In this document: positions 1 to 64,000 of the stretch, in pieces
How the letters are laid out: every line of letters starts with the position of its first letter
Numbering within the stretch: position 1 is the first letter of the stretch
NCBI GenBank assembly: GCA_024278595.1
Contig: JAJRSW010000061.1
Span: forward strand, 4,225 to 68,224
Length of the DNA: 64,000 bases
Direction: 5' to 3'
From: Fidelibacterota bacterium
GTDB taxonomy: Bacteria; Fidelibacterota; UBA8477; JABMPR01
Translations under genes and position numbers: made by a program
Notes under the pieces: generated by a model
Told to the model about the DNA's origin: nothing
Database searches by the model: none
The model's input: the letters and a program-made list of their open reading frames with translations, nothing else

Positions 1-403
1 GAGTATTGATCATGATAGCTGGATTTAACAGTGTAACAAAACGATGCACCCGGGTATAAATATCCCAGGGCAGGAAACTGACCCCATCAAATCTATCATC
101 GTGAGCTGCTTTGTAGTAGATCGTGGCTGAAGTGAAGGTCTTAAATATATAAACATCCAGCTTGCGGACTCGGGCAAGGAGTGGTTTAATTTGCTCAAAT
201 TCGCCAGCCGAAGCCGCATGAAACCAAACAATGGGTTTTGGGTCAAGTTTTACTTTATTGTTAAAACTTAGTAAAGCTGCTTTTATGTCTCGTTGACCGG
301 ACAGGCTTCCACCAAGTTTTTCATTAAAGTAGGCTACTAGCCAGGCAACCGGCAGCGCAAGTAACAGTAAGAAGTTATAGATTAAGTAGAAGAAATAATT
401 CAT
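1..403 (-). CDS. waaA: 3-deoxy-D-manno-octulosonic acid (Kdo) transferase WaaA/KdtA, N-terminal part; the gene continues beyond the window start
   Basis: The minus-strand translation starts MNYFFYLIYNFLLLLALPV... and contains WFHAASAGEFEQIKPLL, the N-terminal WaaA/KdtA motif (cf. E. coli HSVSVGETLAA). The ATG at 401-403 overlaps the TGA of the upstream gene (ATGA coupling). Confidence 0.75.
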   Translation of the reverse strand, partial: MNYFFYLIYNFLLLLALPVAWLVAYFNEKLGGSLSGQRDIKAALLSFNNKVKLDPKPIVWFHAASAGEFEQIKPLLARVRKLDVYIFKTFTSATIYYKAAHDDRFDGVSFLPWDIYTRVHRFVTLLNPAIMINT

Positions 404-900
404 TTATCCTGGGCGGCGATAATCAGATCTGCAAATTCACGGAAAGCACCATCGCCACCGACCCGATCCAGCAGAATGTCAGGTTTTAGAATATGAAAGG
501 CAGGTGTACTGGCTGGTGAGGCGGTTAGTCCTGCAACCTGCATCACAATATAATCATTAACATCATCTCCGATATAGGCCACCTGATCAGGTGTCAGGTC
601 ATATTTTTCCAACAGTGTTTCAAAAACGATCAGTTTGTCTTTGATCCCCAGGAAGACATCATCAAGTTTTAACTTTTTAGCCCTGGCAGCGACGGAGGGT
701 GAGTCTTCACCAGAAATCATTGCCGTAGGTATTCCAACCTTATTTAGGAGATAGGTAGCCATTCCATCATAGGTGCTGAAGGCCTTCATAACTTCCCCCT
801 CAGCGTTATAATACATTTTGGCATCTGTCCAGACCCCGTCAATATCGGTAACAACCAATTTTATTTTGCCGGCTTTGGCCTTCAGCTCAGCTGAGATCAT
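400..900 (-). CDS. KdsC-family HAD phosphatase (Kdo-8-P / Kdn-9-P phosphatase family)
   Basis: The motif VVTDIDGVWTD (HAD motif I) and the rest of the sequence match the YrbI/KdsC family (~165 aa). The gene sits immediately downstream of a NeuB-family synthase. Confidence 0.8.
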   Translation of the reverse strand: MISAELKAKAGKIKLVVTDIDGVWTDAKMYYNAEGEVMKAFSTYDGMATYLLNKVGIPTAMISGEDSPSVAARAKKLKLDDVFLGIKDKLIVFETLLEKYDLTPDQVAYIGDDVNDYIVMQVAGLTASPASTPAFHILKPDILLDRVGGDGAFREFADLIIAAQDK

Positions 901-951
901 ACAAGTCTCCTATCACTTCGTCTGGTCAAAACTGTTTAACAGATCAGCCTG

Positions 952-2001
952 TCACCAGTTTATATCTTCATCCTTCAAAACTATATCTGCGGTAATATCA
1001 TGACACACGCTTTTCCCGATCAGCTGATCCAGGCGTGCCGGGGATATACCGTTTCCAGGACCCTTCGTAGTTAACATGTCAGCACTGAGAATTGTGTTGG
1101 CTGAAATATCAACGGCCGAGACAACACTCTTGGCCAGTTTTTTAAAAACCGGCGCTTCAGATTTCTGGATTTGTTTTTTAATGCCACCCATGGCTAATTC
1201 AATGTGACGAATATCCCGGACAAGTTTAGCAAATCCGCTGGGCTCCAATGAGGCTGCATGATCACCGCCTTTCATGGTCCGATCTAGTGTAAAATGGCGC
1301 TCCACGATCTGCGCGCCCAGCGCCACGGCGGCTTCCGTAATGGCTATCCCTAATTCATGACCAGAATAGCCGATGACCGCTGAAGGGAACCTGGTCTTGA
1401 AGGTGCTGATCACACCCAGATTGATCTCCTCAAAAGCAGATGGGTAGGTGGATGTGCACTGGAGGATAGCGAGCGGAATATTATATGATTCCAGCACTTT
1501 AACTGCGGTTTCCACCATGTCCATATCAGCCATGCCTGTGGAGAGGATCATGGGCTTACCCTGCTTGGCTGTGTGGACTAGCAAGGGGATATTGGTCAGA
1601 TCTGCTGAAGCCATTTTATAAAAAGGGATCCCCAGATCATTTAAAAAGTCAATACTTTCTTCGTCCCATCCAGATGCGATGAAGTCAATGCCAAGGTTTG
1701 TGGCAAACTTGAATAACTCCTGGTAATCTATTTCAGATAGCTCTAGGGCCCGCTTGTGGTCCCCGTAGGTTTTACCAAAAGAATTTCGGTTTTCATAGGG
1801 CATGTCAAGCCCCTCCTGAGTCAGGATTCGTTCAATGCAGCGTTTTTGGAATTTAACCGCACTGGCACCCGCTGCCCTTGCCTCAGAAATAAGTTTTTTA
1901 GCAATCTCAACATCACCTTGATGATTGATCCCTATTTCAGCAATTATATAAGTTGGTTCCTTATCTCCAACGATCTGTGAACCAAGCTGTAGAGTTGGCA
2001 A
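952..2001 (-). CDS. NeuB-family nonulosonic acid (N-acylneuraminate / Kdn-9-phosphate) synthase with a C-terminal SAF domain
   Basis: The N-terminal motifs IIAEIGINHQGD and ARAAGASAVKFQKR are typical of the NeuB/sialic acid synthase TIM barrel. The C-terminal ~60 aa are antifreeze-like/SAF. Length 349 aa. Confidence 0.85.
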   Translation of the reverse strand: MPTLQLGSQIVGDKEPTYIIAEIGINHQGDVEIAKKLISEARAAGASAVKFQKRCIERILTQEGLDMPYENRNSFGKTYGDHKRALELSEIDYQELFKFATNLGIDFIASGWDEESIDFLNDLGIPFYKMASADLTNIPLLVHTAKQGKPMILSTGMADMDMVETAVKVLESYNIPLAILQCTSTYPSAFEEINLGVISTFKTRFPSAVIGYSGHELGIAITEAAVALGAQIVERHFTLDRTMKGGDHAASLEPSGFAKLVRDIRHIELAMGGIKKQIQKSEAPVFKKLAKSVVSAVDISANTILSADMLTTKGPGNGISPARLDQLIGKSVCHDITADIVLKDEDINW

Positions 2002-2033
2002 TGTAAACCTCCATCAAAAGAACAATAAATGAT

Positions 2034-2720
2034 CTAATTTTTTAGTTTTGCAGCGATCTCTTCCAATAAAGTGAAATCACTTGAGTTATCAATTTCCGGG
2101 CTGTATTCCTCAGGAAATACCGTGTACCCGATGCGACCACCGAGACGATTAGCTGTTTTTTGAAAATGTTGTTTGGTAAAGATATAAACGGATCCATTTT
2201 CAACATAGCGGGTATCAGCAACAGTCATATCCTGACGTCGGGGTCGATTCAGATAATCATACTGAGCTTCAGCCTTGAGACCGTTAAGCTTCCAGAAAAA
2301 TCGATGGGTCGCTGAGAGGCTGAGCAGGGAATCAAATTCCTGATCCTGAAAATGTTTTAAAGCCTGATCTAATGAACCGATGGGGCGTAAAGGACTGGTA
2401 GCTTGCAGAAGTACGATGATATCTGGAGACAATTCTTTCGTTTGCCACCATGAAAGCGCGTGGGCGACGGCCGATTCAGTAGTTGCTGTATCGCCGGAAA
2501 TATTTTTTGGGCGTGGAATGATGCTGGCACCTGCTTGTCGAGCTATATCCGTGATCAGCTTATCATCAGTAGATACGAAGACACCGGTCACAAAGCTTGA
2601 ATTTAGGGCATATTCAATGGAGTGGGTAATCAGCGGTTGCCCCAGAAACGGTTTGATGTTCTTTTGAGGCACACCTTTAGAGCCCCCCCGAGCAGGTATT
2701 ATGCAGAAAATTTCCATCAT
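2034..2720 (-). CDS. Acylneuraminate (CMP-nonulosonic acid) cytidylyltransferase, NeuA/KdsB superfamily
   Basis: The N-terminus IIPARGGSKGVPQKNI is the NeuA-type CTP-binding motif. The protein is 228 aa and lies between the NeuB-like gene and the glycan operons. Confidence 0.8.
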   Translation of the reverse strand: MMEIFCIIPARGGSKGVPQKNIKPFLGQPLITHSIEYALNSSFVTGVFVSTDDKLITDIARQAGASIIPRPKNISGDTATTESAVAHALSWWQTKELSPDIIVLLQATSPLRPIGSLDQALKHFQDQEFDSLLSLSATHRFFWKLNGLKAEAQYDYLNRPRRQDMTVADTRYVENGSVYIFTKQHFQKTANRLGGRIGYTVFPEEYSPEIDNSSDFTLLEEIAAKLKN

Positions 2721-2911
2721 ACAATATAGGAGGCTTGCTACGTTTCGCAGACCACAATTTAAGTTTCCGTCTACGTTCCCTGGAAATTGCTTTGTGACAT
2801 TTGGGAGCTTGGAAGGTCGATGAATGCTGGAGTTTAGTGAATTTCCTGGACATGGAGAGGATAAACTCGGGTGCCTCTATTCTGTTTTTTGAATTCTGGT
2901 CCAGGATTATG

Positions 2912-3784
2912 TTCACCGCCATGGAGCGCTATGTACTGATCATTTTAATTATGGGTCTGTTCGGTGTGAGCTTTGGGGCTCCCCTGGCTCGCTTTGTCCC
3001 TGAACTGGCGGCCCTGACGATTGCCTTTTGGCGCATGGCCGGGTCTTCAGCTTTGCTCTGGACCTCCGCTTCTGTCAAAGCTCAGGGAAGCTTGAGCCGT
3101 AAAAAAATTCCCATCATTAGCATAGCTGGTATATTTCTGGCTCTGCACTTTGCCTGTTTTTATTCGGCAGTCAAGGTGGCACCGATTGCCAATGCCACTC
3201 TCTTTGCCACGCTGGCACCGGTGTTTACCCTGATCTATGAGCGATTCATATTAAAGCGAAAACTACCCCTGGGAGCCCTGGTTGGATTGTGGCTGGCGAT
3301 TGGTGGCGCAGTGCTGGTGCAGGGAGGAGCCATACAATTTGGAACAGGAGAATCACTTGGAAATCTACTGGCCCTGGCCAGCTCCGTATTTATGGCTGTC
3401 GTGCTCATCATTGCCGAGCAAATACGGAGAACAACTACCACGATCATGTTCACACGTTGGCTATATTTTTTTGCCGCAGTGACGCTTGGTGCGATTGCTG
3501 TGGTAGCGGGTGTCGAATTAGGATTTGGCCAACCGGATCTCAAATGGATCCTTGCTCTGATCATTCTGCCGACCCTTATCGGTCATAATAGCATGAATTA
3601 TGCAGTTAGATATTTACGCCCTACCATTGTTGGATCCATGCCCTTTGGGGAACCGATCCTGGCAACCATACTGGCCTGGTTCCTATTTGGCGAATCAATT
3701 GGTTTACACGTAGTGTTCGGTGGCGGTGTTACCTTAACCGGTTTAGTGATTCTTACCTTAAAAAGAGGGTCAGGGGACCAATAG
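2912..3784 (+). CDS. DMT-superfamily (EamA-like) transporter; the start codon is uncertain and the longest ORF begins at 2801
   Basis: About 290 aa with ten hydrophobic segments arranged as two EamA-like halves. It is the only plus-strand gene inside the glycan locus. Confidence 0.6.
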   Translation, partial: FTAMERYVLIILIMGLFGVSFGAPLARFVPELAALTIAFWRMAGSSALLWTSASVKAQGSLSRKKIPIISIAGIFLALHFACFYSAVKVAPIANATLFATLAPVFTLIYERFILKRKLPLGALVGLWLAIGGAVLVQGGAIQFGTGESLGNLLALASSVFMAVVLIIAEQIRRTTTTIMFTRWLYFFAAVTLGAIAVVAGVELGFGQPDLKWILALIILPTLIGHNSMNYAVRYLRPTIVGSMPFGEPILATILAWFLFGESIGLHVVFGGGVTLTGLVILTLKRGSGDQ

Positions 3785-4402
3785 CTGAAGCTTGCCGTCC
3801 TGAATCAGTTCTTCAATAAAAGCTTTTTCACCACTCACATCATGTTTACCGGCCTTTCGGATAACCCCCTTATCCTTTAGCCAGCGCATAGCCGGAGAGT
3901 CGAAATAGTGACTGGTGCTGCCGACAAAGAAATCAAAACCATGCAAGGTTACATCCAAACCCAGTAGATAGAAAAAATAGATGGTGAAGAAGCCGGTGGT
4001 AGGACGATCAATACCACATTCACTTTCCATGTTTTGCATCATATTCAGGGGCAACATGAAGTACTTGTCAGTCCCTAGGCGACGTTGAATACGATCCATA
4101 ATAGTTTCATCTTTGTGCTCCAGAACCACCGGCGGGATCATCACTAAGATGTTTTCAGGGAGCTCAAAACGTTTCTTCAGTCCCTGGTTGGCACCATTCA
4201 CCCAGATATCAGTGCGTGAGCCGACTCTGGACTCCAAACCCGTAGTTACAAAGTTATTGATACGTACAACCTGGTCAAAATTATCGATACGCTGACCCAA
4301 ATCATAAGTAGCAGCACTGGGTCCGTTTCCCATGATCAACAGGGAATTATTTACGAGTGAATGATATGATTCAGGCAGGTCTTGTAGATTAAACCCGGAC
4401 AT
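3770..4402 (-). CDS. GT42-family (Cst-I/Cst-II-like) sialyltransferase-like glycosyltransferase
   Basis: LIMGNGPSAATYDLGQRIDNFDQVVRINNF aligns with the Campylobacter Cst-II N-terminus IIAGNGPSLKEIDYSRLPNDFDVFRCNQF. PTTGFF...YLLGLDVTLHGFDFF matches Cst-II ITSGVY...LGYKEIYLSGIDFY. Confidence 0.7.
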   Translation of the reverse strand: MSGFNLQDLPESYHSLVNNSLLIMGNGPSAATYDLGQRIDNFDQVVRINNFVTTGLESRVGSRTDIWVNGANQGLKKRFELPENILVMIPPVVLEHKDETIMDRIQRRLGTDKYFMLPLNMMQNMESECGIDRPTTGFFTIYFFYLLGLDVTLHGFDFFVGSTSHYFDSPAMRWLKDKGVIRKAGKHDVSGEKAFIEELIQDGKLQLLVP

Positions 4403-4405
4403 GTT

Positions 4406-5491
4406 TTATCCCGTCTTGTAGATAGATCCATCATCAAGAGCGACATTCCACTCCTTTACCGGCGTGCGCCAATCTTGGCCATATTTTACCTCGATAAATC
4501 CTACAGGGTTAGCCGGGACCGGGACCTCTTTACCGTAAAATGTCAGGCTCTCTGGAGCATTCAGATATTCTTTACGATGATAGGCGTTGCGATTCCAGAC
4601 GACATACTTATATACCGTTTCATCAGTATCGGGGAGCTTGCCCTCATAGTATACGAACAGGTCAAGACAGAGCTTCTCTTTGAAGATCAAATTTTTGCGG
4701 GGGTAGATCTTTAAGACCCGGTATTTACCCAATTGCCAGATCTTATTTGTCTTTGGGAAATCTTTCACGCTCACATAAAATCTGCGGCGTAAGTGACGGA
4801 TCAAACGTTTCATCTGGGCTTCAGATTCGAATTTCATTCCAAAATCAAGATCATGATCCCAGGGAATGAGCTTTTGATCACGCAGGGCTCCCAACAGTGT
4901 ACCTCCTTCAACCCAAAAGCTGATTCCAGCTGAATTCATGATGCTTATATTTTCATGCATGAATTGAACCGCCTGCTTTTCAGCTCTTGAATCAAAGGCT
5001 ACCGGGTGTTTCTTGTAAAAGCCGGCCATGAGTTCTTTTTTGTAATGCTCGATAAACTCATTCAAATTTGGGGGTAAAAGGATGTCGATGCCATCCAGAG
5101 TAATTCTCTGAAGGGAGGTTTGATGGAGATCTAAATTTGAAAAAAAAGTATCGTGACCCCCCAAAAATGCTAAATGACCATTTTCCACTGGCCGAAGAAG
5201 TGTCAAACTTACATGTTCAGGGTCTTTTTGAAAGAGACCAGTCTTAGATCTTAGTTTATAATATCGGTGGCCTTCGTTGGTCTTTGGCTTCAGAACGATC
5301 CTGTGCCGGATAAGGCTTAGGGCAAGGCGGAACAGTTGCCCACGACTTAGCGGGAATAGGTAGAGCCTGAGATTAGGGGAATATTTGCAAAGAGTTCCCT
5401 CGCTTAACCCAACCAGGGAATCAGCCCCCACGATATAGGGGATCTGATGATCATTCAGGGTGGCAAGCACCTGTTTGAAAAAGGGAATCAC
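4406..5491 (-). CDS. LicD-family phosphotransferase (fukutin/LicD nucleotidyltransferase fold), apparently with a degenerate tandem N-terminal LicD-like half
   Basis: The C-terminal half carries ISFWVEGGTLLGALRDQKLIPWDHDLDFGM, the LicD signature with a DxD. The N-terminal half carries IPYIVGADSLVGLSEG, which resembles a second degraded copy. Confidence 0.65.
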   Translation of the reverse strand: MIPFFKQVLATLNDHQIPYIVGADSLVGLSEGTLCKYSPNLRLYLFPLSRGQLFRLALSLIRHRIVLKPKTNEGHRYYKLRSKTGLFQKDPEHVSLTLLRPVENGHLAFLGGHDTFFSNLDLHQTSLQRITLDGIDILLPPNLNEFIEHYKKELMAGFYKKHPVAFDSRAEKQAVQFMHENISIMNSAGISFWVEGGTLLGALRDQKLIPWDHDLDFGMKFESEAQMKRLIRHLRRRFYVSVKDFPKTNKIWQLGKYRVLKIYPRKNLIFKEKLCLDLFVYYEGKLPDTDETVYKYVVWNRNAYHRKEYLNAPESLTFYGKEVPVPANPVGFIEVKYGQDWRTPVKEWNVALDDGSIYKTG

Positions 5492-6234
5492 GCTTTTCCC
5501 AGCTCCCGATTTGCTTGTTCAAGGTCTGCAGTGAAATCGACCTCAATACACAAAATATCAGAGACATCAACGGGGTAGATCTTAAAGCCCTCATCGATGG
5601 CGTGTTCAATCCCCCGCTCAAAATAATCATCATTCTCACAGCGATCCAACATTCGAATGAATAAGGAAATATCACCAGCAATGATCTTATTGACACCCAC
5701 TGATTCACCCAGAGCATGGTTAACGGTCTTGGAGACAGCATTGATAGCACCGTCAGCAGCCACAGTGTATTTGACCTCTTCATCCCCGACTGATGCCATG
5801 TTCACCGCCATACAGGAGGTCTCGCAATTGATAACTCGTGTTAAAACCTGAGGGTCAAAGACCACATCACCGTTAAGCCAGATGACATCATGGGTTCTAA
5901 CTTTTTTCAAGGCTTTCAGTAGGCTTTTTGAGGTGTTGGTACGATCATAGACATTGTTAAAAATATAGGTGAGTTCAGAGAACTCCTCCATGATCAGATC
6001 CTTTTTAAAGCCGACCACAACCAGGATATCGTCTACAGAAATAATTTGCTGAAGGGCGGTGACTTGCCTCTCCATAATCATTTCGCCGTTGGAAAGTTGG
6101 GTGAGGGGTTTCGGGCGCGGGTTGCCAAGTCGTGAACCAATACCGGCTGCCAGAATGATCGCTTTCACTGGATTACCTCTTTTTTGTAATCCCATACCCG
6201 GGATCAGTTTCAATAGTTCAGGTCGACCCAACAA
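5488..6234 (-). CDS. LicC-like sugar/alcohol-phosphate nucleotidyl(cytidylyl)transferase
   Basis: KAIILAAGIGSRLG...PKPL is the NTP-transferase G-loop, closest to LicC (MKAIILAAGLGTRL). The start may instead be the internal Met at 6195. The stop overlaps the LicD start. Confidence 0.65.
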   Translation of the reverse strand: MLGRPELLKLIPGMGLQKRGNPVKAIILAAGIGSRLGNPRPKPLTQLSNGEMIMERQVTALQQIISVDDILVVVGFKKDLIMEEFSELTYIFNNVYDRTNTSKSLLKALKKVRTHDVIWLNGDVVFDPQVLTRVINCETSCMAVNMASVGDEEVKYTVAADGAINAVSKTVNHALGESVGVNKIIAGDISLFIRMLDRCENDDYFERGIEHAIDEGFKIYPVDVSDILCIEVDFTADLEQANRELGKA

Positions 6235-6292
6235 AAATCGACAGGGTGATTATATAGCAATACAGGGTGCAAACACAAGTGTTTCCATGAGG

Positions 6293-7357
6293 TTAATCAG
6301 GCAGTTGCCGGACAGTATTATTGCTTAAGAAATGATCGATCATGTGGGTGATGCGCTGGCAGGAGTGCCCGTCTGCTTTCCAGCAGCTTTGCTCTGCCCA
6401 GAATTGCCGTTCCTGTTTGAATTGGTCGGGATGTTCCAGGGCAGCCCCAATACTTTCTTCCAATTCATCTGGCAGAGCTGTGTGACCCATGATCCAATCT
6501 TCATCAATGTAGGGAATTTTAAATGGCCGGGTGGCACGGTCAGTATTTTGCTCCCGGGCAATGATCGTATCCGATACCCAGATCCCGGACCGGCGTCTCT
6601 CTTGCTCGGGAAAACAGCCGGGATAATGGGGTAGTATTAATTGGATCACGGGCTTGTCAAGTATGGCCGCTTCTGCCAGCACAGAAGAAACGTCACTCAC
6701 TACCACATCAGCTAAATGGAGAAAACGGTTTATATTTCCTCCATCAGGCTTTACTGCTCCGTATTTCCTGGCCAGTGAATAATCGGCTGAATGAGGGACA
6801 ATTAAAACATTGTCCAGTCTTGAAAGGTGTTTGGCATTGTGAATTCCGGCCGCTGGATTTTTCCTCCCACCCCATGATGGAGCAAAGAGAGTGATGGGTT
6901 TATCTGGATCCAGGGAGAATTGTTGACCTAAGCTGGCCTTGTCGATGGTCTGGTTGACCAGTTCATCAACTTTGGGGTAGCCGCCCAAAAGACCCCGGCT
7001 AAAGTCTGGATTAATGGCTTCCATCTTGCGTTTAAAAACTTCCCCGGGATAGAATAGTAGAGCAGCTCGCTGAAAGAAATCATACTTGTAGGTATAGTAT
7101 TTCATGGGACTGAGCCCATGTTCGATATAAATGAATTGACCCTGCCACCCACATTTTTCCAACCGTACCAACGGTTGGTCATAGGCGATAACAATTGTGG
7201 ATGAGATAGCTTTTAAGAAGGCACGATTTCTAAAACAATTACGATGAACTTTGGTAAACCGGACTGCCCATCCAACCTGTTTCATGTACTGGAATAGTGG
7301 TAACAGGCTGGCGTAACCCTTGGTGGTTGAATAGACCAGATCAAGCGTATGGGACAT
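6293..7357 (-). CDS. TagB/TagF-family CDP-glycerol/CDP-ribitol : glycosyl polyol-phosphotransferase
   Basis: TLFAPSWGG matches the ILYAPTWR motif. VVSDVSSVLAEAAILDKPVI matches TDYSS...LDKPII of Glyphos_transf (PF04464). Confidence 0.65.
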   Translation of the reverse strand: MSHTLDLVYSTTKGYASLLPLFQYMKQVGWAVRFTKVHRNCFRNRAFLKAISSTIVIAYDQPLVRLEKCGWQGQFIYIEHGLSPMKYYTYKYDFFQRAALLFYPGEVFKRKMEAINPDFSRGLLGGYPKVDELVNQTIDKASLGQQFSLDPDKPITLFAPSWGGRKNPAAGIHNAKHLSRLDNVLIVPHSADYSLARKYGAVKPDGGNINRFLHLADVVVSDVSSVLAEAAILDKPVIQLILPHYPGCFPEQERRRSGIWVSDTIIAREQNTDRATRPFKIPYIDEDWIMGHTALPDELEESIGAALEHPDQFKQERQFWAEQSCWKADGHSCQRITHMIDHFLSNNTVRQLPD

Positions 7358-7369
7358 GGGTTTACCTAA

Positions 7370-8062
7370 TCACTGATGTTGTTTAACTTCCATTTTTCCC
7401 AGGAAGATCTCAGCGATCTTTAGATCATCCGAGTGGGTGATCTTCATGGTTTCAGGTGCACCGGGCACAAAGCCTAATTTTGCGGAAGCATGGGTCTGTT
7501 TCACCAGCCCCATTTCATCAGTATCAAGCTTACCTGTGGCATGGGCCTGGCGCAGGATATTAAGTTTGAAACATTGCGGTGTCTGAACAATCCTCAAGGT
7601 ATCACGATCCAGATTATCAAAGCCCTGACTGGTTATTTGGACCATGGAATCGGTGGGTGTGATCGCCGGAGCCACACCATCGTATGTGGTTAGTTTTTGA
7701 AGGCATGCGTCAATTATGTAAGCCGGAATGAGTGGCCGGGCTGCGTCATGTACCAGAACGAACTGCGTATTTTTTGAACAAGCACTCAAGCCATTGGATA
7801 CTGAATCCTGGCGGGTCGGCCCTCCTGGAACCACCTGGCATTCGGGGTAACTTGAGGTGACAGATCGAAGATAAACTGCAGATGTCACTATAATGACCTT
7901 ATGGATCTCCGGGTGTTCCAGAAAGGTCTGGACCGAATAGCTTAAGATTTCCCGGCCATTCAGTTTGAGAAATTGTTTGGGGATCTGTGAGGCTAATCTA
8001 CTGCCACTTCCCGCAGCTACTATAATTGCAGTATTCAAGGTGTTTATCATATCCTTTAACAT
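7370..8062 (-). CDS. IspD/TarI-family cytidylyltransferase; in this context likely CDP-polyol (e.g. CDP-ribitol) synthase rather than housekeeping IspD
   Basis: AIIVAAGSGSRLASQIPKQFL is the IspD/TarI signature. The protein is 230 aa and is the first gene of the operon ending in the GT42 gene. Confidence 0.7.
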   Translation of the reverse strand: MLKDMINTLNTAIIVAAGSGSRLASQIPKQFLKLNGREILSYSVQTFLEHPEIHKVIIVTSAVYLRSVTSSYPECQVVPGGPTRQDSVSNGLSACSKNTQFVLVHDAARPLIPAYIIDACLQKLTTYDGVAPAITPTDSMVQITSQGFDNLDRDTLRIVQTPQCFKLNILRQAHATGKLDTDEMGLVKQTHASAKLGFVPGAPETMKITHSDDLKIAEIFLGKMEVKQHQ

Positions 8063-8245
8063 AGTTGAGAGTAGGCTGAATTACAATTTTACGATTGGTC
8101 TCGTCAGTTGGGGCTCCGGATCTGTGACGTTTGTTAAAAGTATTAATTAACCAGAGCTATCACATGTTGATATTATTTGGCTTATAGGAGCACATTAGCG
8201 TAAAATGTAATTGTAAATCCATGTTTTGCTGAGCATAATGGCGCC

Positions 8246-10606
8246 ATGATCAAAAAAAATAATTTCAATCCGCCCAGTCCCGTTGAAAGTTACTTTCTCA
8301 AACGCTCCAAGCTGGATTTTCGCTATGCACCTGATGAGAAGATTCCCGTAGTTCAGGTAAACAATTTCCCGCTGTTGGGTCAATTGACGGCGCTGAGGTT
8401 TCTTGAGTGGGTGCAAAATAATCCTGAAGGCGTAACTTCCCTGCCCACTGGCAAGACACCGGAATACTTCATTCGTTATGTAGCACATTATCTGACGACC
8501 TGGGATACCCGCAAAACTCAAGCAATGCTTGAGCAGGTTGGAATTAGAAATAATGAAAAACCAAGTCTTCACGATCTGCAGTTTGTCCAGATCGATGAAT
8601 TCTTCCCGATTCCAAGCACCCAGCAGAACAGCTTTTATGACTATGTCATGAAATATTATATCAAGGGTTTTGGGATAAATGAAGATCGAGCCCAACTCAT
8701 TGATGCCGCCAGGATAGATTATCCGAAGGGCAAAACATTTCAAGAGATATTCCCGAATTTGGTGGTTGATCTGGGTTTACGTTTCAGCCAGCCAAAAAAC
8801 GGACAGGGGCGACTTCAAAAAGAAGCGATTGAACGAGTCGATGAATACTGTACAGAATATGAACGACGCATTCGCGCCAAGGGAGGCATTGGCTTCTTCC
8901 TGGGAGGGATCGGGCCGGATGGCCATATAGCCTTCAATGTGCGTGGTTCTGACTATTTTTCTACGACCCGCCTAACCCCTACAAATTTTGAAACTCAGGC
9001 TGCGGCAGCCGCTGATCTAGGGGGGATAGAGGTCTCCCAGAAACGGCTGGTGATCACCATTGGCCTGCAGACCATTACTTTCAATCCAGAAGCAACCGCT
9101 TTGATTTTTGCTGCCGGAGAAGCCAAGGCGGGGATAGTAGCCGCTGCTGTACAGGAAAAAGCGGCCAATATCCACCCAGCCGGTGTCCTGCACGCGATGC
9201 CCAATGCCCGGTTCTATATTACAGCCGGTGCAGCTGTGTTTCTCGATCGGCGTGAAGTTGAAGCAATGAATGCGGTTGCAGAAGTAGCTGAAAATTTGGT
9301 GGATCAGCACTTGATCACGCTCTCCATGCGCTCCCGGACTCCGATCCGGGAGATTTCAACCGAGCAGATAGCAGCTAAACAAGTTCCAGCCACAGCTTTG
9401 GCGCGTAGTCGAGACTCCCTGCCACATATCAAACAGCGTATCTTTGATGACCTGGTGGCAAAACTGGAGCGTGGTCTTGCCCCGGTTGAGGATGAGGTGT
9501 TTTTCCATACTGCCCCGCATCATGATGATATCATGTTGGGATACCTGGCCCATATCGTTCATCTCGTGCGAAATCCACGGAATAAGCACCATTTTGCCTA
9601 CATGACCAGCGGGTTCAATGCGGTCACCAATGAATTCGTTAAGGATCAGATCCAGCACGCCCTGGCCTACATGGAGACCGAGCAATTTCTACATTTAAAG
9701 GCTGAAAACTATTTTGATGCAGATTATGAAATGGGCGCTCAGCGGGATATCTATACCTATCTGGATGGGATCGCCAGTCATAGTACCGTGCATAAATACA
9801 AAGGATCCTCCAGGCGGTTGATCCGTAACCTGCTCATGCTTCACCCCCAACTGGATCTTGATTCACTCCCCCGAAAAATGCTCAGGATCATCGATTATTT
9901 AGATTCTCGGTATCCTGGTCAAAAAGATGACCCGCTGATGCAAAACTTAAAGGGACGGATTCGGGAGTGGGAAGCAGATCTGGTCTGGGCCAATTACGGG
10001 ACCTCCCTGGAAAATGTGCACCACCTGAGATTAGGTTTTTATAAGGGTGATATCTTTACTGAAGACCCAACCCTGGATCGAGATGTTCAACCAATTCTTG
10101 AATATATGGAACGGATCAAGCCTACTGTGGTCACCCTGGCGTTGGACCCGGAAGCCAGTGGTCCAGATACTCATTATAAGGTCATGCAGGCGATCGCTGC
10201 TGCTATCCGCCTTTACAAACAGAAATATCCTAAAGCAGCGTTGCGTGTGTGGGGTTATCGAAATGTCTGGTTTAAATTTCAGCCCACTGATGCCAATATA
10301 TTTGTGCCGGTCTCTGTGAATTCCATGGCCATCATGGAAGATACTTTTCGGCAATGCTTCCAATCTCAAGTCGATGCCCCCTTTCCCAGTTTTGAATACA
10401 ATGGACCCTTCTCCGGACTGGCTCAGGCCATTCAAGTTCAACAACACCAGGATCTGAAACGGGTCATGGGACGTGATTTCTGGTATGGTCACGATCATCC
10501 ACGTATCCGGGCTGCGCGAGGTCTGGTGTACTTGAAGGAAATGGACCTGGATGAATTCTTTACCCGGGTTACTGAATTACAGAAAGTGACTGAATCCCAG
10601 GGTTAA
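8246..10606 (+). CDS. nagB: Long-form glucosamine-6-phosphate deaminase: N-terminal NagB domain fused to a C-terminal LmbE/PIG-L-like (putative deacetylase) domain
   Basis: The N-terminus has LPTGKTP and GGIGPDGHIAFN, the NagB signatures. The C-terminal half has TAPHHDDIMLGYLAHI, which resembles the PIG-L AHPDDE motif. Length 786 aa. Confidence 0.7.
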   Translation: MIKKNNFNPPSPVESYFLKRSKLDFRYAPDEKIPVVQVNNFPLLGQLTALRFLEWVQNNPEGVTSLPTGKTPEYFIRYVAHYLTTWDTRKTQAMLEQVGIRNNEKPSLHDLQFVQIDEFFPIPSTQQNSFYDYVMKYYIKGFGINEDRAQLIDAARIDYPKGKTFQEIFPNLVVDLGLRFSQPKNGQGRLQKEAIERVDEYCTEYERRIRAKGGIGFFLGGIGPDGHIAFNVRGSDYFSTTRLTPTNFETQAAAAADLGGIEVSQKRLVITIGLQTITFNPEATALIFAAGEAKAGIVAAAVQEKAANIHPAGVLHAMPNARFYITAGAAVFLDRREVEAMNAVAEVAENLVDQHLITLSMRSRTPIREISTEQIAAKQVPATALARSRDSLPHIKQRIFDDLVAKLERGLAPVEDEVFFHTAPHHDDIMLGYLAHIVHLVRNPRNKHHFAYMTSGFNAVTNEFVKDQIQHALAYMETEQFLHLKAENYFDADYEMGAQRDIYTYLDGIASHSTVHKYKGSSRRLIRNLLMLHPQLDLDSLPRKMLRIIDYLDSRYPGQKDDPLMQNLKGRIREWEADLVWANYGTSLENVHHLRLGFYKGDIFTEDPTLDRDVQPILEYMERIKPTVVTLALDPEASGPDTHYKVMQAIAAAIRLYKQKYPKAALRVWGYRNVWFKFQPTDANIFVPVSVNSMAIMEDTFRQCFQSQVDAPFPSFEYNGPFSGLAQAIQVQQHQDLKRVMGRDFWYGHDHPRIRAARGLVYLKEMDLDEFFTRVTELQKVTESQG

Positions 10607-10702
10607 CTTCACGATCAGGCCCAGTTGCCAATTGTCTGATACCATTTGAAGAATAGATCGTGTGAAACACAGCCCGGCAGGTGGGCAACTGAGAACTCGA
10701 AT

Positions 10703-11245
10703 TTATTGCATTACTTTAAGCTGTGCTTTATAGGTGTTTCTGAACCCCAGAAAAACCTCATCGTATTGCCCTGATCTGAAATCCGGGAAGGTGTTGTCAA
10801 CTGATTGAAATTTACCATTTTCAAAGATAAGGGTCAGATCAGCATAGATCCCCTGATCCAGGTAGATCTTCTGCCCATTGTATTTGGCTGAAGCCAGGAT
10901 CATTTTGTGAAAATCCAGATACCCCACATCTAAATTCACCTTGCGGGAACCCTCTACCCGCAACCCCTCTTCAATCCTATTGCAGAGGACCTTTAACCGG
11001 GCCAACTCGCCAGGGCTCATCAAGGTTTCAAAACTAATGAACCGCCGAAAGATGGGCCTACCCATTTCACCATCATAGTAGCGGGTTGTCGTAAACGGAA
11101 ATGCTTCACTCCGGGCATCGACCTCGCCGATCTCTGATCTGCAGGATGTCTCCGCCTGTTTTAGGATATCTCTATTAGAGAATAAAACCCCAATGAAGTA
11201 TTTTACCGGTTGAGGTGCCTCAGCTTTCATATTTATTCCTCTCAC
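10703..11245 (-). CDS. Hypothetical protein (DUF4416-like?)
   Basis: 180-aa ORF with coding-like composition; no motif was confidently recognised. Confidence 0.4.
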   Translation of the reverse strand: MRGINMKAEAPQPVKYFIGVLFSNRDILKQAETSCRSEIGEVDARSEAFPFTTTRYYDGEMGRPIFRRFISFETLMSPGELARLKVLCNRIEEGLRVEGSRKVNLDVGYLDFHKMILASAKYNGQKIYLDQGIYADLTLIFENGKFQSVDNTFPDFRSGQYDEVFLGFRNTYKAQLKVMQ

Positions 11246-11335
11246 AGAATATTAAGGGAGTCAAATTTAGACACGAATTGCCCAAATTAGCATAAATATA
11301 GCGCTACTATCACCAAGGAGTAGTGCTCAGGTCGT

Positions 11336-12193
11336 TTATTTCGCACAATTCGAGTCGCAGCGATTCTTGCCACTTAGCCGGAGAATATGTCGGGCTTCTT
11401 CGACCTTTTCCAGAGGAATCCCAAAGCGCTCTCGAATCAGGATCTCGGCCCGGTTCAGTTCACGCTGTTTTTCGATTTGAGTTGGACTGGTGATCTTGAT
11501 AAAAGCTCCTTGAATGAAGGTCATCTCATAACCACTGACTCGGGTCAACGTGATCTCTGCCATACCGGGTAGCTCGAATGATGCCTGCCAGTATTGAGCA
11601 AAATCTGAATAGAGGATAGTCCGATCCTCAAACAGATATCGTCGGGTATACTGTCCCTTACGGAAGGTGTATAAGGCATAGCTTTCAGTCTCAACCAGAA
11701 AACGCAGCTCAAGTCCTGTTTCAGTTGAAAGTTGAGTTTGGACAGTCCCCTTAGTTAAGGGCAGGGGGGTAAAGATCAGATACCCCGGATCCACTAAAAA
11801 GCGTTGACCGGCAAAGGTGATTCTCACCGCAGAATGATTGTTGGTGCCCCAATTCAAATTGCAGATCAAGGGTTGGGCGTCATAACCCAGAATAGTGTAT
11901 ATACTGGTGAGGAAATAGGTGAGCGAGAAACAGGTGCCCCCCAGATGCCAGGCATAATGATCTTCGGTTAATTCCTGGGGCAGACGAAACAGGGTCTGAT
12001 CAGCTTGCCCTCCATGTTTGATGATCTTGCTAATATTCTCGTACGGAAGGCGGCTAAAGTACTGGGAAACAGCCCTGATGTGTTCCAGTGAGGGCTTGGC
12101 GCCTTCAAAGCGAAATTCTTTCAGGAAATGGAGAGTTTCCTGTTCAAAATTGGCCGGGTCAGGAAGATGCGGACTTGTCGAATCAACTGGCAT
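11336..12193 (-). CDS. Arylamine N-acetyltransferase (NAT) family protein
   Basis: RLPYENISKI matches the PFENL motif and WHLGGTCFSLTYFL matches the catalytic Cys motif GGYCFELN of NAT. The predicted start MPVDSTS gives ~286 aa. The ORF-track N-terminal extension to 12484 crosses a palindrome and is probably not coding. Confidence 0.65.
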   Translation of the reverse strand: MPVDSTSPHLPDPANFEQETLHFLKEFRFEGAKPSLEHIRAVSQYFSRLPYENISKIIKHGGQADQTLFRLPQELTEDHYAWHLGGTCFSLTYFLTSIYTILGYDAQPLICNLNWGTNNHSAVRITFAGQRFLVDPGYLIFTPLPLTKGTVQTQLSTETGLELRFLVETESYALYTFRKGQYTRRYLFEDRTILYSDFAQYWQASFELPGMAEITLTRVSGYEMTFIQGAFIKITSPTQIEKQRELNRAEILIRERFGIPLEKVEEARHILRLSGKNRCDSNCAK

Positions 12194-12666
12194 GTCGCAA
12201 AATGTTATGGTTCCTGGCTCCAAACAAGGGCAGAGTGCTAACCAGCATATTTCATGAGGAAGCACAATCTGGCTGGTTATTTTAACCTCTGACTGCGTTG
12301 TTCGGATTAAATCCGTCCTTCCCGACAAGCTTGTCGGGATCATGCAGGCCGCTTGCGGAGATTTATCCTCGCGCCTTGTCAGAAAATAAAATTCCTGCGC
12401 CAGAATGAAGTCGAGTACAAAGAGTGTTTTCTTGAAATTTCTATAACCCGGTATAGATACAATAGTATATAACCTCTTTTGCACACCCTCATGAAATATG
12501 CGGGCTAAACCTTTTGGAGTTCCAGTACTCAGACTATATTAGAATCCTGATAGAAAAAACGGATGATCAATTTGGAAGCAGTGTTAAAACGAAACAATAA
12601 GGCGCATATTGATCTTGAACTTGCCGAAAATTGGTTAACTGAAAAAAAATAGAAAGCAGCCCGATT

Positions 12667-13821
12667 ATGATAACTGCCCCCATACTGATCAGTTTTTATT
12701 TCAGCATGCCAGTGGTCATTCTCTGGCTTTGTCACCGCTATCCCCTGGTGGATAAGATCGGTGCTGTAATCATGGCCTATTTTTTCGGAATTCTCTTGGG
12801 GAATAGCGGCCTCTTGGCGCCTGGAACAGTTGAATTACAAGATACCCTCAGTGGCGTAACAGTTGCCCTGGCTTTACCTATTTTACTGTTTTCACTGGAT
12901 GTCCGCGCCTGGTTGAATTCCGCTGGCAAAGCGATCCTCTCCATGCTGGGTGCTACGGTTCTGGTGGTTGGCGTGGCTGGCTTTGGTGCCTGGCTGATTC
13001 GCTATAGTGTTGCAGAAGCCTGGCAATTCGGGGGGATGGCGATTGGATTATATACCGGTGGCACCCCCAATCTGGCCGCCATTAAAACAGCCCTGAACGT
13101 GGATTCCACCCGATTCATTATGATGCATACCTATGATGCTGTAAATGGTATTATCTATCTTTTGTTTGTCATGAGCGTGGGGCAGCGTGTCTTTAATCGT
13201 TTCCTGCCAAAATTTCAAGCAACCGGGATTGTGATGAAGGGCAGTGGTGAAAATGAAGATATTAATAGTTATGTTGGCATTTTCCGGAAACAGATCGTGT
13301 TGGGACTGCTGGCTGCCCTGGGGCTTTCGCTCCTGATCCTGGGGATCAGTTTTGGACTCTCTCAACTGATACCTCAAGAATTCTCAACAGCAGTCATCAT
13401 GCTGATGATCACCAGCCTGGGGATTGCCGGTTCCTTCAGCGAAAAGATTCGGACGATCCCCAAGACCTTTCAATTCGGTATGTACATCATCCTGGTTTTC
13501 AGCCTCATTGTGGGATCCATGGCCAACCTGGAGCAACTGGTTAATATCAACTGGTCCCTGATGTTCTTCGTGAATTTTGTAGTTTTTGGCACCATGGCAT
13601 TCCATGCTGTATTTTGTAAAATATTTAAGATCGATACGGATACCTTCCTGATCACTTCAGTAGCTGCGGTCTGTTCTCCACCCTTTGTCCCAGTGGTTGC
13701 CAAGGCGCTTAACAACAAAGAGGTGATCCTCTCCGGGCTTACCACAGGCATTATTGGTTACGCGATTGGTAATTATCTGGGGATTGCTTTTGCCTATGTG
13801 TTTAGAGCCTTTCTCTACTAA
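12667..13821 (+). CDS. Polytopic integral membrane protein (DUF819-like), function unknown
   Basis: 384 aa with about ten hydrophobic helices. The start has an upstream purine-rich stretch. Confidence 0.55.
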   Translation: MITAPILISFYFSMPVVILWLCHRYPLVDKIGAVIMAYFFGILLGNSGLLAPGTVELQDTLSGVTVALALPILLFSLDVRAWLNSAGKAILSMLGATVLVVGVAGFGAWLIRYSVAEAWQFGGMAIGLYTGGTPNLAAIKTALNVDSTRFIMMHTYDAVNGIIYLLFVMSVGQRVFNRFLPKFQATGIVMKGSGENEDINSYVGIFRKQIVLGLLAALGLSLLILGISFGLSQLIPQEFSTAVIMLMITSLGIAGSFSEKIRTIPKTFQFGMYIILVFSLIVGSMANLEQLVNINWSLMFFVNFVVFGTMAFHAVFCKIFKIDTDTFLITSVAAVCSPPFVPVVAKALNNKEVILSGLTTGIIGYAIGNYLGIAFAYVFRAFLY

Positions 13822-13829
13822 GGAGTGCT

Positions 13830-14453
13830 ATGAAAACTATTATTATCGGGATTGCCGGTGGTACCGGATCAGGTAAAACAAGCATCGCAAAAAACATCAC
13901 CAAAGCTTATAAAAAAGGGGAGGTGTTGCGTCTGGATCTGGATTCCTACTATCGGGATCTTTCCGAGATGACCCGGAAAGAGCGATCAGGGGTGAATTTT
14001 GATCATCCGGCCTCGCTGGAGATCGACCTGTTGGTTCAACATGTTGAGGAACTATGCAGCGGCCGAACCGTTCAAATCCCCATCTATAATTTCGCCACCC
14101 ATAACCGCTCCCGGGAAACCCAAAAAGTTGAGCCCCATAGAGTTATCATAATTGAGGGGATCCTGGCCCTTAGCTTCCCTGAATTAACGCAGAAGATGGA
14201 TCTAAAACTATATGTAGATACCCCTTCTGATATTCGTTTTATCAGACGCCTGAAGCGGGATATCATGGAGCGAGGGCGATCCGTGGATTCGGTGATTGAA
14301 CAATACCGGGAGACCGTGCGTCCCATGCACGCTCAATTTGTTGAACCCAATAAATTTCAGGCAGATGTGATCATCCCTGAAGGCGGGATGAATCTGGTTG
14401 CCATAGATCTGATCAAGGCCAAAATAAATGCGGTACTGGAAAAAAAGCAGTGA
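13830..14453 (+). CDS. udk: Uridine kinase
   Basis: IIGIAGGTGSGKTS P-loop and full-length similarity to Udk (207 aa). Confidence 0.9.
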   Translation: MKTIIIGIAGGTGSGKTSIAKNITKAYKKGEVLRLDLDSYYRDLSEMTRKERSGVNFDHPASLEIDLLVQHVEELCSGRTVQIPIYNFATHNRSRETQKVEPHRVIIIEGILALSFPELTQKMDLKLYVDTPSDIRFIRRLKRDIMERGRSVDSVIEQYRETVRPMHAQFVEPNKFQADVIIPEGGMNLVAIDLIKAKINAVLEKKQ

Positions 14454-14678
14454 GCAAGTCAAGACCATGTCGGGTTCTGTAGAACTTTTACTGAGCTATG
14501 TCCCGAGTGAAGGAACCCCCAAGCCCTTTTATCAAAAATCAGACATTGTTGAAGCCGGCGTAGTGGAAGCAAGTGAGATCATCACGAGTTTAAGGCTGCA
14601 GTAATAATGCAAATAAAAGGTCTCCCCAGTTGTTTTTCGGTGGAATCAGGCAGATAGAAAACTATACTAAGCCAAATT

Positions 14679-15851
14679 ATGAGATATACATATTACAAGG
14701 ACCCGCAAAACCCCACCAGGATCAGTGGTAATTTTCTAAAGATTCTGCTCATGACCCTTATTCTGGTTGTGATCGTGATTTGGGTGGTGCTGTGGAACTC
14801 TGCCAATACCTATCAACCGGAACTCATGTCGGAGCAAGCCTTCTATGAAGGGTATTTCACCCTGAATACGCGGTTGGATCAGACCTTGACCAGGCGTTTC
14901 CCCGGTTTGGAGTTCGTTGAGGGGCGGCTGAGTGACGATGGGATCGGAACGCGGACATTCAAGATCCGGGATGCTAAGCAGATTCGGGCTTCAGATATTA
15001 AAAAGCTCCTGGAAAACACGCTGGGAGGTTTTGGATTTCAAGTTAGGCAAACTGTGGAAACCAATGATCGCTGGGAGTTTCAAGTTGGCAGTGATTCTAC
15101 GGTATGGTCCGTTTACCGTTTTGAATATCCAGCCAAGCAGGCGCCGGCCACATCAATTTTACCAGCCGATATTGCCCGGGTCAGCAAGCGGCCTCAGATC
15201 GTAGTTATCATCGATGATTTCGGGTATTCAATGAATGAAACGATCAATGGCTTTATTGCCATGAAAGAAACATTCACCGCCGCTGTCATACCGGGGCGGC
15301 CTTATTCAACACAGGTGGATGAACGCCTGAACAATCGTAAGATCCAAACCCTGATCCACATGCCCATGATTACTGTAAATAATACCACCAGTGAACCGGA
15401 TTACGTCTTGTCAGATGAATTAAGTGATGGTGAGATCCAACGCCGGTTGAAAAAAGCCCACAAGGAGGTTCCCAAAGCAACCGGGATGAATAATCATCAA
15501 GGGAGCGGAGGAACTCAAAGTCACAAAGTCATGAGAGGTGTTACTGACTTTTTGACTGAGCGCAAGATGTTCTTTATCGATAGTCGAACTATTGCAGCCT
15601 CCGTCGCAGAAACCGTCGCCAGAGAGCAAGATATCCCCACCAACAGCAGGGACGTATTTATAGACGAGGTAGATGATCCCGAGGCAATTGCCGGTGAATT
15701 ATTCCGACTGGCCCGCCTGGCAAAAAAGCGGGGAGAAGCCATTGGGATCGGACACTGTCGACCGAATACCCTGGCCACACTGAAAAAATATTTACCGGCT
15801 TTGGCTGAGGCGGGGTTTGACCTGGTGCCAGCTTCGAAATTAGCCCGGTAA
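14679..15851 (+). CDS. Divergent polysaccharide deacetylase (YibQ/DUF610 family) with an N-terminal TM/periplasmic extension
   Basis: The C-terminal 250 aa (IVVIIDDFGYS..., HMPM, NNHQGSGGTQ) match the YibQ family. There is an N-terminal TM helix. Confidence 0.7.
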   Translation: MRYTYYKDPQNPTRISGNFLKILLMTLILVVIVIWVVLWNSANTYQPELMSEQAFYEGYFTLNTRLDQTLTRRFPGLEFVEGRLSDDGIGTRTFKIRDAKQIRASDIKKLLENTLGGFGFQVRQTVETNDRWEFQVGSDSTVWSVYRFEYPAKQAPATSILPADIARVSKRPQIVVIIDDFGYSMNETINGFIAMKETFTAAVIPGRPYSTQVDERLNNRKIQTLIHMPMITVNNTTSEPDYVLSDELSDGEIQRRLKKAHKEVPKATGMNNHQGSGGTQSHKVMRGVTDFLTERKMFFIDSRTIAASVAETVAREQDIPTNSRDVFIDEVDDPEAIAGELFRLARLAKKRGEAIGIGHCRPNTLATLKKYLPALAEAGFDLVPASKLAR

Positions 15852-15884
15852 CCACCAATTATTTTTTAATATTGAGGATTAATT

Positions 15885-16571
15885 ATGGCTCAAATGGAAC
15901 TTAACCTAGATGCTTTCTTGGAAGCTGGACAGCAACTTAAACTGGCCGGCCTGGGCTTGCCTGGTATTGTAACTATTGCCGGACTATCAGGGGTGGATGG
16001 TTTTAGCCTGAGCTATGATGGCCGTTCGCAATCCTTTACCGAAAAGGACCTGGAACTGGCCGTTGCTTCAGCCATGGATATTCGTTTCGCCTTGAGGATA
16101 GCGCCCAGAGCAGAATTGCTGCAAGTCGCTTTAAATCTGCCGGTTAAACAGGTCACTTTTGTAGCTGATAACATCTTTGAGGATTATAGTGCTGACCTGG
16201 AAACTTTTATTCCCCAGCTCAAAGATGCCGGTAAAATGATCTCGTTTTACCTTGATCCAGACATTACACTCCTGAAAAAAGCCTATCGCATTAGCGCGGA
16301 CCTGGTGGAATTGAATGTTCGGCATTATTCGGGAAACAGCAGTGCCACCGGCCAGGTTGAAGCCCAGGAACAGGTTGCCCTCATGTCCCGCACAGCTGAG
16401 AAGAACGGTATTGGCGTGGCGGTAAATGGCGGGATCACTTATCAGAATGTGTTGCCGCTGATCAGTATTGAAGCTGTTGAGAATGTGATCGTTGGACGGA
16501 CTATTCTGGGACGCTCAGTTTTTGTAGGACTGGAGGCTGCCATTCGCGACTTCAAGTCCCAGGTGGCATGA
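15885..16571 (+). CDS. PdxJ-like (pyridoxine 5'-phosphate synthase fold) protein, divergent at catalytic positions
   Basis: The C-terminus GVAVNGGITYQNVLPLISIEAVENVIVGRTILGRSVFVGLEAAIRDF aligns with PdxJ GLKVNAGHGLTYHNV...IGHAIIGRAVMTGL. From memory of E. coli PdxJ, the N-terminal DH...R and HLREDRRH catalytic motifs appear replaced. Confidence 0.5.
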   Translation: MAQMELNLDAFLEAGQQLKLAGLGLPGIVTIAGLSGVDGFSLSYDGRSQSFTEKDLELAVASAMDIRFALRIAPRAELLQVALNLPVKQVTFVADNIFEDYSADLETFIPQLKDAGKMISFYLDPDITLLKKAYRISADLVELNVRHYSGNSSATGQVEAQEQVALMSRTAEKNGIGVAVNGGITYQNVLPLISIEAVENVIVGRTILGRSVFVGLEAAIRDFKSQVA

Positions 16572-17554
16572 ATCAGCTAATCACCCGGGTCGATCGTTCT
16601 GGTCGGCTGGAAAGTGTTCATGCGGGCTATGGGGTGATCACTGATGCTGCTGGTCAGATCATCAGATCCTATGGTGATCCGCAGTATCCAACCTATGTAA
16701 GATCCTCAGCAAAACCGATCCAGGCCATGGCCGTTTTGCGGTCTGGTGCCTATCATGATTTCGGGTTTACGCCTGAAGAACTGGCCGTTATCTGTTCCTC
16801 CCATAGCGGTGAGGAAATTCACACAGACAGGGTTGCCCAGGTCTTTAATAAAGCCGGGCTCGGTCCTGATCTCCTGGCTTGCGGAATACATCCACCCATC
16901 GATAAAAAGAGTGCCCAACAATTGGTTAGCGATGGCGTTGAACCCTGGGAGATCCATAATAATTGTTCAGGTAAGCATGCTGGTATGTTATCGACCTGTG
17001 CTCAACTCGGTTACGAACCCCAAAATTACCTGGATCCTGATCATCCGGTTCAAAACTACATCTATGAGGTGGTCAAGGAGTACACATCGGAAGCAGCTAT
17101 TCATCGGGGTGTGGATGGTTGTTCAGCACCGGTTTTTTATCTACCGCTGGCCAAGATCGCCCTGGCTTTTGCCCGTATCAGTCTCCGCAAGACTCAAGAA
17201 TGCCAACAGGTCTTTGATGCCATGACCACCTATCCATACCTGGTTGGTGGAAATGGTCGGCTTGATACTGTTTTAATGCAAAGTTATCCTGACAGGATCA
17301 TGTCCAAGGGTGGGGCTGAGGCAGTTTCTGCAGCCGGTTTCAGGATGCCTGATGGTCAGGTCTATGGCCTGGCAGTCAAAGTGCTGGATGGTAATTATCG
17401 GGCAATTGGTCAAATGGTATTAAAGATGCTGGAAGATGTTGGATTTCTTCAGGAGCCCCTTCCTGACCCGTTGAATAGATGGTGGACCCCTGAATTGAAA
17501 AACCACGCCAGGCATATTGTCGGGACGACTTGCACAGAGATCATCGAAGAATAA
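16568..17554 (+). CDS. L-asparaginase II family protein (Asparaginase_II, PF06089)
   Basis: The NNCSGKHAGML motif and the SSAKPIQAMA and HSGEE segments are typical of the family. The start overlaps the upstream stop (ATGA). Confidence 0.75.
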   Translation: MNQLITRVDRSGRLESVHAGYGVITDAAGQIIRSYGDPQYPTYVRSSAKPIQAMAVLRSGAYHDFGFTPEELAVICSSHSGEEIHTDRVAQVFNKAGLGPDLLACGIHPPIDKKSAQQLVSDGVEPWEIHNNCSGKHAGMLSTCAQLGYEPQNYLDPDHPVQNYIYEVVKEYTSEAAIHRGVDGCSAPVFYLPLAKIALAFARISLRKTQECQQVFDAMTTYPYLVGGNGRLDTVLMQSYPDRIMSKGGAEAVSAAGFRMPDGQVYGLAVKVLDGNYRAIGQMVLKMLEDVGFLQEPLPDPLNRWWTPELKNHARHIVGTTCTEIIEE

Positions 17555-17568
17555 AGGATTTATGGAAT

Positions 17569-17997
17569 ATGGTAGAGAATAGAACTTCCTGGGATAATTA
17601 TTTCATGCAGATCGCTGAGGATGTCTCGACCCGATCGACCTGCGACCGGAAATATGTGGGTGCTGTGATCGTCCGGGAGAAGATGATCCTGTCCACCGGT
17701 TACAATGGATCCATTCGTGGTTTACCCCATTGTGATGAGGTGGGTCATGAAATGGAGGGTGGACACTGTGTCCGGACCGTTCATGCTGAAGCAAATGCCA
17801 TCGTTCAAGCTGCCCGCAATGGTGTGACCATTGCAGAATCTGATATTTATGTAACCGCTAGTCCCTGTTACAACTGTTTTAAACTGATCGCCAACGCTGG
17901 TATCAAACGCATTTTTTATGGTGAATTATACCGTGATGAGCGGATAAAATCCCACGCCAAAGAAGCCGGGATCGAACTGATCCATCTGACTGAATAG
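17569..17997 (+). CDS. comEB: dCMP deaminase (cytidine/deoxycytidylate deaminase family)
   Basis: HAEANAI and PCYNCFKLIANAGIKRIFY zinc-binding motifs. An AAGGA sequence lies ~10 nt upstream of the ATG at 17569. Confidence 0.85.
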   Translation: MVENRTSWDNYFMQIAEDVSTRSTCDRKYVGAVIVREKMILSTGYNGSIRGLPHCDEVGHEMEGGHCVRTVHAEANAIVQAARNGVTIAESDIYVTASPCYNCFKLIANAGIKRIFYGELYRDERIKSHAKEAGIELIHLTE

Positions 17998-18014
17998 AAC
18001 CCCACCAACAGGAG

Positions 18015-18923
18015 GTGAGTCCCCTGTCCATCAAAAACCACAAGCTGCATTACCTAGCAATTGGCTTGATTGCAATCACCCTGCTTTCCTGTATACCTGG
18101 CTTTGAACACAGCCCTTCTGATACCCAAATTCTTGAACAAAACCTGAATGCTCTGGTGGAATCATTTCGCGGTGATGTGGGGCTCTATGTCAAACACCTG
18201 AAAACGGGTCAAGAGATCGCCATCAATGCAGATTCACTTTTTCCAACCGCCAGTATGATCAAGGTACCGATCCTGTTAGCCTTGTTCGACCGGATCGAGA
18301 GTGGAGATCTGGATTATGACTCAACCTTGATGTGGGTGCCTGAAGTGGTGAATTATCCTCCTGGCGGTATGCTGAGCTCTTTTAAGGACAGTCCCTCGAT
18401 CTCACTTAAGAAAATGATCTCGCTCATGATCACCTACAGTGACAACCACGCCAGCTTATGGTGCCAGAGCCTGGCTGGGGGTGGGGTGGCTATTAATGAG
18501 TGGCTAGCCAATAATAATTTTAGCCAGACCCGTATGAATTCGCGTACACCTGATCGTCAGACTGATTGGGAGCAGTATGGTTGGGGTCAGACCACTCCCC
18601 GGGAGATGGCCGATCTGCTTAGTTTGATCCATGAAAATCGAGCGGTGTCTCCCTGGGCCAGTGAAGAGATGTACCGTTACCTCACCCGTATATTTTGGGA
18701 TGACGAGGCGCTGTCACAAATACCACGATCCGTTCAGGTAGCTTCAAAACAGGGTGCTGTGAATGACTCACGTTCAGAGGTGGTTCTGGTGAATGCCCCT
18801 GGTGGAGATTATGTATTCTGCGTTATCACCAACCATCAGGAGGATCAATCCTGGGACGATGATAATGAAGGATTTACACTGTTGAGACAGGTGTCACAGC
18901 TACTCTGGCTGATCTACAAGTAA
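18015..18923 (+). CDS. Class A beta-lactamase-like serine hydrolase, lipoprotein
   Basis: SMIKVP (SxxK), YSDN (SDN) and KQG (KTG-like) motifs. The signal peptide has an LLSC lipobox. Confidence 0.7.
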   Translation: MSPLSIKNHKLHYLAIGLIAITLLSCIPGFEHSPSDTQILEQNLNALVESFRGDVGLYVKHLKTGQEIAINADSLFPTASMIKVPILLALFDRIESGDLDYDSTLMWVPEVVNYPPGGMLSSFKDSPSISLKKMISLMITYSDNHASLWCQSLAGGGVAINEWLANNNFSQTRMNSRTPDRQTDWEQYGWGQTTPREMADLLSLIHENRAVSPWASEEMYRYLTRIFWDDEALSQIPRSVQVASKQGAVNDSRSEVVLVNAPGGDYVFCVITNHQEDQSWDDDNEGFTLLRQVSQLLWLIYK

Positions 18924-19156
18924 ATAATCACTCTAATTCAACCCAATGCCGAACACGAGCTTGAAGACATGACCATTTAGGGTATATATGAACATATCAG
19001 AATTGCAGCAATGTAATTAAAAGTAGATGACACCCCGTTCTGTGTATATCCGTGTTTCATCTAGCCTGCCGCGGTGAAGTTGAAAACGAAGACGGGTGGC
19101 TAAAAAGAATTTATCTTGGACAGTTATGCCCAAATATTTTTACCTGCGATAATCCG

Positions 19157-19185
19157 TTGACAGACGTGGGGGTGCCATCTATATT
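19157..19185 (+). promoter_or_regulatory. Sigma70-type promoter for rplU-rpmA: TTGACA, 17 nt, TATATT
   Basis: TTGACA at 19157-19162 and TATATT at 19180-19185, about 30 nt upstream of the AAGGAGAG Shine-Dalgarno site of rplU. Confidence 0.5.
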
Positions 19186-19215
19186 CGCGGGCTTTTTAAT
19201 AAAGGAGAGAAATCA

Positions 19216-19722
19216 ATGTACGCGATTATTCAAATTGCAGGGAAACAGTTCAAGGTGAAACCTGGCATGGTCCTGAACGTTCCGACTCTCGATATTGAAC
19301 CTGGTAAAAAGGTCAACGTCGAGCGCGTACTGGCTTACTCTGACGGTAAAAATCTTGAGGTCGGCACTCCAGAGCTGACCAACGTAGCGATCGATGGAAC
19401 AGTAGTTTCACATGGCCGCGCTAAAAAGATCATTGTTTTTAAAAAGAAACGCCGCAAGGGATACCAGAAAAAACAAGGACACCGCCAGGGTTTTACACAG
19501 ATTAAGGTAGCAGGTATTGCACCGGCAAAACCAGCTGCCAAGAAAACAGCAGCCAAGGCTGACACAGCAGTAAAAGCTGAGAAAAAGCCAGCTGTCAAGA
19601 AGGCCACCGCCGCCAAAAAACCCGCCGCCAAGCAAGCAGCCGCTCCTAAAAAACCGGCTGCCAAAAAAGCAGCAGCAAAACCGGCAGCGAAAAAGGCCCC
19701 TAAAGCTGATAAAGGAGAGTAA
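19216..19722 (+). CDS. rplU: 50S ribosomal protein L21 with a ~65-aa Lys/Ala/Pro-rich (histone H1-like) C-terminal extension
   Basis: [17 protein letters not shown] is the canonical L21 N-terminus. The C-terminus is [11 protein letters not shown]... low-complexity sequence. Confidence 0.95.
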
Positions 19723-19724
19723 CC

Positions 19725-19982
19725 ATGGCTCATAAAAAAGGTGTTGGTAGCTCCAAAAACGGTCGCGAAAGTCATTCCAAACGTCTGGGCACAAAAGCCT
19801 ATGGCGGAGAATGGGTTTCAGCCGGCAGCATTATCATCCGTCAACGTGGAACAGCGATCCACCCCGGCCAGAATGTTGGTATCGGTGGGGATGACACATT
19901 GTTCGCCAAGATCGACGGGATCGTGACCTTCGAACGCAAGGACCGAAAAAGAAAACAGGTAAGCGTCTATCCAGAAGCTTGA
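19725..19982 (+). CDS. rpmA: 50S ribosomal protein L27
   Basis: [22 protein letters not shown] is the canonical L27 N-terminus. Confidence 0.95.
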
Positions 19983-20003
19983 TCCTGTTCCTGTAAAGAC
20001 CTT

Positions 20004-20037
20004 AAAATCCCTCGAGTGATCGGGGGATTTTTATTTT
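20004..20037 (+). terminator. Rho-independent terminator after rpmA
   Basis: AAAATCCC(tcgagtgatcgg)GGGATTTT stem followed by TTTTATTTT. Confidence 0.7.
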
Positions 20038-20165
20038 ATCCGCGTTCAATGACTACACTTTTAGAAGAACTACTTAAAAAGATGATGTTGCTATGGCACT
20101 CTGTCGCCCCCAAATTCATGGCGGATACCACGGCATAGTTCGTAGAACGACGCCGGGTAAATAAT

Positions 20166-20388
20166 AGGCTTTGTAAGAGGCTATTATTAGGTGATGAAAA
20201 TTAGTGCCGGTCAACTTAGTAGCTGTTTTATAAAATAGACAAACCGTTAAAACGGTTTCTTGATAGCTCGATGATAATATGCCCACGACTGAAGTCATGG
20301 GTTTCTTTTGAATGCTTGATGATCAGAAATCCACGACTTAAGTCGTGGGCTTTAATATGCTTAGTAAACCTGTAACCGTTTTAACGGT
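20166..20388. repeat. Cluster of five short palindromic hairpin elements (REP/MITE-like) in the rpmA-moxR intergenic region
   Basis: AATAATAG-n13-CTATTATT at 20166-20194. AACCGTTaaAACGGTT at 20237-20252 and its inverted copy AACCGTTttAACGGTT at 20372-20387. CCACGACTgaAGTCATGG at 20282-20299. Perfect 16-mer CACGACTTAAGTCGTG at 20330-20345. The hairpins sit in ~46-bp degenerate tandem units. Confidence 0.6.
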
Positions 20389-20480
20389 TTATGGGTAGAA
20401 CTAGTGTGAAACGATAAGTTGTAATGTAATAACTTTGAAATACCCAGGTAAGTTATTCGATAAACTGGCTCGGAGGATGT

Positions 20481-21461
20481 GTGACCAAACCAAACAATGA
20501 TGTACAAAAACTAACTGAAATGGTAGCCGCTTTTGATCGATTAAAAGCTGAGCTTGCCAAGGCGATCGTCGGACAAGATTCAGTGATAGAGCAATTGATC
20601 ATTGCCCTGTTGGCTCGCGGTCACGCACTATTGGTCGGTGTCCCCGGCCTGGCAAAGACCCTGCTGATAAAGAGTCTATCCGAAGTCCTGGACCTAAGTT
20701 TTTCAAGGATTCAGTTCACCCCCGATCTCATGCCCTCTGATATTACGGGGACCGATATCATTGAAGAGGATCATACAACTGGAAAACGGGAGTTTCGCTT
20801 TGTCAAAGGCCCCGTATTTGCCAATATCGTACTGGCTGACGAGATCAATCGGACACCCCCCAAAACTCAGGCGGCCCTTTTAGAAGCTATGCAGGAGCAT
20901 CGGGTGACAGCCGGGGTCGAGAGCTATGTACTGGATGAGCCATTTTTTGTATTGGCCACCCAAAACCCCATTGAACAAGAGGGGACCTACCCCTTGCCTG
21001 AGGCTCAGCTGGATCGATTCATGTTCAATTTACGCGTAGAATACCCCAGCCGAGATGAAGAACGAAGGATCGTCAGCGAGACCACCTCAGGAGCGACAGT
21101 AAGCCTGAAAAAGATCCTGGACCAACCAGCAATTTTGGAGTATCAGGAACTGATCAGGCGGGTTCCTGTGGCGGACAATGTCATCGATTATGCGGTTGAT
21201 CTGGTGAGTAAGACTCGCCCTGCCGAAGATGATGCACCGGATTACATAAAAAAATGGGTTGGCTGGGGTGCCGGTCCCCGGGCTTCTCAATATTTAATCC
21301 TGGGCGCCAAAACCCGGGCAGCCATGGCTGGCAATCCAACCCCTTCAATTGATGATGTGAAGGCCGTCGCTTTACCAGTACTACGACATCGGGTCCTGAC
21401 CAATTTCAATGCAGAGGCCGATGGGGTCACAGTGGATGAGATCATTAAGAAACTGCTGTAA
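20481..21461 (+). CDS. MoxR-family AAA+ ATPase (AAA_3)
   Basis: LLVGVPGLAKT Walker A, DEINRTPPKTQAALLEAMQE and the rest of the sequence match MoxR/RavA-like ATPases. GTG start with a GGAGGA Shine-Dalgarno site. Confidence 0.9.
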   Translation: MTKPNNDVQKLTEMVAAFDRLKAELAKAIVGQDSVIEQLIIALLARGHALLVGVPGLAKTLLIKSLSEVLDLSFSRIQFTPDLMPSDITGTDIIEEDHTTGKREFRFVKGPVFANIVLADEINRTPPKTQAALLEAMQEHRVTAGVESYVLDEPFFVLATQNPIEQEGTYPLPEAQLDRFMFNLRVEYPSRDEERRIVSETTSGATVSLKKILDQPAILEYQELIRRVPVADNVIDYAVDLVSKTRPAEDDAPDYIKKWVGWGAGPRASQYLILGAKTRAAMAGNPTPSIDDVKAVALPVLRHRVLTNFNAEADGVTVDEIIKKLL

Positions 21462-21597
21462 TAGTTATCGTTGCCACAAAGGCGCCAAGACTCGAAGGAT
21501 CACAATCCCCAAGATTTTTCTTTGTGACTTAGTGTCTTTGTGGCGAAAAGAATGTAACGAAATAGGTGGGTTGCATTAAAAAGAAAAGGATATTGAT

Positions 21598-24480
21598 TTG
21601 AAGCCAAGAGTTTGGATTATTATGCTCTTGTTGTTTGTGCAGGGAGCTCAAGCCCAGAATATGTGGATGTGGAATCAAAGAACGCATCCAGAATTAAAAT
21701 GGCAAACCCTGGAAACTGAACATTTTAATATTCACTATCACCAGGGGCTTGAAACTATCGCCTACAAGGGTGGTCAGATCGCTGAACAGGCTTACCAACC
21801 AACCTTAGATCAATTGCAAGTCGCAGATTTTGGTAAAACGGATATTGTTTTCTCCGCTGAAGATGAGATCATGAATGGTTTCGCCATGCCCACAAATCAG
21901 ATCTTTATCTGGGTCAATCAAAATGATGTTGCCGGCAATTTTGGCGGATCAGAAAAATGGTTGAAACTGGTGGTCACCCATGAATTTCAGCATGTGGTTC
22001 AATTTCAGGCTCACCACACATGGACCGGCATCCTGGGTGCAATATCTATCCCATCCTGGTGGATGGAGGGTATGGCAGAGTATATGACCGAGGTCTGGCG
22101 GGTAGGCCGGAGTGACTCAAAGATGAAGATCCACACCTACCGAAATACTATGGACCAGTTAAATGCTCATGACGATGGCTATGCCAAAGTTCTTTATCTG
22201 GCCTGGAAATATGGTGACTCGACGCTGGTAAAAATATCAAATCATCGTCAATACATCATGGAGAAAGACCAGAAATATCCCTACTGGTATGATTTTAACA
22301 AGGCATTCAAAGCCGCAACAGATCAGACCCTGGCCGATTTTAACGAGGAGTGGCGCCGGGTGATGAACACTTATTACTATGGCTATAAAGCCCAGAAGGA
22401 AATGATCTCAGAAATTGGTGAGCCGTTGGTCTTAAAGGGTTTTTCCAGAGTGTTGGCTGCTTCCATCTCACCGGATTCCTCCAAGATCGCTGTGGTGGGT
22501 CGGACAAATTCTAAGATGCAGGATTACGGGCTGTATGTTATGTCCACTGACTCCACTCATAAAATTGAAGAGGTCCATTATGGTCGCTTTAGTGGTATAC
22601 CGGCCTGGTCGCCGGATGCGAAACAGATTATCATCTCTGAATATCACCGGGGGAGCAATGGATCTCTGCTAAACGATCTGCGTCTGGTAGAGCTTGCCAC
22701 TGAAAAGATCCGCTGGATAACCCATGATTTGAGGAGTCTGCACTCCGTTTTTTCACATTCCGGCAAAGGTGTGTTTTTTGTGGCTCACCCTGGAGAAACC
22801 TCCCAGATACACTACCTGGAACTCAGTTCTTCAAAACAGATCCAGATCAGCAAGTTTGTTGGTGATGTGCAAATTCAGAGTCTGAACTTAGCTCCTGATG
22901 GCCAGAAATTGACGTTTATGATCCAGGAAGAATCAGGTGATGTTAATATTGCAATTATAAACCGTGATGGTAGTGGGTTTAAAAAAGTGACCGACGATCC
23001 TGAAGAGGATCTATTGCCAGTCTGGCGTGCTGACGGTCAGGCTATTATCTATACCTCCTTTCGGAACTCCACCCCCAACCTGTATCGGGTGGCGCTTGAC
23101 AGCCTGAGAATTACCCAGATGACGGATGTGGCTGAGGGTATTTATTCACGCCAGAGACTACCAGGAACAAATCAGATCATTGCCAGCACTCTGGCTGATG
23201 TTGACACCGTTAGGCTTCGAATCGTTGATGCAGACCGCGTTGCTCCAGAGCTAGTTTTGAATTTACGTGAGCCATACACTGCCTGGCGCACCAAGGCTCC
23301 CGATGTCCAGATTCCAGCTACAAATTATGCTGCTAAGCTGGTGGCGAAAGAACCGCATTCATATAAAGCTCTTAAATCAGTACGCCCTCTGTTGCACCTG
23401 ATCTGGCCCGATGCAGAGGGCGTGTTTGCAGTGGCAGCCTACAATGATGCTCTGGGAAAACATTTGTATCAGGGTGGCGGGGTTGTGGATTGGTCTGGAG
23501 CTTTGGCTGGCGGCTATCTTGGCTATACCAACCTTCAATTTCAACCGGTGCTGAATTTTTATGCCAGCAAGAATTTCAGCTTTAATCTGCGTCGTACCTG
23601 GGGTGCGACTAATTTTGAAGTACTTGATGGTGTTGGAGTAATGGCATTACTACCCATGAATTCTGGTAACTCATTGAGCTCAAATCATGACCTGATGGCA
23701 CATCTACGACTGGTCAAGAGGACAGTGCTGGATGCCGGTTCGGATAACTGGGTTCGCGATCTTTCATTTCCCCAGAGCAAGGAAACCAATCTAAGCTTGA
23801 CCTGGCGCTGGCTGAAACGGCGTCCGGGTAGTGCTGATATTCAACTGCCGACTAATGGCGTAGGTGTACTGGCACACATTGAGTCCACCATCCCGGAGAT
23901 CTGGGGCAACGGTGATTATCAGAAAATTTGGGCTGAAGGGTTTTTTAACCAGAAGATCCCTAAGACACCTTTTGTACTTTACAACCGCAGTAAATGGGAG
24001 CGCCACACCGGTAATATCCTGGCTCAGGATTCCATCGGTTTCATGTCCACAGCACCCCTTTATTTTTCACCGGGAACGATTTTGAATGTAGCACAAGCTG
24101 GTATTTTCGATCTACCGGAGAGCTATAATCTGCGTGGGCAGACAGGTGATCACGCTGCCTCTGAATTGATCTATAATGTCACTGAGCTACGCATACCCCT
24201 TATGCGATCATTTCCGGCTCAATTTTTCATGCTCCAATTCACAGGCTTTACCGGAGCGCTATTCCACGATCTCGGTTATTTACCAGAAACGGATGAAGTA
24301 TTTACGACCATGGGAGCCGAGCTGAAGTTTAACTTAAGTATTGGGAAAATAGCTCTCATAACGCTTTCAACAGGCCTGGGTGGTAATGCTGACTACTGGG
24401 AAATGATTCTGGAAGATCCAGACAGGCTGGACATTCAGCAGGACTCATATTTTCGGCTTGCTCTGGTGAATCCATTTTGA
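21598..24480 (+). CDS. Large secreted/outer-membrane protein: signal peptide, peptidase-MA-like HExxH...E domain, PD40/TolB-like beta-propeller repeats, and a C-terminal beta-rich region ending in Phe
   Basis: Signal peptide MKPRVWIIMLLLFVQGAQA. VVTHEFQHV...WWMEGMAEY is a zincin-like HExxH with a downstream Glu. WSPDAKQII and LAPDGQKLTF are PD40 repeats. The C-terminus ...RLALVNPF has a terminal aromatic residue typical of OM beta-barrels. TTG start with AAGGA upstream. Confidence 0.6.
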   Translation: MKPRVWIIMLLLFVQGAQAQNMWMWNQRTHPELKWQTLETEHFNIHYHQGLETIAYKGGQIAEQAYQPTLDQLQVADFGKTDIVFSAEDEIMNGFAMPTNQIFIWVNQNDVAGNFGGSEKWLKLVVTHEFQHVVQFQAHHTWTGILGAISIPSWWMEGMAEYMTEVWRVGRSDSKMKIHTYRNTMDQLNAHDDGYAKVLYLAWKYGDSTLVKISNHRQYIMEKDQKYPYWYDFNKAFKAATDQTLADFNEEWRRVMNTYYYGYKAQKEMISEIGEPLVLKGFSRVLAASISPDSSKIAVVGRTNSKMQDYGLYVMSTDSTHKIEEVHYGRFSGIPAWSPDAKQIIISEYHRGSNGSLLNDLRLVELATEKIRWITHDLRSLHSVFSHSGKGVFFVAHPGETSQIHYLELSSSKQIQISKFVGDVQIQSLNLAPDGQKLTFMIQEESGDVNIAIINRDGSGFKKVTDDPEEDLLPVWRADGQAIIYTSFRNSTPNLYRVALDSLRITQMTDVAEGIYSRQRLPGTNQIIASTLADVDTVRLRIVDADRVAPELVLNLREPYTAWRTKAPDVQIPATNYAAKLVAKEPHSYKALKSVRPLLHLIWPDAEGVFAVAAYNDALGKHLYQGGGVVDWSGALAGGYLGYTNLQFQPVLNFYASKNFSFNLRRTWGATNFEVLDGVGVMALLPMNSGNSLSSNHDLMAHLRLVKRTVLDAGSDNWVRDLSFPQSKETNLSLTWRWLKRRPGSADIQLPTNGVGVLAHIESTIPEIWGNGDYQKIWAEGFFNQKIPKTPFVLYNRSKWERHTGNILAQDSIGFMSTAPLYFSPGTILNVAQAGIFDLPESYNLRGQTGDHAASELIYNVTELRIPLMRSFPAQFFMLQFTGFTGALFHDLGYLPETDEVFTTMGAELKFNLSIGKIALITLSTGLGGNADYWEMILEDPDRLDIQQDSYFRLALVNPF

Positions 24481-24586
24481 TTGAAGATTGACCATTCCCA
24501 CCTCGTCAGACTGAGCGGAGTAGCAGTATATAGATTTGTGGCAGAACTAAAAAATCTAAATCCTGAAAGGCTGAAATAAGCAAAAA

Positions 24587-25483
24587 TTGAACACTGATAA
24601 ACGAAAATATCTGAACCCCCAAACCCTGGCCACCCTGGCCAATATGCAGCTCAGGGCACGCATGGTGGTGGAGGGCTTCATTGTGGGCCTGCATAAGAGT
24701 CCCTATCACGGATTTTCGGTGGAGTTTGCTGAACACCGCGCCTACGGCCCTGGTGATAATCTGCGCTATCTGGATTGGCGACTTTATGGCAAAACGGATC
24801 GTTTTTATGTGAAACAGTTCGAGGAAGAGACCAATCTAAAGGCGCATCTCATGTTGGATATGTCAAAATCAATGGCTTATGGGTCTGCTGACATCACAAA
24901 GTTGCAGTATGGCAGTTATCTCTCCGCCGCCTTGACCTATTTACTATTACGGCAACAGGATGCTGTTGGCCTGACCCTCTTTGATACTGAGATCCGAACT
25001 CATATCAGGCCCTCTTCCAGACCATCCATGTTAACCAATATATTGTCGCATCTGGAGCGTGTGGAGCCTGGGGAAGAAACCGCTATTGGGCATAGTCTGC
25101 ACCACCTGGCAGATCGCATTCATCGCCGGGGGCTGGTGATCATCATTTCTGATATGCTGGATGATCTGGATAATATTTTGAATGGGCTCAAGCATTTTCG
25201 TCACGACCGCCATGAAGTGCTGGTATTCCACATTCTGGATCCCCGTGAAGTAGATTTTGCCTTTCATGCCCAGGCTAAATTCAAAGATATGGAATCAGGT
25301 GAGATCATGGCCACGGAGCCCTGGCATATCCAACGGGATTATCAGAATGCCGTTAAACAATTCCGGTCCAATCTAGGTGCTAGTTGCCGGGAACAGCGTG
25401 TGGACTATGTGCCCCTGACCACCGATCAATCGCTTGATGTGGCGCTATTGGCCTATCTGAACAAGCGCCATTCCGTCCGGTAG
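24587..25483 (+). CDS. DUF58 (vWA-fold) protein, the usual partner of MoxR ATPases
   Basis: LQLRARMVVEGFIVGLHKSPYHGFSVEFAEHRAYGPGDNLRYLDWR is the DUF58 signature. TTG start at 24587. Confidence 0.8.
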   Translation: MNTDKRKYLNPQTLATLANMQLRARMVVEGFIVGLHKSPYHGFSVEFAEHRAYGPGDNLRYLDWRLYGKTDRFYVKQFEEETNLKAHLMLDMSKSMAYGSADITKLQYGSYLSAALTYLLLRQQDAVGLTLFDTEIRTHIRPSSRPSMLTNILSHLERVEPGEETAIGHSLHHLADRIHRRGLVIIISDMLDDLDNILNGLKHFRHDRHEVLVFHILDPREVDFAFHAQAKFKDMESGEIMATEPWHIQRDYQNAVKQFRSNLGASCREQRVDYVPLTTDQSLDVALLAYLNKRHSVR

Positions 25484-25662
25484 TTTTTTGCCACCCCTTA
25501 AGTACGTATTAGTCATCCTGAACATAGTGAAGGATCTTCCTGGGTGATCATGATCTTTGGTTATGGGCTAAGATTCTTCAGTCGTTTCACTCCTTCAGAA
25601 AGACGAACGGGGGCATTTTTCACATTGATTGCTATTCCAGTATAGCTATATTCACAAACTTC

Positions 25663-27879
25663 ATGAGAATATTTCAAGCCACAATAGCTCGACCATTACG
25701 GTCTGTTCTAATTGCCGCCTTTTACATGGGTGTGGGGCTTTCGCAGCAATTGCCCCAAAATCAAACCAGCATCAGTGGCCGGGTTGTCGATGCTCGGTCG
25801 GGTTCTGGTCTACCAGGTGTAAATATTCAGATTCAACGTAGTCCTTCAGGGACCACCTCGGATTTGGAGGGTTATTTTCAACTTTATGATCTGCCCCCTG
25901 GAAATTACGGTCTTTCCTTTTCAATGATGGGCTACGCTCCATACATTGAAAAAAATGTAGCAGTTGTCGCTGGCATTCCCACTGAGCTACAGATCGGATT
26001 AAAACTGAATATTCTGGCTTCACCGCAAGTCGTTGTCACCTCAAGTCGTAAAGAGCAGGATATTATGGAGTCCCCGTTTTCAGTCTCTGCCATTGGTCCA
26101 AGAGAGATCAAGGCAAAAGCAGTCGTTAATATGATTGACATTTTATCCTATGAGTCAGGTGTATCTACCATCAAGGGCCAATTGAATATTCGAGGAACCT
26201 CAGGCTATACCATGGGTGCGGGTACCCGTTCGCTGCTACTTGTGGATGGAATTCCCATGCTGGGGAGTGCCGCTGGAAACGTCACCTGGGGAATGATCCC
26301 AAGTTCTGAAGTGGATCGGGTGGAAATCGTTAAATCAGGGGGCTCGGCCCTGTATGGCTCCAGTGCCATGGGCGGTGTCGTGAATATTATAACGCGGAAT
26401 GCACCTCCTGAACCAGAAACCAGAATTTCCACTCAAATAGGGGTTTACAGTCATCCCAGGATCGAACAATGGCGGTGGCGTGATAAGCGTGGATTCGTAT
26501 ACAATACGGAGCTATCCCATTCAAGACGTTTTGGGGAGCATGCGGCCTGGCTGCGGATCCAAAAGCGCCGTGATGATGGATTTATGGAACTGAATTGGGA
26601 AGAAGCGTTAAATGTTTCCGGTAAGATCAAACTGAATCTTGGGAATGCCCACTCCGCGGCAGTTTTTCTTAATGCCCTGGCTGACAAATCTGGATTAACC
26701 TCTATTTGGAAGAGTTCTGCCAACCCCTTCGAGGCACCTGAGGGATCAAAAAATGATCTAACCGAAGGCACAAAAACAATTCTGAACGGTCACTACAACT
26801 ACGTGTATTCGCAAGATGTGGTTATTAAAACCAAAGTAAGTGGCTTTTGGAACACCTGGGTTGGATCTGGTGCAGATCCTAATTTCTCCACTGAATCACG
26901 TTATTATGAAGAGATCCAGTCCAGCAAAACCTGGCCAGGCAAGCTCACCGGAATCTTTGGGCTAACCCTGCAACAGAATGGCGTAGATGCCCAGATCTTT
27001 GGAAAACACAACAGCAACTCGCTGGCTGCCTTTCTCTTGTTCGAGAAAAAAATTCACCAATTCACCCTTTCTACTGGAAGTCGCTGGGAAACCTACAGGG
27101 TAGACGGTAATGATCAGGATCAGGTGTTTTCACCTCAACTGGCCCTCAACTGGAAACCAGCTCCCTGGATGGCTTTTCGAATTTCAACGGGTCAGGGCTT
27201 CCGGGTGCCCACAGTAGCGGAAATGTTCACCTCAGCTCGTAGAAGTATTTTCACCGTTGAACCAAATCCAGATCTCGTTTCAGAGACCAGCGTAAATCGT
27301 GAAATCGGAATTGTCCTCCTGAGTGGTCAAACAAGATTCCTGGATCTGTTTAAACTTGATGTAGCTGTTTTTCACAACCGGTTTGAAAATTTTATTGAAC
27401 CCATCCCAGACAGTAGTGCTGTGATCCATTTTGAAAATATTTCAGATGCCCGAATCTTGGGACTGGAAATGGGTCTGGGGATTAGCGCCTTTAATAACCT
27501 GCTGGATTATAAATCGGCCTTTACCATCTTGGATCCTGTGGAACTGGATGCACAGGGTGATGTGTTGGACACGCTATCCTATCGTCATCGATATCATTGG
27601 GTGAGTTCCCTGGGAATACATTATTGGGGCTTGGATGCATCGCTTGAATATCGGTATTTGAGTCGAATAGAGAGCGTTGAACTTTTTCAGGAAAACGTGT
27701 TTACAGAACAAGATAAACGGGTTCCAATTCATGTGTGGAACGCTGGATTAGGCAGTGAATATGGACCCTGGCTCTTTCTGTTCAGAGTTGAAAATATTTT
27801 TCAATATTATTATACCCAGCTGGAAAGAAATATTGAGGAAGAACGGATTTTCACTTTTACTGTGGAACGTCAGTTGTGA
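25663..27879 (+). CDS. TonB-dependent outer-membrane receptor with an N-terminal carboxypeptidase-regulatory-like domain
   Basis: ISGRVVDARSGSGLPGVNIQI...EGYFQLYDLPPGNY matches CarbopepD_reg. The plug segment has ...VVTSSRKEQD...SPFSVSAI... and a beta-barrel follows. 738 aa. Confidence 0.8.
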   Translation: MRIFQATIARPLRSVLIAAFYMGVGLSQQLPQNQTSISGRVVDARSGSGLPGVNIQIQRSPSGTTSDLEGYFQLYDLPPGNYGLSFSMMGYAPYIEKNVAVVAGIPTELQIGLKLNILASPQVVVTSSRKEQDIMESPFSVSAIGPREIKAKAVVNMIDILSYESGVSTIKGQLNIRGTSGYTMGAGTRSLLLVDGIPMLGSAAGNVTWGMIPSSEVDRVEIVKSGGSALYGSSAMGGVVNIITRNAPPEPETRISTQIGVYSHPRIEQWRWRDKRGFVYNTELSHSRRFGEHAAWLRIQKRRDDGFMELNWEEALNVSGKIKLNLGNAHSAAVFLNALADKSGLTSIWKSSANPFEAPEGSKNDLTEGTKTILNGHYNYVYSQDVVIKTKVSGFWNTWVGSGADPNFSTESRYYEEIQSSKTWPGKLTGIFGLTLQQNGVDAQIFGKHNSNSLAAFLLFEKKIHQFTLSTGSRWETYRVDGNDQDQVFSPQLALNWKPAPWMAFRISTGQGFRVPTVAEMFTSARRSIFTVEPNPDLVSETSVNREIGIVLLSGQTRFLDLFKLDVAVFHNRFENFIEPIPDSSAVIHFENISDARILGLEMGLGISAFNNLLDYKSAFTILDPVELDAQGDVLDTLSYRHRYHWVSSLGIHYWGLDASLEYRYLSRIESVELFQENVFTEQDKRVPIHVWNAGLGSEYGPWLFLFRVENIFQYYYTQLERNIEEERIFTFTVERQL

Positions 27880-27985
27880 AAAAGTCTTTAATGATCACGC
27901 TGTTTGGGTTGTTGTCACTGCAAGCCGTTCTGAGGATGAACAACATACCTGAGTTGTACCAGCGAATGGAATTGGAAAGCGAACA

Positions 27986-28441
27986 ATGAAGTCAAGATTG
28001 CCAGTAATCACAGGACTTTCAGTCTGGCTGATATTGAGTCTGGGGCTAATTTTCAGATGTGATAGCCCCGGTGACCTTGAAGCCGTATCAGGGATTCAGG
28101 GCAGGATACAGATAAATGGTGTAATGCCGGATTCAATCAAAGCGGTAGCATTAGTTGTATTGTTGCCGGAGGCCATCAATGACCAGGAGCATATTGGAGC
28201 ATATTTAATCAATTATAGTGAGCCCCTGTACCGATCAGGAGCATATTATACGCAATTAAAGCCAGGACAGTACATGGGCATAATTGTTGGGCTTCTGGTA
28301 GATCCCGGAATATTCGCAGCAAATATTGACAGTTATCTGGAGAGTCCTGAGTTGCCCCTGGTGCAGTTGACTGAAGGTGTACATGCGTTTTTAATTCGCG
28401 AAAATGAAATGCAGGAAATAGATTGGGACATTGACTTTTAA
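27986..28441 (+). CDS. Hypothetical lipoprotein
   Basis: Signal peptide with an FRCD lipobox. 151 aa. No recognised domain. Confidence 0.5.
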   Translation: MKSRLPVITGLSVWLILSLGLIFRCDSPGDLEAVSGIQGRIQINGVMPDSIKAVALVVLLPEAINDQEHIGAYLINYSEPLYRSGAYYTQLKPGQYMGIIVGLLVDPGIFAANIDSYLESPELPLVQLTEGVHAFLIRENEMQEIDWDIDF

Positions 28442-28576
28442 CTTTATTAAATACCCATAAGCCACTGAAAATCAGCGCCTACTTTTGGTTTGTATGTTAA
28501 GCTTCATCAACTATCTTAGTTGGTCAAAATATTTTAATAGAGACACAAAAAGTCAATAAACAAAGGAGACATGTTT

Positions 28577-29161
28577 ATGAAATTGTTACTACGAATCACC
28601 CCAATGATCCTCGTTATTCTAGGTCTATTCTTTATGATTGGTTGTGAAGATACCGATGATGGAGACGTTGTTGTAGATCCCCTGGTAGGAACCTGGACAC
28701 TGAGTAATTTAGAGCAGTCGTCCTCTTACAGCATCTCTGGTGATGAATTTGCCGCATACGGTTTAACCGATGGCTACTCATTAGGATCCGGGGGTCTGGT
28801 CTGGGCTCAATTTTCAGCAATGGGTGTGAATGCGACGGTTGCTCTGCTTGAAGACGGAACTTTTACACTTGATGGTAGTTTTCCGATCAGCAGCGATACA
28901 CTTGGAGTTGCCCCCACGATTACACCACTTACTGATGCTGGTGTTTGGTCAGAAGATGTCACAGCTGGTACTCTGCTTATCGATGGTGCCTTTTACGACA
29001 TCGGTGGTGTTTTGACCCTAAGTGATGATGAGAACACAATCGCATTGGCTTACAGTAGTGTTTCTACTGACTCAGCGTACTTTTATGTAGAGGCTCTGGC
29101 TTCCTATCTTTACACTGCAGTTACGGACTCCAGTACAACCGAACTTGGATTTACCAAATAA
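28577..29161 (+). CDS. Hypothetical lipoprotein
   Basis: AGGAGA Shine-Dalgarno site. Signal peptide with an MIGCED lipobox. Thr/Ser/Gly-rich. A terminator lies at 29210-29242. Confidence 0.5.
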   Translation: MKLLLRITPMILVILGLFFMIGCEDTDDGDVVVDPLVGTWTLSNLEQSSSYSISGDEFAAYGLTDGYSLGSGGLVWAQFSAMGVNATVALLEDGTFTLDGSFPISSDTLGVAPTITPLTDAGVWSEDVTAGTLLIDGAFYDIGGVLTLSDDENTIALAYSSVSTDSAYFYVEALASYLYTAVTDSSTTELGFTK

Positions 29162-29209
29162 CAGACAATTTGATTACTGAAAAATAATTTCACAATTTAT
29201 TGTTTACAA

Positions 29210-29242
29210 CAAGCCGATTCATAGTGGATCGGCTTGTTTATT
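29210..29242 (+). terminator. Rho-independent terminator
   Basis: CAAGCCGAT(tcatagtgg)ATCGGCTTG 9-bp stem followed by TTTATT. Confidence 0.7.
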
Positions 29243-29259
29243 AAAAGGAGGATGACACG

Positions 29260-30564
29260 ATGAAGAAAATGATGGGCATGAGCTTGTTACTGCTGATGAC
29301 GATTCAAGTGTTTGCCGGAGGAATGGTGACCAATAGCAATCAGTCAGCTGAGTACATGCGTACGTTGAACCGGAATGCTTCTGTTGAGCTTGATGCGGTT
29401 TACTTCAACCCGGCTGCAGTTGCAACCCTGGATGAGGGTCTGCATTTGTATCTTAGTAATCAGACGATCTTTCAAACCAGGACAGTAGTTGCTGACTTCC
29501 CGACTTATAATAACGATACTTTTGAAGGCACTACCTTTGCACCGGCCTTCCCAAATCTGCACCTTGCCTATGTCATGGGAGCGATGGCTTTTTCCGGTAG
29601 TTTTCAACCTATTGGTGGTGGTGGCAGTGCTGAGTTTCCAGATGGCTTACCCGCATTTGAGAAGACGCTTGCCGGCTTTGCCCAGGGAACACCAGCAAGT
29701 CTACTCGATGCGGCTCTTGAACCATTTGGTACCATCAATGGATATTCTGTTGATGCTGCTTTTAATGGTTCATCACTATATCTCGGATTTCAAGGAAACT
29801 TTTCCTATGCCATTAGTGATATGATCCAGGCGGGGTTAGGTGTACGCTTTATTAGCGCCAAGAACACCTATGAGGGTGGCTTGGAAAACCTGACTTTGAA
29901 CACCAGTTCGGGAACCGATATCACTACGGCCATTGCCGGTGCTTTGCTTGCGGATAAATTTGTGGAAGCAGAGAAAACAGGAACGACCATGATCTATGTT
30001 GGTAGTCTCAATTTGAATCTATCTGAGGCACTGAACCTGTCACTTCGTTATGAGACCATGGGTGCCTTGGAGTTGACTAATTCAACCACTACAGATGATA
30101 TTGATATGTTCCCAGACGGCGCGGTCTCAAATGCTGATATTCCAGCTCAGGCTTCGCTGGGAGTCGGGTGGCAGCAAGATATGATGCGTGTTGAGTTGAG
30201 TGCTGACTACTGGTTCAACACGGATGTGAACTGGGATGGACAGGAAGATAAGGTCAGTAACAATTTTGAGGCAGGTATCGGCGTTGAATACGGGCTGAGT
30301 GAATCACTGGTTGTCAGTGGTGGCTATCTATATGCTGAGACTGGTGCTACAGATGAATATCAATCAGATCTAAGTTATAGCTTAAGCTCAAATACAGTTG
30401 CAATTGGAGGAAAGTACATTCTTTCAGATAAGAAATATGTCAGTTTTGGTTTATTCGACACTTTCTATGAAGATGGTAAGAACTATGCTCCGATCCCCAA
30501 GAATCAGGAATACTACAGCAAAACTTCAATTGGTTTCGCTCTGGGATATTCCCATAGTTTCTAA
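29260..30564 (+). CDS. FadL/TodX/OMPP1-family outer-membrane transporter for hydrophobic compounds
   Basis: Signal peptide. The FNPAAVATL motif (family NPAG motif). 434 aa. Terminal ...GYSHSF with C-terminal Phe. Confidence 0.65.
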   Translation: MKKMMGMSLLLLMTIQVFAGGMVTNSNQSAEYMRTLNRNASVELDAVYFNPAAVATLDEGLHLYLSNQTIFQTRTVVADFPTYNNDTFEGTTFAPAFPNLHLAYVMGAMAFSGSFQPIGGGGSAEFPDGLPAFEKTLAGFAQGTPASLLDAALEPFGTINGYSVDAAFNGSSLYLGFQGNFSYAISDMIQAGLGVRFISAKNTYEGGLENLTLNTSSGTDITTAIAGALLADKFVEAEKTGTTMIYVGSLNLNLSEALNLSLRYETMGALELTNSTTTDDIDMFPDGAVSNADIPAQASLGVGWQQDMMRVELSADYWFNTDVNWDGQEDKVSNNFEAGIGVEYGLSESLVVSGGYLYAETGATDEYQSDLSYSLSSNTVAIGGKYILSDKKYVSFGLFDTFYEDGKNYAPIPKNQEYYSKTSIGFALGYSHSF

Positions 30565-30588
30565 CTCTATTTGATTAATTCTTTAAAA

Positions 30589-30619
30589 AAGGCCGGATCG
30601 TTTCCGGCCTTTTTTATTT
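30589..30619. terminator. Rho-independent (bidirectional-looking) terminator
   Basis: AAAAAA GGCCGGA(tcgtt)TCCGGCC TTTTTTATTT. Confidence 0.8.
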
Positions 30620-30886
30620 CAACCACCTCTACAGAATAGGTACATTTATTTTTCAGGTATTCGCGTGAGTTGAGCGGAAGAGCCGTATGAGGAAAATTTT
30701 CAAGTACGGTTCTGTGAGAGGCCTGTGCCATCAGGTTGTCTGGCCTACTCCCCATTAGTGAGGCTGGAGGATCGGTTCAGAAAACATCATTCCGACCGAT
30801 TTCAAGTATTGCCGGTAAAATGAAAACAGTTTTATAAATCACTGTGCTAAATACTTTATCACATCGAAAAATTAAGGGAGAACAAC

Positions 30887-32269
30887 ATGAAACGCACCCT
30901 CCAAATTGGCTTATGCTTGATATTTACTTTTGGCTTTGCTCAGGAATTCAAAGCCTTATCCTCCAGTAATGTTTTAACCTATGCTAAAACCTTTGAGCTG
31001 GATGACACAAATATTGCCCGGCAGAACGCCCTGGCCAATAACAGTATTCGCTCACTTTCCATTGACCAGGCCACCCGTATTAAACAGCAGCATCTATTCT
31101 CCCATAAGATTGAGGTCAAAGGCATTAGCAATCAAAAAAGTAGTGGACGCTGTTGGCTGTTTGCCGGATTAAATATTCTGCGCCCGACTATGATCGATCG
31201 CTATGACCTGGAGGATTTTGAATTCTCGCAGAACTTCCTGTTCTTTTATGATAAACTTGAGAAATCTAATCTTTTTCTCAACCAAATGATTCTCATGCGC
31301 GAAAGAGACATCCATGATCGGGAGTTGGAATTTTTACTGGATTCACCCATCGGTGATGGGGGCCAATGGAATATGGTGGTGGACCTGGTGGCAAAATATG
31401 GACTGGTGCCCATGACTGCCATGCCTGAAACCTTTGCCAGTTCAAACACTGGTGACATGAACCGCCTGCTGCGTAAACGCCTGCGCAAAGCTGCCGCTGC
31501 CATTCGCAGTGCTGATGCTCCAGCCAAACGCGTTGCCATTCATCAAAAGACCATGACCGATATTTACCGGATCCTGGCTTTGTCCCTGGGACAGCCACCT
31601 CAGACATTTACCTGGCAGTATGAAGATGAAGACAAAAAATTGAGTAAAATTAAAACTTATACTCCGGCCCGGTTCAGGGATGATGTGGTCAAACAGGACT
31701 TGTCTGATTACATCTATCTGTTGCAGAATCCCACCAAGGAATATTATCAGACCTACAGTATCAGTCTGGATCGCGATATGATCGAAAAGCCTGATATGTC
31801 AGTGTTAAACCTGCCCCTCGATGCCATCAAGGCTCAAACTCTGAAGGCTGTTTTGGATGATGAGCCCGTTTGGTTCGCCTGTGATGTGGGTCAGGAACAT
31901 CTGGGTTCTGATGGACTCATGGTGCGGGGTATTTATGATTATGAGGCTCTGCTGGGTGTAGATTTCGGGTTGAGCAAAAGTGAGCAGATCCTCTATGGCG
32001 AATCAATTCCAACCCACGCCATGGTATTTGTGGGCGTGGATGTGGTTGATAAGCAAGCCAGACAATGGAAGGTCGAGAATTCCTGGGGCAAGGATCGGGG
32101 AAAAGACGGCTATTGGCTCATGGATAATGCCTGGTTTGATCAATACCTCTATGGTGTGATCCTGCCAAAAAAATATCTGGATAAAAAGACACTGGCAGCA
32201 TTGGATAAAAAACCCATCGTCCTGCCCCCCTGGGATGCCATGTACAATATGCTCCGTGGACCAGAATAA
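30887..32269 (+). CDS. pepC: Aminopeptidase C (bleomycin hydrolase, peptidase family C1B)
   Basis: SSGRCWLFAG catalytic Cys motif. 460 aa. Full-length PepC-like. Confidence 0.85.
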   Translation: MKRTLQIGLCLIFTFGFAQEFKALSSSNVLTYAKTFELDDTNIARQNALANNSIRSLSIDQATRIKQQHLFSHKIEVKGISNQKSSGRCWLFAGLNILRPTMIDRYDLEDFEFSQNFLFFYDKLEKSNLFLNQMILMRERDIHDRELEFLLDSPIGDGGQWNMVVDLVAKYGLVPMTAMPETFASSNTGDMNRLLRKRLRKAAAAIRSADAPAKRVAIHQKTMTDIYRILALSLGQPPQTFTWQYEDEDKKLSKIKTYTPARFRDDVVKQDLSDYIYLLQNPTKEYYQTYSISLDRDMIEKPDMSVLNLPLDAIKAQTLKAVLDDEPVWFACDVGQEHLGSDGLMVRGIYDYEALLGVDFGLSKSEQILYGESIPTHAMVFVGVDVVDKQARQWKVENSWGKDRGKDGYWLMDNAWFDQYLYGVILPKKYLDKKTLAALDKKPIVLPPWDAMYNMLRGPE

Positions 32270-32286
32270 TCATTCTGAGCTGAATC

Positions 32287-33021
32287 ATGGATCAGGCAGT
32301 TAAAACACTGCTTGAAAATCGCGAGCTGGGAGCTTCTGCCCTGCTGGCTGAATTCTCAAACCTGTTACCTGGTCTAGACGAAGCAGAATTGTTTGAATCT
32401 GTGACAGCCCTCAAACAAGCTTTCCCACTCATGGCCGTTTGGCATTTTGCGGAACAATATTTCCAGCAGCATCCACTGGAACCCGGGTCAATTCAGACCT
32501 TCAAAAAGTTGATCAAGGCTGAAAAAGAGCAGGTCCTTCAACGCGCACTCACGCGGCTGAGCTCTTGCCAAACAATCTTAACGGTTAGTCGCAGTTCCCT
32601 GGTGGAACAATATATCCTGCGCAACAGCAGACTGACCCCTACCACAGTGATCTGTTCTGAAAGTCTACCTGGCAGAGAGGGGCTGGCTTTAACTGAAAAA
32701 CTGCAGCACCTGGATATTCATACGACCTGTGTGAAAGACTGGGAGATCCTGGACAAAATTGGATCGGTCGATGCAATTTTAATCGGGGCTGACTGGGTAT
32801 TCGAACAGCAGATCATCAATAAGTGGGGCACATTGGAAATTGTCATGCGGGCTCAGCACCTGGACAAACCGGTCTATGTCCTGGCTGAATCATTCAAGTA
32901 TATCCATGGGCTTGAGCCATCCCTGGCTGCGTTTTATCAGGACTGGTCGAGAGATTATACAAAACGGCGTATTCAGGTCTTTGAGATCATTCCACGATCT
33001 TCGACCATAACTTTAATTTGA
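32287..33021 (+). CDS. eIF-2B alpha/beta/delta-like (IF-2B family) protein, short form
   Basis: TILTVSRSS...VICSESLPGREG...VDAILIGADWVFEQQIINKWGTLEIVMRAQHLDKPVYVLAESFKY follows the IF-2B/MtnA pattern (T.SNS...E.RP..EG...D.V..GAD.V...G...NK.GT...A..A......YV.AE..K). Confidence 0.55.
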   Translation: MDQAVKTLLENRELGASALLAEFSNLLPGLDEAELFESVTALKQAFPLMAVWHFAEQYFQQHPLEPGSIQTFKKLIKAEKEQVLQRALTRLSSCQTILTVSRSSLVEQYILRNSRLTPTTVICSESLPGREGLALTEKLQHLDIHTTCVKDWEILDKIGSVDAILIGADWVFEQQIINKWGTLEIVMRAQHLDKPVYVLAESFKYIHGLEPSLAAFYQDWSRDYTKRRIQVFEIIPRSSTITLI

Positions 33022-33057
33022 AATTGAAGAATTAGCTGGAGGTGGAGAGCTCGACGC

Positions 33058-34128
33058 TTAATCGATGCGTTTACCAGTTTCCAGATCAAAAAAGTGGTAA
33101 TCCTCAGGTTCTGCGTAAAGATTGAGCTGGGTTCCGATCTTACGCGGAACATTATCTGCCACGCGGGCGATGAAGGAATCCAGGCCAGTATCACAATACA
33201 GGTAGGACTCATTCCCCATGAGCTCACTGACATCCAGAGTTGCCGGGATGCTGGCGTAGGTGTCCATGAGTTTTAAATGTTCCGGTCGAATGCCCAGGTG
33301 AATTTTCATACCATCCATGGTCTTTAAGATTGCCGGATGAATATCTTTGATGGGGAGAGTGAATTTAGCGTTTACCAGATTTTCCTTTTGAACTTCAACT
33401 TCAAAGAAATTCATGGCAGGGGATCCGATAAAACTGCCGACGAAATGATTGTCGGGTCGCTTATAGATCTTTAAGGGTTCCTCGGCCTGCATGATATAAC
33501 CATCCTTCATTACCACGATACGATCACCCATGGTCATGGCCTCGATCTGGTCGTGGGTTACGTATATCATGGTCGTCTTCAATTTGGCATGCAGTTTCTT
33601 GATCTCGGTCCTCATTTGAACGCGGAGCTTGGCATCCAGGTTTGAAAGCGGTTCATCAAACAAAAAAACAGCCGGTTTGCGGACAATTGCCCGACCCACA
33701 GCCACCCGCTGACGCTGGCCACCAGACAACTCTTTGGGGCGTCGATGGAGATATTCCTGAACGCTGAGCACTTCAGCCGCCTCTTCCACCCGTTCCTTGA
33801 TCTCCTGGTCGGAATATTTCCGTAGTCGCAATCCAAAAGCCATGTTCTCGTAAACATTCATATGCGGGTAGAGGGCGTAATTTTGGAAAACCATGGCAAT
33901 ATCACGATTTTTTGGCTCAACATCATTCACCCGGGTATCGCCAATGTAAACATCTCCACCACTAGCCTCTTCAAGACCAGCGATAATTCGTAAGGTCGTA
34001 GATTTGCCACAACCCGAGGGACCGACCAATACAGCAAACTCGCCATCCTGGATCTCAAGATCGATCCCATGGAGAATCTGAGTGGTCCCGTAAAATTTAT
34101 CCAGGTTTTTAAGAGTTACTTGAGCCAT
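33058..34128 (-). CDS. ABC transporter ATP-binding protein of the MalK/UgpC/MsmK (sugar import) type, with no adjacent permease genes
   Basis: GPSGCGKST Walker A, LSGGQRQRVAVGRA signature, and a C-terminal TOBE-like domain. Confidence 0.85.
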   Translation of the reverse strand: MAQVTLKNLDKFYGTTQILHGIDLEIQDGEFAVLVGPSGCGKSTTLRIIAGLEEASGGDVYIGDTRVNDVEPKNRDIAMVFQNYALYPHMNVYENMAFGLRLRKYSDQEIKERVEEAAEVLSVQEYLHRRPKELSGGQRQRVAVGRAIVRKPAVFLFDEPLSNLDAKLRVQMRTEIKKLHAKLKTTMIYVTHDQIEAMTMGDRIVVMKDGYIMQAEEPLKIYKRPDNHFVGSFIGSPAMNFFEVEVQKENLVNAKFTLPIKDIHPAILKTMDGMKIHLGIRPEHLKLMDTYASIPATLDVSELMGNESYLYCDTGLDSFIARVADNVPRKIGTQLNLYAEPEDYHFFDLETGKRID

Positions 34129-34149
34129 GACAGATTCCTTTCAAAAGAT

Positions 34150-34764
34150 TTAGGTCATACACCAGCTGACATCACCCTGACCTTCACGAATAACCACTGG
34201 ATAGCCATCATCTGTCATATCGATCACAGAAGAAAGATCTGACCAGGTAGGTCCTGAATCTAAAATCAGATCCACCTTTCCTTCATAGAATTCAGAAAAT
34301 TCCTGCGGATCGCTGGCAAAGCTTGTTTCGCTGATGTTCACGCTGGTAGAGATGATGGGGTTACCCAATGCAGATACGATAGCCAGGGTTAGGGCGTGGT
34401 CCGGGATACGAACCCCAACAGTTTTCTGGCGGGAAATTAGAACCTTTGGTGCTTCTCGGGTTCCCGGCAGGATAAACGTATAGGGGCCCGGTAGGCATCT
34501 GTGCAGATCACGATAATGTGCTGTAGATATCTTGGCATACTTTGAGATATCTTTGATATCCGAACAGACAAAACTCAAGGGCTTTTGCTTCTCCATCCCC
34601 TTCACCCGATAGATCCGTTCAATGGCCGCTTTTTGAGTGATATCACAGCCAATGCCATACACCGTATCAGTGGGATAGATGATCAATCCGCCATTTTTAA
34701 GAATATTAACCGCTTGCTCAACCGCCTGAGTGTTTAGGGTCGTTCCATGTAATTCAATTCTCAT
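34150..34764 (-). CDS. tsaC: L-threonylcarbamoyladenylate synthase (TsaC/YrdC family)
   Basis: GGLIIYPTDTVYGIGCD motif. 204 aa. Confidence 0.85.
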   Translation of the reverse strand: MRIELHGTTLNTQAVEQAVNILKNGGLIIYPTDTVYGIGCDITQKAAIERIYRVKGMEKQKPLSFVCSDIKDISKYAKISTAHYRDLHRCLPGPYTFILPGTREAPKVLISRQKTVGVRIPDHALTLAIVSALGNPIISTSVNISETSFASDPQEFSEFYEGKVDLILDSGPTWSDLSSVIDMTDDGYPVVIREGQGDVSWCMT

Positions 34765-35615
34765 TGTATCAGAAAGTCCTTGATCAGCGTCATACTGGCA
34801 GCTGGTTTCTCAAAGGGGAAAAGATGTCCTCCGTCAATACTTTTGACAACATGATTTCCGGTCAGTTTCTTAAGACGCTGGAACCCGCGTTGGTTAACCG
34901 TGTCGGAGTGTTTACCGATGATAAAAAGCGCTGGTACAGGAAGTCTCTTTGGGAAACGCCAGGCTTTTAAGGGTAGGGATTGGTAGATGCTGGACTCTAG
35001 CTGAGGTGCACAGGAAAGTTGGTATTGACCACTGGCCGTGGCATGCAGACAGGTATTGACATAGGCCTCCAGGAAGCGGGGTTCCCAGTGAGAAAAGACT
35101 TTCTTCCTGGAATAGTGTTTTAGGGCTTCGTCGCGGGAAGCAAACAGCCATCTCCGACGATTGGCAGCTTTCGCCAGGGGTATCAGTTGGGTCAGGGAGG
35201 TGAACTTTAGTCCATACATGATCCAGAGAATGGGTTTAGGGAGTAGTACAGGATCCAAGAGGACGATGTTGGAGAACCATTGGGGGCGCTTGATAGCCAT
35301 GAGCATGATCACAATTCCGCCAATGGAGTGACCCATCCCGATGAGCGGGGTGGGAGGAGGCTCTTTTTCAAGCTGCTTGATAAAGTGATCTGCCAGATCG
35401 GCCCAGTCCTGGATCCGGCCAAACCAGCGTGAATCTCCATGCCCGGGAAGATCCGGGCTCCAAACTTCATAGTCCGCCCTCAGGGGTTCCAGAAAAGCCT
35501 GGTAGAGCTTTGCAGAATAACTGTTTGCGTGCAGGAAGAGAACAACACCTTGGTGTGCTCGACCCTGGGGATTCCAGGCAACTTGGGAAGGAAAGCAGGT
35601 TCTCATAAGGCTCAA
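34761..35615 (-). CDS. Alpha/beta-fold hydrolase
   Basis: PDLPGHGDSRW and GMGHSIGG (GxSxG) motifs. Confidence 0.7.
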   Translation of the reverse strand: MSLMRTCFPSQVAWNPQGRAHQGVVLFLHANSYSAKLYQAFLEPLRADYEVWSPDLPGHGDSRWFGRIQDWADLADHFIKQLEKEPPPTPLIGMGHSIGGIVIMLMAIKRPQWFSNIVLLDPVLLPKPILWIMYGLKFTSLTQLIPLAKAANRRRWLFASRDEALKHYSRKKVFSHWEPRFLEAYVNTCLHATASGQYQLSCAPQLESSIYQSLPLKAWRFPKRLPVPALFIIGKHSDTVNQRGFQRLKKLTGNHVVKSIDGGHLFPFEKPAASMTLIKDFLIQ

Positions 35616-35790
35616 CTTAAGGTGAATGTTAGTCTTAGGAAGGGAAAAGAGTTTGTCGTCTAGGCCGGGTCACTCTTCGACCGTCGCCACGCTGGCTCAG
35701 AGACACACATCAGCTACTCTGCACGCTTGGTGTATCGGGTTTAGGGGATGATACGCTTGCTGACAGTTTAAAGCAGGTTAAATTGGATCA

Positions 35791-36702
35791 ATGTTATCCC
35801 AGGCCCAATATCTACTGCGTTTGATGGCTCTCGTGATGGTCACTTTTGTGGCCTGCGAGGCAATTCCTGTTGATGAAAGAATCCCAGGTGAGGATGAGGT
35901 CATTGAATCCTGGGCTTTTGAGTTGAGAGAAGCTCCTGATTCAAGTTTGGATGGTAACGCCTTCGCAATCTCAATTCAAACCCTTGAGCTGGAAGCACGA
36001 GAGGCTGCCATTTATGCCGAGATCGCCAGGGGGAACTGGCCAGATTTTCTGCGGGCTGACCCCGTAGCGATCCAGTTTTCTGAAACCATCGAAGACAGCA
36101 GCTATGAAGTGGTCTTCTATGTGATGCCCGAGTATCTTTCCATTGGCCGGGACAGTGCCTATTTCCGCATGCCAATGACGCCCATACTGGCCCAAAGAAT
36201 CATGGATCTTGTCGGGGGAATTTTACCAACCCGGAAAATGGTGGACTATATCTGGGAATCCTCAAGTGTCCAACTAGAACCACTGCCCATTGCCCCCAGC
36301 TCAGCAATGACCAGCATGCTCGTTTTCAGTCAGCACAATAACATGGTTCAATACTACCGCAATGCTCTGCTAGCCGATTTCCCCCTGGGTCAGCTGGTGA
36401 GCGGCCACAAGAAGGATGTTATTCTGTCGAATAGAATCCAGTCAAATCCAGGCAAGGTAGTGATCTATGGCTGGCATTATCCCAATGGAACACCAATTCA
36501 ACCCCTCTACAGCGGCCATGTGAATTGGTACACCGATTATAGTCATGGTATCCGGGCGGTTCTGGCCAAGTGCCAGGTGAATGGTAGATCGATGCAGATC
36601 TCCGAAGTATTAAGCGATAGCCTGCTCTACCAGCTATTGAGTGATGAATCCGAACCGATGGCGCAAACCCGGTATGATACTTCAGCTTCGAATTACCCTT
36701 AG
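35791..36702 (+). CDS. Hypothetical lipoprotein; the ORF ends ...SNYP* exactly where a T9SS C-terminal sorting domain would begin
   Basis: Signal peptide with a TFVAC lipobox. 303 aa. See the pseudogene feature immediately downstream. Confidence 0.55.
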   Translation: MLSQAQYLLRLMALVMVTFVACEAIPVDERIPGEDEVIESWAFELREAPDSSLDGNAFAISIQTLELEAREAAIYAEIARGNWPDFLRADPVAIQFSETIEDSSYEVVFYVMPEYLSIGRDSAYFRMPMTPILAQRIMDLVGGILPTRKMVDYIWESSSVQLEPLPIAPSSAMTSMLVFSQHNNMVQYYRNALLADFPLGQLVSGHKKDVILSNRIQSNPGKVVIYGWHYPNGTPIQPLYSGHVNWYTDYSHGIRAVLAKCQVNGRSMQISEVLSDSLLYQLLSDESEPMAQTRYDTSASNYP

Positions 36703-36995
36703 AGCCAACCATATATTTAAAGCATAGATCACATCACCAGCAAGGGGTGGAGATCGTTGACATCAGCCAGCCACAATCAATCTCTCAAATAATCAATATA
36801 TCATTGATGATGGACCAACAGGTGAATTTGAGTGTGTTGGATATACGAGGCCGGTTGGTGCAGTAATTAATGACCAATGAACCTTTATCAGCAGGACAGC
36901 ATCAAGTCAGGCTTAATGGTGAAAGATGCTACTCGGGAGTTTTCTCTGTCTTGCTGGAGACCGGACAGGATCGACATGTCCAGAAAATTGTGAAA
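36703..36995 (+). pseudogene. Degraded T9SS (Por secretion) C-terminal sorting domain, disrupted by a stop codon and two frameshifts
   Basis: Downstream of NYP-stop, alternate frames read ...VNLSVLDIRGRLVQ* and then MTNEPLSAGQHQVRLNGERCYSGVFSVLLETGQDRHVQKIVKLR*. These match the conserved V.L.VYD..GR.V / G.H.V.W.G.D...SGVY / ...K.LL pattern of the TIGR04183 CTD. Confidence 0.55.
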
Positions 36996-37057
36996 CTGCG
37001 CTAAGCTGTTATGATCATGAGTCTAAGGCTTAAGTGATTCTGCCTGTTTAAAGGCGG

Positions 37058-37921
37058 TTAATAATCCTGAAAGTGTGAGACTATAAAATCAATTGATTCG
37101 GCAACATGGGCTTTCCAGAAGGTGTGGGTGTGGGCACCTTCCTCCTCCTGTAGTCTGGCCGAATAACCCAGGCGTTCCAGTTGATGGGCAATAGCTTGAT
37201 TCTCTGCAAAAGCAAAATCATCGTAGCCACAAATCAGTAGGAGGTCCGGACCCTGACGAGGCACTGGTCTTTGAGCCAGATGTAAGGGATTGTGGGCTTC
37301 CCAGTTGTCACGATTCTCAGAATAGGGTCCTAAAGCTTTAATGAGACCCCAGCTGTCTTGATGACGGGTAATGTCCAGAACACCACTCAAACTGACTGCG
37401 GCGGCATAGTCCTTCGGATGCACCAGGGCCTGGTAAAAAGCACCAAAACCACCCATACTCAAGCCCAGAATACCGTGTTGGCTTGCTTTTGTTGAGCCAT
37501 TGAATTGCAGAACCATCCAGATCGTGAGTTCTTGATGAATGTGGGTGGCATAGTTACGTCCCTGGTCAAGATCAGTATCGATCCACCAGCCATCGTAACC
37601 ACCGTCTGGAAGAACCAACAGGATATCATAGAGATCACTCAAAGCTTGCAGATCAGCATTATCCTGCCACTGAGTCTCGTCGCCACTATAGCCGTGGAGC
37701 ATGACAATAAAAGGATACCCGCCCTTTTTATAGGGATCAAAGGTTTGCGGTGTGGCGACAATGATCCGATTGCTGTCCGCCAGGGCCATGGATGGAATCT
37801 TTAGCGAGTGGATCTTCCCATAACTTGTACTGAAACTGAGTGTAAGGGTTAGGAGGATCCATAAATAACGGGGGAAATTGGCTTGTTTTTTCATGAGCTG
37901 AATATGAGAAGAGGTGGACAA
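37058..37921 (-). CDS. Secreted esterase (putative esterase family PF00756-like, alpha/beta hydrolase)
   Basis: Signal peptide. FIVMLHGYSGDETQW and GLSMGGFGA (GxSxG) motifs. Confidence 0.7.
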   Translation of the reverse strand: MSTSSHIQLMKKQANFPRYLWILLTLTLSFSTSYGKIHSLKIPSMALADSNRIIVATPQTFDPYKKGGYPFIVMLHGYSGDETQWQDNADLQALSDLYDILLVLPDGGYDGWWIDTDLDQGRNYATHIHQELTIWMVLQFNGSTKASQHGILGLSMGGFGAFYQALVHPKDYAAAVSLSGVLDITRHQDSWGLIKALGPYSENRDNWEAHNPLHLAQRPVPRQGPDLLLICGYDDFAFAENQAIAHQLERLGYSARLQEEEGAHTHTFWKAHVAESIDFIVSHFQDY

Positions 37922-38374
37922 CTTTCAAAGTGGTTAATAGTGTCAAGGGTGGTGATGCCAGTGAAAGATCACTTTATTTAAGTTTTATCTGTAGCGATCC
38001 AGCTTAAACTAATATCCCTTATTGTTGATGTTAACCTGTATTATTCATGAATTATTGCCACGAATACACTAAGCCACTAAGATTATTAAAGTTATGAACA
38101 AGGTCATTTTAAACAGAATTATTTGCATCTGTGAGGGATAATTTTTGCTAAGCATGAATTTTTTAAAACTTTGGGCCTTCGTGACTTCGTGGCTATGGAT
38201 TATTTAGGTTAATTGGCTTACGCTTCTATTTACCAAGAAAGCAGGAAACTTCGCTTATGGCTGACTCCCGATCTGATTGTTTTATCCCATGTCGTCAGTT
38301 TGAAGATAGCGAGACCTTAAGTTTAGCACAGTTTTCGGGCTATCTTACTTCCTATATGCCGGATAGATACTGAT

Positions 38375-39715
38375 ATGAGCACACTCAAACGTCAACTGGG
38401 TTTCACGCCCAGCCTTGCTATAATAATCGGAACGGTCATTGGCTCTGGAGTATTTATACAGCTGCCCCTGGTGCAACAGGCGACGGGCAGTTCAGGTTTG
38501 GCTATTATTGCCTGGCTCATTGGCGGGTTGATCTGGCTCCCCCAGATCTTCATCCTTGCCGAAATGGGGACCGCCTATCCTCAACAGGGTTTTGGTTATC
38601 TATATTTACAAAAAGCAGGTAGCCCGGCACTGGCGTTCATCTATGTGTGGACCGTTTTTTGGACATCGGACACACCGTCTATTACCATTCTGGCCATTGC
38701 AGCTGTTGCTGCGCTGGATGTTTTTTTCCCGGCCCTCAGTGATTCCTATCTCACAAAGTTTATTGCGGCTCTTATTATTATGGGGCTTACCTGGGTCCAT
38801 ATTCGAAGTGTAAAGGGCGGCGGTCGTCTGCAATTGGTCCTGACCGTTGTCAAACTATTTCCACTCCTTCTGCTCAGTATTAGCGGTTTTTTCTTTTTTA
38901 ACTCAACAAATCTTTTCATGGTGAGCACCCAGGCCGCAGACAAGTCTTTGTTTGTACTCCTCTCTGCAGGAGTTGCAGCTACCGTATGGAGTTATGCGGG
39001 TTTCCCAAACATTCTCTATATGGCTGGCGAGATAAAAAATCCCGGGAGGACCTTGCCAAAGGCGCTTGTGGTCAGTCTGATCGTTGTGACCCTGGTCTAT
39101 GTGCTGGTTGCTGCTGCTACAGGAGCCCTGATACCCCATGCTGAATTGGTGAAGATCAGTGGCGGTTTTGCCAACCCCTTTAAATATCTGCCCTGGTTTG
39201 CCATTTTTGCAGCTGGATTTCTGGCGGTATCTGCTTTTACGTCTATGGTGGGGGCTACAAATGCCTGTATTATGGTCCAACCCAGGATCGAGTATGCCAT
39301 TGCCCGGGACGGACTCTTTTTTCCAATCTTTGGCAAGCTCCATCCCCGCTTTGGTACACCGGCAAATTCAATCATGATCCAATCCGGTCTGGCTATCATC
39401 ATGATCTTCATCGGTGGTATCGAAGCCCTCATGGGGTATTTCACCCTTTCATATATTTTGCAGAACCTGGTGGTTTATCTGGTGATCTTCTGGCTTCGAA
39501 AACGTGAGGACTATCAACCCACCTACACAAGTCCGGCCTGGAAATTTATGGCGATATTGGCCATCACTTTCCAGATATTACTGTTGTTCGGTACTTTCAG
39601 CGCTTTTCCGCTGGGAGGAATCCTGGCCGCAATAATCCTGATTCTGACCGGTTTACCCATGTACTATTATTTTAAGCACCAACAACTCGGATTATCTCAT
39701 TCCCAGAAAGGCTAA
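38375..39715 (+). CDS. APC-family amino acid permease
   Basis: 446 aa with 12 TM segments. N-terminal LAIIIGTVIGSGVF motif typical of APC transporters. Confidence 0.8.
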   Translation: MSTLKRQLGFTPSLAIIIGTVIGSGVFIQLPLVQQATGSSGLAIIAWLIGGLIWLPQIFILAEMGTAYPQQGFGYLYLQKAGSPALAFIYVWTVFWTSDTPSITILAIAAVAALDVFFPALSDSYLTKFIAALIIMGLTWVHIRSVKGGGRLQLVLTVVKLFPLLLLSISGFFFFNSTNLFMVSTQAADKSLFVLLSAGVAATVWSYAGFPNILYMAGEIKNPGRTLPKALVVSLIVVTLVYVLVAAATGALIPHAELVKISGGFANPFKYLPWFAIFAAGFLAVSAFTSMVGATNACIMVQPRIEYAIARDGLFFPIFGKLHPRFGTPANSIMIQSGLAIIMIFIGGIEALMGYFTLSYILQNLVVYLVIFWLRKREDYQPTYTSPAWKFMAILAITFQILLLFGTFSAFPLGGILAAIILILTGLPMYYYFKHQQLGLSHSQKG

Positions 39716-39718
39716 TTT

Positions 39719-40954
39719 ATGCGTCACTTGCTGCTCCTTATTTTGATCTTTACCAGCCTGAGTTCACTCCTGCCGGCCTGTACCTCGGCAGTAATTAGTG
39801 GTAGGTCGACGGATGATGGCCGGCCCTTGCTGTGGAAACATCGCGACACAGGACACCTGGAGAACAAACTGGTCTTTGCCAAGGGCGCCAGATACGATTT
39901 TGTCGGGGTGGCTAATACCTCCGATACCCTTTCCCGACAGATCTGGATGGGAGCTAACAGTGTGGGCTTAGCCATCATGAATACGGCCTCGTACAATCTC
40001 AATGAGGGTCAGGTATGTGATGTGCCTGATGACCAGGAAGGTCTCTTTATGCGGGCCGTGCTGGAACATTGTTCCGATTTGAATGATTTTGAGACCTTTA
40101 TGGACACCTCCTCAGGGCGCTGGGGCCTGGCAGCAAATTTTGGGGTCATCGATGCCAAAGGGGGCGCCGCTTATTACGAGAAAGGGTATTTCGACTATAC
40201 TAAATATGATGTGACTGATCCTGAAATTGCCCCTGATGGTTATCTTATTCGGACCAATTTTTCGATCTCCGGTGTTGAGGATAAGGGGTCCGGATTTATC
40301 AGGTATGGGGTCACGACTGAGCTCTTTCAGCAACAGGAAGCTATTTCGGTTGAATTCATGTTGGAAGCAGCAACGCGCAATCTAAAACATGGCCTCATGG
40401 GCAATGACCTGCGGGCTGAACCGCTACCAGCTGATTCGCATGATGAGCGATTCGTGCTTTTCCAGGATTATGTGGTGCGTCAGGCCAGTGCTTCCACGCT
40501 ATTGATCCAGGGTGTCCTCCCCACAGAAGATCCGCTACTCACAACGCTCTGGACCATTCTGGGTTGGCAGCCCGTAACCCTGGTGACGCCGGTCTGGGTT
40601 CGATCGACTGGTCTGTTGCCAGAATATCTGGTTTCCAGGGACGGAGCGCCTGCGCCACTCAATGCGGTAGCATTAGCTTTGAAGGCGCAGTGCTTTCCCG
40701 TTGAGCGGGGCAATGGCCAGGACTATTTGGCGCATTCGAAACTCACCAACCGCGCAGGCGATGGGATCCTCGACCTGATCCTGCCTGCCGAGAGATCGAT
40801 CATCTCTAAAACGTTTAAGTTACAGCAGAAATGGCGCAAAAAAGGGACCAGGGATAGAGATCTGAAGAGATTCAACAATTGGATGGAGGCATATATTCGT
40901 GATTTTTATCGAAATAAATTAAATCAGGATATTGCTGGTCCGGAAGAATATTAG
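39719..40954 (+). CDS. Secreted Ntn-hydrolase, peptidase C69 (dipeptidase)-like
   Basis: Signal peptide followed directly by CTSAVISGRSTDDGRPLLWKHRD (an N-terminal nucleophile Cys; cf. C69 CTT...DGS...RNED). The start lies 4 nt after the permease stop. Confidence 0.5.
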   Translation: MRHLLLLILIFTSLSSLLPACTSAVISGRSTDDGRPLLWKHRDTGHLENKLVFAKGARYDFVGVANTSDTLSRQIWMGANSVGLAIMNTASYNLNEGQVCDVPDDQEGLFMRAVLEHCSDLNDFETFMDTSSGRWGLAANFGVIDAKGGAAYYEKGYFDYTKYDVTDPEIAPDGYLIRTNFSISGVEDKGSGFIRYGVTTELFQQQEAISVEFMLEAATRNLKHGLMGNDLRAEPLPADSHDERFVLFQDYVVRQASASTLLIQGVLPTEDPLLTTLWTILGWQPVTLVTPVWVRSTGLLPEYLVSRDGAPAPLNAVALALKAQCFPVERGNGQDYLAHSKLTNRAGDGILDLILPAERSIISKTFKLQQKWRKKGTRDRDLKRFNNWMEAYIRDFYRNKLNQDIAGPEEY

Positions 40955-41074
40955 TCCTTCCGGGGCGCATCAGTTTTTTTATAATAACCCCTAGTTAGGT
41001 GTGAACAAAATATTAATAATGAGTGGCTGGAGAAGCATTAGCATTTTGCATAATATATACCGGAACCGATTGCT

Positions 41075-41488
41075 GTGGTTGTTGCTAAACATTATCGCCG
41101 TGACCTTGATTGCAGCCTTAAATATCTGATAGCACTGGCGCTGACAGCTGCCTTGGTGTATGCTGTGAACCGCTGGTTTATCATTCCCCAGGCCAATAGC
41201 CCGGACTTTTTCCGGGAATATCTGGGTGATATCCTCGCCCTGCCAGTCTATCTGCCCCTCTCATTCTATCTGGCCCTAAAATTGGATATTGTGTCCCCTG
41301 ATCTGGAATTGGGAATCGGTCATATTGTTGGGGCTGTGCTGATATTTAGTGTGATATTTGAAGGTGTGGTGCCGCTCATCGATAAATCTTCAACCAGCGA
41401 TATTTGGGATATTTTAGCTTATTTTGGGGGCGGTCTGATCGTTTATCTGGTTAGTAGAACAGGTCGGACGAAGGTAGGTTCTAAATAA
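41075..41488 (+). CDS. Small integral membrane protein, unknown function
   Basis: 137 aa with four predicted TM helices. Confidence 0.45.
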   Translation: MVVAKHYRRDLDCSLKYLIALALTAALVYAVNRWFIIPQANSPDFFREYLGDILALPVYLPLSFYLALKLDIVSPDLELGIGHIVGAVLIFSVIFEGVVPLIDKSSTSDIWDILAYFGGGLIVYLVSRTGRTKVGSK

Positions 41489-41540
41489 ATTAGCTGAGAT
41501 TCCGGGCAATCAAAAAAAATTAGAATCCAGGAGTAAGATC

Positions 41541-42323
41541 ATGCGACCCTATTTATTGGCAGAGAGCAACTGGAAGCAAGTGAGAGAGCAGGAGGTTGAG
41601 CTGGTGATCCTGCCCTGGGGGGCTACTGAGGCTCATAATTTTCACCTGCCTTATGCAACTGATATCATTGAGTCTGATCATCTGGCAGCTGAAGCGGCCC
41701 GTCTGGCTTATGAGCAGGGGGCCAAGGTAATGGTCTTGCCAACCATTCCCTTTGGCGTGAATACGGGTCAAACCGAGATCACACTGGATATCAATCTAAA
41801 CCCAAGCACTCTGATGGCTATTGTTGGGGATGTTCTGGATACATTGGATCGTCAGGGAATCCGCAAATTTCTGATCTTCAACTCCCATGGGGGGAATGAT
41901 TTCAAACCGATCCTGCGTGAGTTGGGTCTCCAGTATCCGGCTATGTTTCTGGCTTTCACCAATTGGTACTCAATTCTGGATAAACGCCAGTACTTCAGCC
42001 ATGATGGTGATCATGCTGATGAAATGGAAACAGCTCTGCTGCTGCACTTGAGACCTGACCTGGTAAGACCATTAGTTGAAGCGGGTCCCGGCAAGGAAAA
42101 TAAAATCAAGATCACAGGCATCCGGGAGGGCTGGGCCTGGACGGAGCGCAAATGGGATCTGGCTACGGCAGATACCGGTATTGGTGATCCACGTCAAGCC
42201 ACTGCAGAAAAGGGCGAAGCCTATTTTAGTAAAGTCACCAGCAAATTGGCAGATCTTTTTATTGAGATCACAGAGATAGATAGCTCTAATCTATATGAGA
42301 ACCAGCCTGTGTGTGATATCTGA
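41541..42323 (+). CDS. Creatininase-family amidohydrolase
   Basis: LPWGATEAHNFHLPYATD and FNSHGGN motifs of creatinine amidohydrolase family. Confidence 0.8.
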   Translation: MRPYLLAESNWKQVREQEVELVILPWGATEAHNFHLPYATDIIESDHLAAEAARLAYEQGAKVMVLPTIPFGVNTGQTEITLDINLNPSTLMAIVGDVLDTLDRQGIRKFLIFNSHGGNDFKPILRELGLQYPAMFLAFTNWYSILDKRQYFSHDGDHADEMETALLLHLRPDLVRPLVEAGPGKENKIKITGIREGWAWTERKWDLATADTGIGDPRQATAEKGEAYFSKVTSKLADLFIEITEIDSSNLYENQPVCDI

Positions 42324-42673
42324 TCTATCAGAGCCTAATACCAATTACACTTCCAACTGGCACCTAACTTCTGCATCTTTTTCCGTTTCTCTTTATCCCG
42401 ACAAACCTTGTGCCCAGCCAGGAAGTATTGAAGACCTGGCGGGACTCGACAAACGAAAAAATAGTTCGAGTTTAGGGTATCATTTTGAAATGAAGTTGGT
42501 ATAAGGCCATGGGATTGGCTGGGGCTTTCCCGCCAATTTGATCTTTAATTATTTAGCTTCGGTTAATTAGCTAGAGGTGTTGTACTTGGGGTGACAACGG
42601 ACCAGGGAGCGGGAAGTAGAAACCTCCTCCTGGAGGCGCCGGCCGGCGTGGCTTCCCGGGAAACTAAATTGGG

Positions 42674-43075
42674 TTAAAAGGGAACTTCCTCCTCGTTTTC
42701 GGCAACGGCAACCGGATCTTTTTCACCATTGCCTTTTTTCCAGCCGCCCAGCATGGTCAATTTCTCCGCGATGATCTCGGTTCTGAAGTGGCGTTTTTCT
42801 TCTTTATCCTCCCAGGACTGGGTCTGAATACGCCCTTCCACATAGATCAAAGCGCCTTTTTTAACATAGTTCTCGGCAAACTCAGCGATCTTGCCAAAAA
42901 TGACAACCCGATGCCATTCCGTTGTATCTTCAAAATCTCCTTTGCCGTTTTTACGGGCTTCTGTGGTAGCCACGCTGAGGTTGGCAATGGCCAATCCCTT
43001 GGTGGTGTACTTCATTTCGGCATCGCTGCCGGTGTTTCCAACTAATAGCACTTTGTTTACGCTATTGCGTTGCAT
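42674..43075 (-). CDS. ssb: Single-stranded DNA-binding protein
   Basis: OB-fold core NKVLLVGNTGSDAEMKYT...TEWHRVVIFGKIAE and an acidic tail ending EEVPF. The start is MQRNSVNK; the ORF-track extension to 43177 is not supported. Confidence 0.85.
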   Translation of the reverse strand: MQRNSVNKVLLVGNTGSDAEMKYTTKGLAIANLSVATTEARKNGKGDFEDTTEWHRVVIFGKIAEFAENYVKKGALIYVEGRIQTQSWEDKEEKRHFRTEIIAEKLTMLGGWKKGNGEKDPVAVAENEEEVPF

Positions 43076-43236
43076 AAGACCTCCTTTTGTTGGGTTTGAT
43101 TGGGTTAATAATAGGAGCGGGAAACCCCTTATGCAAGAACAAAAACGACAGTATTGATAATATATTAAAACTATCATAATATATTACATCAAGCAAACCC
43201 AACAATAAGTGTTGGATGCTCAGTTTTTTAAAATAA

Positions 43237-43256
43237 GTTAGTGAGCGATAACTAAC
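43237..43256. promoter_or_regulatory. Putative TetR operator (inverted repeat GTTAGT-n8-ACTAAC) immediately upstream of tetR
   Basis: GTTAGTGAGCGATAACTAAC. A related half-site AAGTTAGTGATTAATAAC occurs at 43866-43881, upstream of the MMPL gene. Confidence 0.5.
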
Positions 43257-43268
43257 GAAAGGCGATGC

Positions 43269-43844
43269 ATGCAGTCAGTATATACAAAAAGACAACTCCA
43301 GATCATTCACACTGCAGTGGAACTAATTGCAGCAGGGGGGATGTCCTCACTAACCATGAATCATATTGCTGCTAAAATAGCTGTGACAGAACCAGCCCTT
43401 TATCGTCACTTTAAGAGTAAGAAGGAAATCCTCGAGGGTGTCATCAATCTGCTGCGCCACAGTGGTCAAGTTCCAAATACAGCGGGCAAATCAGGTTGGG
43501 AGCTCATCGAAAGCACCATGCAAAGTCGAATCGCCAGCTTTAGCGAAACACCGGGGCTAGCAGCAATTATTTTTTCTGAAGAAATTTTTTCAGGGGACAA
43601 TGATCTGTCGCAACAGGTAAACGCCATGATGAGCGAGACCCTGGAGCGGTTCATCACAGTCATACGCTTAGCTCAGCGAGATGGAACGGTACGTCAGGAC
43701 ATACAAGCCGAGCAAATTGCCTTAATGGTCATTGGGTCGTTTCGGTTTTTAGTTACCCAATGGCATTTATTTGATAATAATTTTGATCTTAGCAAACGGG
43801 GAACAGCTCTTTTTGCAGATCTTAGAAAACTACTATCCGTCTAA
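43269..43844 (+). CDS. TetR/AcrR-family transcriptional regulator
   Basis: N-terminal HTH LTMNHIAAKIAVTEPALYRHFKSK. 191 aa. Confidence 0.85.
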   Translation: MQSVYTKRQLQIIHTAVELIAAGGMSSLTMNHIAAKIAVTEPALYRHFKSKKEILEGVINLLRHSGQVPNTAGKSGWELIESTMQSRIASFSETPGLAAIIFSEEIFSGDNDLSQQVNAMMSETLERFITVIRLAQRDGTVRQDIQAEQIALMVIGSFRFLVTQWHLFDNNFDLSKRGTALFADLRKLLSV

Positions 43845-43865
43845 TAAATTTTTGTATAATATTAA

Positions 43866-43881
43866 GTTAGTGATTAATAAC
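43866..43881. promoter_or_regulatory. Second putative TetR operator half-site upstream of the MMPL transporter gene
   Basis: AAGTTAGTGATTAATAAC shares AAGTTAGTGA...TAAC with the site at 43237. Confidence 0.4.
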
Positions 43882-43894
43882 AAACGGAGTCAAT

Positions 43895-46180
43895 ATGAAA
43901 ACACTAAGAGATAAAATCCTGGATCACCCCTACCTGGTTATGGCCGTGATCCTGATCATAACCATCTTTTTCTTTAAGCAGATTAAAGACAAAGGTCGCA
44001 TGGAAACAGACCTTGATAAATACATGCCCCACAATCATCCGGCCTTTGTCTATAGTGATGCAGCTGAGGAAATGTTCGATATCAAAGATGGAATCATCAT
44101 CGCCATTGAACATCCGGAATCGGTATATAACCCGGAAACCCTGCAGAAAATCAAGGATATCACCAAGGCACTGCAAAAAATGGATGAGATCCATAAGGCC
44201 GATGTAACATCCCTGTATACCGCTGACAATATTATTGGCACTGAAGCAGGAATGGATGTTAAAGCCTTCTATAAACGGGTGCCAAAAGCTGAAAAACTTG
44301 CTGCCCTGCGTCAGGAAGTGGCCGGAAATGATATGGTGGCAGGTCGGCTCATCTCAGAAGATGAAACGGTTGCAGTGATTATTGCCAGAATCGATGATGA
44401 TGTCTTTACCCAGGATTTTTATAAAGCAATAATTGATCTGGGGGTAAGCTTTGAAGGCCCAGAAAAAGTTTATGTTGCCGGTAGTCCAATAGTTGAAGGT
44501 ACCATGGCTTTACTGGGACCGGCAGATATGAAACGGATGGTTCCGGTGGTAATTTTGGTAATCATTTTAGTGCTTCTCGGTGTTTTAAAAAGCTTTAAGA
44601 GTACTCTGTTCACCTTCCTCGTGGTTGCCATAAGTTCAGTGTGGACGTTTGGTCTGATGGCACTCGTTGGTGTCCCGACCTATGCAGTATCAACCATGAT
44701 ACCAGTAATGCTGATCGCCATTGGAGTTGCCGATGGGATTCATTTTTACAGCCATCTGGGAATTTTCCTCAAGAAAAACCCTGGAACTGAAAAGTTGGTG
44801 GCCGTCAAGGATATGCTGCATGGAATGTGGAAGCCGATTGTCATGACATCTGTCACAACGGCAGTTGGTTTTATCTCCCTACTCACCTCACAGGTTTACC
44901 CGATTGAATACTTTGGCCTGTTCACGGCTTTTGGAGTTTTGGCAGCCATGTTGCTGACACTGGTGCTCATTCCAGCCGGGATCATGGCCTTTAATCTTCC
45001 TAAGTTGAGCGTAAAAGGTGCAGCTCACAATTCTGCCGTGGCTGATAAGTTTTCAGCAGCACTACTTTCACAGAAAAAGCTGACCTGGCTGGTAACGTTA
45101 GCCCTGGTGATGGTTTCTGTGTGGGGCATTAATAAAGTTTGGATTAACTCCAGTTTCCTGGACAAGTTCGAATCAGATTCAGATATTGTGCAAACAGATA
45201 CCTTTATCAATGCCAAGTTTGGTGGTACCTCAACCATTAATGTCATTCTGGAAACTGAAGTGGCTGGAAAATTCAAACATTCAGATATTTTGACACTTGT
45301 TGATAAAATGCAGGATGATGTTGAAGCCTTAGCTATGGTTGGCAGCTCTTTCGCGCTTACCGATTACCTGAAACGCATGAACATGGTCATGAACGCAGAT
45401 GATGAGGCGTTCAATACCATCCCGGACAACGCAGAACTCAATGCCCAGTATCTACTTCTGTATGAGATGTCAGGCGATCCTGAGAATTTATGGAGAGTGA
45501 CCGACTACGATTATCGTCGTCTTAATGTGACATTCCAGGTCAAGAGTGATAACTCTAAGGTCATAAATGACGTCTTAGACCGGATTGAGACTTATCGTAC
45601 ACCATTGGCTGAGATGGGAGTTGAGCTGAATTATGCTGGCTCGGGATACAAAGCTCTGATATTTACAGACTTGATCCTGGAGGGTCAAATCAGGAGTCTC
45701 GTGCTCTCCCTGGTCATCATTGTAAGCTTATTAGGATACATGTTTAAAACCATTAAGGCTGGATTAGTTGGTAGTTTTCCCATCGTGATCACCGCCCTCA
45801 TTGGGTTTGGAGTCCTGGGAGTCTTTAATATCCCACTGAGTACAACCACAGCCCTGCTTTCCAGTATCACGATTGGAATTGGAATCGACTATGCGGTTCA
45901 CTTTCTGGATAGATACCGTCTGAATAGACAAGCTGGTTTGGCCATGGAGAAAGCTGTGTCAGAAACCATGGACCATTCAGGACGAGCCATTGTCTTCAAT
46001 GCCGTTGTAGTCATTGCCGGTTTTATGGTCTTATTAGCATCTGTGTTCCCACCAAACCGGGCCTTGGGAGCCTTGGTCTCATTAAATATGTTTATCAGTT
46101 TTGTAGGGACCTTGACAGTTATGGTTCTATTGGTTGTTAAATCCGACTTATTCAACCCAAATGATAGAGGTGTAAAATGA
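43895..46180 (+). CDS. MMPL/RND-superfamily exporter (HpnN-like, sterol-sensing-domain type)
   Basis: 761 aa with 12 TM segments in a 1+5 / 1+5 arrangement with two periplasmic loops, the MMPL pattern. Confidence 0.8.
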   Translation: MKTLRDKILDHPYLVMAVILIITIFFFKQIKDKGRMETDLDKYMPHNHPAFVYSDAAEEMFDIKDGIIIAIEHPESVYNPETLQKIKDITKALQKMDEIHKADVTSLYTADNIIGTEAGMDVKAFYKRVPKAEKLAALRQEVAGNDMVAGRLISEDETVAVIIARIDDDVFTQDFYKAIIDLGVSFEGPEKVYVAGSPIVEGTMALLGPADMKRMVPVVILVIILVLLGVLKSFKSTLFTFLVVAISSVWTFGLMALVGVPTYAVSTMIPVMLIAIGVADGIHFYSHLGIFLKKNPGTEKLVAVKDMLHGMWKPIVMTSVTTAVGFISLLTSQVYPIEYFGLFTAFGVLAAMLLTLVLIPAGIMAFNLPKLSVKGAAHNSAVADKFSAALLSQKKLTWLVTLALVMVSVWGINKVWINSSFLDKFESDSDIVQTDTFINAKFGGTSTINVILETEVAGKFKHSDILTLVDKMQDDVEALAMVGSSFALTDYLKRMNMVMNADDEAFNTIPDNAELNAQYLLLYEMSGDPENLWRVTDYDYRRLNVTFQVKSDNSKVINDVLDRIETYRTPLAEMGVELNYAGSGYKALIFTDLILEGQIRSLVLSLVIIVSLLGYMFKTIKAGLVGSFPIVITALIGFGVLGVFNIPLSTTTALLSSITIGIGIDYAVHFLDRYRLNRQAGLAMEKAVSETMDHSGRAIVFNAVVVIAGFMVLLASVFPPNRALGALVSLNMFISFVGTLTVMVLLVVKSDLFNPNDRGVK

Positions 46181-46944
46181 AAAACTTAAAATTTATAAGT
46201 ATAATATTGATTCTTAGTGGAGTCCTGTTTGGTCAAACACCAAATGGCTTGGAGATCATTGAAAAGACCTATAACCGCCCAACCAGTAAAACTCTGGAGG
46301 CCAATCTTACCATGGTTCTGGAAAACGCCAGAGGTGTACAGCGGGTGCGTGAGATCAAGCAGTTCACCAAGGACTTTGGTGAGGTAGAGAAGAAACTCAT
46401 GATCTTTCGAAAGCCTAAAGATGTTAAGAATACCACCTTCATGAATTGGAGTTTTGATGATGGAAGGGAAGATCAGTGGATCTATCTGCCAGCTCTGAAG
46501 AAGATCAAGCGCATCTCCAGTGATAGTGACAGTGATTATTTCATGGGCTCTGATTTTACCTATGATGACCTGGGTGATCGCCACCCTTCAGAAGATACTC
46601 ACAGGCTAATCGGTGAAGAAACTATTGACGGTAATGATTGCTATATCGTTGAGAGTATTCCATTGGATGAAGAGAATATGTACTCAAAAACGGTTACCTG
46701 GATTATTAAGGATAAATGGATCGGCTACAAAAAGGAGTTTTATGATGAGGATGAAGAATTCTTAAAACAACTCAATCTCGTGAAGTACGAAGAGTTTGAC
46801 AAGGTTATAGTACTCAGCGAAGTGAAAATGAAGAATGAGCAAAACGGCCATAGTACTATCATGCGTCTCAGCGATCTGGTTATCAATAAAACTATTGCTG
46901 ACAACATGTTCACAGAAAGAATGATGAAGCGGGGATTAAGATAG
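46177..46944 (+). CDS. Outer-membrane lipoprotein-sorting (LolA-like) protein associated with MMPL transporters
   Basis: Signal peptide. 255 aa. Start overlaps the MMPL stop (ATGA). Matches the LolA_like family usually encoded next to MMPL exporters. Confidence 0.6.
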   Translation: MKNLKFISIILILSGVLFGQTPNGLEIIEKTYNRPTSKTLEANLTMVLENARGVQRVREIKQFTKDFGEVEKKLMIFRKPKDVKNTTFMNWSFDDGREDQWIYLPALKKIKRISSDSDSDYFMGSDFTYDDLGDRHPSEDTHRLIGEETIDGNDCYIVESIPLDEENMYSKTVTWIIKDKWIGYKKEFYDEDEEFLKQLNLVKYEEFDKVIVLSEVKMKNEQNGHSTIMRLSDLVINKTIADNMFTERMMKRGLR

Positions 46945-47033
46945 TTTGTGAGTTGCTTGAGTCTTGCTGAGACTGACTGACAAGGTGTAGACTCGAAGCG
47001 TGATACTCTAAAACAAGGGATTGAGGTAGATCA

Positions 47034-48275
47034 ATGGTAAAAATAATATTAGCTGTAACAATACTGATCAGTGGTGCATTTGCCCAAGTAGAGGTGGGTG
47101 GGTATGCTCGTAATTATATCGGTGTATTAACTGGAGGTGACCAGGAATATGCCATCATCCAAAACACTTTCGACCTGACCTTCTCTGGAGGTAGTGGGAA
47201 TGTAAGCTATTTTGCAAATCCCTATATTTATGAATCACCAGGTAGTGATCTTAATTTTGATCTTCGAGAGGTTTACCTCGATATATTTTTTACAAATACT
47301 GACATACGAATTGGTAAACAGCAGATAATCTGGGGCAAGGGTGACGGTGTGTTTATTACCGATATCGTCTCGCCAAAAGATTTAAATGAATTCCTACTTC
47401 CTGATTTTGATGAGATTCGTACGGGGATCACAGCCCTTAAATTAAACAGGTATGTGGGCGACCAGACGATTGAGCTGGTCTACATTCCCGCTTTTACAGC
47501 AACCGTATTTCCAGCTGCGTCTTCGATCTGGTCTCGAACTCCGGTTTTTCCAATGGCAGTCAGCTATGATTACTCCCAAAAAACAGTTCCTGCCACTTTG
47601 GAAAATAGTGAAGTGTTTTTAAAACTGTCAGGTATTGTTTCATTTATGGATTATGAACTCATGGCTGGCTACATGTGGGACGATGATCCGACTATGCACG
47701 TCACACCAACATTTGATCTGGGCGTTATCACCAGTGTCACACTCACTCCTCAGCACCACCGTCTGGGGGTAGGCGGGGGAAGCTTTAGTACCGAGTTAGC
47801 TGGGATGGTCTTCCGGGGAGAGGGTGCCTATTATCAGGGTAAACAGTTCTCTGCCACAAATGCCCTGGGTCTGGCGGCAGACCTGTTAGAGAAAGATTAT
47901 ATTCACTACCTGCTGGGTGTAGATTTCTCAATTGGTTCAACTCGCTTTAGCAGTCAATTCATCCAACAAGCCATCATGGATTATGCTGCGGCTATTGTTC
48001 AGGAAGAGGCTGTGAATACCATGACCTTGCTGGCTAATCGTACTTTTCTACGTGAAACGATCACCGCTCAACTATTTGCTTATGTCGGTCTGAATAAATA
48101 TGATGCTCTGATCCGGCCAAGCCTGACTTATGATTTTGCAGATGGATTTGAAATTTTGGCTGGTGCTAATATCTTTGTTAAAGATGGTGATATTGCGGAG
48201 GATGATGACCCCGGTCAGTTTGGGTACTTTGATGATAATGATATGCTTTACCTGAAAGTGAAATACAGTTTTTGA
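47034..48275 (+). CDS. Outer-membrane beta-barrel protein (DUF1302-like), fourth gene of the TetR-MMPL module
   Basis: Signal peptide. Alternating beta-strand pattern. C-terminal ...KVKYSF with terminal Phe. Confidence 0.55.
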   Translation: MVKIILAVTILISGAFAQVEVGGYARNYIGVLTGGDQEYAIIQNTFDLTFSGGSGNVSYFANPYIYESPGSDLNFDLREVYLDIFFTNTDIRIGKQQIIWGKGDGVFITDIVSPKDLNEFLLPDFDEIRTGITALKLNRYVGDQTIELVYIPAFTATVFPAASSIWSRTPVFPMAVSYDYSQKTVPATLENSEVFLKLSGIVSFMDYELMAGYMWDDDPTMHVTPTFDLGVITSVTLTPQHHRLGVGGGSFSTELAGMVFRGEGAYYQGKQFSATNALGLAADLLEKDYIHYLLGVDFSIGSTRFSSQFIQQAIMDYAAAIVQEEAVNTMTLLANRTFLRETITAQLFAYVGLNKYDALIRPSLTYDFADGFEILAGANIFVKDGDIAEDDDPGQFGYFDDNDMLYLKVKYSF

Positions 48276-48615
48276 TATGGAGCTAAAATGTAAGTATAGC
48301 GCGCGCGGAGTACGTAGAGTAAATCAAGCAACAGCTATGCGGTCACCACCCCTTTGGAGTAACGAATTAAGATTTCCTAAGTAAAGAGATCTGCCTGGTC
48401 TTTCCCGGGAAGAGCAGCGACCGCCCCCCCTTGAAGGCAATCTATTGGAATCAATATGGATTCTTGGCGGAGCCAGACCTGAGCAAGAGCCTCAGAGGTT
48501 ATGGATGGGAACTCACGGAAGAGCAGCTCTATTTTTAAAGACAAGGTATGGTTGACATCCTAGCAAGTTGCCAATTGATATTATTTAGTATATGCATACG
48601 AGGGGTCTATAGCTG

Positions 48616-50814
48616 GTGAAGATAGCCAATCCAAAATGGAAAATATTTAAACCGTCCACCCTCTTTTTGTTTGGTTTGATGGTGTCTTTTTCGGGACAAG
48701 TCAACGGCCAAAAAAAAGTAGCGCTGGTGCTCAGTGGTGGCGGGGCTCAGGGCATGGCTCATATCGGAGTTTTTAAAGCCTTTGAAGAGTACAGTATTCC
48801 GATTGATCTGATCGTGGGAAGTAGCGCTGGTGCGCTGGTTGGTGGACTTTATGCAGCCGGGGTCTCAGTTGCGGAGATGGAGGAAATGGTGCGGGATGGG
48901 ACCATTGAACATCTATTCATAGGCCGACCTAAAAGATCTGATCTTCCGATCTGGAAAAGAGACGAACTGTATCTGGGAAATCTGTCAGTTGGGATTTCAG
49001 ATCGGCAATTTATTGGTTCGCCAGGTTTACTGGATGATAAGTTGATCTGGAAGAGTCTGTTTTTGCTTACTGCTTCAGCAGACTACCACGCCAATTGGGA
49101 TTTTGACTCACTCTTCGTTCCTTTTCGCTCAGTTGCCTCAGACCTTCGCAAGCAGGCACCTTTCGTGTTTGCTTCCGGATCGCTGGCCAATGCTTTAAGA
49201 CCATCCATGTCAATCCCGCTGATCTATTCCCCCATTCAGCAAAATGGTCAGGTTCTGGTGGATGGAGGAATTTACGTCAAATTACCGGTGGGGATTGCTC
49301 AACGCGAGAACCCGGATTTTATTATTGCGGTCAGTGCTGAAGATGCACCGGATTATGGAGCAGAAGTACAGGGTTTGGGTGCCATGTTCGAAGCGCTAAA
49401 TTCTCGCGTTCTGGCCAGTGGTGATTCAGTCGATGTACGTGGATGGGATTACTTCTTTAGAGTTCCCACGCGTGGTCATCATGTCCTGGACTTTCCAGCT
49501 GGCGAAGCCCTCATGGAAGCGGGTTATCGGGCTGGAACCGAGGCCGCAAAAGAGTTGGTGAAGCTGCTTGCCCAAAACGGGATCAACCAGAGAAAGATTA
49601 AAAGTCGAGCTGTTTACCAACACGCCCTGGACGGGAAGATGTTGGCGCTTAATCTGAAAGCCCAAAATGCTGATTTTGATCCGGAGTTGATCCGCAGAAA
49701 ACTTAAACTACCGGATTCGCTAAGCTTTGATCACCAAAAGCTTGATGATCTTATTGATGAGGTCTACGCCACAGATATCTACCAGGCCGTGATTCCTGCC
49801 CTTGATCACAGCGGCGAAGCCATTACCCTGAGTCTCCAGGAGAAGCCTGATATCCGTACCCGGGGTAAACTGAATATCAGTAGTACCAGTGGCATGACCC
49901 TGTTCACCCGGACGGATATGCCCATGTCGCGTTTTGGCGGGCTGGTCCAGCTTGATGCTGCCTTTGGGAATGTTTCAGGTGGTATGCAACTGGCGGTTTA
50001 CCCGGTATCGTATCACAAAACCGGTTCCCGGCTCCCATTTTCTATTCGTCCGGCAATTGAATACAGTACGCATTATCATAATTATGATCTGCCCGGTGTC
50101 AAACCGCTGGCTGATCGGATCCACTCCCATGAATTAAGCATCCACTCGGCAACCATAGTTGGTTGGAACAGACAAATGCTCCTTTTTGGTGGGGTTCGCA
50201 GCGATGATCCAGGTCAAATTCTGGCGGCTGGTCCGGATTTTCAATTTCCAGAGCAGTTAGGGCAGGCAAGGCCCTTTTTGCGAATAGTCTTCAAGGAGGA
50301 TCATATTAAACGTGATCTCCCCAGTGTAAATGGTTGGAAGTTCGGATTCCAAAGTGACTGGATCTGGCAGGATGAGGTCACGGTGAATAAAAAACATCTA
50401 TGGAGCACCCTGGGTACTGATTTATCTTTTGGATGGTCAGGTACTGCGGCCATCGATTACCATGAGGGTCATCGGTCTCTGCCGCTATTCTCCATGGGAA
50501 AGATTACCAGCCCTAACGCGCTCTCTGAAAAATATTTTATGTATCTATGGGCAGAACAGGTTTTGAATCTATCTCTGGAGACCTCCCATGCTTTTATCAG
50601 GGATGACCTGCGGGCAGTACTTAAATTCACTCATTCCCGATTTCGAGATCCTGTTTGGAGCGGCCTGGACCAATACCAGGACACTGGTCTTTCTGCAGTA
50701 GATATCTCAATAAATTATCTCACGATCGTAGGGAGGCTGAGCCTTGGCTGGTCCTTTTCCCAGTTGGAGGATTTTAATGGTAATTCATGGACTCAGATAG
50801 GTCTCACTTTATGA
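48616..50814 (+). CDS. Patatin-like phospholipase fused to a C-terminal POTRA/beta-barrel region (PlpD/type Vd-like)
   Basis: VLSGGGAQGMAHIGV (GGGxxG oxyanion hole) and GSSAG (GxSxG). A Ser-Asp dyad region follows. The C-terminal ~400 aa are beta-rich. 732 aa, GTG start. Confidence 0.7.
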   Translation: MKIANPKWKIFKPSTLFLFGLMVSFSGQVNGQKKVALVLSGGGAQGMAHIGVFKAFEEYSIPIDLIVGSSAGALVGGLYAAGVSVAEMEEMVRDGTIEHLFIGRPKRSDLPIWKRDELYLGNLSVGISDRQFIGSPGLLDDKLIWKSLFLLTASADYHANWDFDSLFVPFRSVASDLRKQAPFVFASGSLANALRPSMSIPLIYSPIQQNGQVLVDGGIYVKLPVGIAQRENPDFIIAVSAEDAPDYGAEVQGLGAMFEALNSRVLASGDSVDVRGWDYFFRVPTRGHHVLDFPAGEALMEAGYRAGTEAAKELVKLLAQNGINQRKIKSRAVYQHALDGKMLALNLKAQNADFDPELIRRKLKLPDSLSFDHQKLDDLIDEVYATDIYQAVIPALDHSGEAITLSLQEKPDIRTRGKLNISSTSGMTLFTRTDMPMSRFGGLVQLDAAFGNVSGGMQLAVYPVSYHKTGSRLPFSIRPAIEYSTHYHNYDLPGVKPLADRIHSHELSIHSATIVGWNRQMLLFGGVRSDDPGQILAAGPDFQFPEQLGQARPFLRIVFKEDHIKRDLPSVNGWKFGFQSDWIWQDEVTVNKKHLWSTLGTDLSFGWSGTAAIDYHEGHRSLPLFSMGKITSPNALSEKYFMYLWAEQVLNLSLETSHAFIRDDLRAVLKFTHSRFRDPVWSGLDQYQDTGLSAVDISINYLTIVGRLSLGWSFSQLEDFNGNSWTQIGLTL

Positions 50815-52265
50815 TAACTAATGTAAAAAAAGATAGCTATATCAACCAGGATTATCACCCTGGGCGGAATCGAGGGGCAAAGATCAACCACTGGACAAGG
50901 CGCCTCATTCAGTACACATTTGGACTCATTTTATTATCGAGTTTCTCTGTTTTTGCCCAAGCGCAAACCACAGACAGCACCATCGCCCACCCCCATCGAA
51001 ACGCCCTCCTGCATGCGCTGGGGCAACCAACATTTATCTGGGCTGTAAATTGGTATGTTCTGGATCAGATCTGGGCTGATATCAGTATTCAGACGCTCCA
51101 GGCAAATATTGAAACTGGCTGGGTGTGGGATGAAGATGGATTTGATGTAAATCAGCTTGGACACCCAACTCAAGGTGCTCTGGTCTATACGGCAGCCCGG
51201 GCCCAGGGTCTTGGCTATTGGGAATCATTGGCCTATCCAACTCTAGCCAGTTTGATCTGGGAAATTGGGATGGAAAATGAAAGTCCATCCATCAATGATA
51301 TGATCACAACACCCATGAGTGGTGTGGCCTTCGGAGAGATCATTCACCGGATATCGGTACTTACCCTGGGGCCTGGCCAGGATAAATCACTGGCTCGACA
51401 GGTGTTAACGGGTCTGATCAATCCACTGGGATACGGATTCAATCGTTTGGTCATTGGAGAATCTATAAATCAAAATTATCGGGACTACCCGACCAACTTT
51501 CTGTCTGGAATTGCAATCGGCGGTGGCCCGGGATATCATGGGGATTCTGGGGTTGGTAACAATTCTCAGAGACGATTTATCCGGTTCAACCTAATCTATG
51601 GAAACCCGCTGGCAGACCGCAAGAACTTCAAACCATTTGATAATTTTAGTTTTGTGACCATCCTTAATTTTAGTCGTCGTGATTATGTAGGTGAAATCTA
51701 TGCCAGTGGTCTGTTGGCAAGGCTCTATACAAGACATACAGATCGCTCAAAATCATTGGTGGGAATTTTTCAGAATTATGATTTTATGAATCAGGATGAT
51801 TATAAGGTCTCAAGTTCAAGTGTTGGTCCAGGTTTGATCCACGCCTATGCTATCACACCGACACTCACACTTGGCGCCCATGCCAATGGTTCATTTATCT
51901 TTATGGGGAGTGCGGGTGATATAAGTGATGATATGGAAACACGTGACTATCATTTTGGCCAGGGGTTCAGTGCGAAATTCATGGCAAGATTTATGTGGGC
52001 AGAGCATGGACAGGCCTATGTGCGGTTAAAACGGTACTTCATCTATGCCATGGAGGAAGTCCACGTTGAGGGTTATGAAAACATCAATTTGTTAACATCC
52101 GGCGGACAGTTCAATGTGGGTTCACATTACAGCATTGGCGTTGAATACCTGATGGCTGGCCGAACAGTAAGCTACTTGGATATTGAGCGAAAAGATACGC
52201 TTCAAAGAACCAGCTTGTATCGGGTCTATTTAGCGTATAAGCTGGAAGACAGTTTGTTTAAATAA
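50811..52265 (+). CDS. Hypothetical secreted protein (DUF3943-like?), translationally coupled to the patatin gene
   Basis: The ATG overlaps the patatin TGA (ATGA). Signal peptide FGLILLSSFSVFAQA. About 485 aa. Confidence 0.5.
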   Translation: MITNVKKDSYINQDYHPGRNRGAKINHWTRRLIQYTFGLILLSSFSVFAQAQTTDSTIAHPHRNALLHALGQPTFIWAVNWYVLDQIWADISIQTLQANIETGWVWDEDGFDVNQLGHPTQGALVYTAARAQGLGYWESLAYPTLASLIWEIGMENESPSINDMITTPMSGVAFGEIIHRISVLTLGPGQDKSLARQVLTGLINPLGYGFNRLVIGESINQNYRDYPTNFLSGIAIGGGPGYHGDSGVGNNSQRRFIRFNLIYGNPLADRKNFKPFDNFSFVTILNFSRRDYVGEIYASGLLARLYTRHTDRSKSLVGIFQNYDFMNQDDYKVSSSSVGPGLIHAYAITPTLTLGAHANGSFIFMGSAGDISDDMETRDYHFGQGFSAKFMARFMWAEHGQAYVRLKRYFIYAMEEVHVEGYENINLLTSGGQFNVGSHYSIGVEYLMAGRTVSYLDIERKDTLQRTSLYRVYLAYKLEDSLFK

Positions 52266-52278
52266 GTAGAGAAATGAA

Positions 52279-52671
52279 ATGAATAGATCTATCCTGTCAA
52301 AATTAACAGCTATCCTGGCGATTGTTTTTGGTCTAATAACCCTGAGATCCGGTGGGATGACGCTCTTTATTGAAGAGACGCGGGCAGCAGCCGGAGACAT
52401 TGTCTTGTTCGTCCTATGGTCAAACTTTATTCTGGGTTTTGCCTATATCGTTGCTGGTGCTGGAATATTCCTGGATAAAAGCTGGGCCAAAAATCTATCA
52501 CTAGCAATTGCTGGCATTACGTTACTAACCTATGCTGCTTTTTGGATCCATATCACTCTGGGCGGCAGTTTTATAATTAAGACTGTAAAAGTGATGGCAA
52601 TCAGGAGTTTTATCTGGGTTGCCATTGCTTTCCGAACAGTTTGGGCTTCAAAGACAAAAGGTTACAATTGA
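52279..52671 (+). CDS. Small integral membrane protein
   Basis: 130 aa with four TM helices. Confidence 0.45.
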   Translation: MNRSILSKLTAILAIVFGLITLRSGGMTLFIEETRAAAGDIVLFVLWSNFILGFAYIVAGAGIFLDKSWAKNLSLAIAGITLLTYAAFWIHITLGGSFIIKTVKVMAIRSFIWVAIAFRTVWASKTKGYN

Positions 52672-52811
52672 CTCTCATTGAAGGATCGTAACAGCAGAGG
52701 GCGCTGAGAACGCATGGCATAAATTCGATAAAGTAAAGAAGTATAGAGATGTCTTCCTCGAGCCGGAGGGAGCTTAACTATTGTTAGTAAAACCCCAAAA
52801 AGACAGGAATA

Positions 52812-53039
52812 ATGAATATGAAAATTACAAAAGAAACAATTGTCGCAGATATTCTTAAAGAGTATGGAGATATAGAGGATATCATGATGGCCTTTGGTAT
52901 CAAAAGTGTGGGTCGTTACTCAATTCGACGCGTCATCACCAAATTTCTTACCGTTGAGAGAGCGGCCAGAATCCACAAGGTTCCCCTGGATGAATTTCTG
53001 GTGACCCTGAATAAAGCTGTTGCAATGAAGGTTAAATGA
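52812..53039 (+). CDS. DUF1858-domain protein
   Basis: 75 aa. TIVADILKEYGDIEDIMMAFGIKSVGRYSIRRVITKFLTVERAARIHKVPLDEFLVTLN fits the DUF1858 pattern. Confidence 0.55.
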   Translation: MNMKITKETIVADILKEYGDIEDIMMAFGIKSVGRYSIRRVITKFLTVERAARIHKVPLDEFLVTLNKAVAMKVK

Positions 53040-53455
53040 AAAATTTGGTTTCAGTCTTCCTGACACTCCTGATGTTTGCATCCATGTCGCCGGCTCAAAC
53101 AGGTGATCTGATTATTGGCAAGTACCAGCTACCGAACAATTTGGAAATTGAAATTTTCAAATCAGATGGAAAGTATTTTGGGAAGATCATTGGATTGTCT
53201 GGTTTTAATGAAGGACAGGAACAGGATATCCATAATCCGGATAAGTCAAACCAGAATGACCTCCTCATGGGTAAAACAATCATCAAAGACCTTGAATATG
53301 ACAATACTAAGCATCAGTGGGTAGACGGGAGCATGTACGGCCCCGGGAAGGGTCTGATTTTCAACTTAAAGATCGCCAAGGTCCGACAGGATGAGATCGA
53401 GGTTGTTGCCTCCAAATTCCTCTTTTGGAAAACGCTCAATTGGGTAAGAATGTAA
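53036..53455 (+). CDS. DUF2147-domain secreted protein
   Basis: Signal peptide. GKIIGL...DIHNPDKSNQNDLLMGKTII...W.DGSMYGPGKGLIFNLKI matches DUF2147. ATGA overlap with the upstream gene. Confidence 0.6.
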   Translation: MKNLVSVFLTLLMFASMSPAQTGDLIIGKYQLPNNLEIEIFKSDGKYFGKIIGLSGFNEGQEQDIHNPDKSNQNDLLMGKTIIKDLEYDNTKHQWVDGSMYGPGKGLIFNLKIAKVRQDEIEVVASKFLFWKTLNWVRM

Positions 53456-53491
53456 GAAGCGGAGTGGAATTGTACCAATTTCAATCCCCAA

Positions 53492-54070
53492 TTGTCTAGG
53501 GCAAAAAGTTTTTTTGCCACGATGAAATACAGGTTTTCACAAGTAGCAAGAAAGGGGGCTTGTGCCCCGCTTGAGATCTATCACCTGTACAAGGATAGGG
53601 GTGAATGTGAGAACTGGATTGCTGCTGTAAAGGGGCAGTTGCATGCCGGGACAACTATTATGAACCATTTCTGGGGCAGTGATGTGCTATGGAATCTAGC
53701 GGTATTAGCCTACAATCTTACAATATGGATTAGATATTTGATGACCTCGCAAAAAGTGTTTGGAAAAACACGGAATATGTTCTATGTATAATAAATACAG
53801 CTACTTATGGCAAATACACCTAAGCCTATAAATAACAACACTCTGCGTCATTTTGGCGAGCTCAATGCAACGCTCTGCGCGCTGCGAGAGGGACTTTCTG
53901 CGGGGGCGTCATATTTAACAGACAGAAAAATCTGGAGACAGGAACCGGCCACCTTTCGAGCCTGGTTTATTCGCGTGGCTGGCAAGCTGAATTACCATTC
54001 CAGAAAGTATACAATAAGGATGCCCAGGGATTACTACTACAAGGATACATGGTGGCGATTATACACATAG
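53492..54070 (+). mobile_element. IS4-family (DDE) transposase remnant: the C-terminal ~100 aa, then a frameshift, then a further ~85-aa C-terminal fragment
   Basis: YKDRGECENWIAAVK has exactly the Y-(2)-R-(3)-E-(6)-K signature of IS4-family transposases. The second fragment is ...FRAWFIRVAGKLNYHSRKYTIRMP. The N-terminal ~70% of the transposase is absent. Confidence 0.7.
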
Positions 54071-54546
54071 TTACTGAATATCAGGCTCGTTTAGCCCTCC
54101 TCAATAAGTCGGCAAGTAGTGCTATGGGATAGGTGTGTCCGGTCCGCTATATTTGATGGTGTAATTGATAATTATCGAGGAAAACAAGGTGCCGAATGTC
54201 AAAAGAGTAACGGATAATGATGAATAATCATTGGTTCAACCTTTGAAATGAATCAATCAGGATTATTTTTTCAACTCTAAGGCCATGTGGGATTGTTAGG
54301 TGTAATATATAGTGTAATAAAGAGCCACCCAGGAGAGCTATGAAGAAAACGGAAAACTAAAGCTGTAGTGACCATAAAATTTATGCCTAAACTGTTATTA
54401 CTACACTTACACCACATCTGTGGTAAACCTGGGTTAAGTCCTTCATCTGCCTGCTCTTTGATGAGGTTAAGACTGTATTGCTGCCAGCTAAGCAAGATCC
54501 CAATGATCAATCAGCAGAGATATCCGGGAGTATCCCCTGGTAAGAA

Positions 54547-55305
54547 TTATGACCGGCTTAATTCGTAAAGGGCAATGCCCGTGGCCATGGCGGCATTCAG
54601 GGATTCACCACGGCCTTGTTTTGCAATGGATAGTAGGGTGGATTGTTTTAGTAGTTCGGGATCAACCCCATGGGCTTCTGAACCGATGATGAGGAACAAA
54701 CCCTGATCTGGCTGGAACGAACTCAAGGGTGTCCCGGTCATGTGCAATGCTGCGATCTCACCACCGGCATTTTGCCAGTCCTTCGCAGCGTTTTTCAGGT
54801 TGTCACTAAAATGCAACCTCAAAGAACCAATGGCCCCCATGCTGCTTCTCACAACCTTTGGGCTGTAGGGATCCACACAATCCGGTCCCAACAGTATATC
54901 GCTGACACCAAACCATAAAGCACTGCGAAAAATGGTTCCCATGTTTCCGGGATCAGCCAGACGGTTCAGCACCAGTAGGACTTTCCCAGCCTCCGGGGTC
55001 GGCAATGGGGTCGTCTCTGGAATTTTGGCAATATAGATAATCCCCTGGGGACTTTTGCTGTCAGATATTTGATCCAGCTGCAATTTTGTAGCCTGATAGC
55101 TGGATAAATGTCCAGGAATAGCCAGTTTATCAAAGCCCTTCTCAGTGATACAGATTTCGATCTTCAGAGCGGACCTGAAGGCCGCTTCACACAGTCGGAC
55201 CCCCTCAAGGAGAAATAAACCTTCCTGCTTGCGGTTTTTGGTCTGCTTCAAGCCCCGGTAACGGGTTACCTGGGCTTTGGTCAGTGTTTGGGGTTGGTCA
55301 GTCAT
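54547..55305 (-). CDS. TrmH/SpoU-family RNA 2'-O-methyltransferase
   Basis: LVLNRLADPGNMGTIFRSA and IGSEAHGV SpoU motifs. N-terminal substrate-binding domain. Confidence 0.8.
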   Translation of the reverse strand: MTDQPQTLTKAQVTRYRGLKQTKNRKQEGLFLLEGVRLCEAAFRSALKIEICITEKGFDKLAIPGHLSSYQATKLQLDQISDSKSPQGIIYIAKIPETTPLPTPEAGKVLLVLNRLADPGNMGTIFRSALWFGVSDILLGPDCVDPYSPKVVRSSMGAIGSLRLHFSDNLKNAAKDWQNAGGEIAALHMTGTPLSSFQPDQGLFLIIGSEAHGVDPELLKQSTLLSIAKQGRGESLNAAMATGIALYELSRS

Positions 55306-55385
55306 CTGTTGAAAGTCTTTACATTTTCACAACGATTTAAATAAAAATCACGAATGCTTTGCAATTAGTCTTCCTGAGTGCAGGG

Positions 55386-56672
55386 TCAAGATTCTTCACT
55401 TCGTTCAGAAAGACTATTGAGGACGGTTTTGGCCACCTGATCAAAAGCAACCGTTTCCTGTTCGCCGGACTCAAAATTCTTGAGCTGGACCACCCCTTGC
55501 GAGAACTCATCTTCACCTAAAATGGCCACAAATCTGGCCCCCTGTCGATTGGCTTCCCGCATCTGGGCTTTCATGCTCCGGCGCAGGGCATCAGCGTCAC
55601 ATGACAATCCCTGATCCCGCCAGTCACGCACCAATTGGGGTGCTTTTATTCTGAGCTCATCACCAAGCACCACCAGGTACAGATCCAGAACCGGATCGGT
55701 GTTCATAGGCTTGATAGCCTCAACCACCAGCAACAACCTCTCAATACCAGAAGCCCAGCCAATGGCTGGTACATCGTTGCCCCCCAGCTCTTTGACCAGA
55801 TCATTATAGCGTCCACCCCCGCAAATAGCATCCTGAGCGCCCAGGGCATCGCTGGTGAATTCAAAAATAGTGTGGGTGTAATAGTCCAGACCGCGCACCA
55901 GCAGATCATCCTGAGTATAAGGAATTTTCAGATCTTTTAGCATGCTCAAAACCTGGTCATAATGATTTGCTGAAGCTTCATTCAGACATTCCCGGATCTT
56001 GGGCGCGTCCTTGACCAGTTCTTTGTCCTGTGGGGCCTTGCTATCCAGGATCCGCAAGGGGTTGGATTCAAAACGCGCTTGACTGGTCTCAGATAATTCT
56101 GACAGGTGTGGTTTGAGGTAATCTTGCAGGGCAGACCGATAAGCTGTACGGCTTTCAGTGTCACCCACGCTATTGATCTTCAGTGTAACAGAATCAGTAA
56201 TTCCCAACTCTTTGAGGATGGCATAGAACAAAGCGATCATTTCAACATCCTGCTCCGGGTTGGGTGATCCGATGGCTTCAGCGCCAAATTGCCAGAACTG
56301 ACGATAACGGCCTTTCTGGGGGCGCTCCTGGCGGAACATGGGTCCCTCGTACCACAGCTTTTGAACTGGTGAGATCTGCTGCAGGTTATTCTGGATATAA
56401 CTGCGTACTACACCGGCAGTCAACTCTGGCCGTAAAGTGAGGGATGATCCACCCAAATCGCTGAAAGAATACATCTCCTTGGAGACAATATCAGTGTCCT
56501 CACCGACTCCCCGGGCAAATAGCTCAGTTTTCTCAAAAATAGGGGGCCGGATCTCACCATAAGCATAGCGGTTCATCACTTTTTGAATGACAGCTTCCAA
56601 CACTTGCCATTGCCTGGCTTCGACTGGGAGAATATCGTTGACACCTTTAACGCGCTGTACTTTGTCGGGCAT
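55386..56672 (-). CDS. hisS: Histidine--tRNA ligase
   Basis: VKGVNDILP, the class II motifs and full-length HisS similarity (428 aa). Confidence 0.9.
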   Translation of the reverse strand: MPDKVQRVKGVNDILPVEARQWQVLEAVIQKVMNRYAYGEIRPPIFEKTELFARGVGEDTDIVSKEMYSFSDLGGSSLTLRPELTAGVVRSYIQNNLQQISPVQKLWYEGPMFRQERPQKGRYRQFWQFGAEAIGSPNPEQDVEMIALFYAILKELGITDSVTLKINSVGDTESRTAYRSALQDYLKPHLSELSETSQARFESNPLRILDSKAPQDKELVKDAPKIRECLNEASANHYDQVLSMLKDLKIPYTQDDLLVRGLDYYTHTIFEFTSDALGAQDAICGGGRYNDLVKELGGNDVPAIGWASGIERLLLVVEAIKPMNTDPVLDLYLVVLGDELRIKAPQLVRDWRDQGLSCDADALRRSMKAQMREANRQGARFVAILGEDEFSQGVVQLKNFESGEQETVAFDQVAKTVLNSLSERSEES

Positions 56673-56732
56673 GGTTTAGCTAACCTTATTCATCTAATAG
56701 TTCTCAATAATTCTCAAATATAAAATCGGGGT

Positions 56733-56921
56733 CTATCGATACGCATCTTTTCCAGGTCTGATTTTAATAATTGTTATGAGCAGAACATCATCGTGAATCT
56801 CATATAAGATACCATAGCGTCCCACGCGAAGACAAAAATAGTTCAGACCGGTCAGCATTTTACCTTGACCAGATATTGGGTCATTTGAAAGCGCTTTGAT
56901 CGAATCAAGAATGGTCAGAAT
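56733..56921 (-). pseudogene. ParE/RelE-family toxin remnant: the C-terminal two-thirds only, with no start codon for the conserved N-terminal part
   Basis: The minus-strand frame reads ILTILDSIKALSNDPISGQGKMLTGLNYFCLRVGRYGILYEIHDDVLLITIIKIRPGKDAYR*. LRVGRYGILYEIHDDVLLITIIKIRPG matches the ParE/RelE core (G.R.R.G.YRIIY.I.DD.V.I.RI.HR). It is preceded in-frame by TAA, and no antitoxin gene is adjacent. Confidence 0.5.
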
Positions 56922-56973
56922 TTACGTGAGTTTTACATCTCTGGGTTAAAAAAACACTCTGTGTCCCCTGTGG

Positions 56974-57228
56974 CTAATCTTCCCCCGGCTCATAATCAAT
57001 GGCTTCCAAAACAGCCTGGGCTTCAGCCAGCTGCTCTTCTGGTACCAATAAGGTTGCTTGATTTCCGGGCAGTGAAACTGAATGGGCACCCAAACCGGAA
57101 GCCAGCATACTGCGTTTGATCTCACAGGGGACATCCGCATTCTTTAAGGCTTCACACAACATTTCAGCGGTAATATCACCCTCTACTTTACGCAGTATGA
57201 CCCAGGGTTTTTCTGTCGATTGATTCAT
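56974..57228 (-). CDS. Small DUF2007-like protein
   Basis: 84-aa ORF with coding-like composition. Confidence 0.45.
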   Translation of the reverse strand: MNQSTEKPWVILRKVEGDITAEMLCEALKNADVPCEIKRSMLASGLGAHSVSLPGNQATLLVPEEQLAEAQAVLEAIDYEPGED

Positions 57229-57539
57229 GAAGACCTCCCGTTAGTGGTTGAGGTCTAAAATTAACCTAAGAGCTGCTGAAATCCTTGGATAATGATAATT
57301 ATTTTTTTCGGCAGCGGATTGAGCCATCCCAACCTGTCATTGCCAGCCTTCTTTCGCAGAGGATGAGGCTCTTGCCGGTAAAGACAGATCGCCGCGTTCG
57401 TTCCTCACTCGCGAAGACGCTTGGACCCGTCATTGCGAGTCCGTCGGGCGCGGCAAGCCCTCTTTTGTCCAGGAGCCATTGAAACCAGTTTAGTCATTGC
57501 TCAGCAGTTCCGGGGTGAGTTAGCAGAGACCCATAAAAG

Positions 57540-60179
57540 ATGGGATTTTCTGAATACTCAATTATAATCAGAGGCTTAGTAGGGGGTGTTGAAAGGACTT
57601 TTAGGGTGCAGCCCAAAGATATAGAACATATTTTACATACACGGATACTCTCAAAGGTATCCAAGCCCGGTCGCTATCTGGGAAATGAACATAATATTAT
57701 CACCAAGGACTGGACGGATCTCAAGGCCACCATGGCCCTGGCATTTCCAGATGTCTATGACACAGCCATGCCTTATAATGGTTTTCAGATCCTCTATCAT
57801 ATCCTCAATCGTGAACATGATATCGCAGCCGAACGGGTCAATGCCCCTTGGCCGGATATGGAAGCCCTCATGCGGGAGCATGGTCTGCCCCTGCACAGCC
57901 TGGAAACAAAACACCAACTAAGCGATTTTGATATTGTCGGTTTTTCTCTGCCCTATGACCTGCTCTACACCAACATCCTCAATATGCTGGATCTTTCAGA
58001 TATACCCATCTGGACCAGGGACCGGCGTGAGGAAGACCCCTTCATTATTGCTGGTGGTACCAACGCCTATAATCCAGAACCAGTAGCAGACTTTTTTGAT
58101 CTGGTGGTGATCGGTGATGCTGAGGAACTGTTGGTCGATCTTGTTCGGCGAATTGGCAAGGGCCGGCGGGAGGGGCGCACCCGCCGACAGATATTGGAAG
58201 AATTGGCCACCTTACCTGAGGGTGTCTATGTACCAGCTTTCTATGATTATGACTTCGATGACTCTGGCAAATTAGAGAGCATCACCAAGAACTTTGATCC
58301 AGCACCGGATCGGGTCAAGTCGGCCAAAATTCCCGTCCTGGAAGCCTCCAATTATCCAGTGAAACCGGTGGTTCCCATCGTTGAGACTGCCCAGGACCGC
58401 TTCGCCCTGGAGGTCATGCGCGGTTGTACCCAGGGCTGTCGTTTCTGTCATGCCGGCATGGTTTATCGACCGGTCCGTGAACGGAAACCAGCTGAATTGA
58501 TCGAATCAGCCAAAGCGACCCTGGCCGCAACCGGGCAGAAAAATCTCTCATTGCTCTCGCTCTCAACCAGTGACTATACCGGTCTGGAAGAAGTAGTGGA
58601 TGGTATGAAACCCTACCTAAAAGAGAATCGTGTGGCAGTCTCATTTCCATCCATGCGTCTGGATACCTTTACCAAAGAGATTGCTGCTATTGCCTCTGAA
58701 GAACGGAAATCAGGGCTGACCTTTGCCCCGGAAGCCGGTACCTGGCGTATGCGCCGGGTGATCAATAAGCTGATCAGTGATGAGGATCTTTACTCATCTG
58801 TCCAGATTGCGTTGGACGGTGGCTGGAAGACCTTGAAGTTCTATTTCATGCTGGGCTTGCCAACCGAAACCCAGGCAGATCTGCAGGGTATTGTGGATCT
58901 GATCAATGAAGTGCGGGAGATGGCTAAGCCCTTTGGCCGGGTCAAGATCAATGTTACGCTTTCGACCTTTATTCCCAAGCCTGAGACCCCCTTTCAGTGG
59001 GAAGCCCAGGACAGTAAAGAGGTCATCCGGGAAAAGATCGATTTCCTCATGGATAACCTGAAGCATAAGAATGTCAGGGCGTCTTATCGGGATCCCAAAT
59101 ATTCCGAAATTGAAGGTGTCTTGTCACGTGGTGATCGTCGATTGGCTCAGGCCATCTATTTAGCCTGGCAGGACGGCGCCCGCTTTGATAGCTGGGGTGA
59201 TTTTTTCCGCTATGACCGCTGGATGAATGCGTTTGAACAGGCGGGGATCGACCACGAACACTACTTGCGGGAACGCCAGGTTGATGAACTCCTGCCCTGG
59301 GATCTGGTGGACAATGGTATCCTGAAAAAATTCTTGAAACGGGAAAAACGCAAGGCCTATCAGGAAGCCACCGTCATTGATTGTCGTGACGGCTGTCTGG
59401 CCTGCGGAGTCTGTGACTTTGATGAGCTTTTTATGCGCATCGTAAAGGATGATACGGTAGCAGACTCTAAGGTTAAACCTGAAGTGTATCAGGCGCCTGA
59501 GAGAATACCCCTGCCGGAATTGATTAATACTACTCCAGTGGTCACGGCTCGCCTGAAATTTTCCAAATCAGGACTGGCCAGTTATCTGGGTCATCTTGAT
59601 GTTCAGAACTCATTTATGCGGGCCATCAGTCTGGCTGATCTGCCTGTAATCTATTCTCAGGGATTCAACCGACGTCCCCGAATCTCCAGTGGCCCAGCCT
59701 TGCCCCTGGGCTATACTTCTGAAGCAGAGTTTTTAGATATTTTGCTGTTTCGTGAGGTGCCCACAGTGGTTGAGGATCTAAATTACCAGCTCCCGGCAGG
59801 TATCGAAGTACAGGAGGTGACCTGGCATGCCGGCCGGATCAGTGCTATTACGGGGCAGATTTCAGCCGTAAAACAGATCATAGAGTTTGAAGATCCACCT
59901 GCTGAAGTGTCGCTCAAGCATTTGAAACAGAACTTTGAACAGCGAAATAATGTGTATATTAAACGCGAGCGGAAACGTCGAATAATATCTCTGGATATAA
60001 AAGACTATATCCAGTCTATTGAAATAAAGGGCAATAGCCTCGAGGTGATAACCCTCGTTAAGGATGGCAAGGGGATTCGATTAAATGAATTTCTGCCCGT
60101 GTTTTTTGATGCTCCAGTTGATAGCTTACCTGTCTACACGGTTCACCGCCTTGCAGTATTAATGCATGAATCGGTTTGA
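57540..60179 (+). CDS. Fused B12-binding-domain radical SAM protein (TIGR03960-like) plus DUF2344/TIGR03936-like C-terminal domain
   Basis: CTQGCRFCHAGM is the CxxxCxxC radical SAM motif. N-terminal B12-binding-like region. The C-terminal ~250 aa (VTARLKFSKSGLASYLGHLDVQNSFMRA...) match the TIGR03936 partner normally encoded next to TIGR03960. Located upstream of an RNase E/G gene, which is a conserved synteny. Confidence 0.7.
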   Translation: MGFSEYSIIIRGLVGGVERTFRVQPKDIEHILHTRILSKVSKPGRYLGNEHNIITKDWTDLKATMALAFPDVYDTAMPYNGFQILYHILNREHDIAAERVNAPWPDMEALMREHGLPLHSLETKHQLSDFDIVGFSLPYDLLYTNILNMLDLSDIPIWTRDRREEDPFIIAGGTNAYNPEPVADFFDLVVIGDAEELLVDLVRRIGKGRREGRTRRQILEELATLPEGVYVPAFYDYDFDDSGKLESITKNFDPAPDRVKSAKIPVLEASNYPVKPVVPIVETAQDRFALEVMRGCTQGCRFCHAGMVYRPVRERKPAELIESAKATLAATGQKNLSLLSLSTSDYTGLEEVVDGMKPYLKENRVAVSFPSMRLDTFTKEIAAIASEERKSGLTFAPEAGTWRMRRVINKLISDEDLYSSVQIALDGGWKTLKFYFMLGLPTETQADLQGIVDLINEVREMAKPFGRVKINVTLSTFIPKPETPFQWEAQDSKEVIREKIDFLMDNLKHKNVRASYRDPKYSEIEGVLSRGDRRLAQAIYLAWQDGARFDSWGDFFRYDRWMNAFEQAGIDHEHYLRERQVDELLPWDLVDNGILKKFLKREKRKAYQEATVIDCRDGCLACGVCDFDELFMRIVKDDTVADSKVKPEVYQAPERIPLPELINTTPVVTARLKFSKSGLASYLGHLDVQNSFMRAISLADLPVIYSQGFNRRPRISSGPALPLGYTSEAEFLDILLFREVPTVVEDLNYQLPAGIEVQEVTWHAGRISAITGQISAVKQIIEFEDPPAEVSLKHLKQNFEQRNNVYIKRERKRRIISLDIKDYIQSIEIKGNSLEVITLVKDGKGIRLNEFLPVFFDAPVDSLPVYTVHRLAVLMHESV

Positions 60180-60677
60180 TAGTGCATAACGACTGGACAA
60201 AGTGAAGTTGTGAAAAGAACTTGTTTAGATCCACAATACCCTGCTGAATAGCGGTTTATCCATGTTTGTTCTCAGGAACAACCCCGGCAATTGATCGGTG
60301 GGATATGCTGAAGAATTGTGTGCTGAAAGGATGAATGAACAGGTCAACACGTACCCTCCTCATAAATAATAACTCAGGCTGGGCTACGCTTCTCACAACT
60401 GGATTTGCAGGTAGCAACTTTTAGATCTACCTGAAGAGAAGGCAAGCCATAAGGCTGTCAGAACCAGAATTGGTAAAAGAATTGACTCAGTTCCAGTTTA
60501 ATGTTGAGAATTGAGATTGCGCAAGATCCCACAGATCGGACTGAAAAGAAGTCCACTCACACAGGCCGGCGCAGCAAAAATTTTGTGATCGCCTCATTCA
60601 TTGGAAATGGATGAGCTCACGTTGAGAACAATCAGCTCAACTTTCTTCTTTTATCCGTTCGCCATACAATTGAGGGA

Positions 60678-62246
60678 TTGGAAATGAAGAAGGATATCTT
60701 TATTAACCAAACGCATAAAGAAACCCGGATCGCTATCCATGAGGATGACGTCCTGGTAGAGCTTTATGTAGAAAAACCGGAAAACATCCGGATCGTCGGC
60801 AATATCTATAAAGGTGTTGTGGAAAATGTACTACCGGGTATGCAGGCAGCATTTGTCGATATTGGCATTGGCGCCAATGCATTTTTACCGTTCTCCGAAG
60901 TAGAAGGCGAGTCCTTTTTACTGGATCATGAGGATGACGATGATAATAATGATAAGTCCCAGCGATCAAATCGTGGTCGTTCACGCGGGCGGGATCGTAA
61001 TCGCCGGGATTTTCGTAGACCTGCCACACCCAAGTTGAGAACGGGTCAGGAAATCCTGGTACAGGTCATTAAAGAACCATACATGGGCAAGGGTGCCCGG
61101 GTCACTACCAATATTTCCCTACCAGGCCGCTTCCTGGTCTTGGTTCCCAATGCCGACTATGTGGGTATCTCCCGTAAGATCTATAATAATTATGAGCGAC
61201 GCCGCTTACGACGTAGCTGCCATGAAATGAAACCGGATGGCTTTGGTCTCATCGCCCGGACAGTGACCGAGGGCAAAGATAACGAGACCCTGGGCGCTGA
61301 CCTGAACAACCTCATGGATTCCTATAAACGGATGGAGAAGGCGGTCAAGGCTAAACCCGGTCCAAGCCTGGTCTATAAAGACATGGAAACAGTTTCCAGT
61401 CTGATCCGTGATCTTTTTACCAATGATGTCCAGAAAGTTGTCACAGATAACAAGGGCATGTATAAACAGTTGAATAGTTATCTAAAGGGATCGGCTCCCC
61501 AGCTGGCAGATCGTCTTGAACACTACAAAAAGAAATTGCCGCTATTTGATGCCTATAAAGTTCAAAAGGGCATTGATATATCCATGTCCCGGAAGGTGAC
61601 CCTCAAGAGTGGTGCCTCCATTGTTGTCGAACAAACTGAAGCCCTGGTCTCCATTGATGTGAACTCCGGTAAATTCATCGGTCGGAAAGATCATGAAGCA
61701 AATGCCCTGAAGATCAACCTTGAATCAGCGCGGGCCATTGCCCAGCAACTACGCTTGCGTGATCTGGGTGGTTTGATCGTCATCGATTTTATTGATATGC
61801 ACCGTGAAGAGAACAAGAAGAAAGTTTACTACGAACTACGTAGAGAGCTGCGCAAAGATCGAGCGAAAGTGGCGGTAAGCTATATCTCTGATTTTGGTCT
61901 ACTGGAAATGACCCGCCAACGAATACGGCTTAGTTTGCTCCTCTCAGCCACTGAGGAATGTCCAGTTTGCAAAGGTCGTGGACGCATCATGTCCAAAGCG
62001 GCTCTGGCCACCCAGATAGAAGGTTGGTTTCGTAGATTTCATGCTAAAAAACGGGAATTCAGGCTGCAGTTAATTGTGAATCCCGAGTTGGCAAAATTCC
62101 TTCGCTCAGGCCGCAAGAATGTTGTCCGCTCCATTCAATGGCAGCATTTTATCAAGGTGGAGATCGTGGAAGATGAATCCAAGAACATGGATGAATTTCG
62201 GATCATAAGTAAGAAGCAGGGCAAGGACATCACTGACGAATACTAA
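60678..62246 (+). CDS. rng: Ribonuclease E/G family endoribonuclease (Rng/Rne catalytic core) with an Asp/Arg-rich insertion
   Basis: S1 domain (IYKGVVENVLPGMQAAFVDIG), DNase-I-like fold and the Zn-link CPVCKGRGRI. There is an insertion DHEDDDDNNDKSQRSNRGRSRGRDRNRRDFRRP. Confidence 0.85.
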   Translation: MEMKKDIFINQTHKETRIAIHEDDVLVELYVEKPENIRIVGNIYKGVVENVLPGMQAAFVDIGIGANAFLPFSEVEGESFLLDHEDDDDNNDKSQRSNRGRSRGRDRNRRDFRRPATPKLRTGQEILVQVIKEPYMGKGARVTTNISLPGRFLVLVPNADYVGISRKIYNNYERRRLRRSCHEMKPDGFGLIARTVTEGKDNETLGADLNNLMDSYKRMEKAVKAKPGPSLVYKDMETVSSLIRDLFTNDVQKVVTDNKGMYKQLNSYLKGSAPQLADRLEHYKKKLPLFDAYKVQKGIDISMSRKVTLKSGASIVVEQTEALVSIDVNSGKFIGRKDHEANALKINLESARAIAQQLRLRDLGGLIVIDFIDMHREENKKKVYYELRRELRKDRAKVAVSYISDFGLLEMTRQRIRLSLLLSATEECPVCKGRGRIMSKAALATQIEGWFRRFHAKKREFRLQLIVNPELAKFLRSGRKNVVRSIQWQHFIKVEIVEDESKNMDEFRIISKKQGKDITDEY

Positions 62247-62469
62247 AGTAAAAAGTTTCATTTTCTTGGTTACCACCTTAGCTTTCAGCTTCGCCATGGC
62301 AGGCTAGTGTCATGGCGAGTCTAGACTTTCGGGGCCAAGTCCTGCTCTTTTAGATACCAATTTCATTTCAAAACGCACTATAAATTCAAAATATTTTTCC
62401 GTTTATCAAACTTGATGCCCCCGCAAAAAGTAGCTAGAAAATCACATAATATGCCCTATAACCATTAAA

Positions 62470-62578
62470 TACAACCGCTTACAACAAATACACGTAAAGC
62501 AATAAATAACAACACCTTGCGTCATTTCGGCGAGCTCAATGCAACGCTCTGCGAGAGGGCCTTTCTGCGGGGGCGTCA
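62470..62578. repeat. ~110-bp copy (~80% identity) of the 3' part of the IS4-like element at 53795-53905, flanked by an 18-bp inverted repeat
   Basis: aataaataacaacac[ct]tgcgtcattt[tc]ggcgagctcaatgcaacgctctgcg...ctttctgcgggggcgtca is shared with 53821-53905. TGATGCCCCCGCAAAAAG (62411-62428) is an inverted copy of CTTTCTGCGGGGGCGTCA (62559-62576). Confidence 0.65.
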
Positions 62579-62976
62579 AACTTCAAGTTTTTAGCATAGT
62601 CCCGACAAACTGGTCGGGATAGGAACTTTAAGTATCCACACTGAGTTTATCGAAGTGTGCCATGCTGAGTTCATCGAAGTACAGAGAAATGGGAAAAGAT
62701 GACGAAGTTAGGTGCCATTTTAAGGTGAATTTGGTATAATAAGGTTGGGAACTCTTTGAGCCATGACTGAGTAGAATCAGTTCTTAACCTATTTGAAGAA
62801 TTAACGTCATAACTATGTTGTTGGCGACTTTTTAACTATTACAGGTCCATATAATGGGCCGCTTTTCATAATTAGTGTCTGTCTTTAAATTATAACATTA
62901 TGATAATATTGTATATAAGGCTTGTATAAATGAGAATACTTCACCATAATATGCTTAGAAAGTAGGAGAAAACCCG

Positions 62977-64000
62977 GTGAAGTTGTATAATAATCTGACC
63001 TTAAAGTTCGAACGTCCCCAGTGGAGAAACAATCCAGAGTTCGCGTTAATTGACACGATCCTTGAGGATCACCCCGAGTTGATCGAGTTATTGTCTAAAG
63101 ATATCCTACAGGGTAATAGCTCTAGTAAATATGGTCGTCAGGATATGCCCAGTGTTGAGCAGATAGTCCGGGCAGCGATCTTTAAGGAGATGAAGACCCT
63201 GGACTACCGTGAGCTGGCATTTGCCCAGGAAGATAGTCGGATCTGTGCGACCTTCATTAAGCTTGATGAGCGTAAGCCATTTAGTTTTCAGATGTTGCAG
63301 AAATATATATCCCGGATAAGCGAAGAAAGTCTTCAATGCTTATTGTATGAGATAAATAAAATTGCAATCTCAGAAGGCTTGGAAGATGTAAAGAGTATCC
63401 GACAGGATAGCACTGTGGTAAAAACCAATATTCACTATCCCACGAATAATGCCCTTGTCTGGGATTGTATCAAGGAGAGTCACCGCCTATTGGAGCAATT
63501 GCATGAAGAATGTGACAAGGTGAGTTTCCGGGATTACCGTAAGTCTGCGAAGAAGATGTATTTCAAGATCAATGTGACGAAGTCCAAGAAGCGTGAGGAA
63601 GCTTTCCGCAAACAGTTAGGCACCTTTACCAAGAGCATCAACCAGGTATCCAATACCTTAAAGAAGCAGGTGAAGAGTATTAAGGCGAAGGCTTTAATGA
63701 CTGAATTACAGGAGTTCCTGCCAGTCATGCAGCAGGTCTACTCCATCGCATACCGTAAGCAGATTTTGGGCGAGAAAGTGCCTAACTCAGAGAAGATCTT
63801 CTCTATTTATGAACCCCATACTAATATCATTGTAAAGGGTGGTAGGGAGATCTTGTTCGGTCATAAGATCAACTTGACTGGTGGCCGTAGTAACTTGATA
63901 TTGGATTGTGAGATATTGGAGGGTAACCCTTCAGATACCAAGCTTTTTCAACCTGCAGTCGACCGTGTGATTACCGGATACGGCATAACTCCTCGTGATA
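62977..64000 (+). CDS. IS5/IS1182-like DDE transposase, N-terminal ~340 aa; the gene runs off the window end
   Basis: GTG start after GGAGAA. An open frame runs to the end of the window. DSTVVKTNIHYPTNNALVWD matches the D.T....NI.YPTD motif of IS5/IS1182-group transposases. Confidence 0.6.
   Translation, partial: MKLYNNLTLKFERPQWRNNPEFALIDTILEDHPELIELLSKDILQGNSSSKYGRQDMPSVEQIVRAAIFKEMKTLDYRELAFAQEDSRICATFIKLDERKPFSFQMLQKYISRISEESLQCLLYEINKIAISEGLEDVKSIRQDSTVVKTNIHYPTNNALVWDCIKESHRLLEQLHEECDKVSFRDYRKSAKKMYFKINVTKSKKREEAFRKQLGTFTKSINQVSNTLKKQVKSIKAKALMTELQEFLPVMQQVYSIAYRKQILGEKVPNSEKIFSIYEPHTNIIVKGGREILFGHKINLTGGRSNLILDCEILEGNPSDTKLFQPAVDRVITGYGITPRD

What the first reader, a model, noticed from the sequence alone, without database searches (positions are those of the whole stretch)
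1..2720. kdtA cotranscribed with a NeuB-family synthase, a KdsC-family phosphatase and a NeuA-family CMP-transferase: a candidate Kdn (or other nonulosonic acid) pathway wired to the LPS inner-core Kdo transferase
Four minus-strand genes run NeuA-like, NeuB-like, HAD phosphatase, WaaA with 30-50-bp gaps and an ATGA overlap. The canonical Kdo pathway uses KdsA and KdsB, neither of which is present here. A NeuB-type synthase paired with a KdsC-type phosphatase implies a nonulosonic acid 9-phosphate intermediate, as in the Bacteroides thetaiotaomicron Kdn-9-P synthase/phosphatase pair. Direct linkage to waaA suggests either incorporation of a nine-carbon ulosonic acid into LPS, or a non-orthologous replacement of KdsA/KdsB.
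Basis: partly seen in the sequence, partly recalled or inferred. Interest (0 to 1): 0.65.

Follow-up and report, generated by a model that had tools for sequence, protein, structure and literature searches.

The report
Kdn pathway coupled to WaaA-like transferase
A marine Marinimicrobia-type bacterium carries a four-gene operon that most likely makes the activated nine-carbon sugar CMP-Kdn by the animal-like 9-phosphate route and ends in a special clade of the lipid-A Kdo-transferase family, a pairing that recurs in several bacterial phyla and points to an undescribed way of decorating the outer-membrane lipopolysaccharide.

Summary
On the minus strand lie NeuA-like (2034-2720), NeuB-like (952-2001), KdsC-type HAD phosphatase (400-900) and the N-terminus of a GT30 WaaA-like gene (1-403). 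The gaps are 32 and 51 bp, with an ATGA overlap.

The synthase has the features of 9-phosphate synthases (NANS/Kdn-9-P synthase), not ManNAc-using NeuB. The phosphatase matches Bacteroides Kdn-9-P phosphatase BT1713, including Glu56 and Lys67, better than any KdsC.

The link to GT30 is not a chance neighbourhood:
- 59 of 80 synthase-anchored genome loci have synthase-HAD-GT30 in that order.
- 62 of 64 GT30-anchored metagenome loci have the HAD directly upstream.
- These loci carry at least eight phylum-level labels, mostly FCB-group.
- Chloroflexota and archaeal loci lack GT30.

The linked GT30s form one clade inside the FCB-type WaaA radiation. Three stand-alone relatives that I looked up sit in contexts without nonulosonic-acid genes.

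Replacement of KdsA/KdsB is disfavoured, because a true KdsA lies beside the module in a Gemmatimonadota contig.

Best reading (confidence about 0.5): a mobile CMP-Kdn module whose own GT30 puts Kdn on a lipid-A-proximal acceptor.

Unresolved: whether these genomes also hold a second, ordinary WaaA.

The parts
2034..2720 (-). NeuA-like CMP-nonulosonate (probably CMP-Kdn) synthetase, 228 aa; first gene of the operon
   Evidence: PF02348, 98.8 bits. Far below the cut-offs of the PseF and KdsB equivalogs. 38% identical over 221 aa to the characterised Prymnesium parvum CMP-Kdn synthetase (sequence from the PMC6200933 supplement).
952..2001 (-). NeuB-family synthase of the 9-phosphate type (candidate Kdn-9-P synthase), 349 aa, TTG start
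   Evidence: PF03102 270.6 bits plus SAF. NeuB_NnaB equivalog 340.6 bits, below the 399.65 cut-off. Against N. meningitidis NeuB it has Asp at E134 and Gly at R314, and it carries KFQKR, SGWDEES and TLDRTMKGGDHAASLEP. 38% identical to the Man-6-P-specific P. parvum Kdn-9-P synthetase.
400..900 (-). HAD-IIIA phosphatase of the KdsC/YrbI fold, Kdn-9-P-phosphatase type, 166 aa
   Evidence: Best NCBIfam hit is the KDN-9-P phosphatase NF058599, 163 bits against a cut-off of 180. Best PDB hit is BT1713 (3E81), 123 bits, ahead of KdsC structures at 101 bits or less and B. thetaiotaomicron KDO8PP 4HGN at 62 bits. Glu56, Lys67 and Asn106 of BT1713 are conserved here and in all 71 homologues in related loci. 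E. coli KdsC has Arg, Thr and Ile at those positions.
1..403 (-). N-terminal 134 aa of a GT30 (WaaA-family) glycosyltransferase. It starts at the ATG at 403-401, overlaps the HAD stop (ATGA) and runs off the window.
   Evidence: PF04413. Full length is 419 aa in L001, which differs at one residue within the shared 134 aa. It has a hydrophobic N-terminal helix and the HAASAGE motif, equivalent to Aquifex S28/G30/E31. An AF2 model of family member P0179 (pLDDT 94) matches WaaA 2XCI best, E 6e-22. It is a member of the module-linked clade.
2801..3784 (+). EamA/DMT-family transporter, divergent from the operon. Associated part, role unknown.
   Evidence: PF00892, 99 bits. Conserved at this position in the closest loci: L002-L014, L016, L017, L037 and L075.
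3770..4402 (-). GT29-like (sialyltransferase-family) protein, 210 aa; a second candidate user of the CMP-sugar
   Evidence: PF00777, 60.3 bits, covering profile positions 59-271 of 272. No NCBIfam model. Recurs beside NeuA or GT30 in many loci, including the compact islands L093, L059, L040, L150 and L166.
4406..8062 (-). Upstream glycan genes: LicD-family (4406-5491), NTP_transf_3 nucleotidyltransferase (5488-6234), TagF-like (6293-7357) and IspD-type cytidylyltransferase (7370-8062). Associated; probably further decoration with polyol- or choline-phosphate.
   Evidence: Pfam and NCBIfam. IspD passes the ispD domain cut-off (198.7 against 181.3), so it may be the housekeeping enzyme. The set co-occurs with the module in roughly a third of related loci, by my reading of the tblastn table, and in L087, L091 and L094.

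Best explanation
The operon is a self-contained installation module for a nine-carbon ulosonic acid, most probably Kdn.

1. The NeuB-like enzyme condenses PEP with a 6-phosphosugar. Man-6-P is the likely substrate, because no ManNAc-forming gene accompanies the module. The product would be Kdn-9-P.
2. The KdsC-fold HAD phosphatase removes the 9-phosphate.
3. The NeuA-like enzyme makes CMP-Kdn.
4. The translationally coupled, membrane-anchored GT30 enzyme is a derived clade of the FCB-type WaaA family. It transfers the sugar at the inner face of the cytoplasmic membrane to a lipid-A-proximal acceptor, either lipid A precursor or Kdo-lipid A, before MsbA-type export.
5. The neighbouring GT29-like, LicD and TagF-like enzymes then extend or decorate the glycan.

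Shown: family assignments, diagnostic residues, gene order and its conservation.
Inferred: substrates, donor and acceptor of the GT30, and cotranscription.

My step-wise probabilities:
- 9-phosphate nonulosonic acid pathway: 0.85.
- The product is Kdn rather than Neu5Ac: 0.65.
- The GT30 works with this pathway: 0.75.
- The GT30 donor is the module's CMP-sugar: 0.5.
- The acceptor is lipid A or inner core: 0.45.
For: Pathway:
- The HAD is closest to BT1713 and keeps Glu56 and Lys67, in all 71 homologues.
- The synthase has E134D, has lost R314, and carries the NANS-type loop. PMC8208679 describes these as marks of the ManNAc-6-P-using eukaryotic enzyme.
- Three divergent synthase lineages found next to the GT30 all share the Kdn-9-P-synthase motifs.
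- The synthase and NeuA are each 38% identical to the characterised P. parvum Kdn enzymes.
- No Epimerase_2 or ManNAc-forming gene appears in the module contexts I examined.

Coupling to GT30:
- 59 of 80 synthase-anchored loci have strict synthase-HAD-GT30 order. The median HAD-GT30 gap is about 5 bp, and 14 loci have a 4-bp overlap.
- 62 of 64 GT30-anchored metagenome loci have the HAD directly upstream.
- All 5 contig look-ups anchored on the GT30 show the module genes beside it.
- Compact islands occur, such as GT30-GT29-NeuB-NeuA-HAD beside heme genes (L093).
- The linked GT30s form one clade with mixed phylum labels.
- Three stand-alone relatives lack the module. Their contexts are panBC/mtnA, a heptosyltransferase-family neighbour, and DUF4292/peptidase M23.

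LPS connection:
- The fold and the G30/E31/E276 residues of WaaA are kept.
- In several genomes the module lies between LpxL-Sua5-MsbA and LpxA-LpxC/FabZ-LpxD-Skp-BamA. In L065 it directly follows an MsbA-like gene.
- None of the Chloroflexota or archaeal loci with the same synthase-HAD pair has a GT30.
- The Flavobacteriaceae-labelled copy has only 8 homologue clusters at 60% identity or more, none of which carries a source name, among 5.8 billion proteins. It therefore cannot be that family's housekeeping WaaA.
Against: - No biochemical data exist for any member.
- I could not show a second, ordinary WaaA in any genome that carries the module. No held locus has two GT30 regions, and whole genomes could not be scanned.
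- The residues that first looked diagnostic are shared with stand-alone FCB-type WaaAs. These are PHE for PRH at Aquifex R212 and Arg/Lys at E98. The Ser at N273 also occurs in stand-alone Chlorobiota-type enzymes. Nothing in the sequence therefore proves a changed donor.
- In the window's clade the GT30 is followed by mtnA, as is a stand-alone GT30 in L177. This hints that it may sit in the ancestral waaA position.
- The clade tree is a quick NJ tree without support values, and the taxon labels come from MAG binning.
- Kdn versus Neu5Ac rests on the absence of ManNAc genes near the module, not on a specificity determinant.
Confidence: 0.5

Rival explanations
1. The GT30 is simply this lineage's housekeeping WaaA. 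It transfers Kdo from CMP-Kdo made by kdsA/kdsB elsewhere. It lies next to the Kdn genes because all are LPS-core genes, and the CMP-Kdn is used by the GT29-like enzyme instead.
For: - The GT30 clade is nested in the FCB-type WaaA radiation and shares its motifs.
- Only one GT30 is seen per locus.
- The module sits in an LpxL-MsbA...LpxA/C/D-BamA super-locus.
- A true KdsA lies beside it in L065.
- GT30-mtnA synteny is shared with a stand-alone GT30.
- A GT29-like candidate transferase is available in the window.
Against: - A housekeeping gene would not be expected to keep a 0-16 bp or overlapping junction with a Kdn-9-P-type phosphatase in 62 of 64 anchored loci across phyla.
- Nor would it be expected to travel in compact five-gene islands.
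- Nor to show mixed phylum labels in its tree.
- The Flavobacteriaceae-labelled copies have almost no close relatives, although that family is heavily sequenced.
- Some module loci have no GT29 nearby, for example L089 and L090.
Confidence: 0.25
2. The linked GT30 is the only lipid-A ulosonic-acid transferase in these Marinimicrobia. It puts Kdn directly on lipid IVA, instead of Kdo or in addition to it, so the inner core starts with a nine-carbon sugar.
For: - The four genes parallel KdsA, KdsC, KdsB and WaaA step for step.
- The module sits in the LPS super-locus.
- No KdsA, KdsB, KdsD or second GT30 appears in the 64-kb window or in any Marinimicrobia locus held.
- The GT30 may occupy the ancestral waaA position next to mtnA.
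Against: - Absence from about ±10 kb says little about a 2-3 Mb genome.
- KdsA coexists with the module in Gemmatimonadota.
- As far as I know, Kdo or Ko is found in all characterised LPS (background knowledge).
- The module occurs as an add-on island in Flavobacteriaceae-labelled contigs.
Confidence: 0.1
3. The product is CMP-Neu5Ac made by the animal-like route (ManNAc-6-P, then Neu5Ac-9-P, then Neu5Ac), not Kdn. The rest of the model is unchanged.
For: - Human NANS makes both Neu5Ac-9-P and Kdn-9-P (Km table in PMC6200933).
- The window synthase keeps a SAF domain, which the Man-6-P-specific P. parvum enzyme lacks.
- From memory, BT1713 also hydrolyses Neu5Ac-9-P.
Against: - No UDP-GlcNAc 2-epimerase, ManNAc kinase or NanE-type gene lies in the module contexts I examined.
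- Arg314, which PMC8208679 reports as essential for bacterial NeuB and which, from memory, contacts the N-acetyl group of ManNAc, is Gly here and is invariant in the aligned close homologues.
- Man-6-P is a ubiquitous metabolite, so Kdn needs no extra genes.
Confidence: 0.2
4. Non-orthologous replacement: the NeuB-like, HAD and NeuA-like enzymes make CMP-Kdo from Ara-5-P for an ordinary WaaA.
For: The steps correspond formally to KdsA, KdsC and KdsB, and those genes are absent from the window.
Against: - The same synthase-HAD pair occurs in Chloroflexota and archaea, which have no LPS.
- The HAD carries the Kdn-9-P-phosphatase residues, not those of KdsC.
- KdsA lies next to the module in L065.
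- The characterised relative shows no activity on Ara-5-P (PMC6200933, Table 1).
Confidence: 0.03
5. An ordinary bacterial sialic-acid capsule or O-antigen pathway (NeuB using ManNAc), with an unrelated kdsC-waaA pair that happens to lie downstream.
For: The annotation of homologues as 'N-acetylneuraminate synthase family protein'.
Against: - There is no NeuC.
- The synthase falls below the NeuB equivalog cut-off, has E134D and lacks R314.
- The HAD travels with the synthase even where no GT30 exists.
- The HAD is much closer to BT1713 than to any KdsC.
Confidence: 0.02

Closest known systems
Bacteroides thetaiotaomicron Kdn pathway (BT1714 Kdn-9-P synthase, BT1713 Kdn-9-P phosphatase; Wang et al. 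2008, cited in PMC6200933)
   Same: The same logic: a NeuB-family synthase using a 6-phosphosugar, followed by a KdsC-fold HAD phosphatase. The window phosphatase is most similar to BT1713 (123 bits) and keeps Glu56 and Lys67.
   Different: From memory, the Bacteroides genes lie in a capsule locus. No GT30 partner is described for them. I could not retrieve BT1714 for a direct comparison. The phosphatase scores 163 bits, below the 180-bit equivalog cut-off.
[quoted passage not shown]
   Same: 38% identity to each window counterpart. The motifs KFQKR, WD and T.DRT.KG.DHAASLEP are shared. The enzymes are characterised as strictly Man-6-P- and Kdn-specific.
   Different: It is eukaryotic. Its synthase lacks the SAF domain, no phosphatase homologue was found, and no transferase is known.
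WaaA/KdtA, the lipid IVA Kdo transferase (GT30; Aquifex aeolicus 2XCI/2XCU, E. coli)
   Same: PF04413, the GT-B fold, an N-terminal membrane helix, the S28/G30/E31 motif and the ribose-binding Glu276 are conserved.
   Different: Only 22-29% identity to E. coli WaaA and 48 bits to Aquifex WaaA. It has Arg at Glu98, His at Arg212 and Ser at Asn273, though these changes also occur in stand-alone FCB-type GT30s. It is almost always fused in an operon to a Kdn-9-P-type phosphatase, which is not described for WaaA.
Stand-alone FCB-type GT30 (Ignavibacteriales, Chlorobiota, Calditrichota; P0410, P0430, P0460, P0480)
   Same: These are the closest sequence relatives, scoring 260-330 bits to the family profile. 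They share the motifs GEFEQ, RHDxWPN, GDTRFDQ and VPHE.
   Different: They are found without NulO genes, next to a heptosyltransferase-family gene, panBC/mtnA or DUF4292/M23. Most have Asn, not Ser, in G.HN..EP. The linked proteins form a separate clade.
Acinetobacter baumannii KdoT (PMC12856342)
   Same: A precedent for a second, dedicated CMP-ulosonic-acid transferase that extends Kdo-lipid A alongside WaaA.
   Different: KdoT is an ELM1-like GT-B enzyme, not a GT30. It transfers Kdo and is not linked to a sugar-synthesis module.
Animal sialic acid pathway (NANS, NANP, CMAS, GT29 sialyltransferases)
   Same: Synthesis through a 9-phosphate intermediate. The synthase shares E134D and the loss of R314 (PMC8208679). 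A GT29-like gene lies in the locus. NeuA and HAD are fused in a Chloroflexia relative, as in CMAS.
   Different: The phosphatase here is KdsC-fold, not NANP-type. The context is bacterial and cytoplasmic, and a GT30 partner is present.

Membership tests
NeuB family (nonulosonic acid synthases) | PF03102 catalytic domain, with or without a C-terminal SAF domain | tested here: met
   270.6 bits against a cut-off of 22.1; SAF 29.5 bits.
Bacterial Neu5Ac synthase NeuB (ManNAc-using; TIGR03569 equivalog) | Score above the curated cut-off, with Glu134 and Arg314 (N. meningitidis numbering) | tested here: not met
   340.6 bits, below the 399.65 cut-off. Asp at 134 and Gly at 314. Both are invariant in the 26 aligned close homologues.
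9-phosphate synthases (NANS / Kdn-9-P synthase type) | Use of ManNAc-6-P or Man-6-P. Sequence marks are E134D, loss of R314 and the alpha2-beta2 loop (PMC8208679). | tested here: inconclusive
   The sequence marks are present, and identity to the P. parvum enzyme is 38%. Overall similarity to NmNeuB is about the same (34%, 181 bits). Substrate use cannot be tested here.
KdsC/YrbI HAD-IIIA phosphatase subfamily (TIGR01670) | Score above the subfamily cut-off and the DxD catalytic motif | tested here: met
   142.3 bits against 106.95. Asp10 and Asp12 equivalents are conserved.
Kdn-9-P phosphatase (NF058599; BT1713 type) | Equivalog cut-off of 180 bits, with Glu56 and Lys67 (the residues mutated in PDB 4HGQ and 4HGR) | tested here: inconclusive
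   163.1 bits, just below the cut-off. Glu56, Lys67 and Asn106 are conserved here and in all 71 relatives. BT1713 is the best PDB hit.
Kdo-8-P phosphatase KdsC (NF007019 equivalog) | Equivalog cut-off of 208 bits, with Arg at the BT1713 position 56 | tested here: not met
   134 bits. It has Glu, not Arg. B. thetaiotaomicron KDO8PP 4HGN scores only 62 bits.
CMP-ulosonic acid synthetases (PF02348) | The CTP_transf_3 domain | tested here: met
   98.8 bits. PseF (128 against 205.7) and the KdsB equivalogs (31-58 bits) are not met. Sugar specificity cannot be tested here.
GT30 (CAZy) / Glycos_transf_N | PF04413 N-terminal domain and a GT-B fold like WaaA | tested here: met
   101.7 bits for the full-length L001 protein. 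The AF2 model of clade member P0179 matches 2XCI at E 6e-22, with the next GT-B fold at 1e-12.
WaaA, lipid IVA Kdo transferase (NCBIfam NF004385-9 equivalogs) | Curated cut-offs of 363-617 bits | tested here: inconclusive
   55-141 bits for five linked proteins. Stand-alone FCB-type GT30s also fail, at 140-218 bits, so the cut-offs do not discriminate in these phyla.
WaaA, lipid IVA Kdo transferase | Catalytic and donor-binding residues of Aquifex WaaA: G30, E31, E98, K162, R212, N273 and E276 (PMC6286764) | tested here: inconclusive
   G30, E31 and E276 are kept, and K162 is Arg. E98 is Arg, R212 is His and N273 is Ser, all invariant in the clade. The same or similar changes occur in stand-alone FCB-type enzymes.
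WaaA, lipid IVA Kdo transferase | [quoted passage not shown] | not testable with these tools
   Needs enzyme assays, complementation and whole-genome gene counts.
GT29 sialyltransferase family (neighbouring gene 3770-4402) | The PF00777 domain | tested here: met
   60.3 bits against a cut-off of 23, covering profile positions 59-271. I did not examine the sialylmotifs individually.

The most novel reading that the evidence does not exclude
In module-bearing Marinimicrobia the linked GT30 is the only lipid-A ulosonic-acid transferase. It installs Kdn made by this operon directly on lipid IVA, replacing Kdo or alongside it. That would be the first LPS whose lipid-A-proximal sugar is a nine-carbon nonulosonic acid, made by an animal-like 9-phosphate pathway.
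Probability: 0.1. Interest if true: 0.9.

Novelty: new variant of a known kind. Interest (0 to 1): 0.62.

Why it matters
Kdo is treated as the universal link between lipid A and the rest of LPS, and WaaA-family enzymes are treated as Kdo-specific. A WaaA-derived clade hard-wired to a Kdn/sialic-acid pathway would give the GT30 family a second donor sugar.

It would also give a concrete, clonable four- or five-gene module for putting a sialic-acid-like sugar next to lipid A. That bears on how abundant ocean bacteria (SAR406/Marinimicrobia and other FCB lineages) shape their surfaces against phages, grazers and complement-like lectins.

The bacterial combination of a NANS-type synthase, a 9-phosphatase and a GT29-like transferase is relevant to the debated origin of the eukaryotic sialylation machinery (PMC5811610, PMC8208679).

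If the GT30 turns out to be an ordinary Kdo transferase, the finding reduces to a new, widespread member of the known Kdn-9-P pathway located in an LPS-core locus.

Tried and rejected
- The exact-match look-up of the NeuB-like protein found nothing. The HAD look-up gave only a 2.2-kb MAG contig, so the window could not be extended far.
- I first read the low scores against the NCBIfam WaaA equivalogs, and NCBI names such as 'hypothetical protein', as signs of a non-WaaA function. I withdrew this. Stand-alone FCB-type GT30s also fail the cut-offs, and Bacteroides WaaA-like genes get the same generic name.
- I first read R212 to His, E98 to Arg and N273 to Ser as donor-specificity changes. I withdrew this as diagnostic, because stand-alone relatives share them.
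- I tried to find kdsA, kdsB or a second waaA near the module by walking upstream of LpxL through a Sua5 homologue search. Only NfeD, FloA and unrelated genes turned up.
- tblastn with E. coli KdsA, KdsB, KdsD, LpxK, LpxB, LptA and LptC found nothing in the window.
- Literature searches for Kdn in the inner core, GT30 with sialic acid, or Marinimicrobia LPS/Kdo found nothing relevant. The Schmidt et al. 2012 WaaA paper is not held, so I took the residue roles from the review PMC6286764.
- Plasmid searches gave no module on a plasmid of a cultured organism.
- The sigma-70 promoter scan was at chance level and is uninformative for FCB-type promoters.
- I recalled human NANS from memory, including the M42 position tied to Kdn-9-P activity, and used it only as a lead, not as evidence.

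Full report
**1. What is in the window**

Four minus-strand ORFs occupy 1-2720:
- NeuA-like, 2034..2720.
- NeuB-like, 952..2001, with a TTG start.
- A HAD phosphatase, 400..900.
- An ORF that starts at the ATG at 403-401 and runs off the left end.

The gaps are 32 and 51 bp, each with a Shine-Dalgarno-like GGAGG or AGGAG. The last junction is an ATGA stop/start overlap. No terminator-like hairpin lies on the minus strand within the block. The promoter scan is at chance level and is not informative for this kind of organism.

Pfam and NCBIfam assign the four proteins as follows:
- CTP_transf_3.
- NeuB plus SAF.
- The KdsC/YrbI HAD-IIIA subfamily.
- Glycos_transf_N, the N-terminal domain of Kdo transferases (GT30).

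A near-identical 2.2-kb MAG contig (L001, GCA_021648165.1) supplies the whole GT30, 419 aa. It is followed by the start of an mtnA-like gene. The best homologues of the synthase are 79-81% identical and are labelled Candidatus Marinimicrobia.

**2. The three sugar-nucleotide enzymes**

*Phosphatase.* Its best NCBIfam model is the Kdn-9-P phosphatase equivalog: 163 bits, just under the cut-off of 180. Its best solved relative is B. thetaiotaomicron BT1713 at 123 bits. That is ahead of E. coli KdsC (101 bits) and far ahead of B. thetaiotaomicron's own Kdo-8-P phosphatase 4HGN (62 bits).

Two BT1713 residues were mutated in PDB entries 4HGQ and 4HGR: Glu56 and Lys67. Both are present in the window protein, and both are present in all 71 homologues collected from related loci. 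E. coli KdsC has Arg and Thr at those positions.

*Synthase.* It falls below the bacterial NeuB equivalog cut-off. Compared with N. meningitidis NeuB it has Asp for Glu134 and Gly for Arg314.

PMC8208679 reports E134D and loss of R314 as the marks of eukaryotic NanS, which uses ManNAc-6-P. It also notes the alpha2-beta2 loop as favouring the phosphorylated substrate.

That loop and several other motifs are shared with the Man-6-P-specific Prymnesium parvum Kdn-9-P synthetase (sequence from the PMC6200933 supplement). The shared motifs are KFQKR, SGWDEES and TLDRTMKGGDHAASLEP. Two other, shorter synthase lineages found next to the same GT30 clade also share them. NmNeuB does not.

*Cytidylyltransferase.* The NeuA-like protein is 38% identical to the P. 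parvum CMP-Kdn synthetase.

*Which sugar.* None of the module contexts I examined contains a gene that would make ManNAc. The simplest substrate is therefore Man-6-P and the simplest product CMP-Kdn. Neu5Ac by the same route is not excluded.

**3. Is the link to the WaaA-like gene meaningful?**

*Synthase-anchored scan.* A scan of one genome per species, using an alignment of the synthase, returned 80 loci. In 59 of them the order synthase-HAD-GT30 is strictly kept. The median HAD-GT30 gap is about 5 bp, and 14 loci have a 4-bp overlap.

The labels span these groups:
- Marinimicrobia/Neomarinimicrobiota
- Fidelibacterota
- Calditrichaceae
- Cloacimonadota
- Flavobacteriaceae
- Chitinispirillum
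- Eisenbacteria
- Gemmatimonadota

The Chloroflexota and archaeal loci have the synthase, the HAD and NeuA but no GT30.

*GT30-anchored tests.* All five contig look-ups anchored on GT30 homologues showed the module genes beside the GT30. In a metagenome scan, 62 of the 64 loci with at least 600 bp upstream have the HAD directly upstream.

*Contexts.* Some are compact islands. In L093, GT30-GT29-NeuB-NeuA-HAD lies beside heme-biosynthesis genes.

Others place the module inside an LPS/outer-membrane super-locus. On one side lie LpxL-Sua5-MsbA-like, then TagF-like, an IspD+SDR fusion, GT29, NeuA, a sulfatase-family gene, NeuB, HAD, GT30 and DUF3108. On the other strand come RseP, Dxr, LpxA, LpxC/FabZ, LpxD, Skp and BamA.

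In Gemmatimonadota locus L065 the order is kdsA and pyrG on one strand, then MsbA-like, NeuA, NeuB, HAD and GT30 on the other.

**4. What kind of GT30 is it?**

An AlphaFold model of clade member P0179 (pLDDT 94) matches Aquifex WaaA 2XCI at E 6e-22. That is ten orders of magnitude better than any other GT-B fold. The N-terminal membrane helix, the S28/G30/E31 motif and the ribose-binding Glu276 are conserved.

I first took three things as signs of a non-WaaA function:
- The low scores against the WaaA equivalogs.
- The generic NCBI names.
- Three invariant substitutions: Glu98 to Arg, Arg212 to His and Asn273 to Ser.

A profile search of 1.84 billion representatives corrected this. Just below the linked proteins lies a large set of GT30s at 260-330 bits with the same VPHE, RHDxWPN and GDTRFDQ motifs. 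They are labelled Ignavibacteriales, Chlorobiota and Calditrichota where a label exists.

These proteins also fail the equivalog cut-offs. The three I could look up stand alone, with no nonulosonic-acid genes nearby: one directly beside a heptosyltransferase-family gene, one between panBC and mtnA, and one after DUF4292 and peptidase M23. Two of them even carry the Ser.

The residue differences are therefore features of FCB-type WaaAs in general. They are not evidence of a new donor.

What remains specific is this. In a quick NJ tree all module-linked proteins form one clade inside that radiation, with phylum labels intermixed. The Flavobacteriaceae-labelled copy has only eight homologue clusters at 60% identity or more, none of which carries a source name, among 5.8 billion proteins. 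That is incompatible with it being the standard WaaA of that heavily sequenced family.

**5. Explanations**

*Best reading.* A mobile CMP-Kdn module that carries its own WaaA-derived transferase. The transferase places the sugar on a lipid-A-proximal acceptor. The GT29-like, LicD and TagF-like neighbours then elaborate the glycan.

*Main rival.* The GT30 is simply the lineage's Kdo transferase, sitting in a core-oligosaccharide operon, and the GT29-like enzyme uses the CMP-Kdn. In favour of this rival:
- The nesting of the clade within FCB-type WaaAs.
- The absence of a second GT30 in any held locus.
- The true KdsA next to the module in L065 (205 bits to KdsA structures against 54 to DAHP synthases).
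- The shared GT30-mtnA adjacency in the linked and stand-alone forms.

Against the rival are the near-universal, often overlapping junction with a Kdn-9-P-type phosphatase, the compact islands, and the mixed taxonomy.

It is disfavoured by the KdsA in L065, by the presence of the synthase-HAD pair in organisms without LPS, and by the Ara-5-P-negative relative (PMC6200933).

*Most novel reading.* Kdn instead of Kdo on lipid IVA in Marinimicrobia. It is not excluded, because I could not scan whole genomes. I give it about 0.1.

**6. Comparison with what is known, and novelty**

The sugar pathway is a new, widespread member of the Kdn-9-P route known from B. thetaiotaomicron and P. parvum.

Literature searches in the held library found nothing on three points:
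- A GT30 clade dedicated to a nonulosonic acid pathway.
- Kdn in an LPS inner core.
- LPS sugars of Marinimicrobia.

The cultured member Fidelibacter does show an outer membrane with an LPS layer (PMC11652737). The closest functional precedent for a second ulosonic-acid transferase on Kdo-lipid A is A. baumannii KdoT, which belongs to a different family (PMC12856342).

I class the finding as a new variant of a known kind, with interest 0.62. It is specific, conserved and directly testable, but the key claims about the donor and acceptor of the GT30 rest on gene context alone.

Noticed in passing
window 30678..30753 (+): Rfam group II intron domain (RF00029, 51.2 bits against a gathering score of 40). 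It lies in the gap between a 434-aa ORF with no Pfam hit (29260..30564) and a peptidase C1 gene. No reverse-transcriptase ORF is evident, so it may be an ORF-less or degraded intron.
   Followed up: no
window 3770..4402 (-): A 210-aa bacterial GT29-like (sialyltransferase-family) protein with no NCBIfam model. It recurs with the module in many FCB-group loci. Petit et al. 2018 (PMC5811610) listed only 23 bacterial GT29 sequences, 19 of them alphaproteobacterial.
   Followed up: partly
window 2801..3784 (+): An EamA/DMT-superfamily transporter, divergently transcribed from the operon and conserved at this spot in the closest Marinimicrobia loci. From memory, eukaryotic CMP-sialic acid transporters belong to the same superfamily. 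Its role here is unknown.
   Followed up: no
L070 (Chloroflexia), roughly 6800-7983: The NeuA-like cytidylyltransferase and the KdsC-type HAD domain are fused in one ORF upstream of the synthase. This recalls animal CMAS, which has a C-terminal HAD-like domain.
   Followed up: no
L001:2130-2215; L009, L015, L016 downstream of GT30; L177:11338-12378: An mtnA-like gene (PF01008) directly follows the GT30 in the window's clade, and also follows a stand-alone FCB-type GT30 in an unrelated contig. This could be an ancestral waaA-mtnA adjacency or a coincidence.
   Followed up: partly
L176 (GCA_014381685.1), 9127-20582: The same LpxL-Sua5-MsbA frame as in the module-bearing loci. Between MsbA and the sulfatase-family gene, however, lie GT4, GT2, Epimerase_2 and methyltransferase genes instead of TagF/GT29/NeuA. 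The stretch behaves as a variable surface-glycan locus.
   Followed up: no
L087, L091, L094 (between NeuA and NeuB): A 626-678-aa sulfatase-family (PF00884) protein is inserted between NeuA and the synthase in one Marinimicrobia group. From memory, EptA and LtaS belong to this family, which would fit a phospho-substituent transferase, but I did not test that. It is absent from the window.
   Followed up: no
window 8246..10606 (+): A 786-aa protein combining a glucosamine-6-phosphate deaminase-like region (NF002557, 194 bits) with a weak PIG-L deacetylase match, next to the glycan genes.
   Followed up: no
window 20481..25483 (+): A MoxR-type AAA ATPase, a 960-aa PD40-repeat protein and a DUF58/VWA protein in a row. 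From memory this resembles a Bat-like aerotolerance cluster. A SusC-like TonB receptor with a CarboxypepD_reg domain follows at 25663..27879.
   Followed up: no
P0392-P0506; plasmid hits H1-H4: Stand-alone FCB-type GT30s score only 140-218 bits against the NCBIfam WaaA equivalogs, whose cut-offs are 363-617 bits. The GT30 homologues found on Bacteroides and Parabacteroides records are annotated merely as 'glycosyltransferase N-terminal domain-containing protein'. Current curated models seem to under-call this enzyme in those lineages.
   Followed up: partly

Follow-up and report, generated by a model that had tools for sequence, protein, structure and literature searches.

A WD40-like Omp85 protein gene lies between moxR and DUF58 in one clade of Marinimicrobia

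The window analyzed in this study, the whole stretch of 64,000 nucleotides (64 kb) from Marinimicrobia/Fidelibacterota, carries on its + strand a gene for a MoxR AAA+ ATPase, followed by a gene for a 960-aa secreted protein, hereafter referred to as BIG, and a gene for a DUF58/vWA protein, as found with the open reading frame (ORF) list and Pfam (Table 1). moxR and DUF58 are chaperone genes that usually lie adjacent to each other. At this locus, the distance between them amounts to 3,125 bp with BIG inside, and the direct succession of an AAA_3 MoxR gene and a DUF58 gene that characterizes Bat-type loci was thus not found. The same arrangement recurs in independent assemblies, in which BIG is 73, 71, 62, 53, and 42% identical to its counterpart in the window, and is therefore no assembly quirk. 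The three ORFs, their positions, and their shared strand had been described in an earlier note made from the sequence alone, and we could confirm these, as well as its assignment of MoxR, DUF58/vWA, a signal peptide, a zincin-like domain, and PD40 repeats, based on Pfam matches and motifs. The note had also pointed out that no BatA/BatB vWA genes follow DUF58. Indeed, the next gene encodes a TonB-dependent receptor, followed by unannotated ORFs instead of genes for the BatA/BatB vWA membrane proteins and the BatC TPR protein, and a Pfam scan of about 50 of the larger window ORFs revealed no vWA/BatA-like gene. The receptor gene also follows DUF58 in the related loci L001, L005, and L085, and is not found at this place in L087 and L090. 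No second copy of BIG was detected in the 64-kb window by tblastn.

Table 1 Features of the moxR-BIG-DUF58 locus. Positions refer to the window.
Feature	Position (nt)	Strand	Basis or remark
Terminator-like hairpin after rpmA	20004..20031	+	12-bp stem, then T-run
moxR, classical (MRP-type) MoxR AAA+ ATPase, 326 aa, without signal peptide	20481..21461	+	AAA_3 E 5e-63, AAA_lid_2 E 5e-15
MoxR Walker A, GVPGLAKT	20637-20660	+	motif location
MoxR Walker B, DEINR	20838-20852	+	motif location
BIG, 960-aa precursor, outer-membrane protein of the WD40-like Omp85 subfamily	21598..24480	+	ORF, homologues, AF2 model, PMC4104836
BIG signal peptide, residues 1-20, MKPRVWIIMLLLFVQGAQAQ	21598..21657	+	read from sequence, ends ...GAQA/Q (slash, cleavage site)
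BIG gluzincin (clan MA) peptidase-like domain, residues ~25-270	21670..22407	+	motifs and fold match
BIG conserved EDEIMNG strand	21859-21879	+	sequence
BIG HEFQH, residues 128-132	21979-21993	+	sequence
BIG EGMAEY, residues 157-162	22066-22083	+	sequence
BIG six-bladed TolB-like PD40 beta-propeller, residues ~275-545	22420..23232	+	PD40 and TolB matches, model
BIG 16-stranded Omp85/BamA-like barrel, residues 596-960	23383..24477	+	AF2 model, Foldseek
BIG NLRGQ, long loop between strands 11 and 12	24127-24141	+	resembles Omp85 loop-6 RG motif
BIG C-terminal beta-signal, LALVNPF	24457-24477	+	sequence
DUF58 protein (vWA fold), 298 aa, without signal peptide	24587..25483	+	DUF58 E 1e-46, VWA_2 E 5e-9
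DUF58 MIDAS motif, DMSKS, intact	24857-24871	+	motif location
TonB-dependent receptor, neighbour	25663..27879	+	CarboxypepD_reg, Plug, and barrel domains; outside conserved block

The BIG ORF begins with a TTG start codon preceded by AAGGA. The AlphaFold2 (AF2) model of the whole protein has a pLDDT of 90 and a pTM of 0.86, with low pLDDT in the N-terminal helix. The signal peptide is of the Sec type with an AxA-type signal-peptidase I site, and it contains neither a lipobox cysteine nor a twin arginine. In the peptidase-like domain that follows, H128, E129, H132, E157, and E161 are invariant in 106 aligned sequences, E157 and E161 being located 29 and 33 residues past H128. For the model of this domain (pLDDT 86), matches were obtained with the peptidase domain of M9 collagenase and with M1 aminopeptidases (E 4e-5 to 1e-3, TMq ~0.5); in addition, scans of BIG and homologues gave weak matches to DUF2268, M9, and M48. 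As judged from sequence and model, the domain has the hallmarks of gluzincins (clan MA(E)), namely HExxH, a downstream glutamate as the predicted third zinc ligand, and a zincin fold. The propeller was identified by Pfam (PD40, E 8e-11; partial TolB match, E 7e-22), by profile matches to TolB structures (E 2e-23), and by Foldseek, whose top hit is TolB (E 1e-11); DSSP assigns 24 strands to it in the AF2 model. When the full-length BIG alignment was run as a profile against the PDB, only propeller proteins were returned, and neither BamA nor a peptidase was found at E<=1.

The propeller is followed by a linker (residues 545-595) that consists of short helices only in the model. From a beta-rich C-terminal region of ~440 aa, the earlier note had suspected an outer-membrane barrel, to be checked by structure prediction and Pfam. 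The AF2 model supports this suggestion, with 16 long strands at residues 596-954 and Foldseek matches to the BamA structures 8xnb_A (E 6.6e-8, TMt 0.56, 418 columns) and 8qn4_A. In the Pfam searches, the Omp85 domain PF01103 did not match the C-terminal 371 aa of the window protein even at E<=10, and was found in homologues only (five of 20 aligned ones, best E 1.4e-9). Many further homologues carry a precomputed PF01103 annotation, and some are named "BamA/TamA family" by NCBI. The Omp85 assignment of the window protein therefore rests on its fold and on its homologues. The canonical Omp85 loop-6 motif is (V/I)RG(Y/F); NLRGQ in BIG agrees with it in the RG core alone, whose residues R846 and G847 are invariant in the 106 sequences. 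The C-terminal F960 is conserved at 90% or more in the same alignment. No POTRA domain was matched by Pfam in BIG or the homologues scanned, nor does the model contain a POTRA-like element.

The earlier note did not recognise this architecture as described. However, it has been catalogued: BIG is a member of the "WD40-like" Omp85 subfamily of Heinz and Lithgow (2014, Front Microbiol 5:370, PMC4104836), which combines a C-terminal Omp85 barrel with PD40 repeats (PF01103 and PF07676) in the absence of a POTRA domain. Fold recognition in that study yielded BamA, TolB, and M1 aminopeptidases, and members were listed in Caldithrix, Rhodothermus, and Chloroherpeton (PMC4104836). Both the layout and the phyla were recovered here for BIG, and its N-terminus agrees with the supplementary tables of that paper in that a TolB-like PD40 propeller and an M1-like fold replace POTRA, whereas the HExxH motif, the gene context, and Marinimicrobia are not discussed there. 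A literature search joining Omp85, PD40, and metallopeptidase retrieved no direct description, the subfamily being covered by the same paper (PMC4104836).

We found 831 BIG homologues, and a search with the N-terminal domain gave 2,120 representatives (50% identity) that are distributed over the FCB group. [quoted passage not shown] Elsewhere, BIG is surrounded by housekeeping and envelope genes such as rsfS, rplI, and a SPOR lipoprotein gene, and in six loci a gene for a BamB-like PQQ_2 protein lies ~14 bp downstream of the BIG homologue.

With regard to transcription, the hairpin after rpmA marks the boundary between the rplU-rpmA unit (19216-19982) and the moxR unit, and its sequence is conserved in L001, L005, and L085. 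No terminator-like hairpin was found in either internal spacer of the trio. The gaps within the trio measure 5-18 bp in L005 and L087, and that between BIG and DUF58 15-16 bp in L001 and L085; these spacings are operon-like. Judging from these features, the three genes are probably transcribed together. Matches to sigma-70-type promoters were not more common than in shuffled sequence and are therefore uninformative. Palindromes upstream of moxR (20242-20389) were considered as a conserved operator or RNA element and rejected: each occurs once in the window, none of the 173 loci contains them, and relatives lack the region.

In order to place the gene order in its evolutionary context, we compared it across relatives. 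We know of no earlier report of a WD40-like Omp85 gene placed between moxR and DUF58. In a neighbour-joining tree of 128 BIG sequences, computed without support values, six independent sandwiched loci form one clade, and the loci of its sister group (L019, L088) do not have this arrangement. Outside this clade, moxR was found near BIG homologues in none of ~70 loci (flanks up to 10 kb), and DUF58 only in L066, at a distance of 8 kb and on the opposite strand. The sandwiched order is thus confined to one monophyletic clade of marine Marinimicrobia, suggesting that it arose only once. In other Marinimicrobia-like relatives, moxR adjoins DUF58 and BIG is located elsewhere. The earlier note had stated that relatives with the ordinary moxR-DUF58 order and the large gene absent or elsewhere would refute its proposal; directly adjacent pairs (gap <400 bp) were indeed found in L092 and in 33 of 80 DUF58-centred metagenome loci, 34 in all. 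Conservation of the three-gene arrangement in relatives, which the note had suggested checking, holds within the one clade and fails for the ~70 other lineages. Within the clade, the trio is the sole block that is kept throughout, over a range of BIG identities from 100% down to 42%, and both flanks have changed in L087 and L090. The three-gene order is real, and it is a lineage-specific arrangement of known parts.

In other lineages, the moxR-DUF58 junction holds genes unrelated to BIG, among them a restriction-modification pair (an N6/N4 methylase with an MjaI-like endonuclease), Asparaginase_2, an amino-acid permease, and a TPR gene with a HEPN gene. Even within the sandwiched clade, one close relative, whose DUF58 is 93% identical, has a HAD hydrolase gene between BIG and DUF58. 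The moxR-DUF58 junction thus tolerates unrelated insertions, which calls for caution in inferring function from interrupted pairs.

The explanation that we consider likely is that BIG belongs to a family of outer-membrane proteins, the WD40-like Omp85 proteins, that is passed on vertically in the FCB group, and that the gene order is an inherited change in one Marinimicrobia clade that does not point to a dedicated three-component machine. moxR and DUF58 encode a cytoplasmic AAA+/vWA pair and lie next to each other in other Marinimicrobia-like relatives. The BIG gene would have come between the two at the base of the clade, and the trio would have been inherited since, probably co-transcribed. 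We propose that the block persists because co-expression is required for moxR and DUF58 and because BIG is required in its own right, which would make a precise loss unlikely. As for the protein, the precursor would be exported by Sec and its barrel inserted in the outer membrane, with the gluzincin domain and the propeller presumably on the periplasmic side, in the position of the POTRA domains in BamA. The most likely task of the N-terminal domains at this site would be to bind envelope polypeptides, for instance stalled outer-membrane proteins, lipoproteins, or peptides, and to trim or degrade them. We infer this orientation, a peptidase activity, and a role in quality control.

Retention of the trio while the flanks turned over would also be expected if the three genes were a real functional module under selection to be co-expressed, and this counts against the explanation above. 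In such a module, the cytoplasmic MoxR and DUF58, the latter as a MIDAS adaptor, could act on the BIG precursor before export (by holding, metal loading, or targeting), or the three genes could form a co-regulated envelope-stress unit; BIG would thereby provide the client that a Bat-less MoxR-DUF58 pair is missing. The shared strand, the short spacers in relatives, and the lack of internal terminator-like hairpins are in line with this possibility, as are the absence of BatA/B/C in the window, which leaves the pair without its usual neighbours, and the link of MoxR/Bat operons to stress tolerance in Bacteroidota (PMC11834572). Nevertheless, we regard it as unlikely. The arrangement has a single evolutionary origin, the BIG orthologues of ~70 other lineages and of the sister Marinimicrobia have no moxR or DUF58 nearby, and the junction accommodates unrelated genes, including the HAD hydrolase gene within the clade itself. 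Moreover, the pair also lacks BatA/BatB vWA and BatC TPR genes in L092, where it is uninterrupted and BIG is absent. Direct cooperation is also unlikely because MoxR and DUF58 have no signal peptide or other export signal while BIG, with a signal peptide of the Sec and not the Tat type, would cross the inner membrane unfolded. The specific proposal that MoxR-DUF58 was recruited in this clade to serve specifically the Omp85-peptidase BIG, as its cytoplasmic chaperone or regulator, seems quite improbable to us.

As a new system, the locus matters little, since it is best read as a lineage-specific change in gene order that involves a large protein of a subfamily catalogued in 2014. The BIG family itself, however, merits experimental study. 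Its size and uniformity are documented here: there are 2,120 clusters at 50% identity, the gluzincin motif is invariant, the three-domain model is of high confidence, and the neighbours include BamB-like and SPOR proteins. A subfamily so large and uniform is a good target for the study of outer-membrane quality control in the FCB group. If the minority reading of a recruited chaperone were true, BIG would be the first client to be identified for an MRP-type MoxR-DUF58 pair without Bat genes, supplying a client for these poorly understood chaperones and linking AAA+/vWA remodelling to outer-membrane protein biogenesis.

Compared to known systems, the locus shares with the Bat (Bacteroides aerotolerance) operons an AAA_3 MoxR and, downstream on the same strand, a DUF58/vWA protein with an intact MIDAS motif. 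In contrast to these operons, a 2.9-kb gene lies within the pair, and neither here nor in L092 is the pair followed by BatA/BatB vWA or BatC TPR genes.

The earlier note had likened the architecture to the MoxR-vWA-centred ternary systems. The locus would then be a variant of these conflict (anti-invader) systems with BIG as the beta-propeller and effector component. Both indeed link three genes, one for a MoxR ATPase, one for a vWA protein, and one whose product combines a beta-propeller with a peptidase-like domain; peptidases are common effectors there (Kaur, Burroughs, Iyer, and Aravind 2020, eLife 9:e52696, PMC7159879), and the ATPase matches the Pfam model bpMoxR above its cut-off. However, this match scores 47 bits versus 211 bits for AAA_3, and the P-loop is the ordinary GVPGLAKT, not the variant GxxxTAKS noted for two classes of ternary systems (PMC7159879). 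The vWA protein is a plain DUF58 protein without effector or adaptor fusions. The third component of those systems is a conserved cytoplasmic protein (VMAP, iSTAND, FtsH-type, or beta-propeller) that carries effector or adaptor domains (PMC7159879), whereas BIG is predicted to be an exported outer-membrane protein and belongs to a conserved, housekeeping-like family without variable effector domains, and Pfam and NCBIfam scans detected no VMAP, iSTAND, FtsH, or EAD domains. Furthermore, in a ternary system the three-gene association would be expected wherever the third component occurs, while here it is limited to one clade, with ~70 lineages lacking the linkage, plain adjacency of moxR and DUF58 in relatives, and unrelated genes in the junction. 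We therefore reject this interpretation as highly improbable.

PlpD and other type Vd proteins (patatin-POTRA-Omp85) resemble BIG in that an enzyme domain precedes a 16-stranded Omp85 barrel. By analogy, BIG could be an autotransporter whose barrel exports its own peptidase domain and propeller to the surface, where extracellular proteins would be digested and the products taken up via the downstream TonB-dependent receptor. The parallel to PlpD and the fact that Heinz and Lithgow leave the topology of Omp85 proteins without POTRA open (PMC4104836) are compatible with this view, as is the receptor gene after DUF58 in the window and in L001, L005, and L085. Yet its adjacency is lost in L087 and L090, the tightly linked neighbours in other phyla are periplasmic or envelope proteins (BamB-like protein, SPOR lipoprotein), and PlpD has a POTRA domain between passenger and barrel, while BIG has none. 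The passenger-like part of BIG, whose surface exposure is only putative, consists of a gluzincin domain and a propeller in place of patatin, and TolB-type PD40 propellers are typically periplasmic modules. Overall, we give the autotransporter scenario little credence.

The likely reading of BIG as an outer-membrane protein with periplasmic N-terminal domains suggests a comparison with the BAM complex of Escherichia coli together with BamB and the zinc protease BepA. By functional analogy, an Omp85 barrel would in both cases act jointly with a beta-propeller and a zinc metallopeptidase on the periplasmic side of the outer membrane, and a BamB-like gene directly follows BIG homologues in the six loci mentioned above. 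In BIG, however, the three putative activities are fused in one polypeptide, its peptidase fold is M1/M9-like whereas BepA belongs to M48, and its propeller is of the six-bladed TolB type in contrast to the eight-bladed BamB. On this reading, BIG would represent a cis-fused analogue of BamA, BamB, and a BepA-type protease.

The window belongs to a Marinimicrobia (SAR406/Fidelibacterota) genome. The moxR gene, the gene for a 960-aa product (BIG) and the DUF58 gene lie on the same strand downstream of rplU and rpmA, and ~450 bp separate the hairpin distal to rpmA from the moxR start. Pfam and NCBIfam agree with the MoxR, DUF58/vWA, PD40 and HExxH-type calls of the earlier note, and its description of a split moxR/DUF58 pair lacking Bat vWA genes was borne out: the ORFs lie as placed, and Pfam scans of the ~50 larger ORFs of the window revealed no BatA/BatB-like vWA gene. 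MoxR carries Walker A (GVPGLAKT) and Walker B (DEINR) motifs and DUF58 a MIDAS motif (DMSKS), as read from the sequence; export signals are absent from both. No terminator-like hairpin was found in either internal spacer, and the three genes are probably co-transcribed.

Features of the window and of compared loci
Feature	Position	Strand	Details
NeuB and CMP-sugar cytidylyltransferase genes	952-2720	-	
210-aa ORF	3770-4402	-	Glyco_transf_29, E 2.5e-16
rplU (L21)	19216-19722	+	168 aa; Lys/Ala/Pro-rich C-terminal tail
rpmA	19725-19982	+	
Terminator-like hairpin	20004-20031		strong; after rpmA
Palindrome segment	20242-20389		spacer 5' of moxR
Palindrome 1	20242 and 20374		AACCGTTWWAACGGTT
Palindrome 2	20283 and 20331		CCACGACTNAAGTCRTGG
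moxR	20481-21461	+	AAA_3 E 5e-63; AAA_lid_2
Long-range inverted repeat	21474-21545		GCCACAAAG...CTTTGTGGC
BIG	21598-24480	+	PD40 E 8e-11
DUF58 gene	24587-25483	+	DUF58 E 1e-46; VWA_2
TonB-dependent receptor gene	25663-27879		next after DUF58
434-aa ORF	29260-30564		unannotated
RF00029 match	30678-30753	+	group II intron, domain V/VI; 51 bits, E 4e-7
Peptidase_C1_2 aminopeptidase gene	30887-32269		
TetR, MMPL/RND-like, LolA-like, DUF1302 genes	43269-48275	+	
732-aa protein	48616-50814	+	patatin E 2e-23, then ~400 aa unannotated
L128 insert	7425-9333		between moxR and DUF58
L132 insert	7085-8996		between moxR and DUF58
L064 BamB-like gene	12775-13917		PQQ_2 E 3e-37

The palindromes upstream of moxR, perfect or near-perfect, are arranged symmetrically; neither recurs elsewhere in the window or among 173 loci. 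Relatives lack the segment, which may be a small inserted element. The moxR-BIG spacer measures 136 bp in the window versus ~18 bp in two other assemblies (L005, L087), and its inverted repeat, not flagged as a terminator, may mark another small insertion. The L21 orthologue of L085/L086 gives a faint to weak histone-like HC2 match in Pfam.

BIG begins with a Sec-type signal peptide (MKPRVWIIMLLLFVQGAQA followed by Q, read from the sequence), carries the motifs HEFQH (128-132) and EGMAEY (157-162), and ends in LALVNPF. Pfam and NCBIfam gave a partial TolB match (E 7e-22) and weak HExxH-protease matches. The AlphaFold2 model based on 106 homologues (pLDDT 90, pTM 0.86) comprises a mostly helical domain (residues ~25-270), a six-bladed propeller of 24 strands (~275-545), a short linker in which no POTRA-like element occurs, and 16 long strands (596-954). 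TolB was its top Foldseek match in the PDB (E 1e-11), and BamA barrels were matched as well (8xnb_A, E 6.6e-8, TMt 0.56; 8qn4_A). Modelled separately (pLDDT 86), residues 1-275 matched many M1 aminopeptidases as well as the peptidase domain of M9 collagenase (E 4e-5 to 1e-3, TMq ~0.5), and the predicted fold is that of a gluzincin. H128, E129, H132, E157 and E161 are invariant in the 106 sequences, showing that selection acts on the zinc-binding and catalytic-type residues. Also invariant are R846 and G847, in the long loop that joins strands 11 and 12, the place of the canonical loop-6 RG motif in Omp85 proteins. The C-terminal F is conserved at ≥90%. PF01103 (Omp85) matches 5 of 20 homologues and not the window BIG itself; the Omp85 assignment thus rests on the fold and the homologues.

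The moxR-BIG-DUF58 order recurs in independent assemblies, with BIG 73% (L005), 71% (L001/L002), 62% (L085/L086), 53% (L087, flanks differing) or 42% identical to that of the window; in the last case (L090/L091) DUF58 is 71% identical, both flanks differ and rplU-rpmA is missing. Within the trio, L005 and L087 have spacers of 5-18 bp; in L001 and L085, 15-16 bp separate BIG from DUF58. The order is absent from L088 (BIG 47%), L019 (48%), the complete Fidelibacterota genome L003 (44%), L004 (34%), L006-L018 and all 65 loci from other phyla, among which only L066 has DUF58, 8 kb off on the opposite strand. In a neighbor-joining tree of 128 BIG sequences, computed without support values, all sandwiched copies group in a single clade that has L090 at its base, and their sister group (L019, L088, P0053) is unsandwiched; this indicates a single rearrangement followed by vertical inheritance.

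Relatives of the kind that would count against the reading of the earlier note, with moxR and DUF58 adjacent and the large gene missing or elsewhere, do occur. In locus L092, DUF58 (59% identical) follows moxR after 50 bp, and BIG and Bat genes are absent. Among 80 metagenome loci centred on DUF58, moxR lies directly upstream (gap <400 bp) in 33, giving 34 adjacent loci with L092; it lies 830-2,937 bp away in 7, and 25 have no moxR across at least 1.1 kb upstream, 7 of these having none within ±10 kb. Genes found between moxR and DUF58 bear no relation to one another. L128 and L132 carry a type II restriction-modification pair there, made up of an MjaI-like endonuclease and an N6/N4 DNA methylase that has an SNase-like tail; the other genes are Asparaginase_2 (L127, L132), a TPR and a HEPN gene (L116) and an amino-acid permease (L154). 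L107 has a DUF58 with 93% identity to that of the window, and there a HAD hydrolase gene separates BIG from DUF58. The junction therefore tolerates insertions, and lying within it does not make a gene a functional partner. That the trio is a true functional module is hence unlikely, also because BIG would cross the inner membrane unfolded, so that a cytoplasmic AAA+/vWA pair could hardly act on the mature protein. The simpler explanation, which we consider probable, is that selection keeps moxR and DUF58 co-expressed while BIG is needed independently; only precise excision could then restore adjacency. The gene order marks a clade, and its functional meaning is uncertain.

BIG would be inserted in the outer membrane, with peptidase and propeller on the periplasmic side, where BamA has its POTRA domains, and might act like BamA, BamB and BepA fused in cis, processing or degrading polypeptides of the envelope. 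A PlpD-like topology for surface export, itself compatible with the gene-order argument, appears quite improbable. In Gemmatimonadota, BIG lies in a housekeeping block with rpsF, rplI and, immediately upstream (~7 bp), rsfS; downstream come a gene for a SPOR-domain lipoprotein, after ~45 bp, and then smc. In six Ignavibacteria/Calditrichota/Bacteroidota-type loci (L021, L023, L040, L064, L067, L071) a BamB-like PQQ_2 gene follows after ~14 bp. These neighbourhoods fit a core envelope role and lend circumstantial support to a BAM-related function.

Elsewhere in the window, the 732-aa patatin protein has an N-terminal hydrophobic segment, possibly a signal peptide, and could be a PlpD-like patatin-Omp85 protein, although it ends in ...GLTL and has no PF01103 match. 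The Rfam match (RF00029), flanked by the 434-aa ORF and the aminopeptidase gene, has no reverse-transcriptase ORF next to it and may represent an intron fragment that is orphan or ORF-less. Glyco_transf_29 is a mostly eukaryotic sialyltransferase family; its ORF here adjoins the NeuB and cytidylyltransferase genes, and together they resemble a surface glycan cluster of the sialic-acid type in which the transferase is unusual. The TetR-to-DUF1302 genes, the last encoding an outer-membrane protein, look like an export module for lipids or hydrophobic compounds.

The earlier note had seen a resemblance to MoxR-vWA ternary systems. The defining features given in PMC7159879 do not appear at the locus: a cytoplasmic third component with effector/adaptor domains, a conserved three-way association and a variant P-loop are all absent, which makes a conflict system of the type described by Kaur highly improbable. 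Unlike Bat-type MoxR operons, the window pair, of the MRP type, is reduced and has no Bat genes among the ORFs scanned. The BIG family is a worthier subject than its gene order. Heinz and Lithgow (2014; PMC4104836) defined a "WD40-like" Omp85 subfamily, combining PF01103 with PF07676 repeats; its members, which include proteins of Caldithrix, Rhodothermus and Chloroherpeton, lack a POTRA domain and give fold-recognition matches to BamA, TolB and M1 aminopeptidases. A later summary speaks of Omp85 with "divergent WD40 and peptidase domains" (PMC11358297). Our literature searches found no functional study of it. A search with the N-terminal domain of BIG alone retrieved 2,120 representatives at 50% identity, of which 467 reached E ≤ 1e-10; almost all measure 930-1,080 aa and carry the domain N-terminally. 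Homologues from the subfamily's own phyla match BIG in length, have HExxH at about residue 130 and have F or Y as their last residue. By its predicted folds, its lack of POTRA and the phyla of its homologues, BIG fits the subfamily and is a new member of this known, uncharacterised group.
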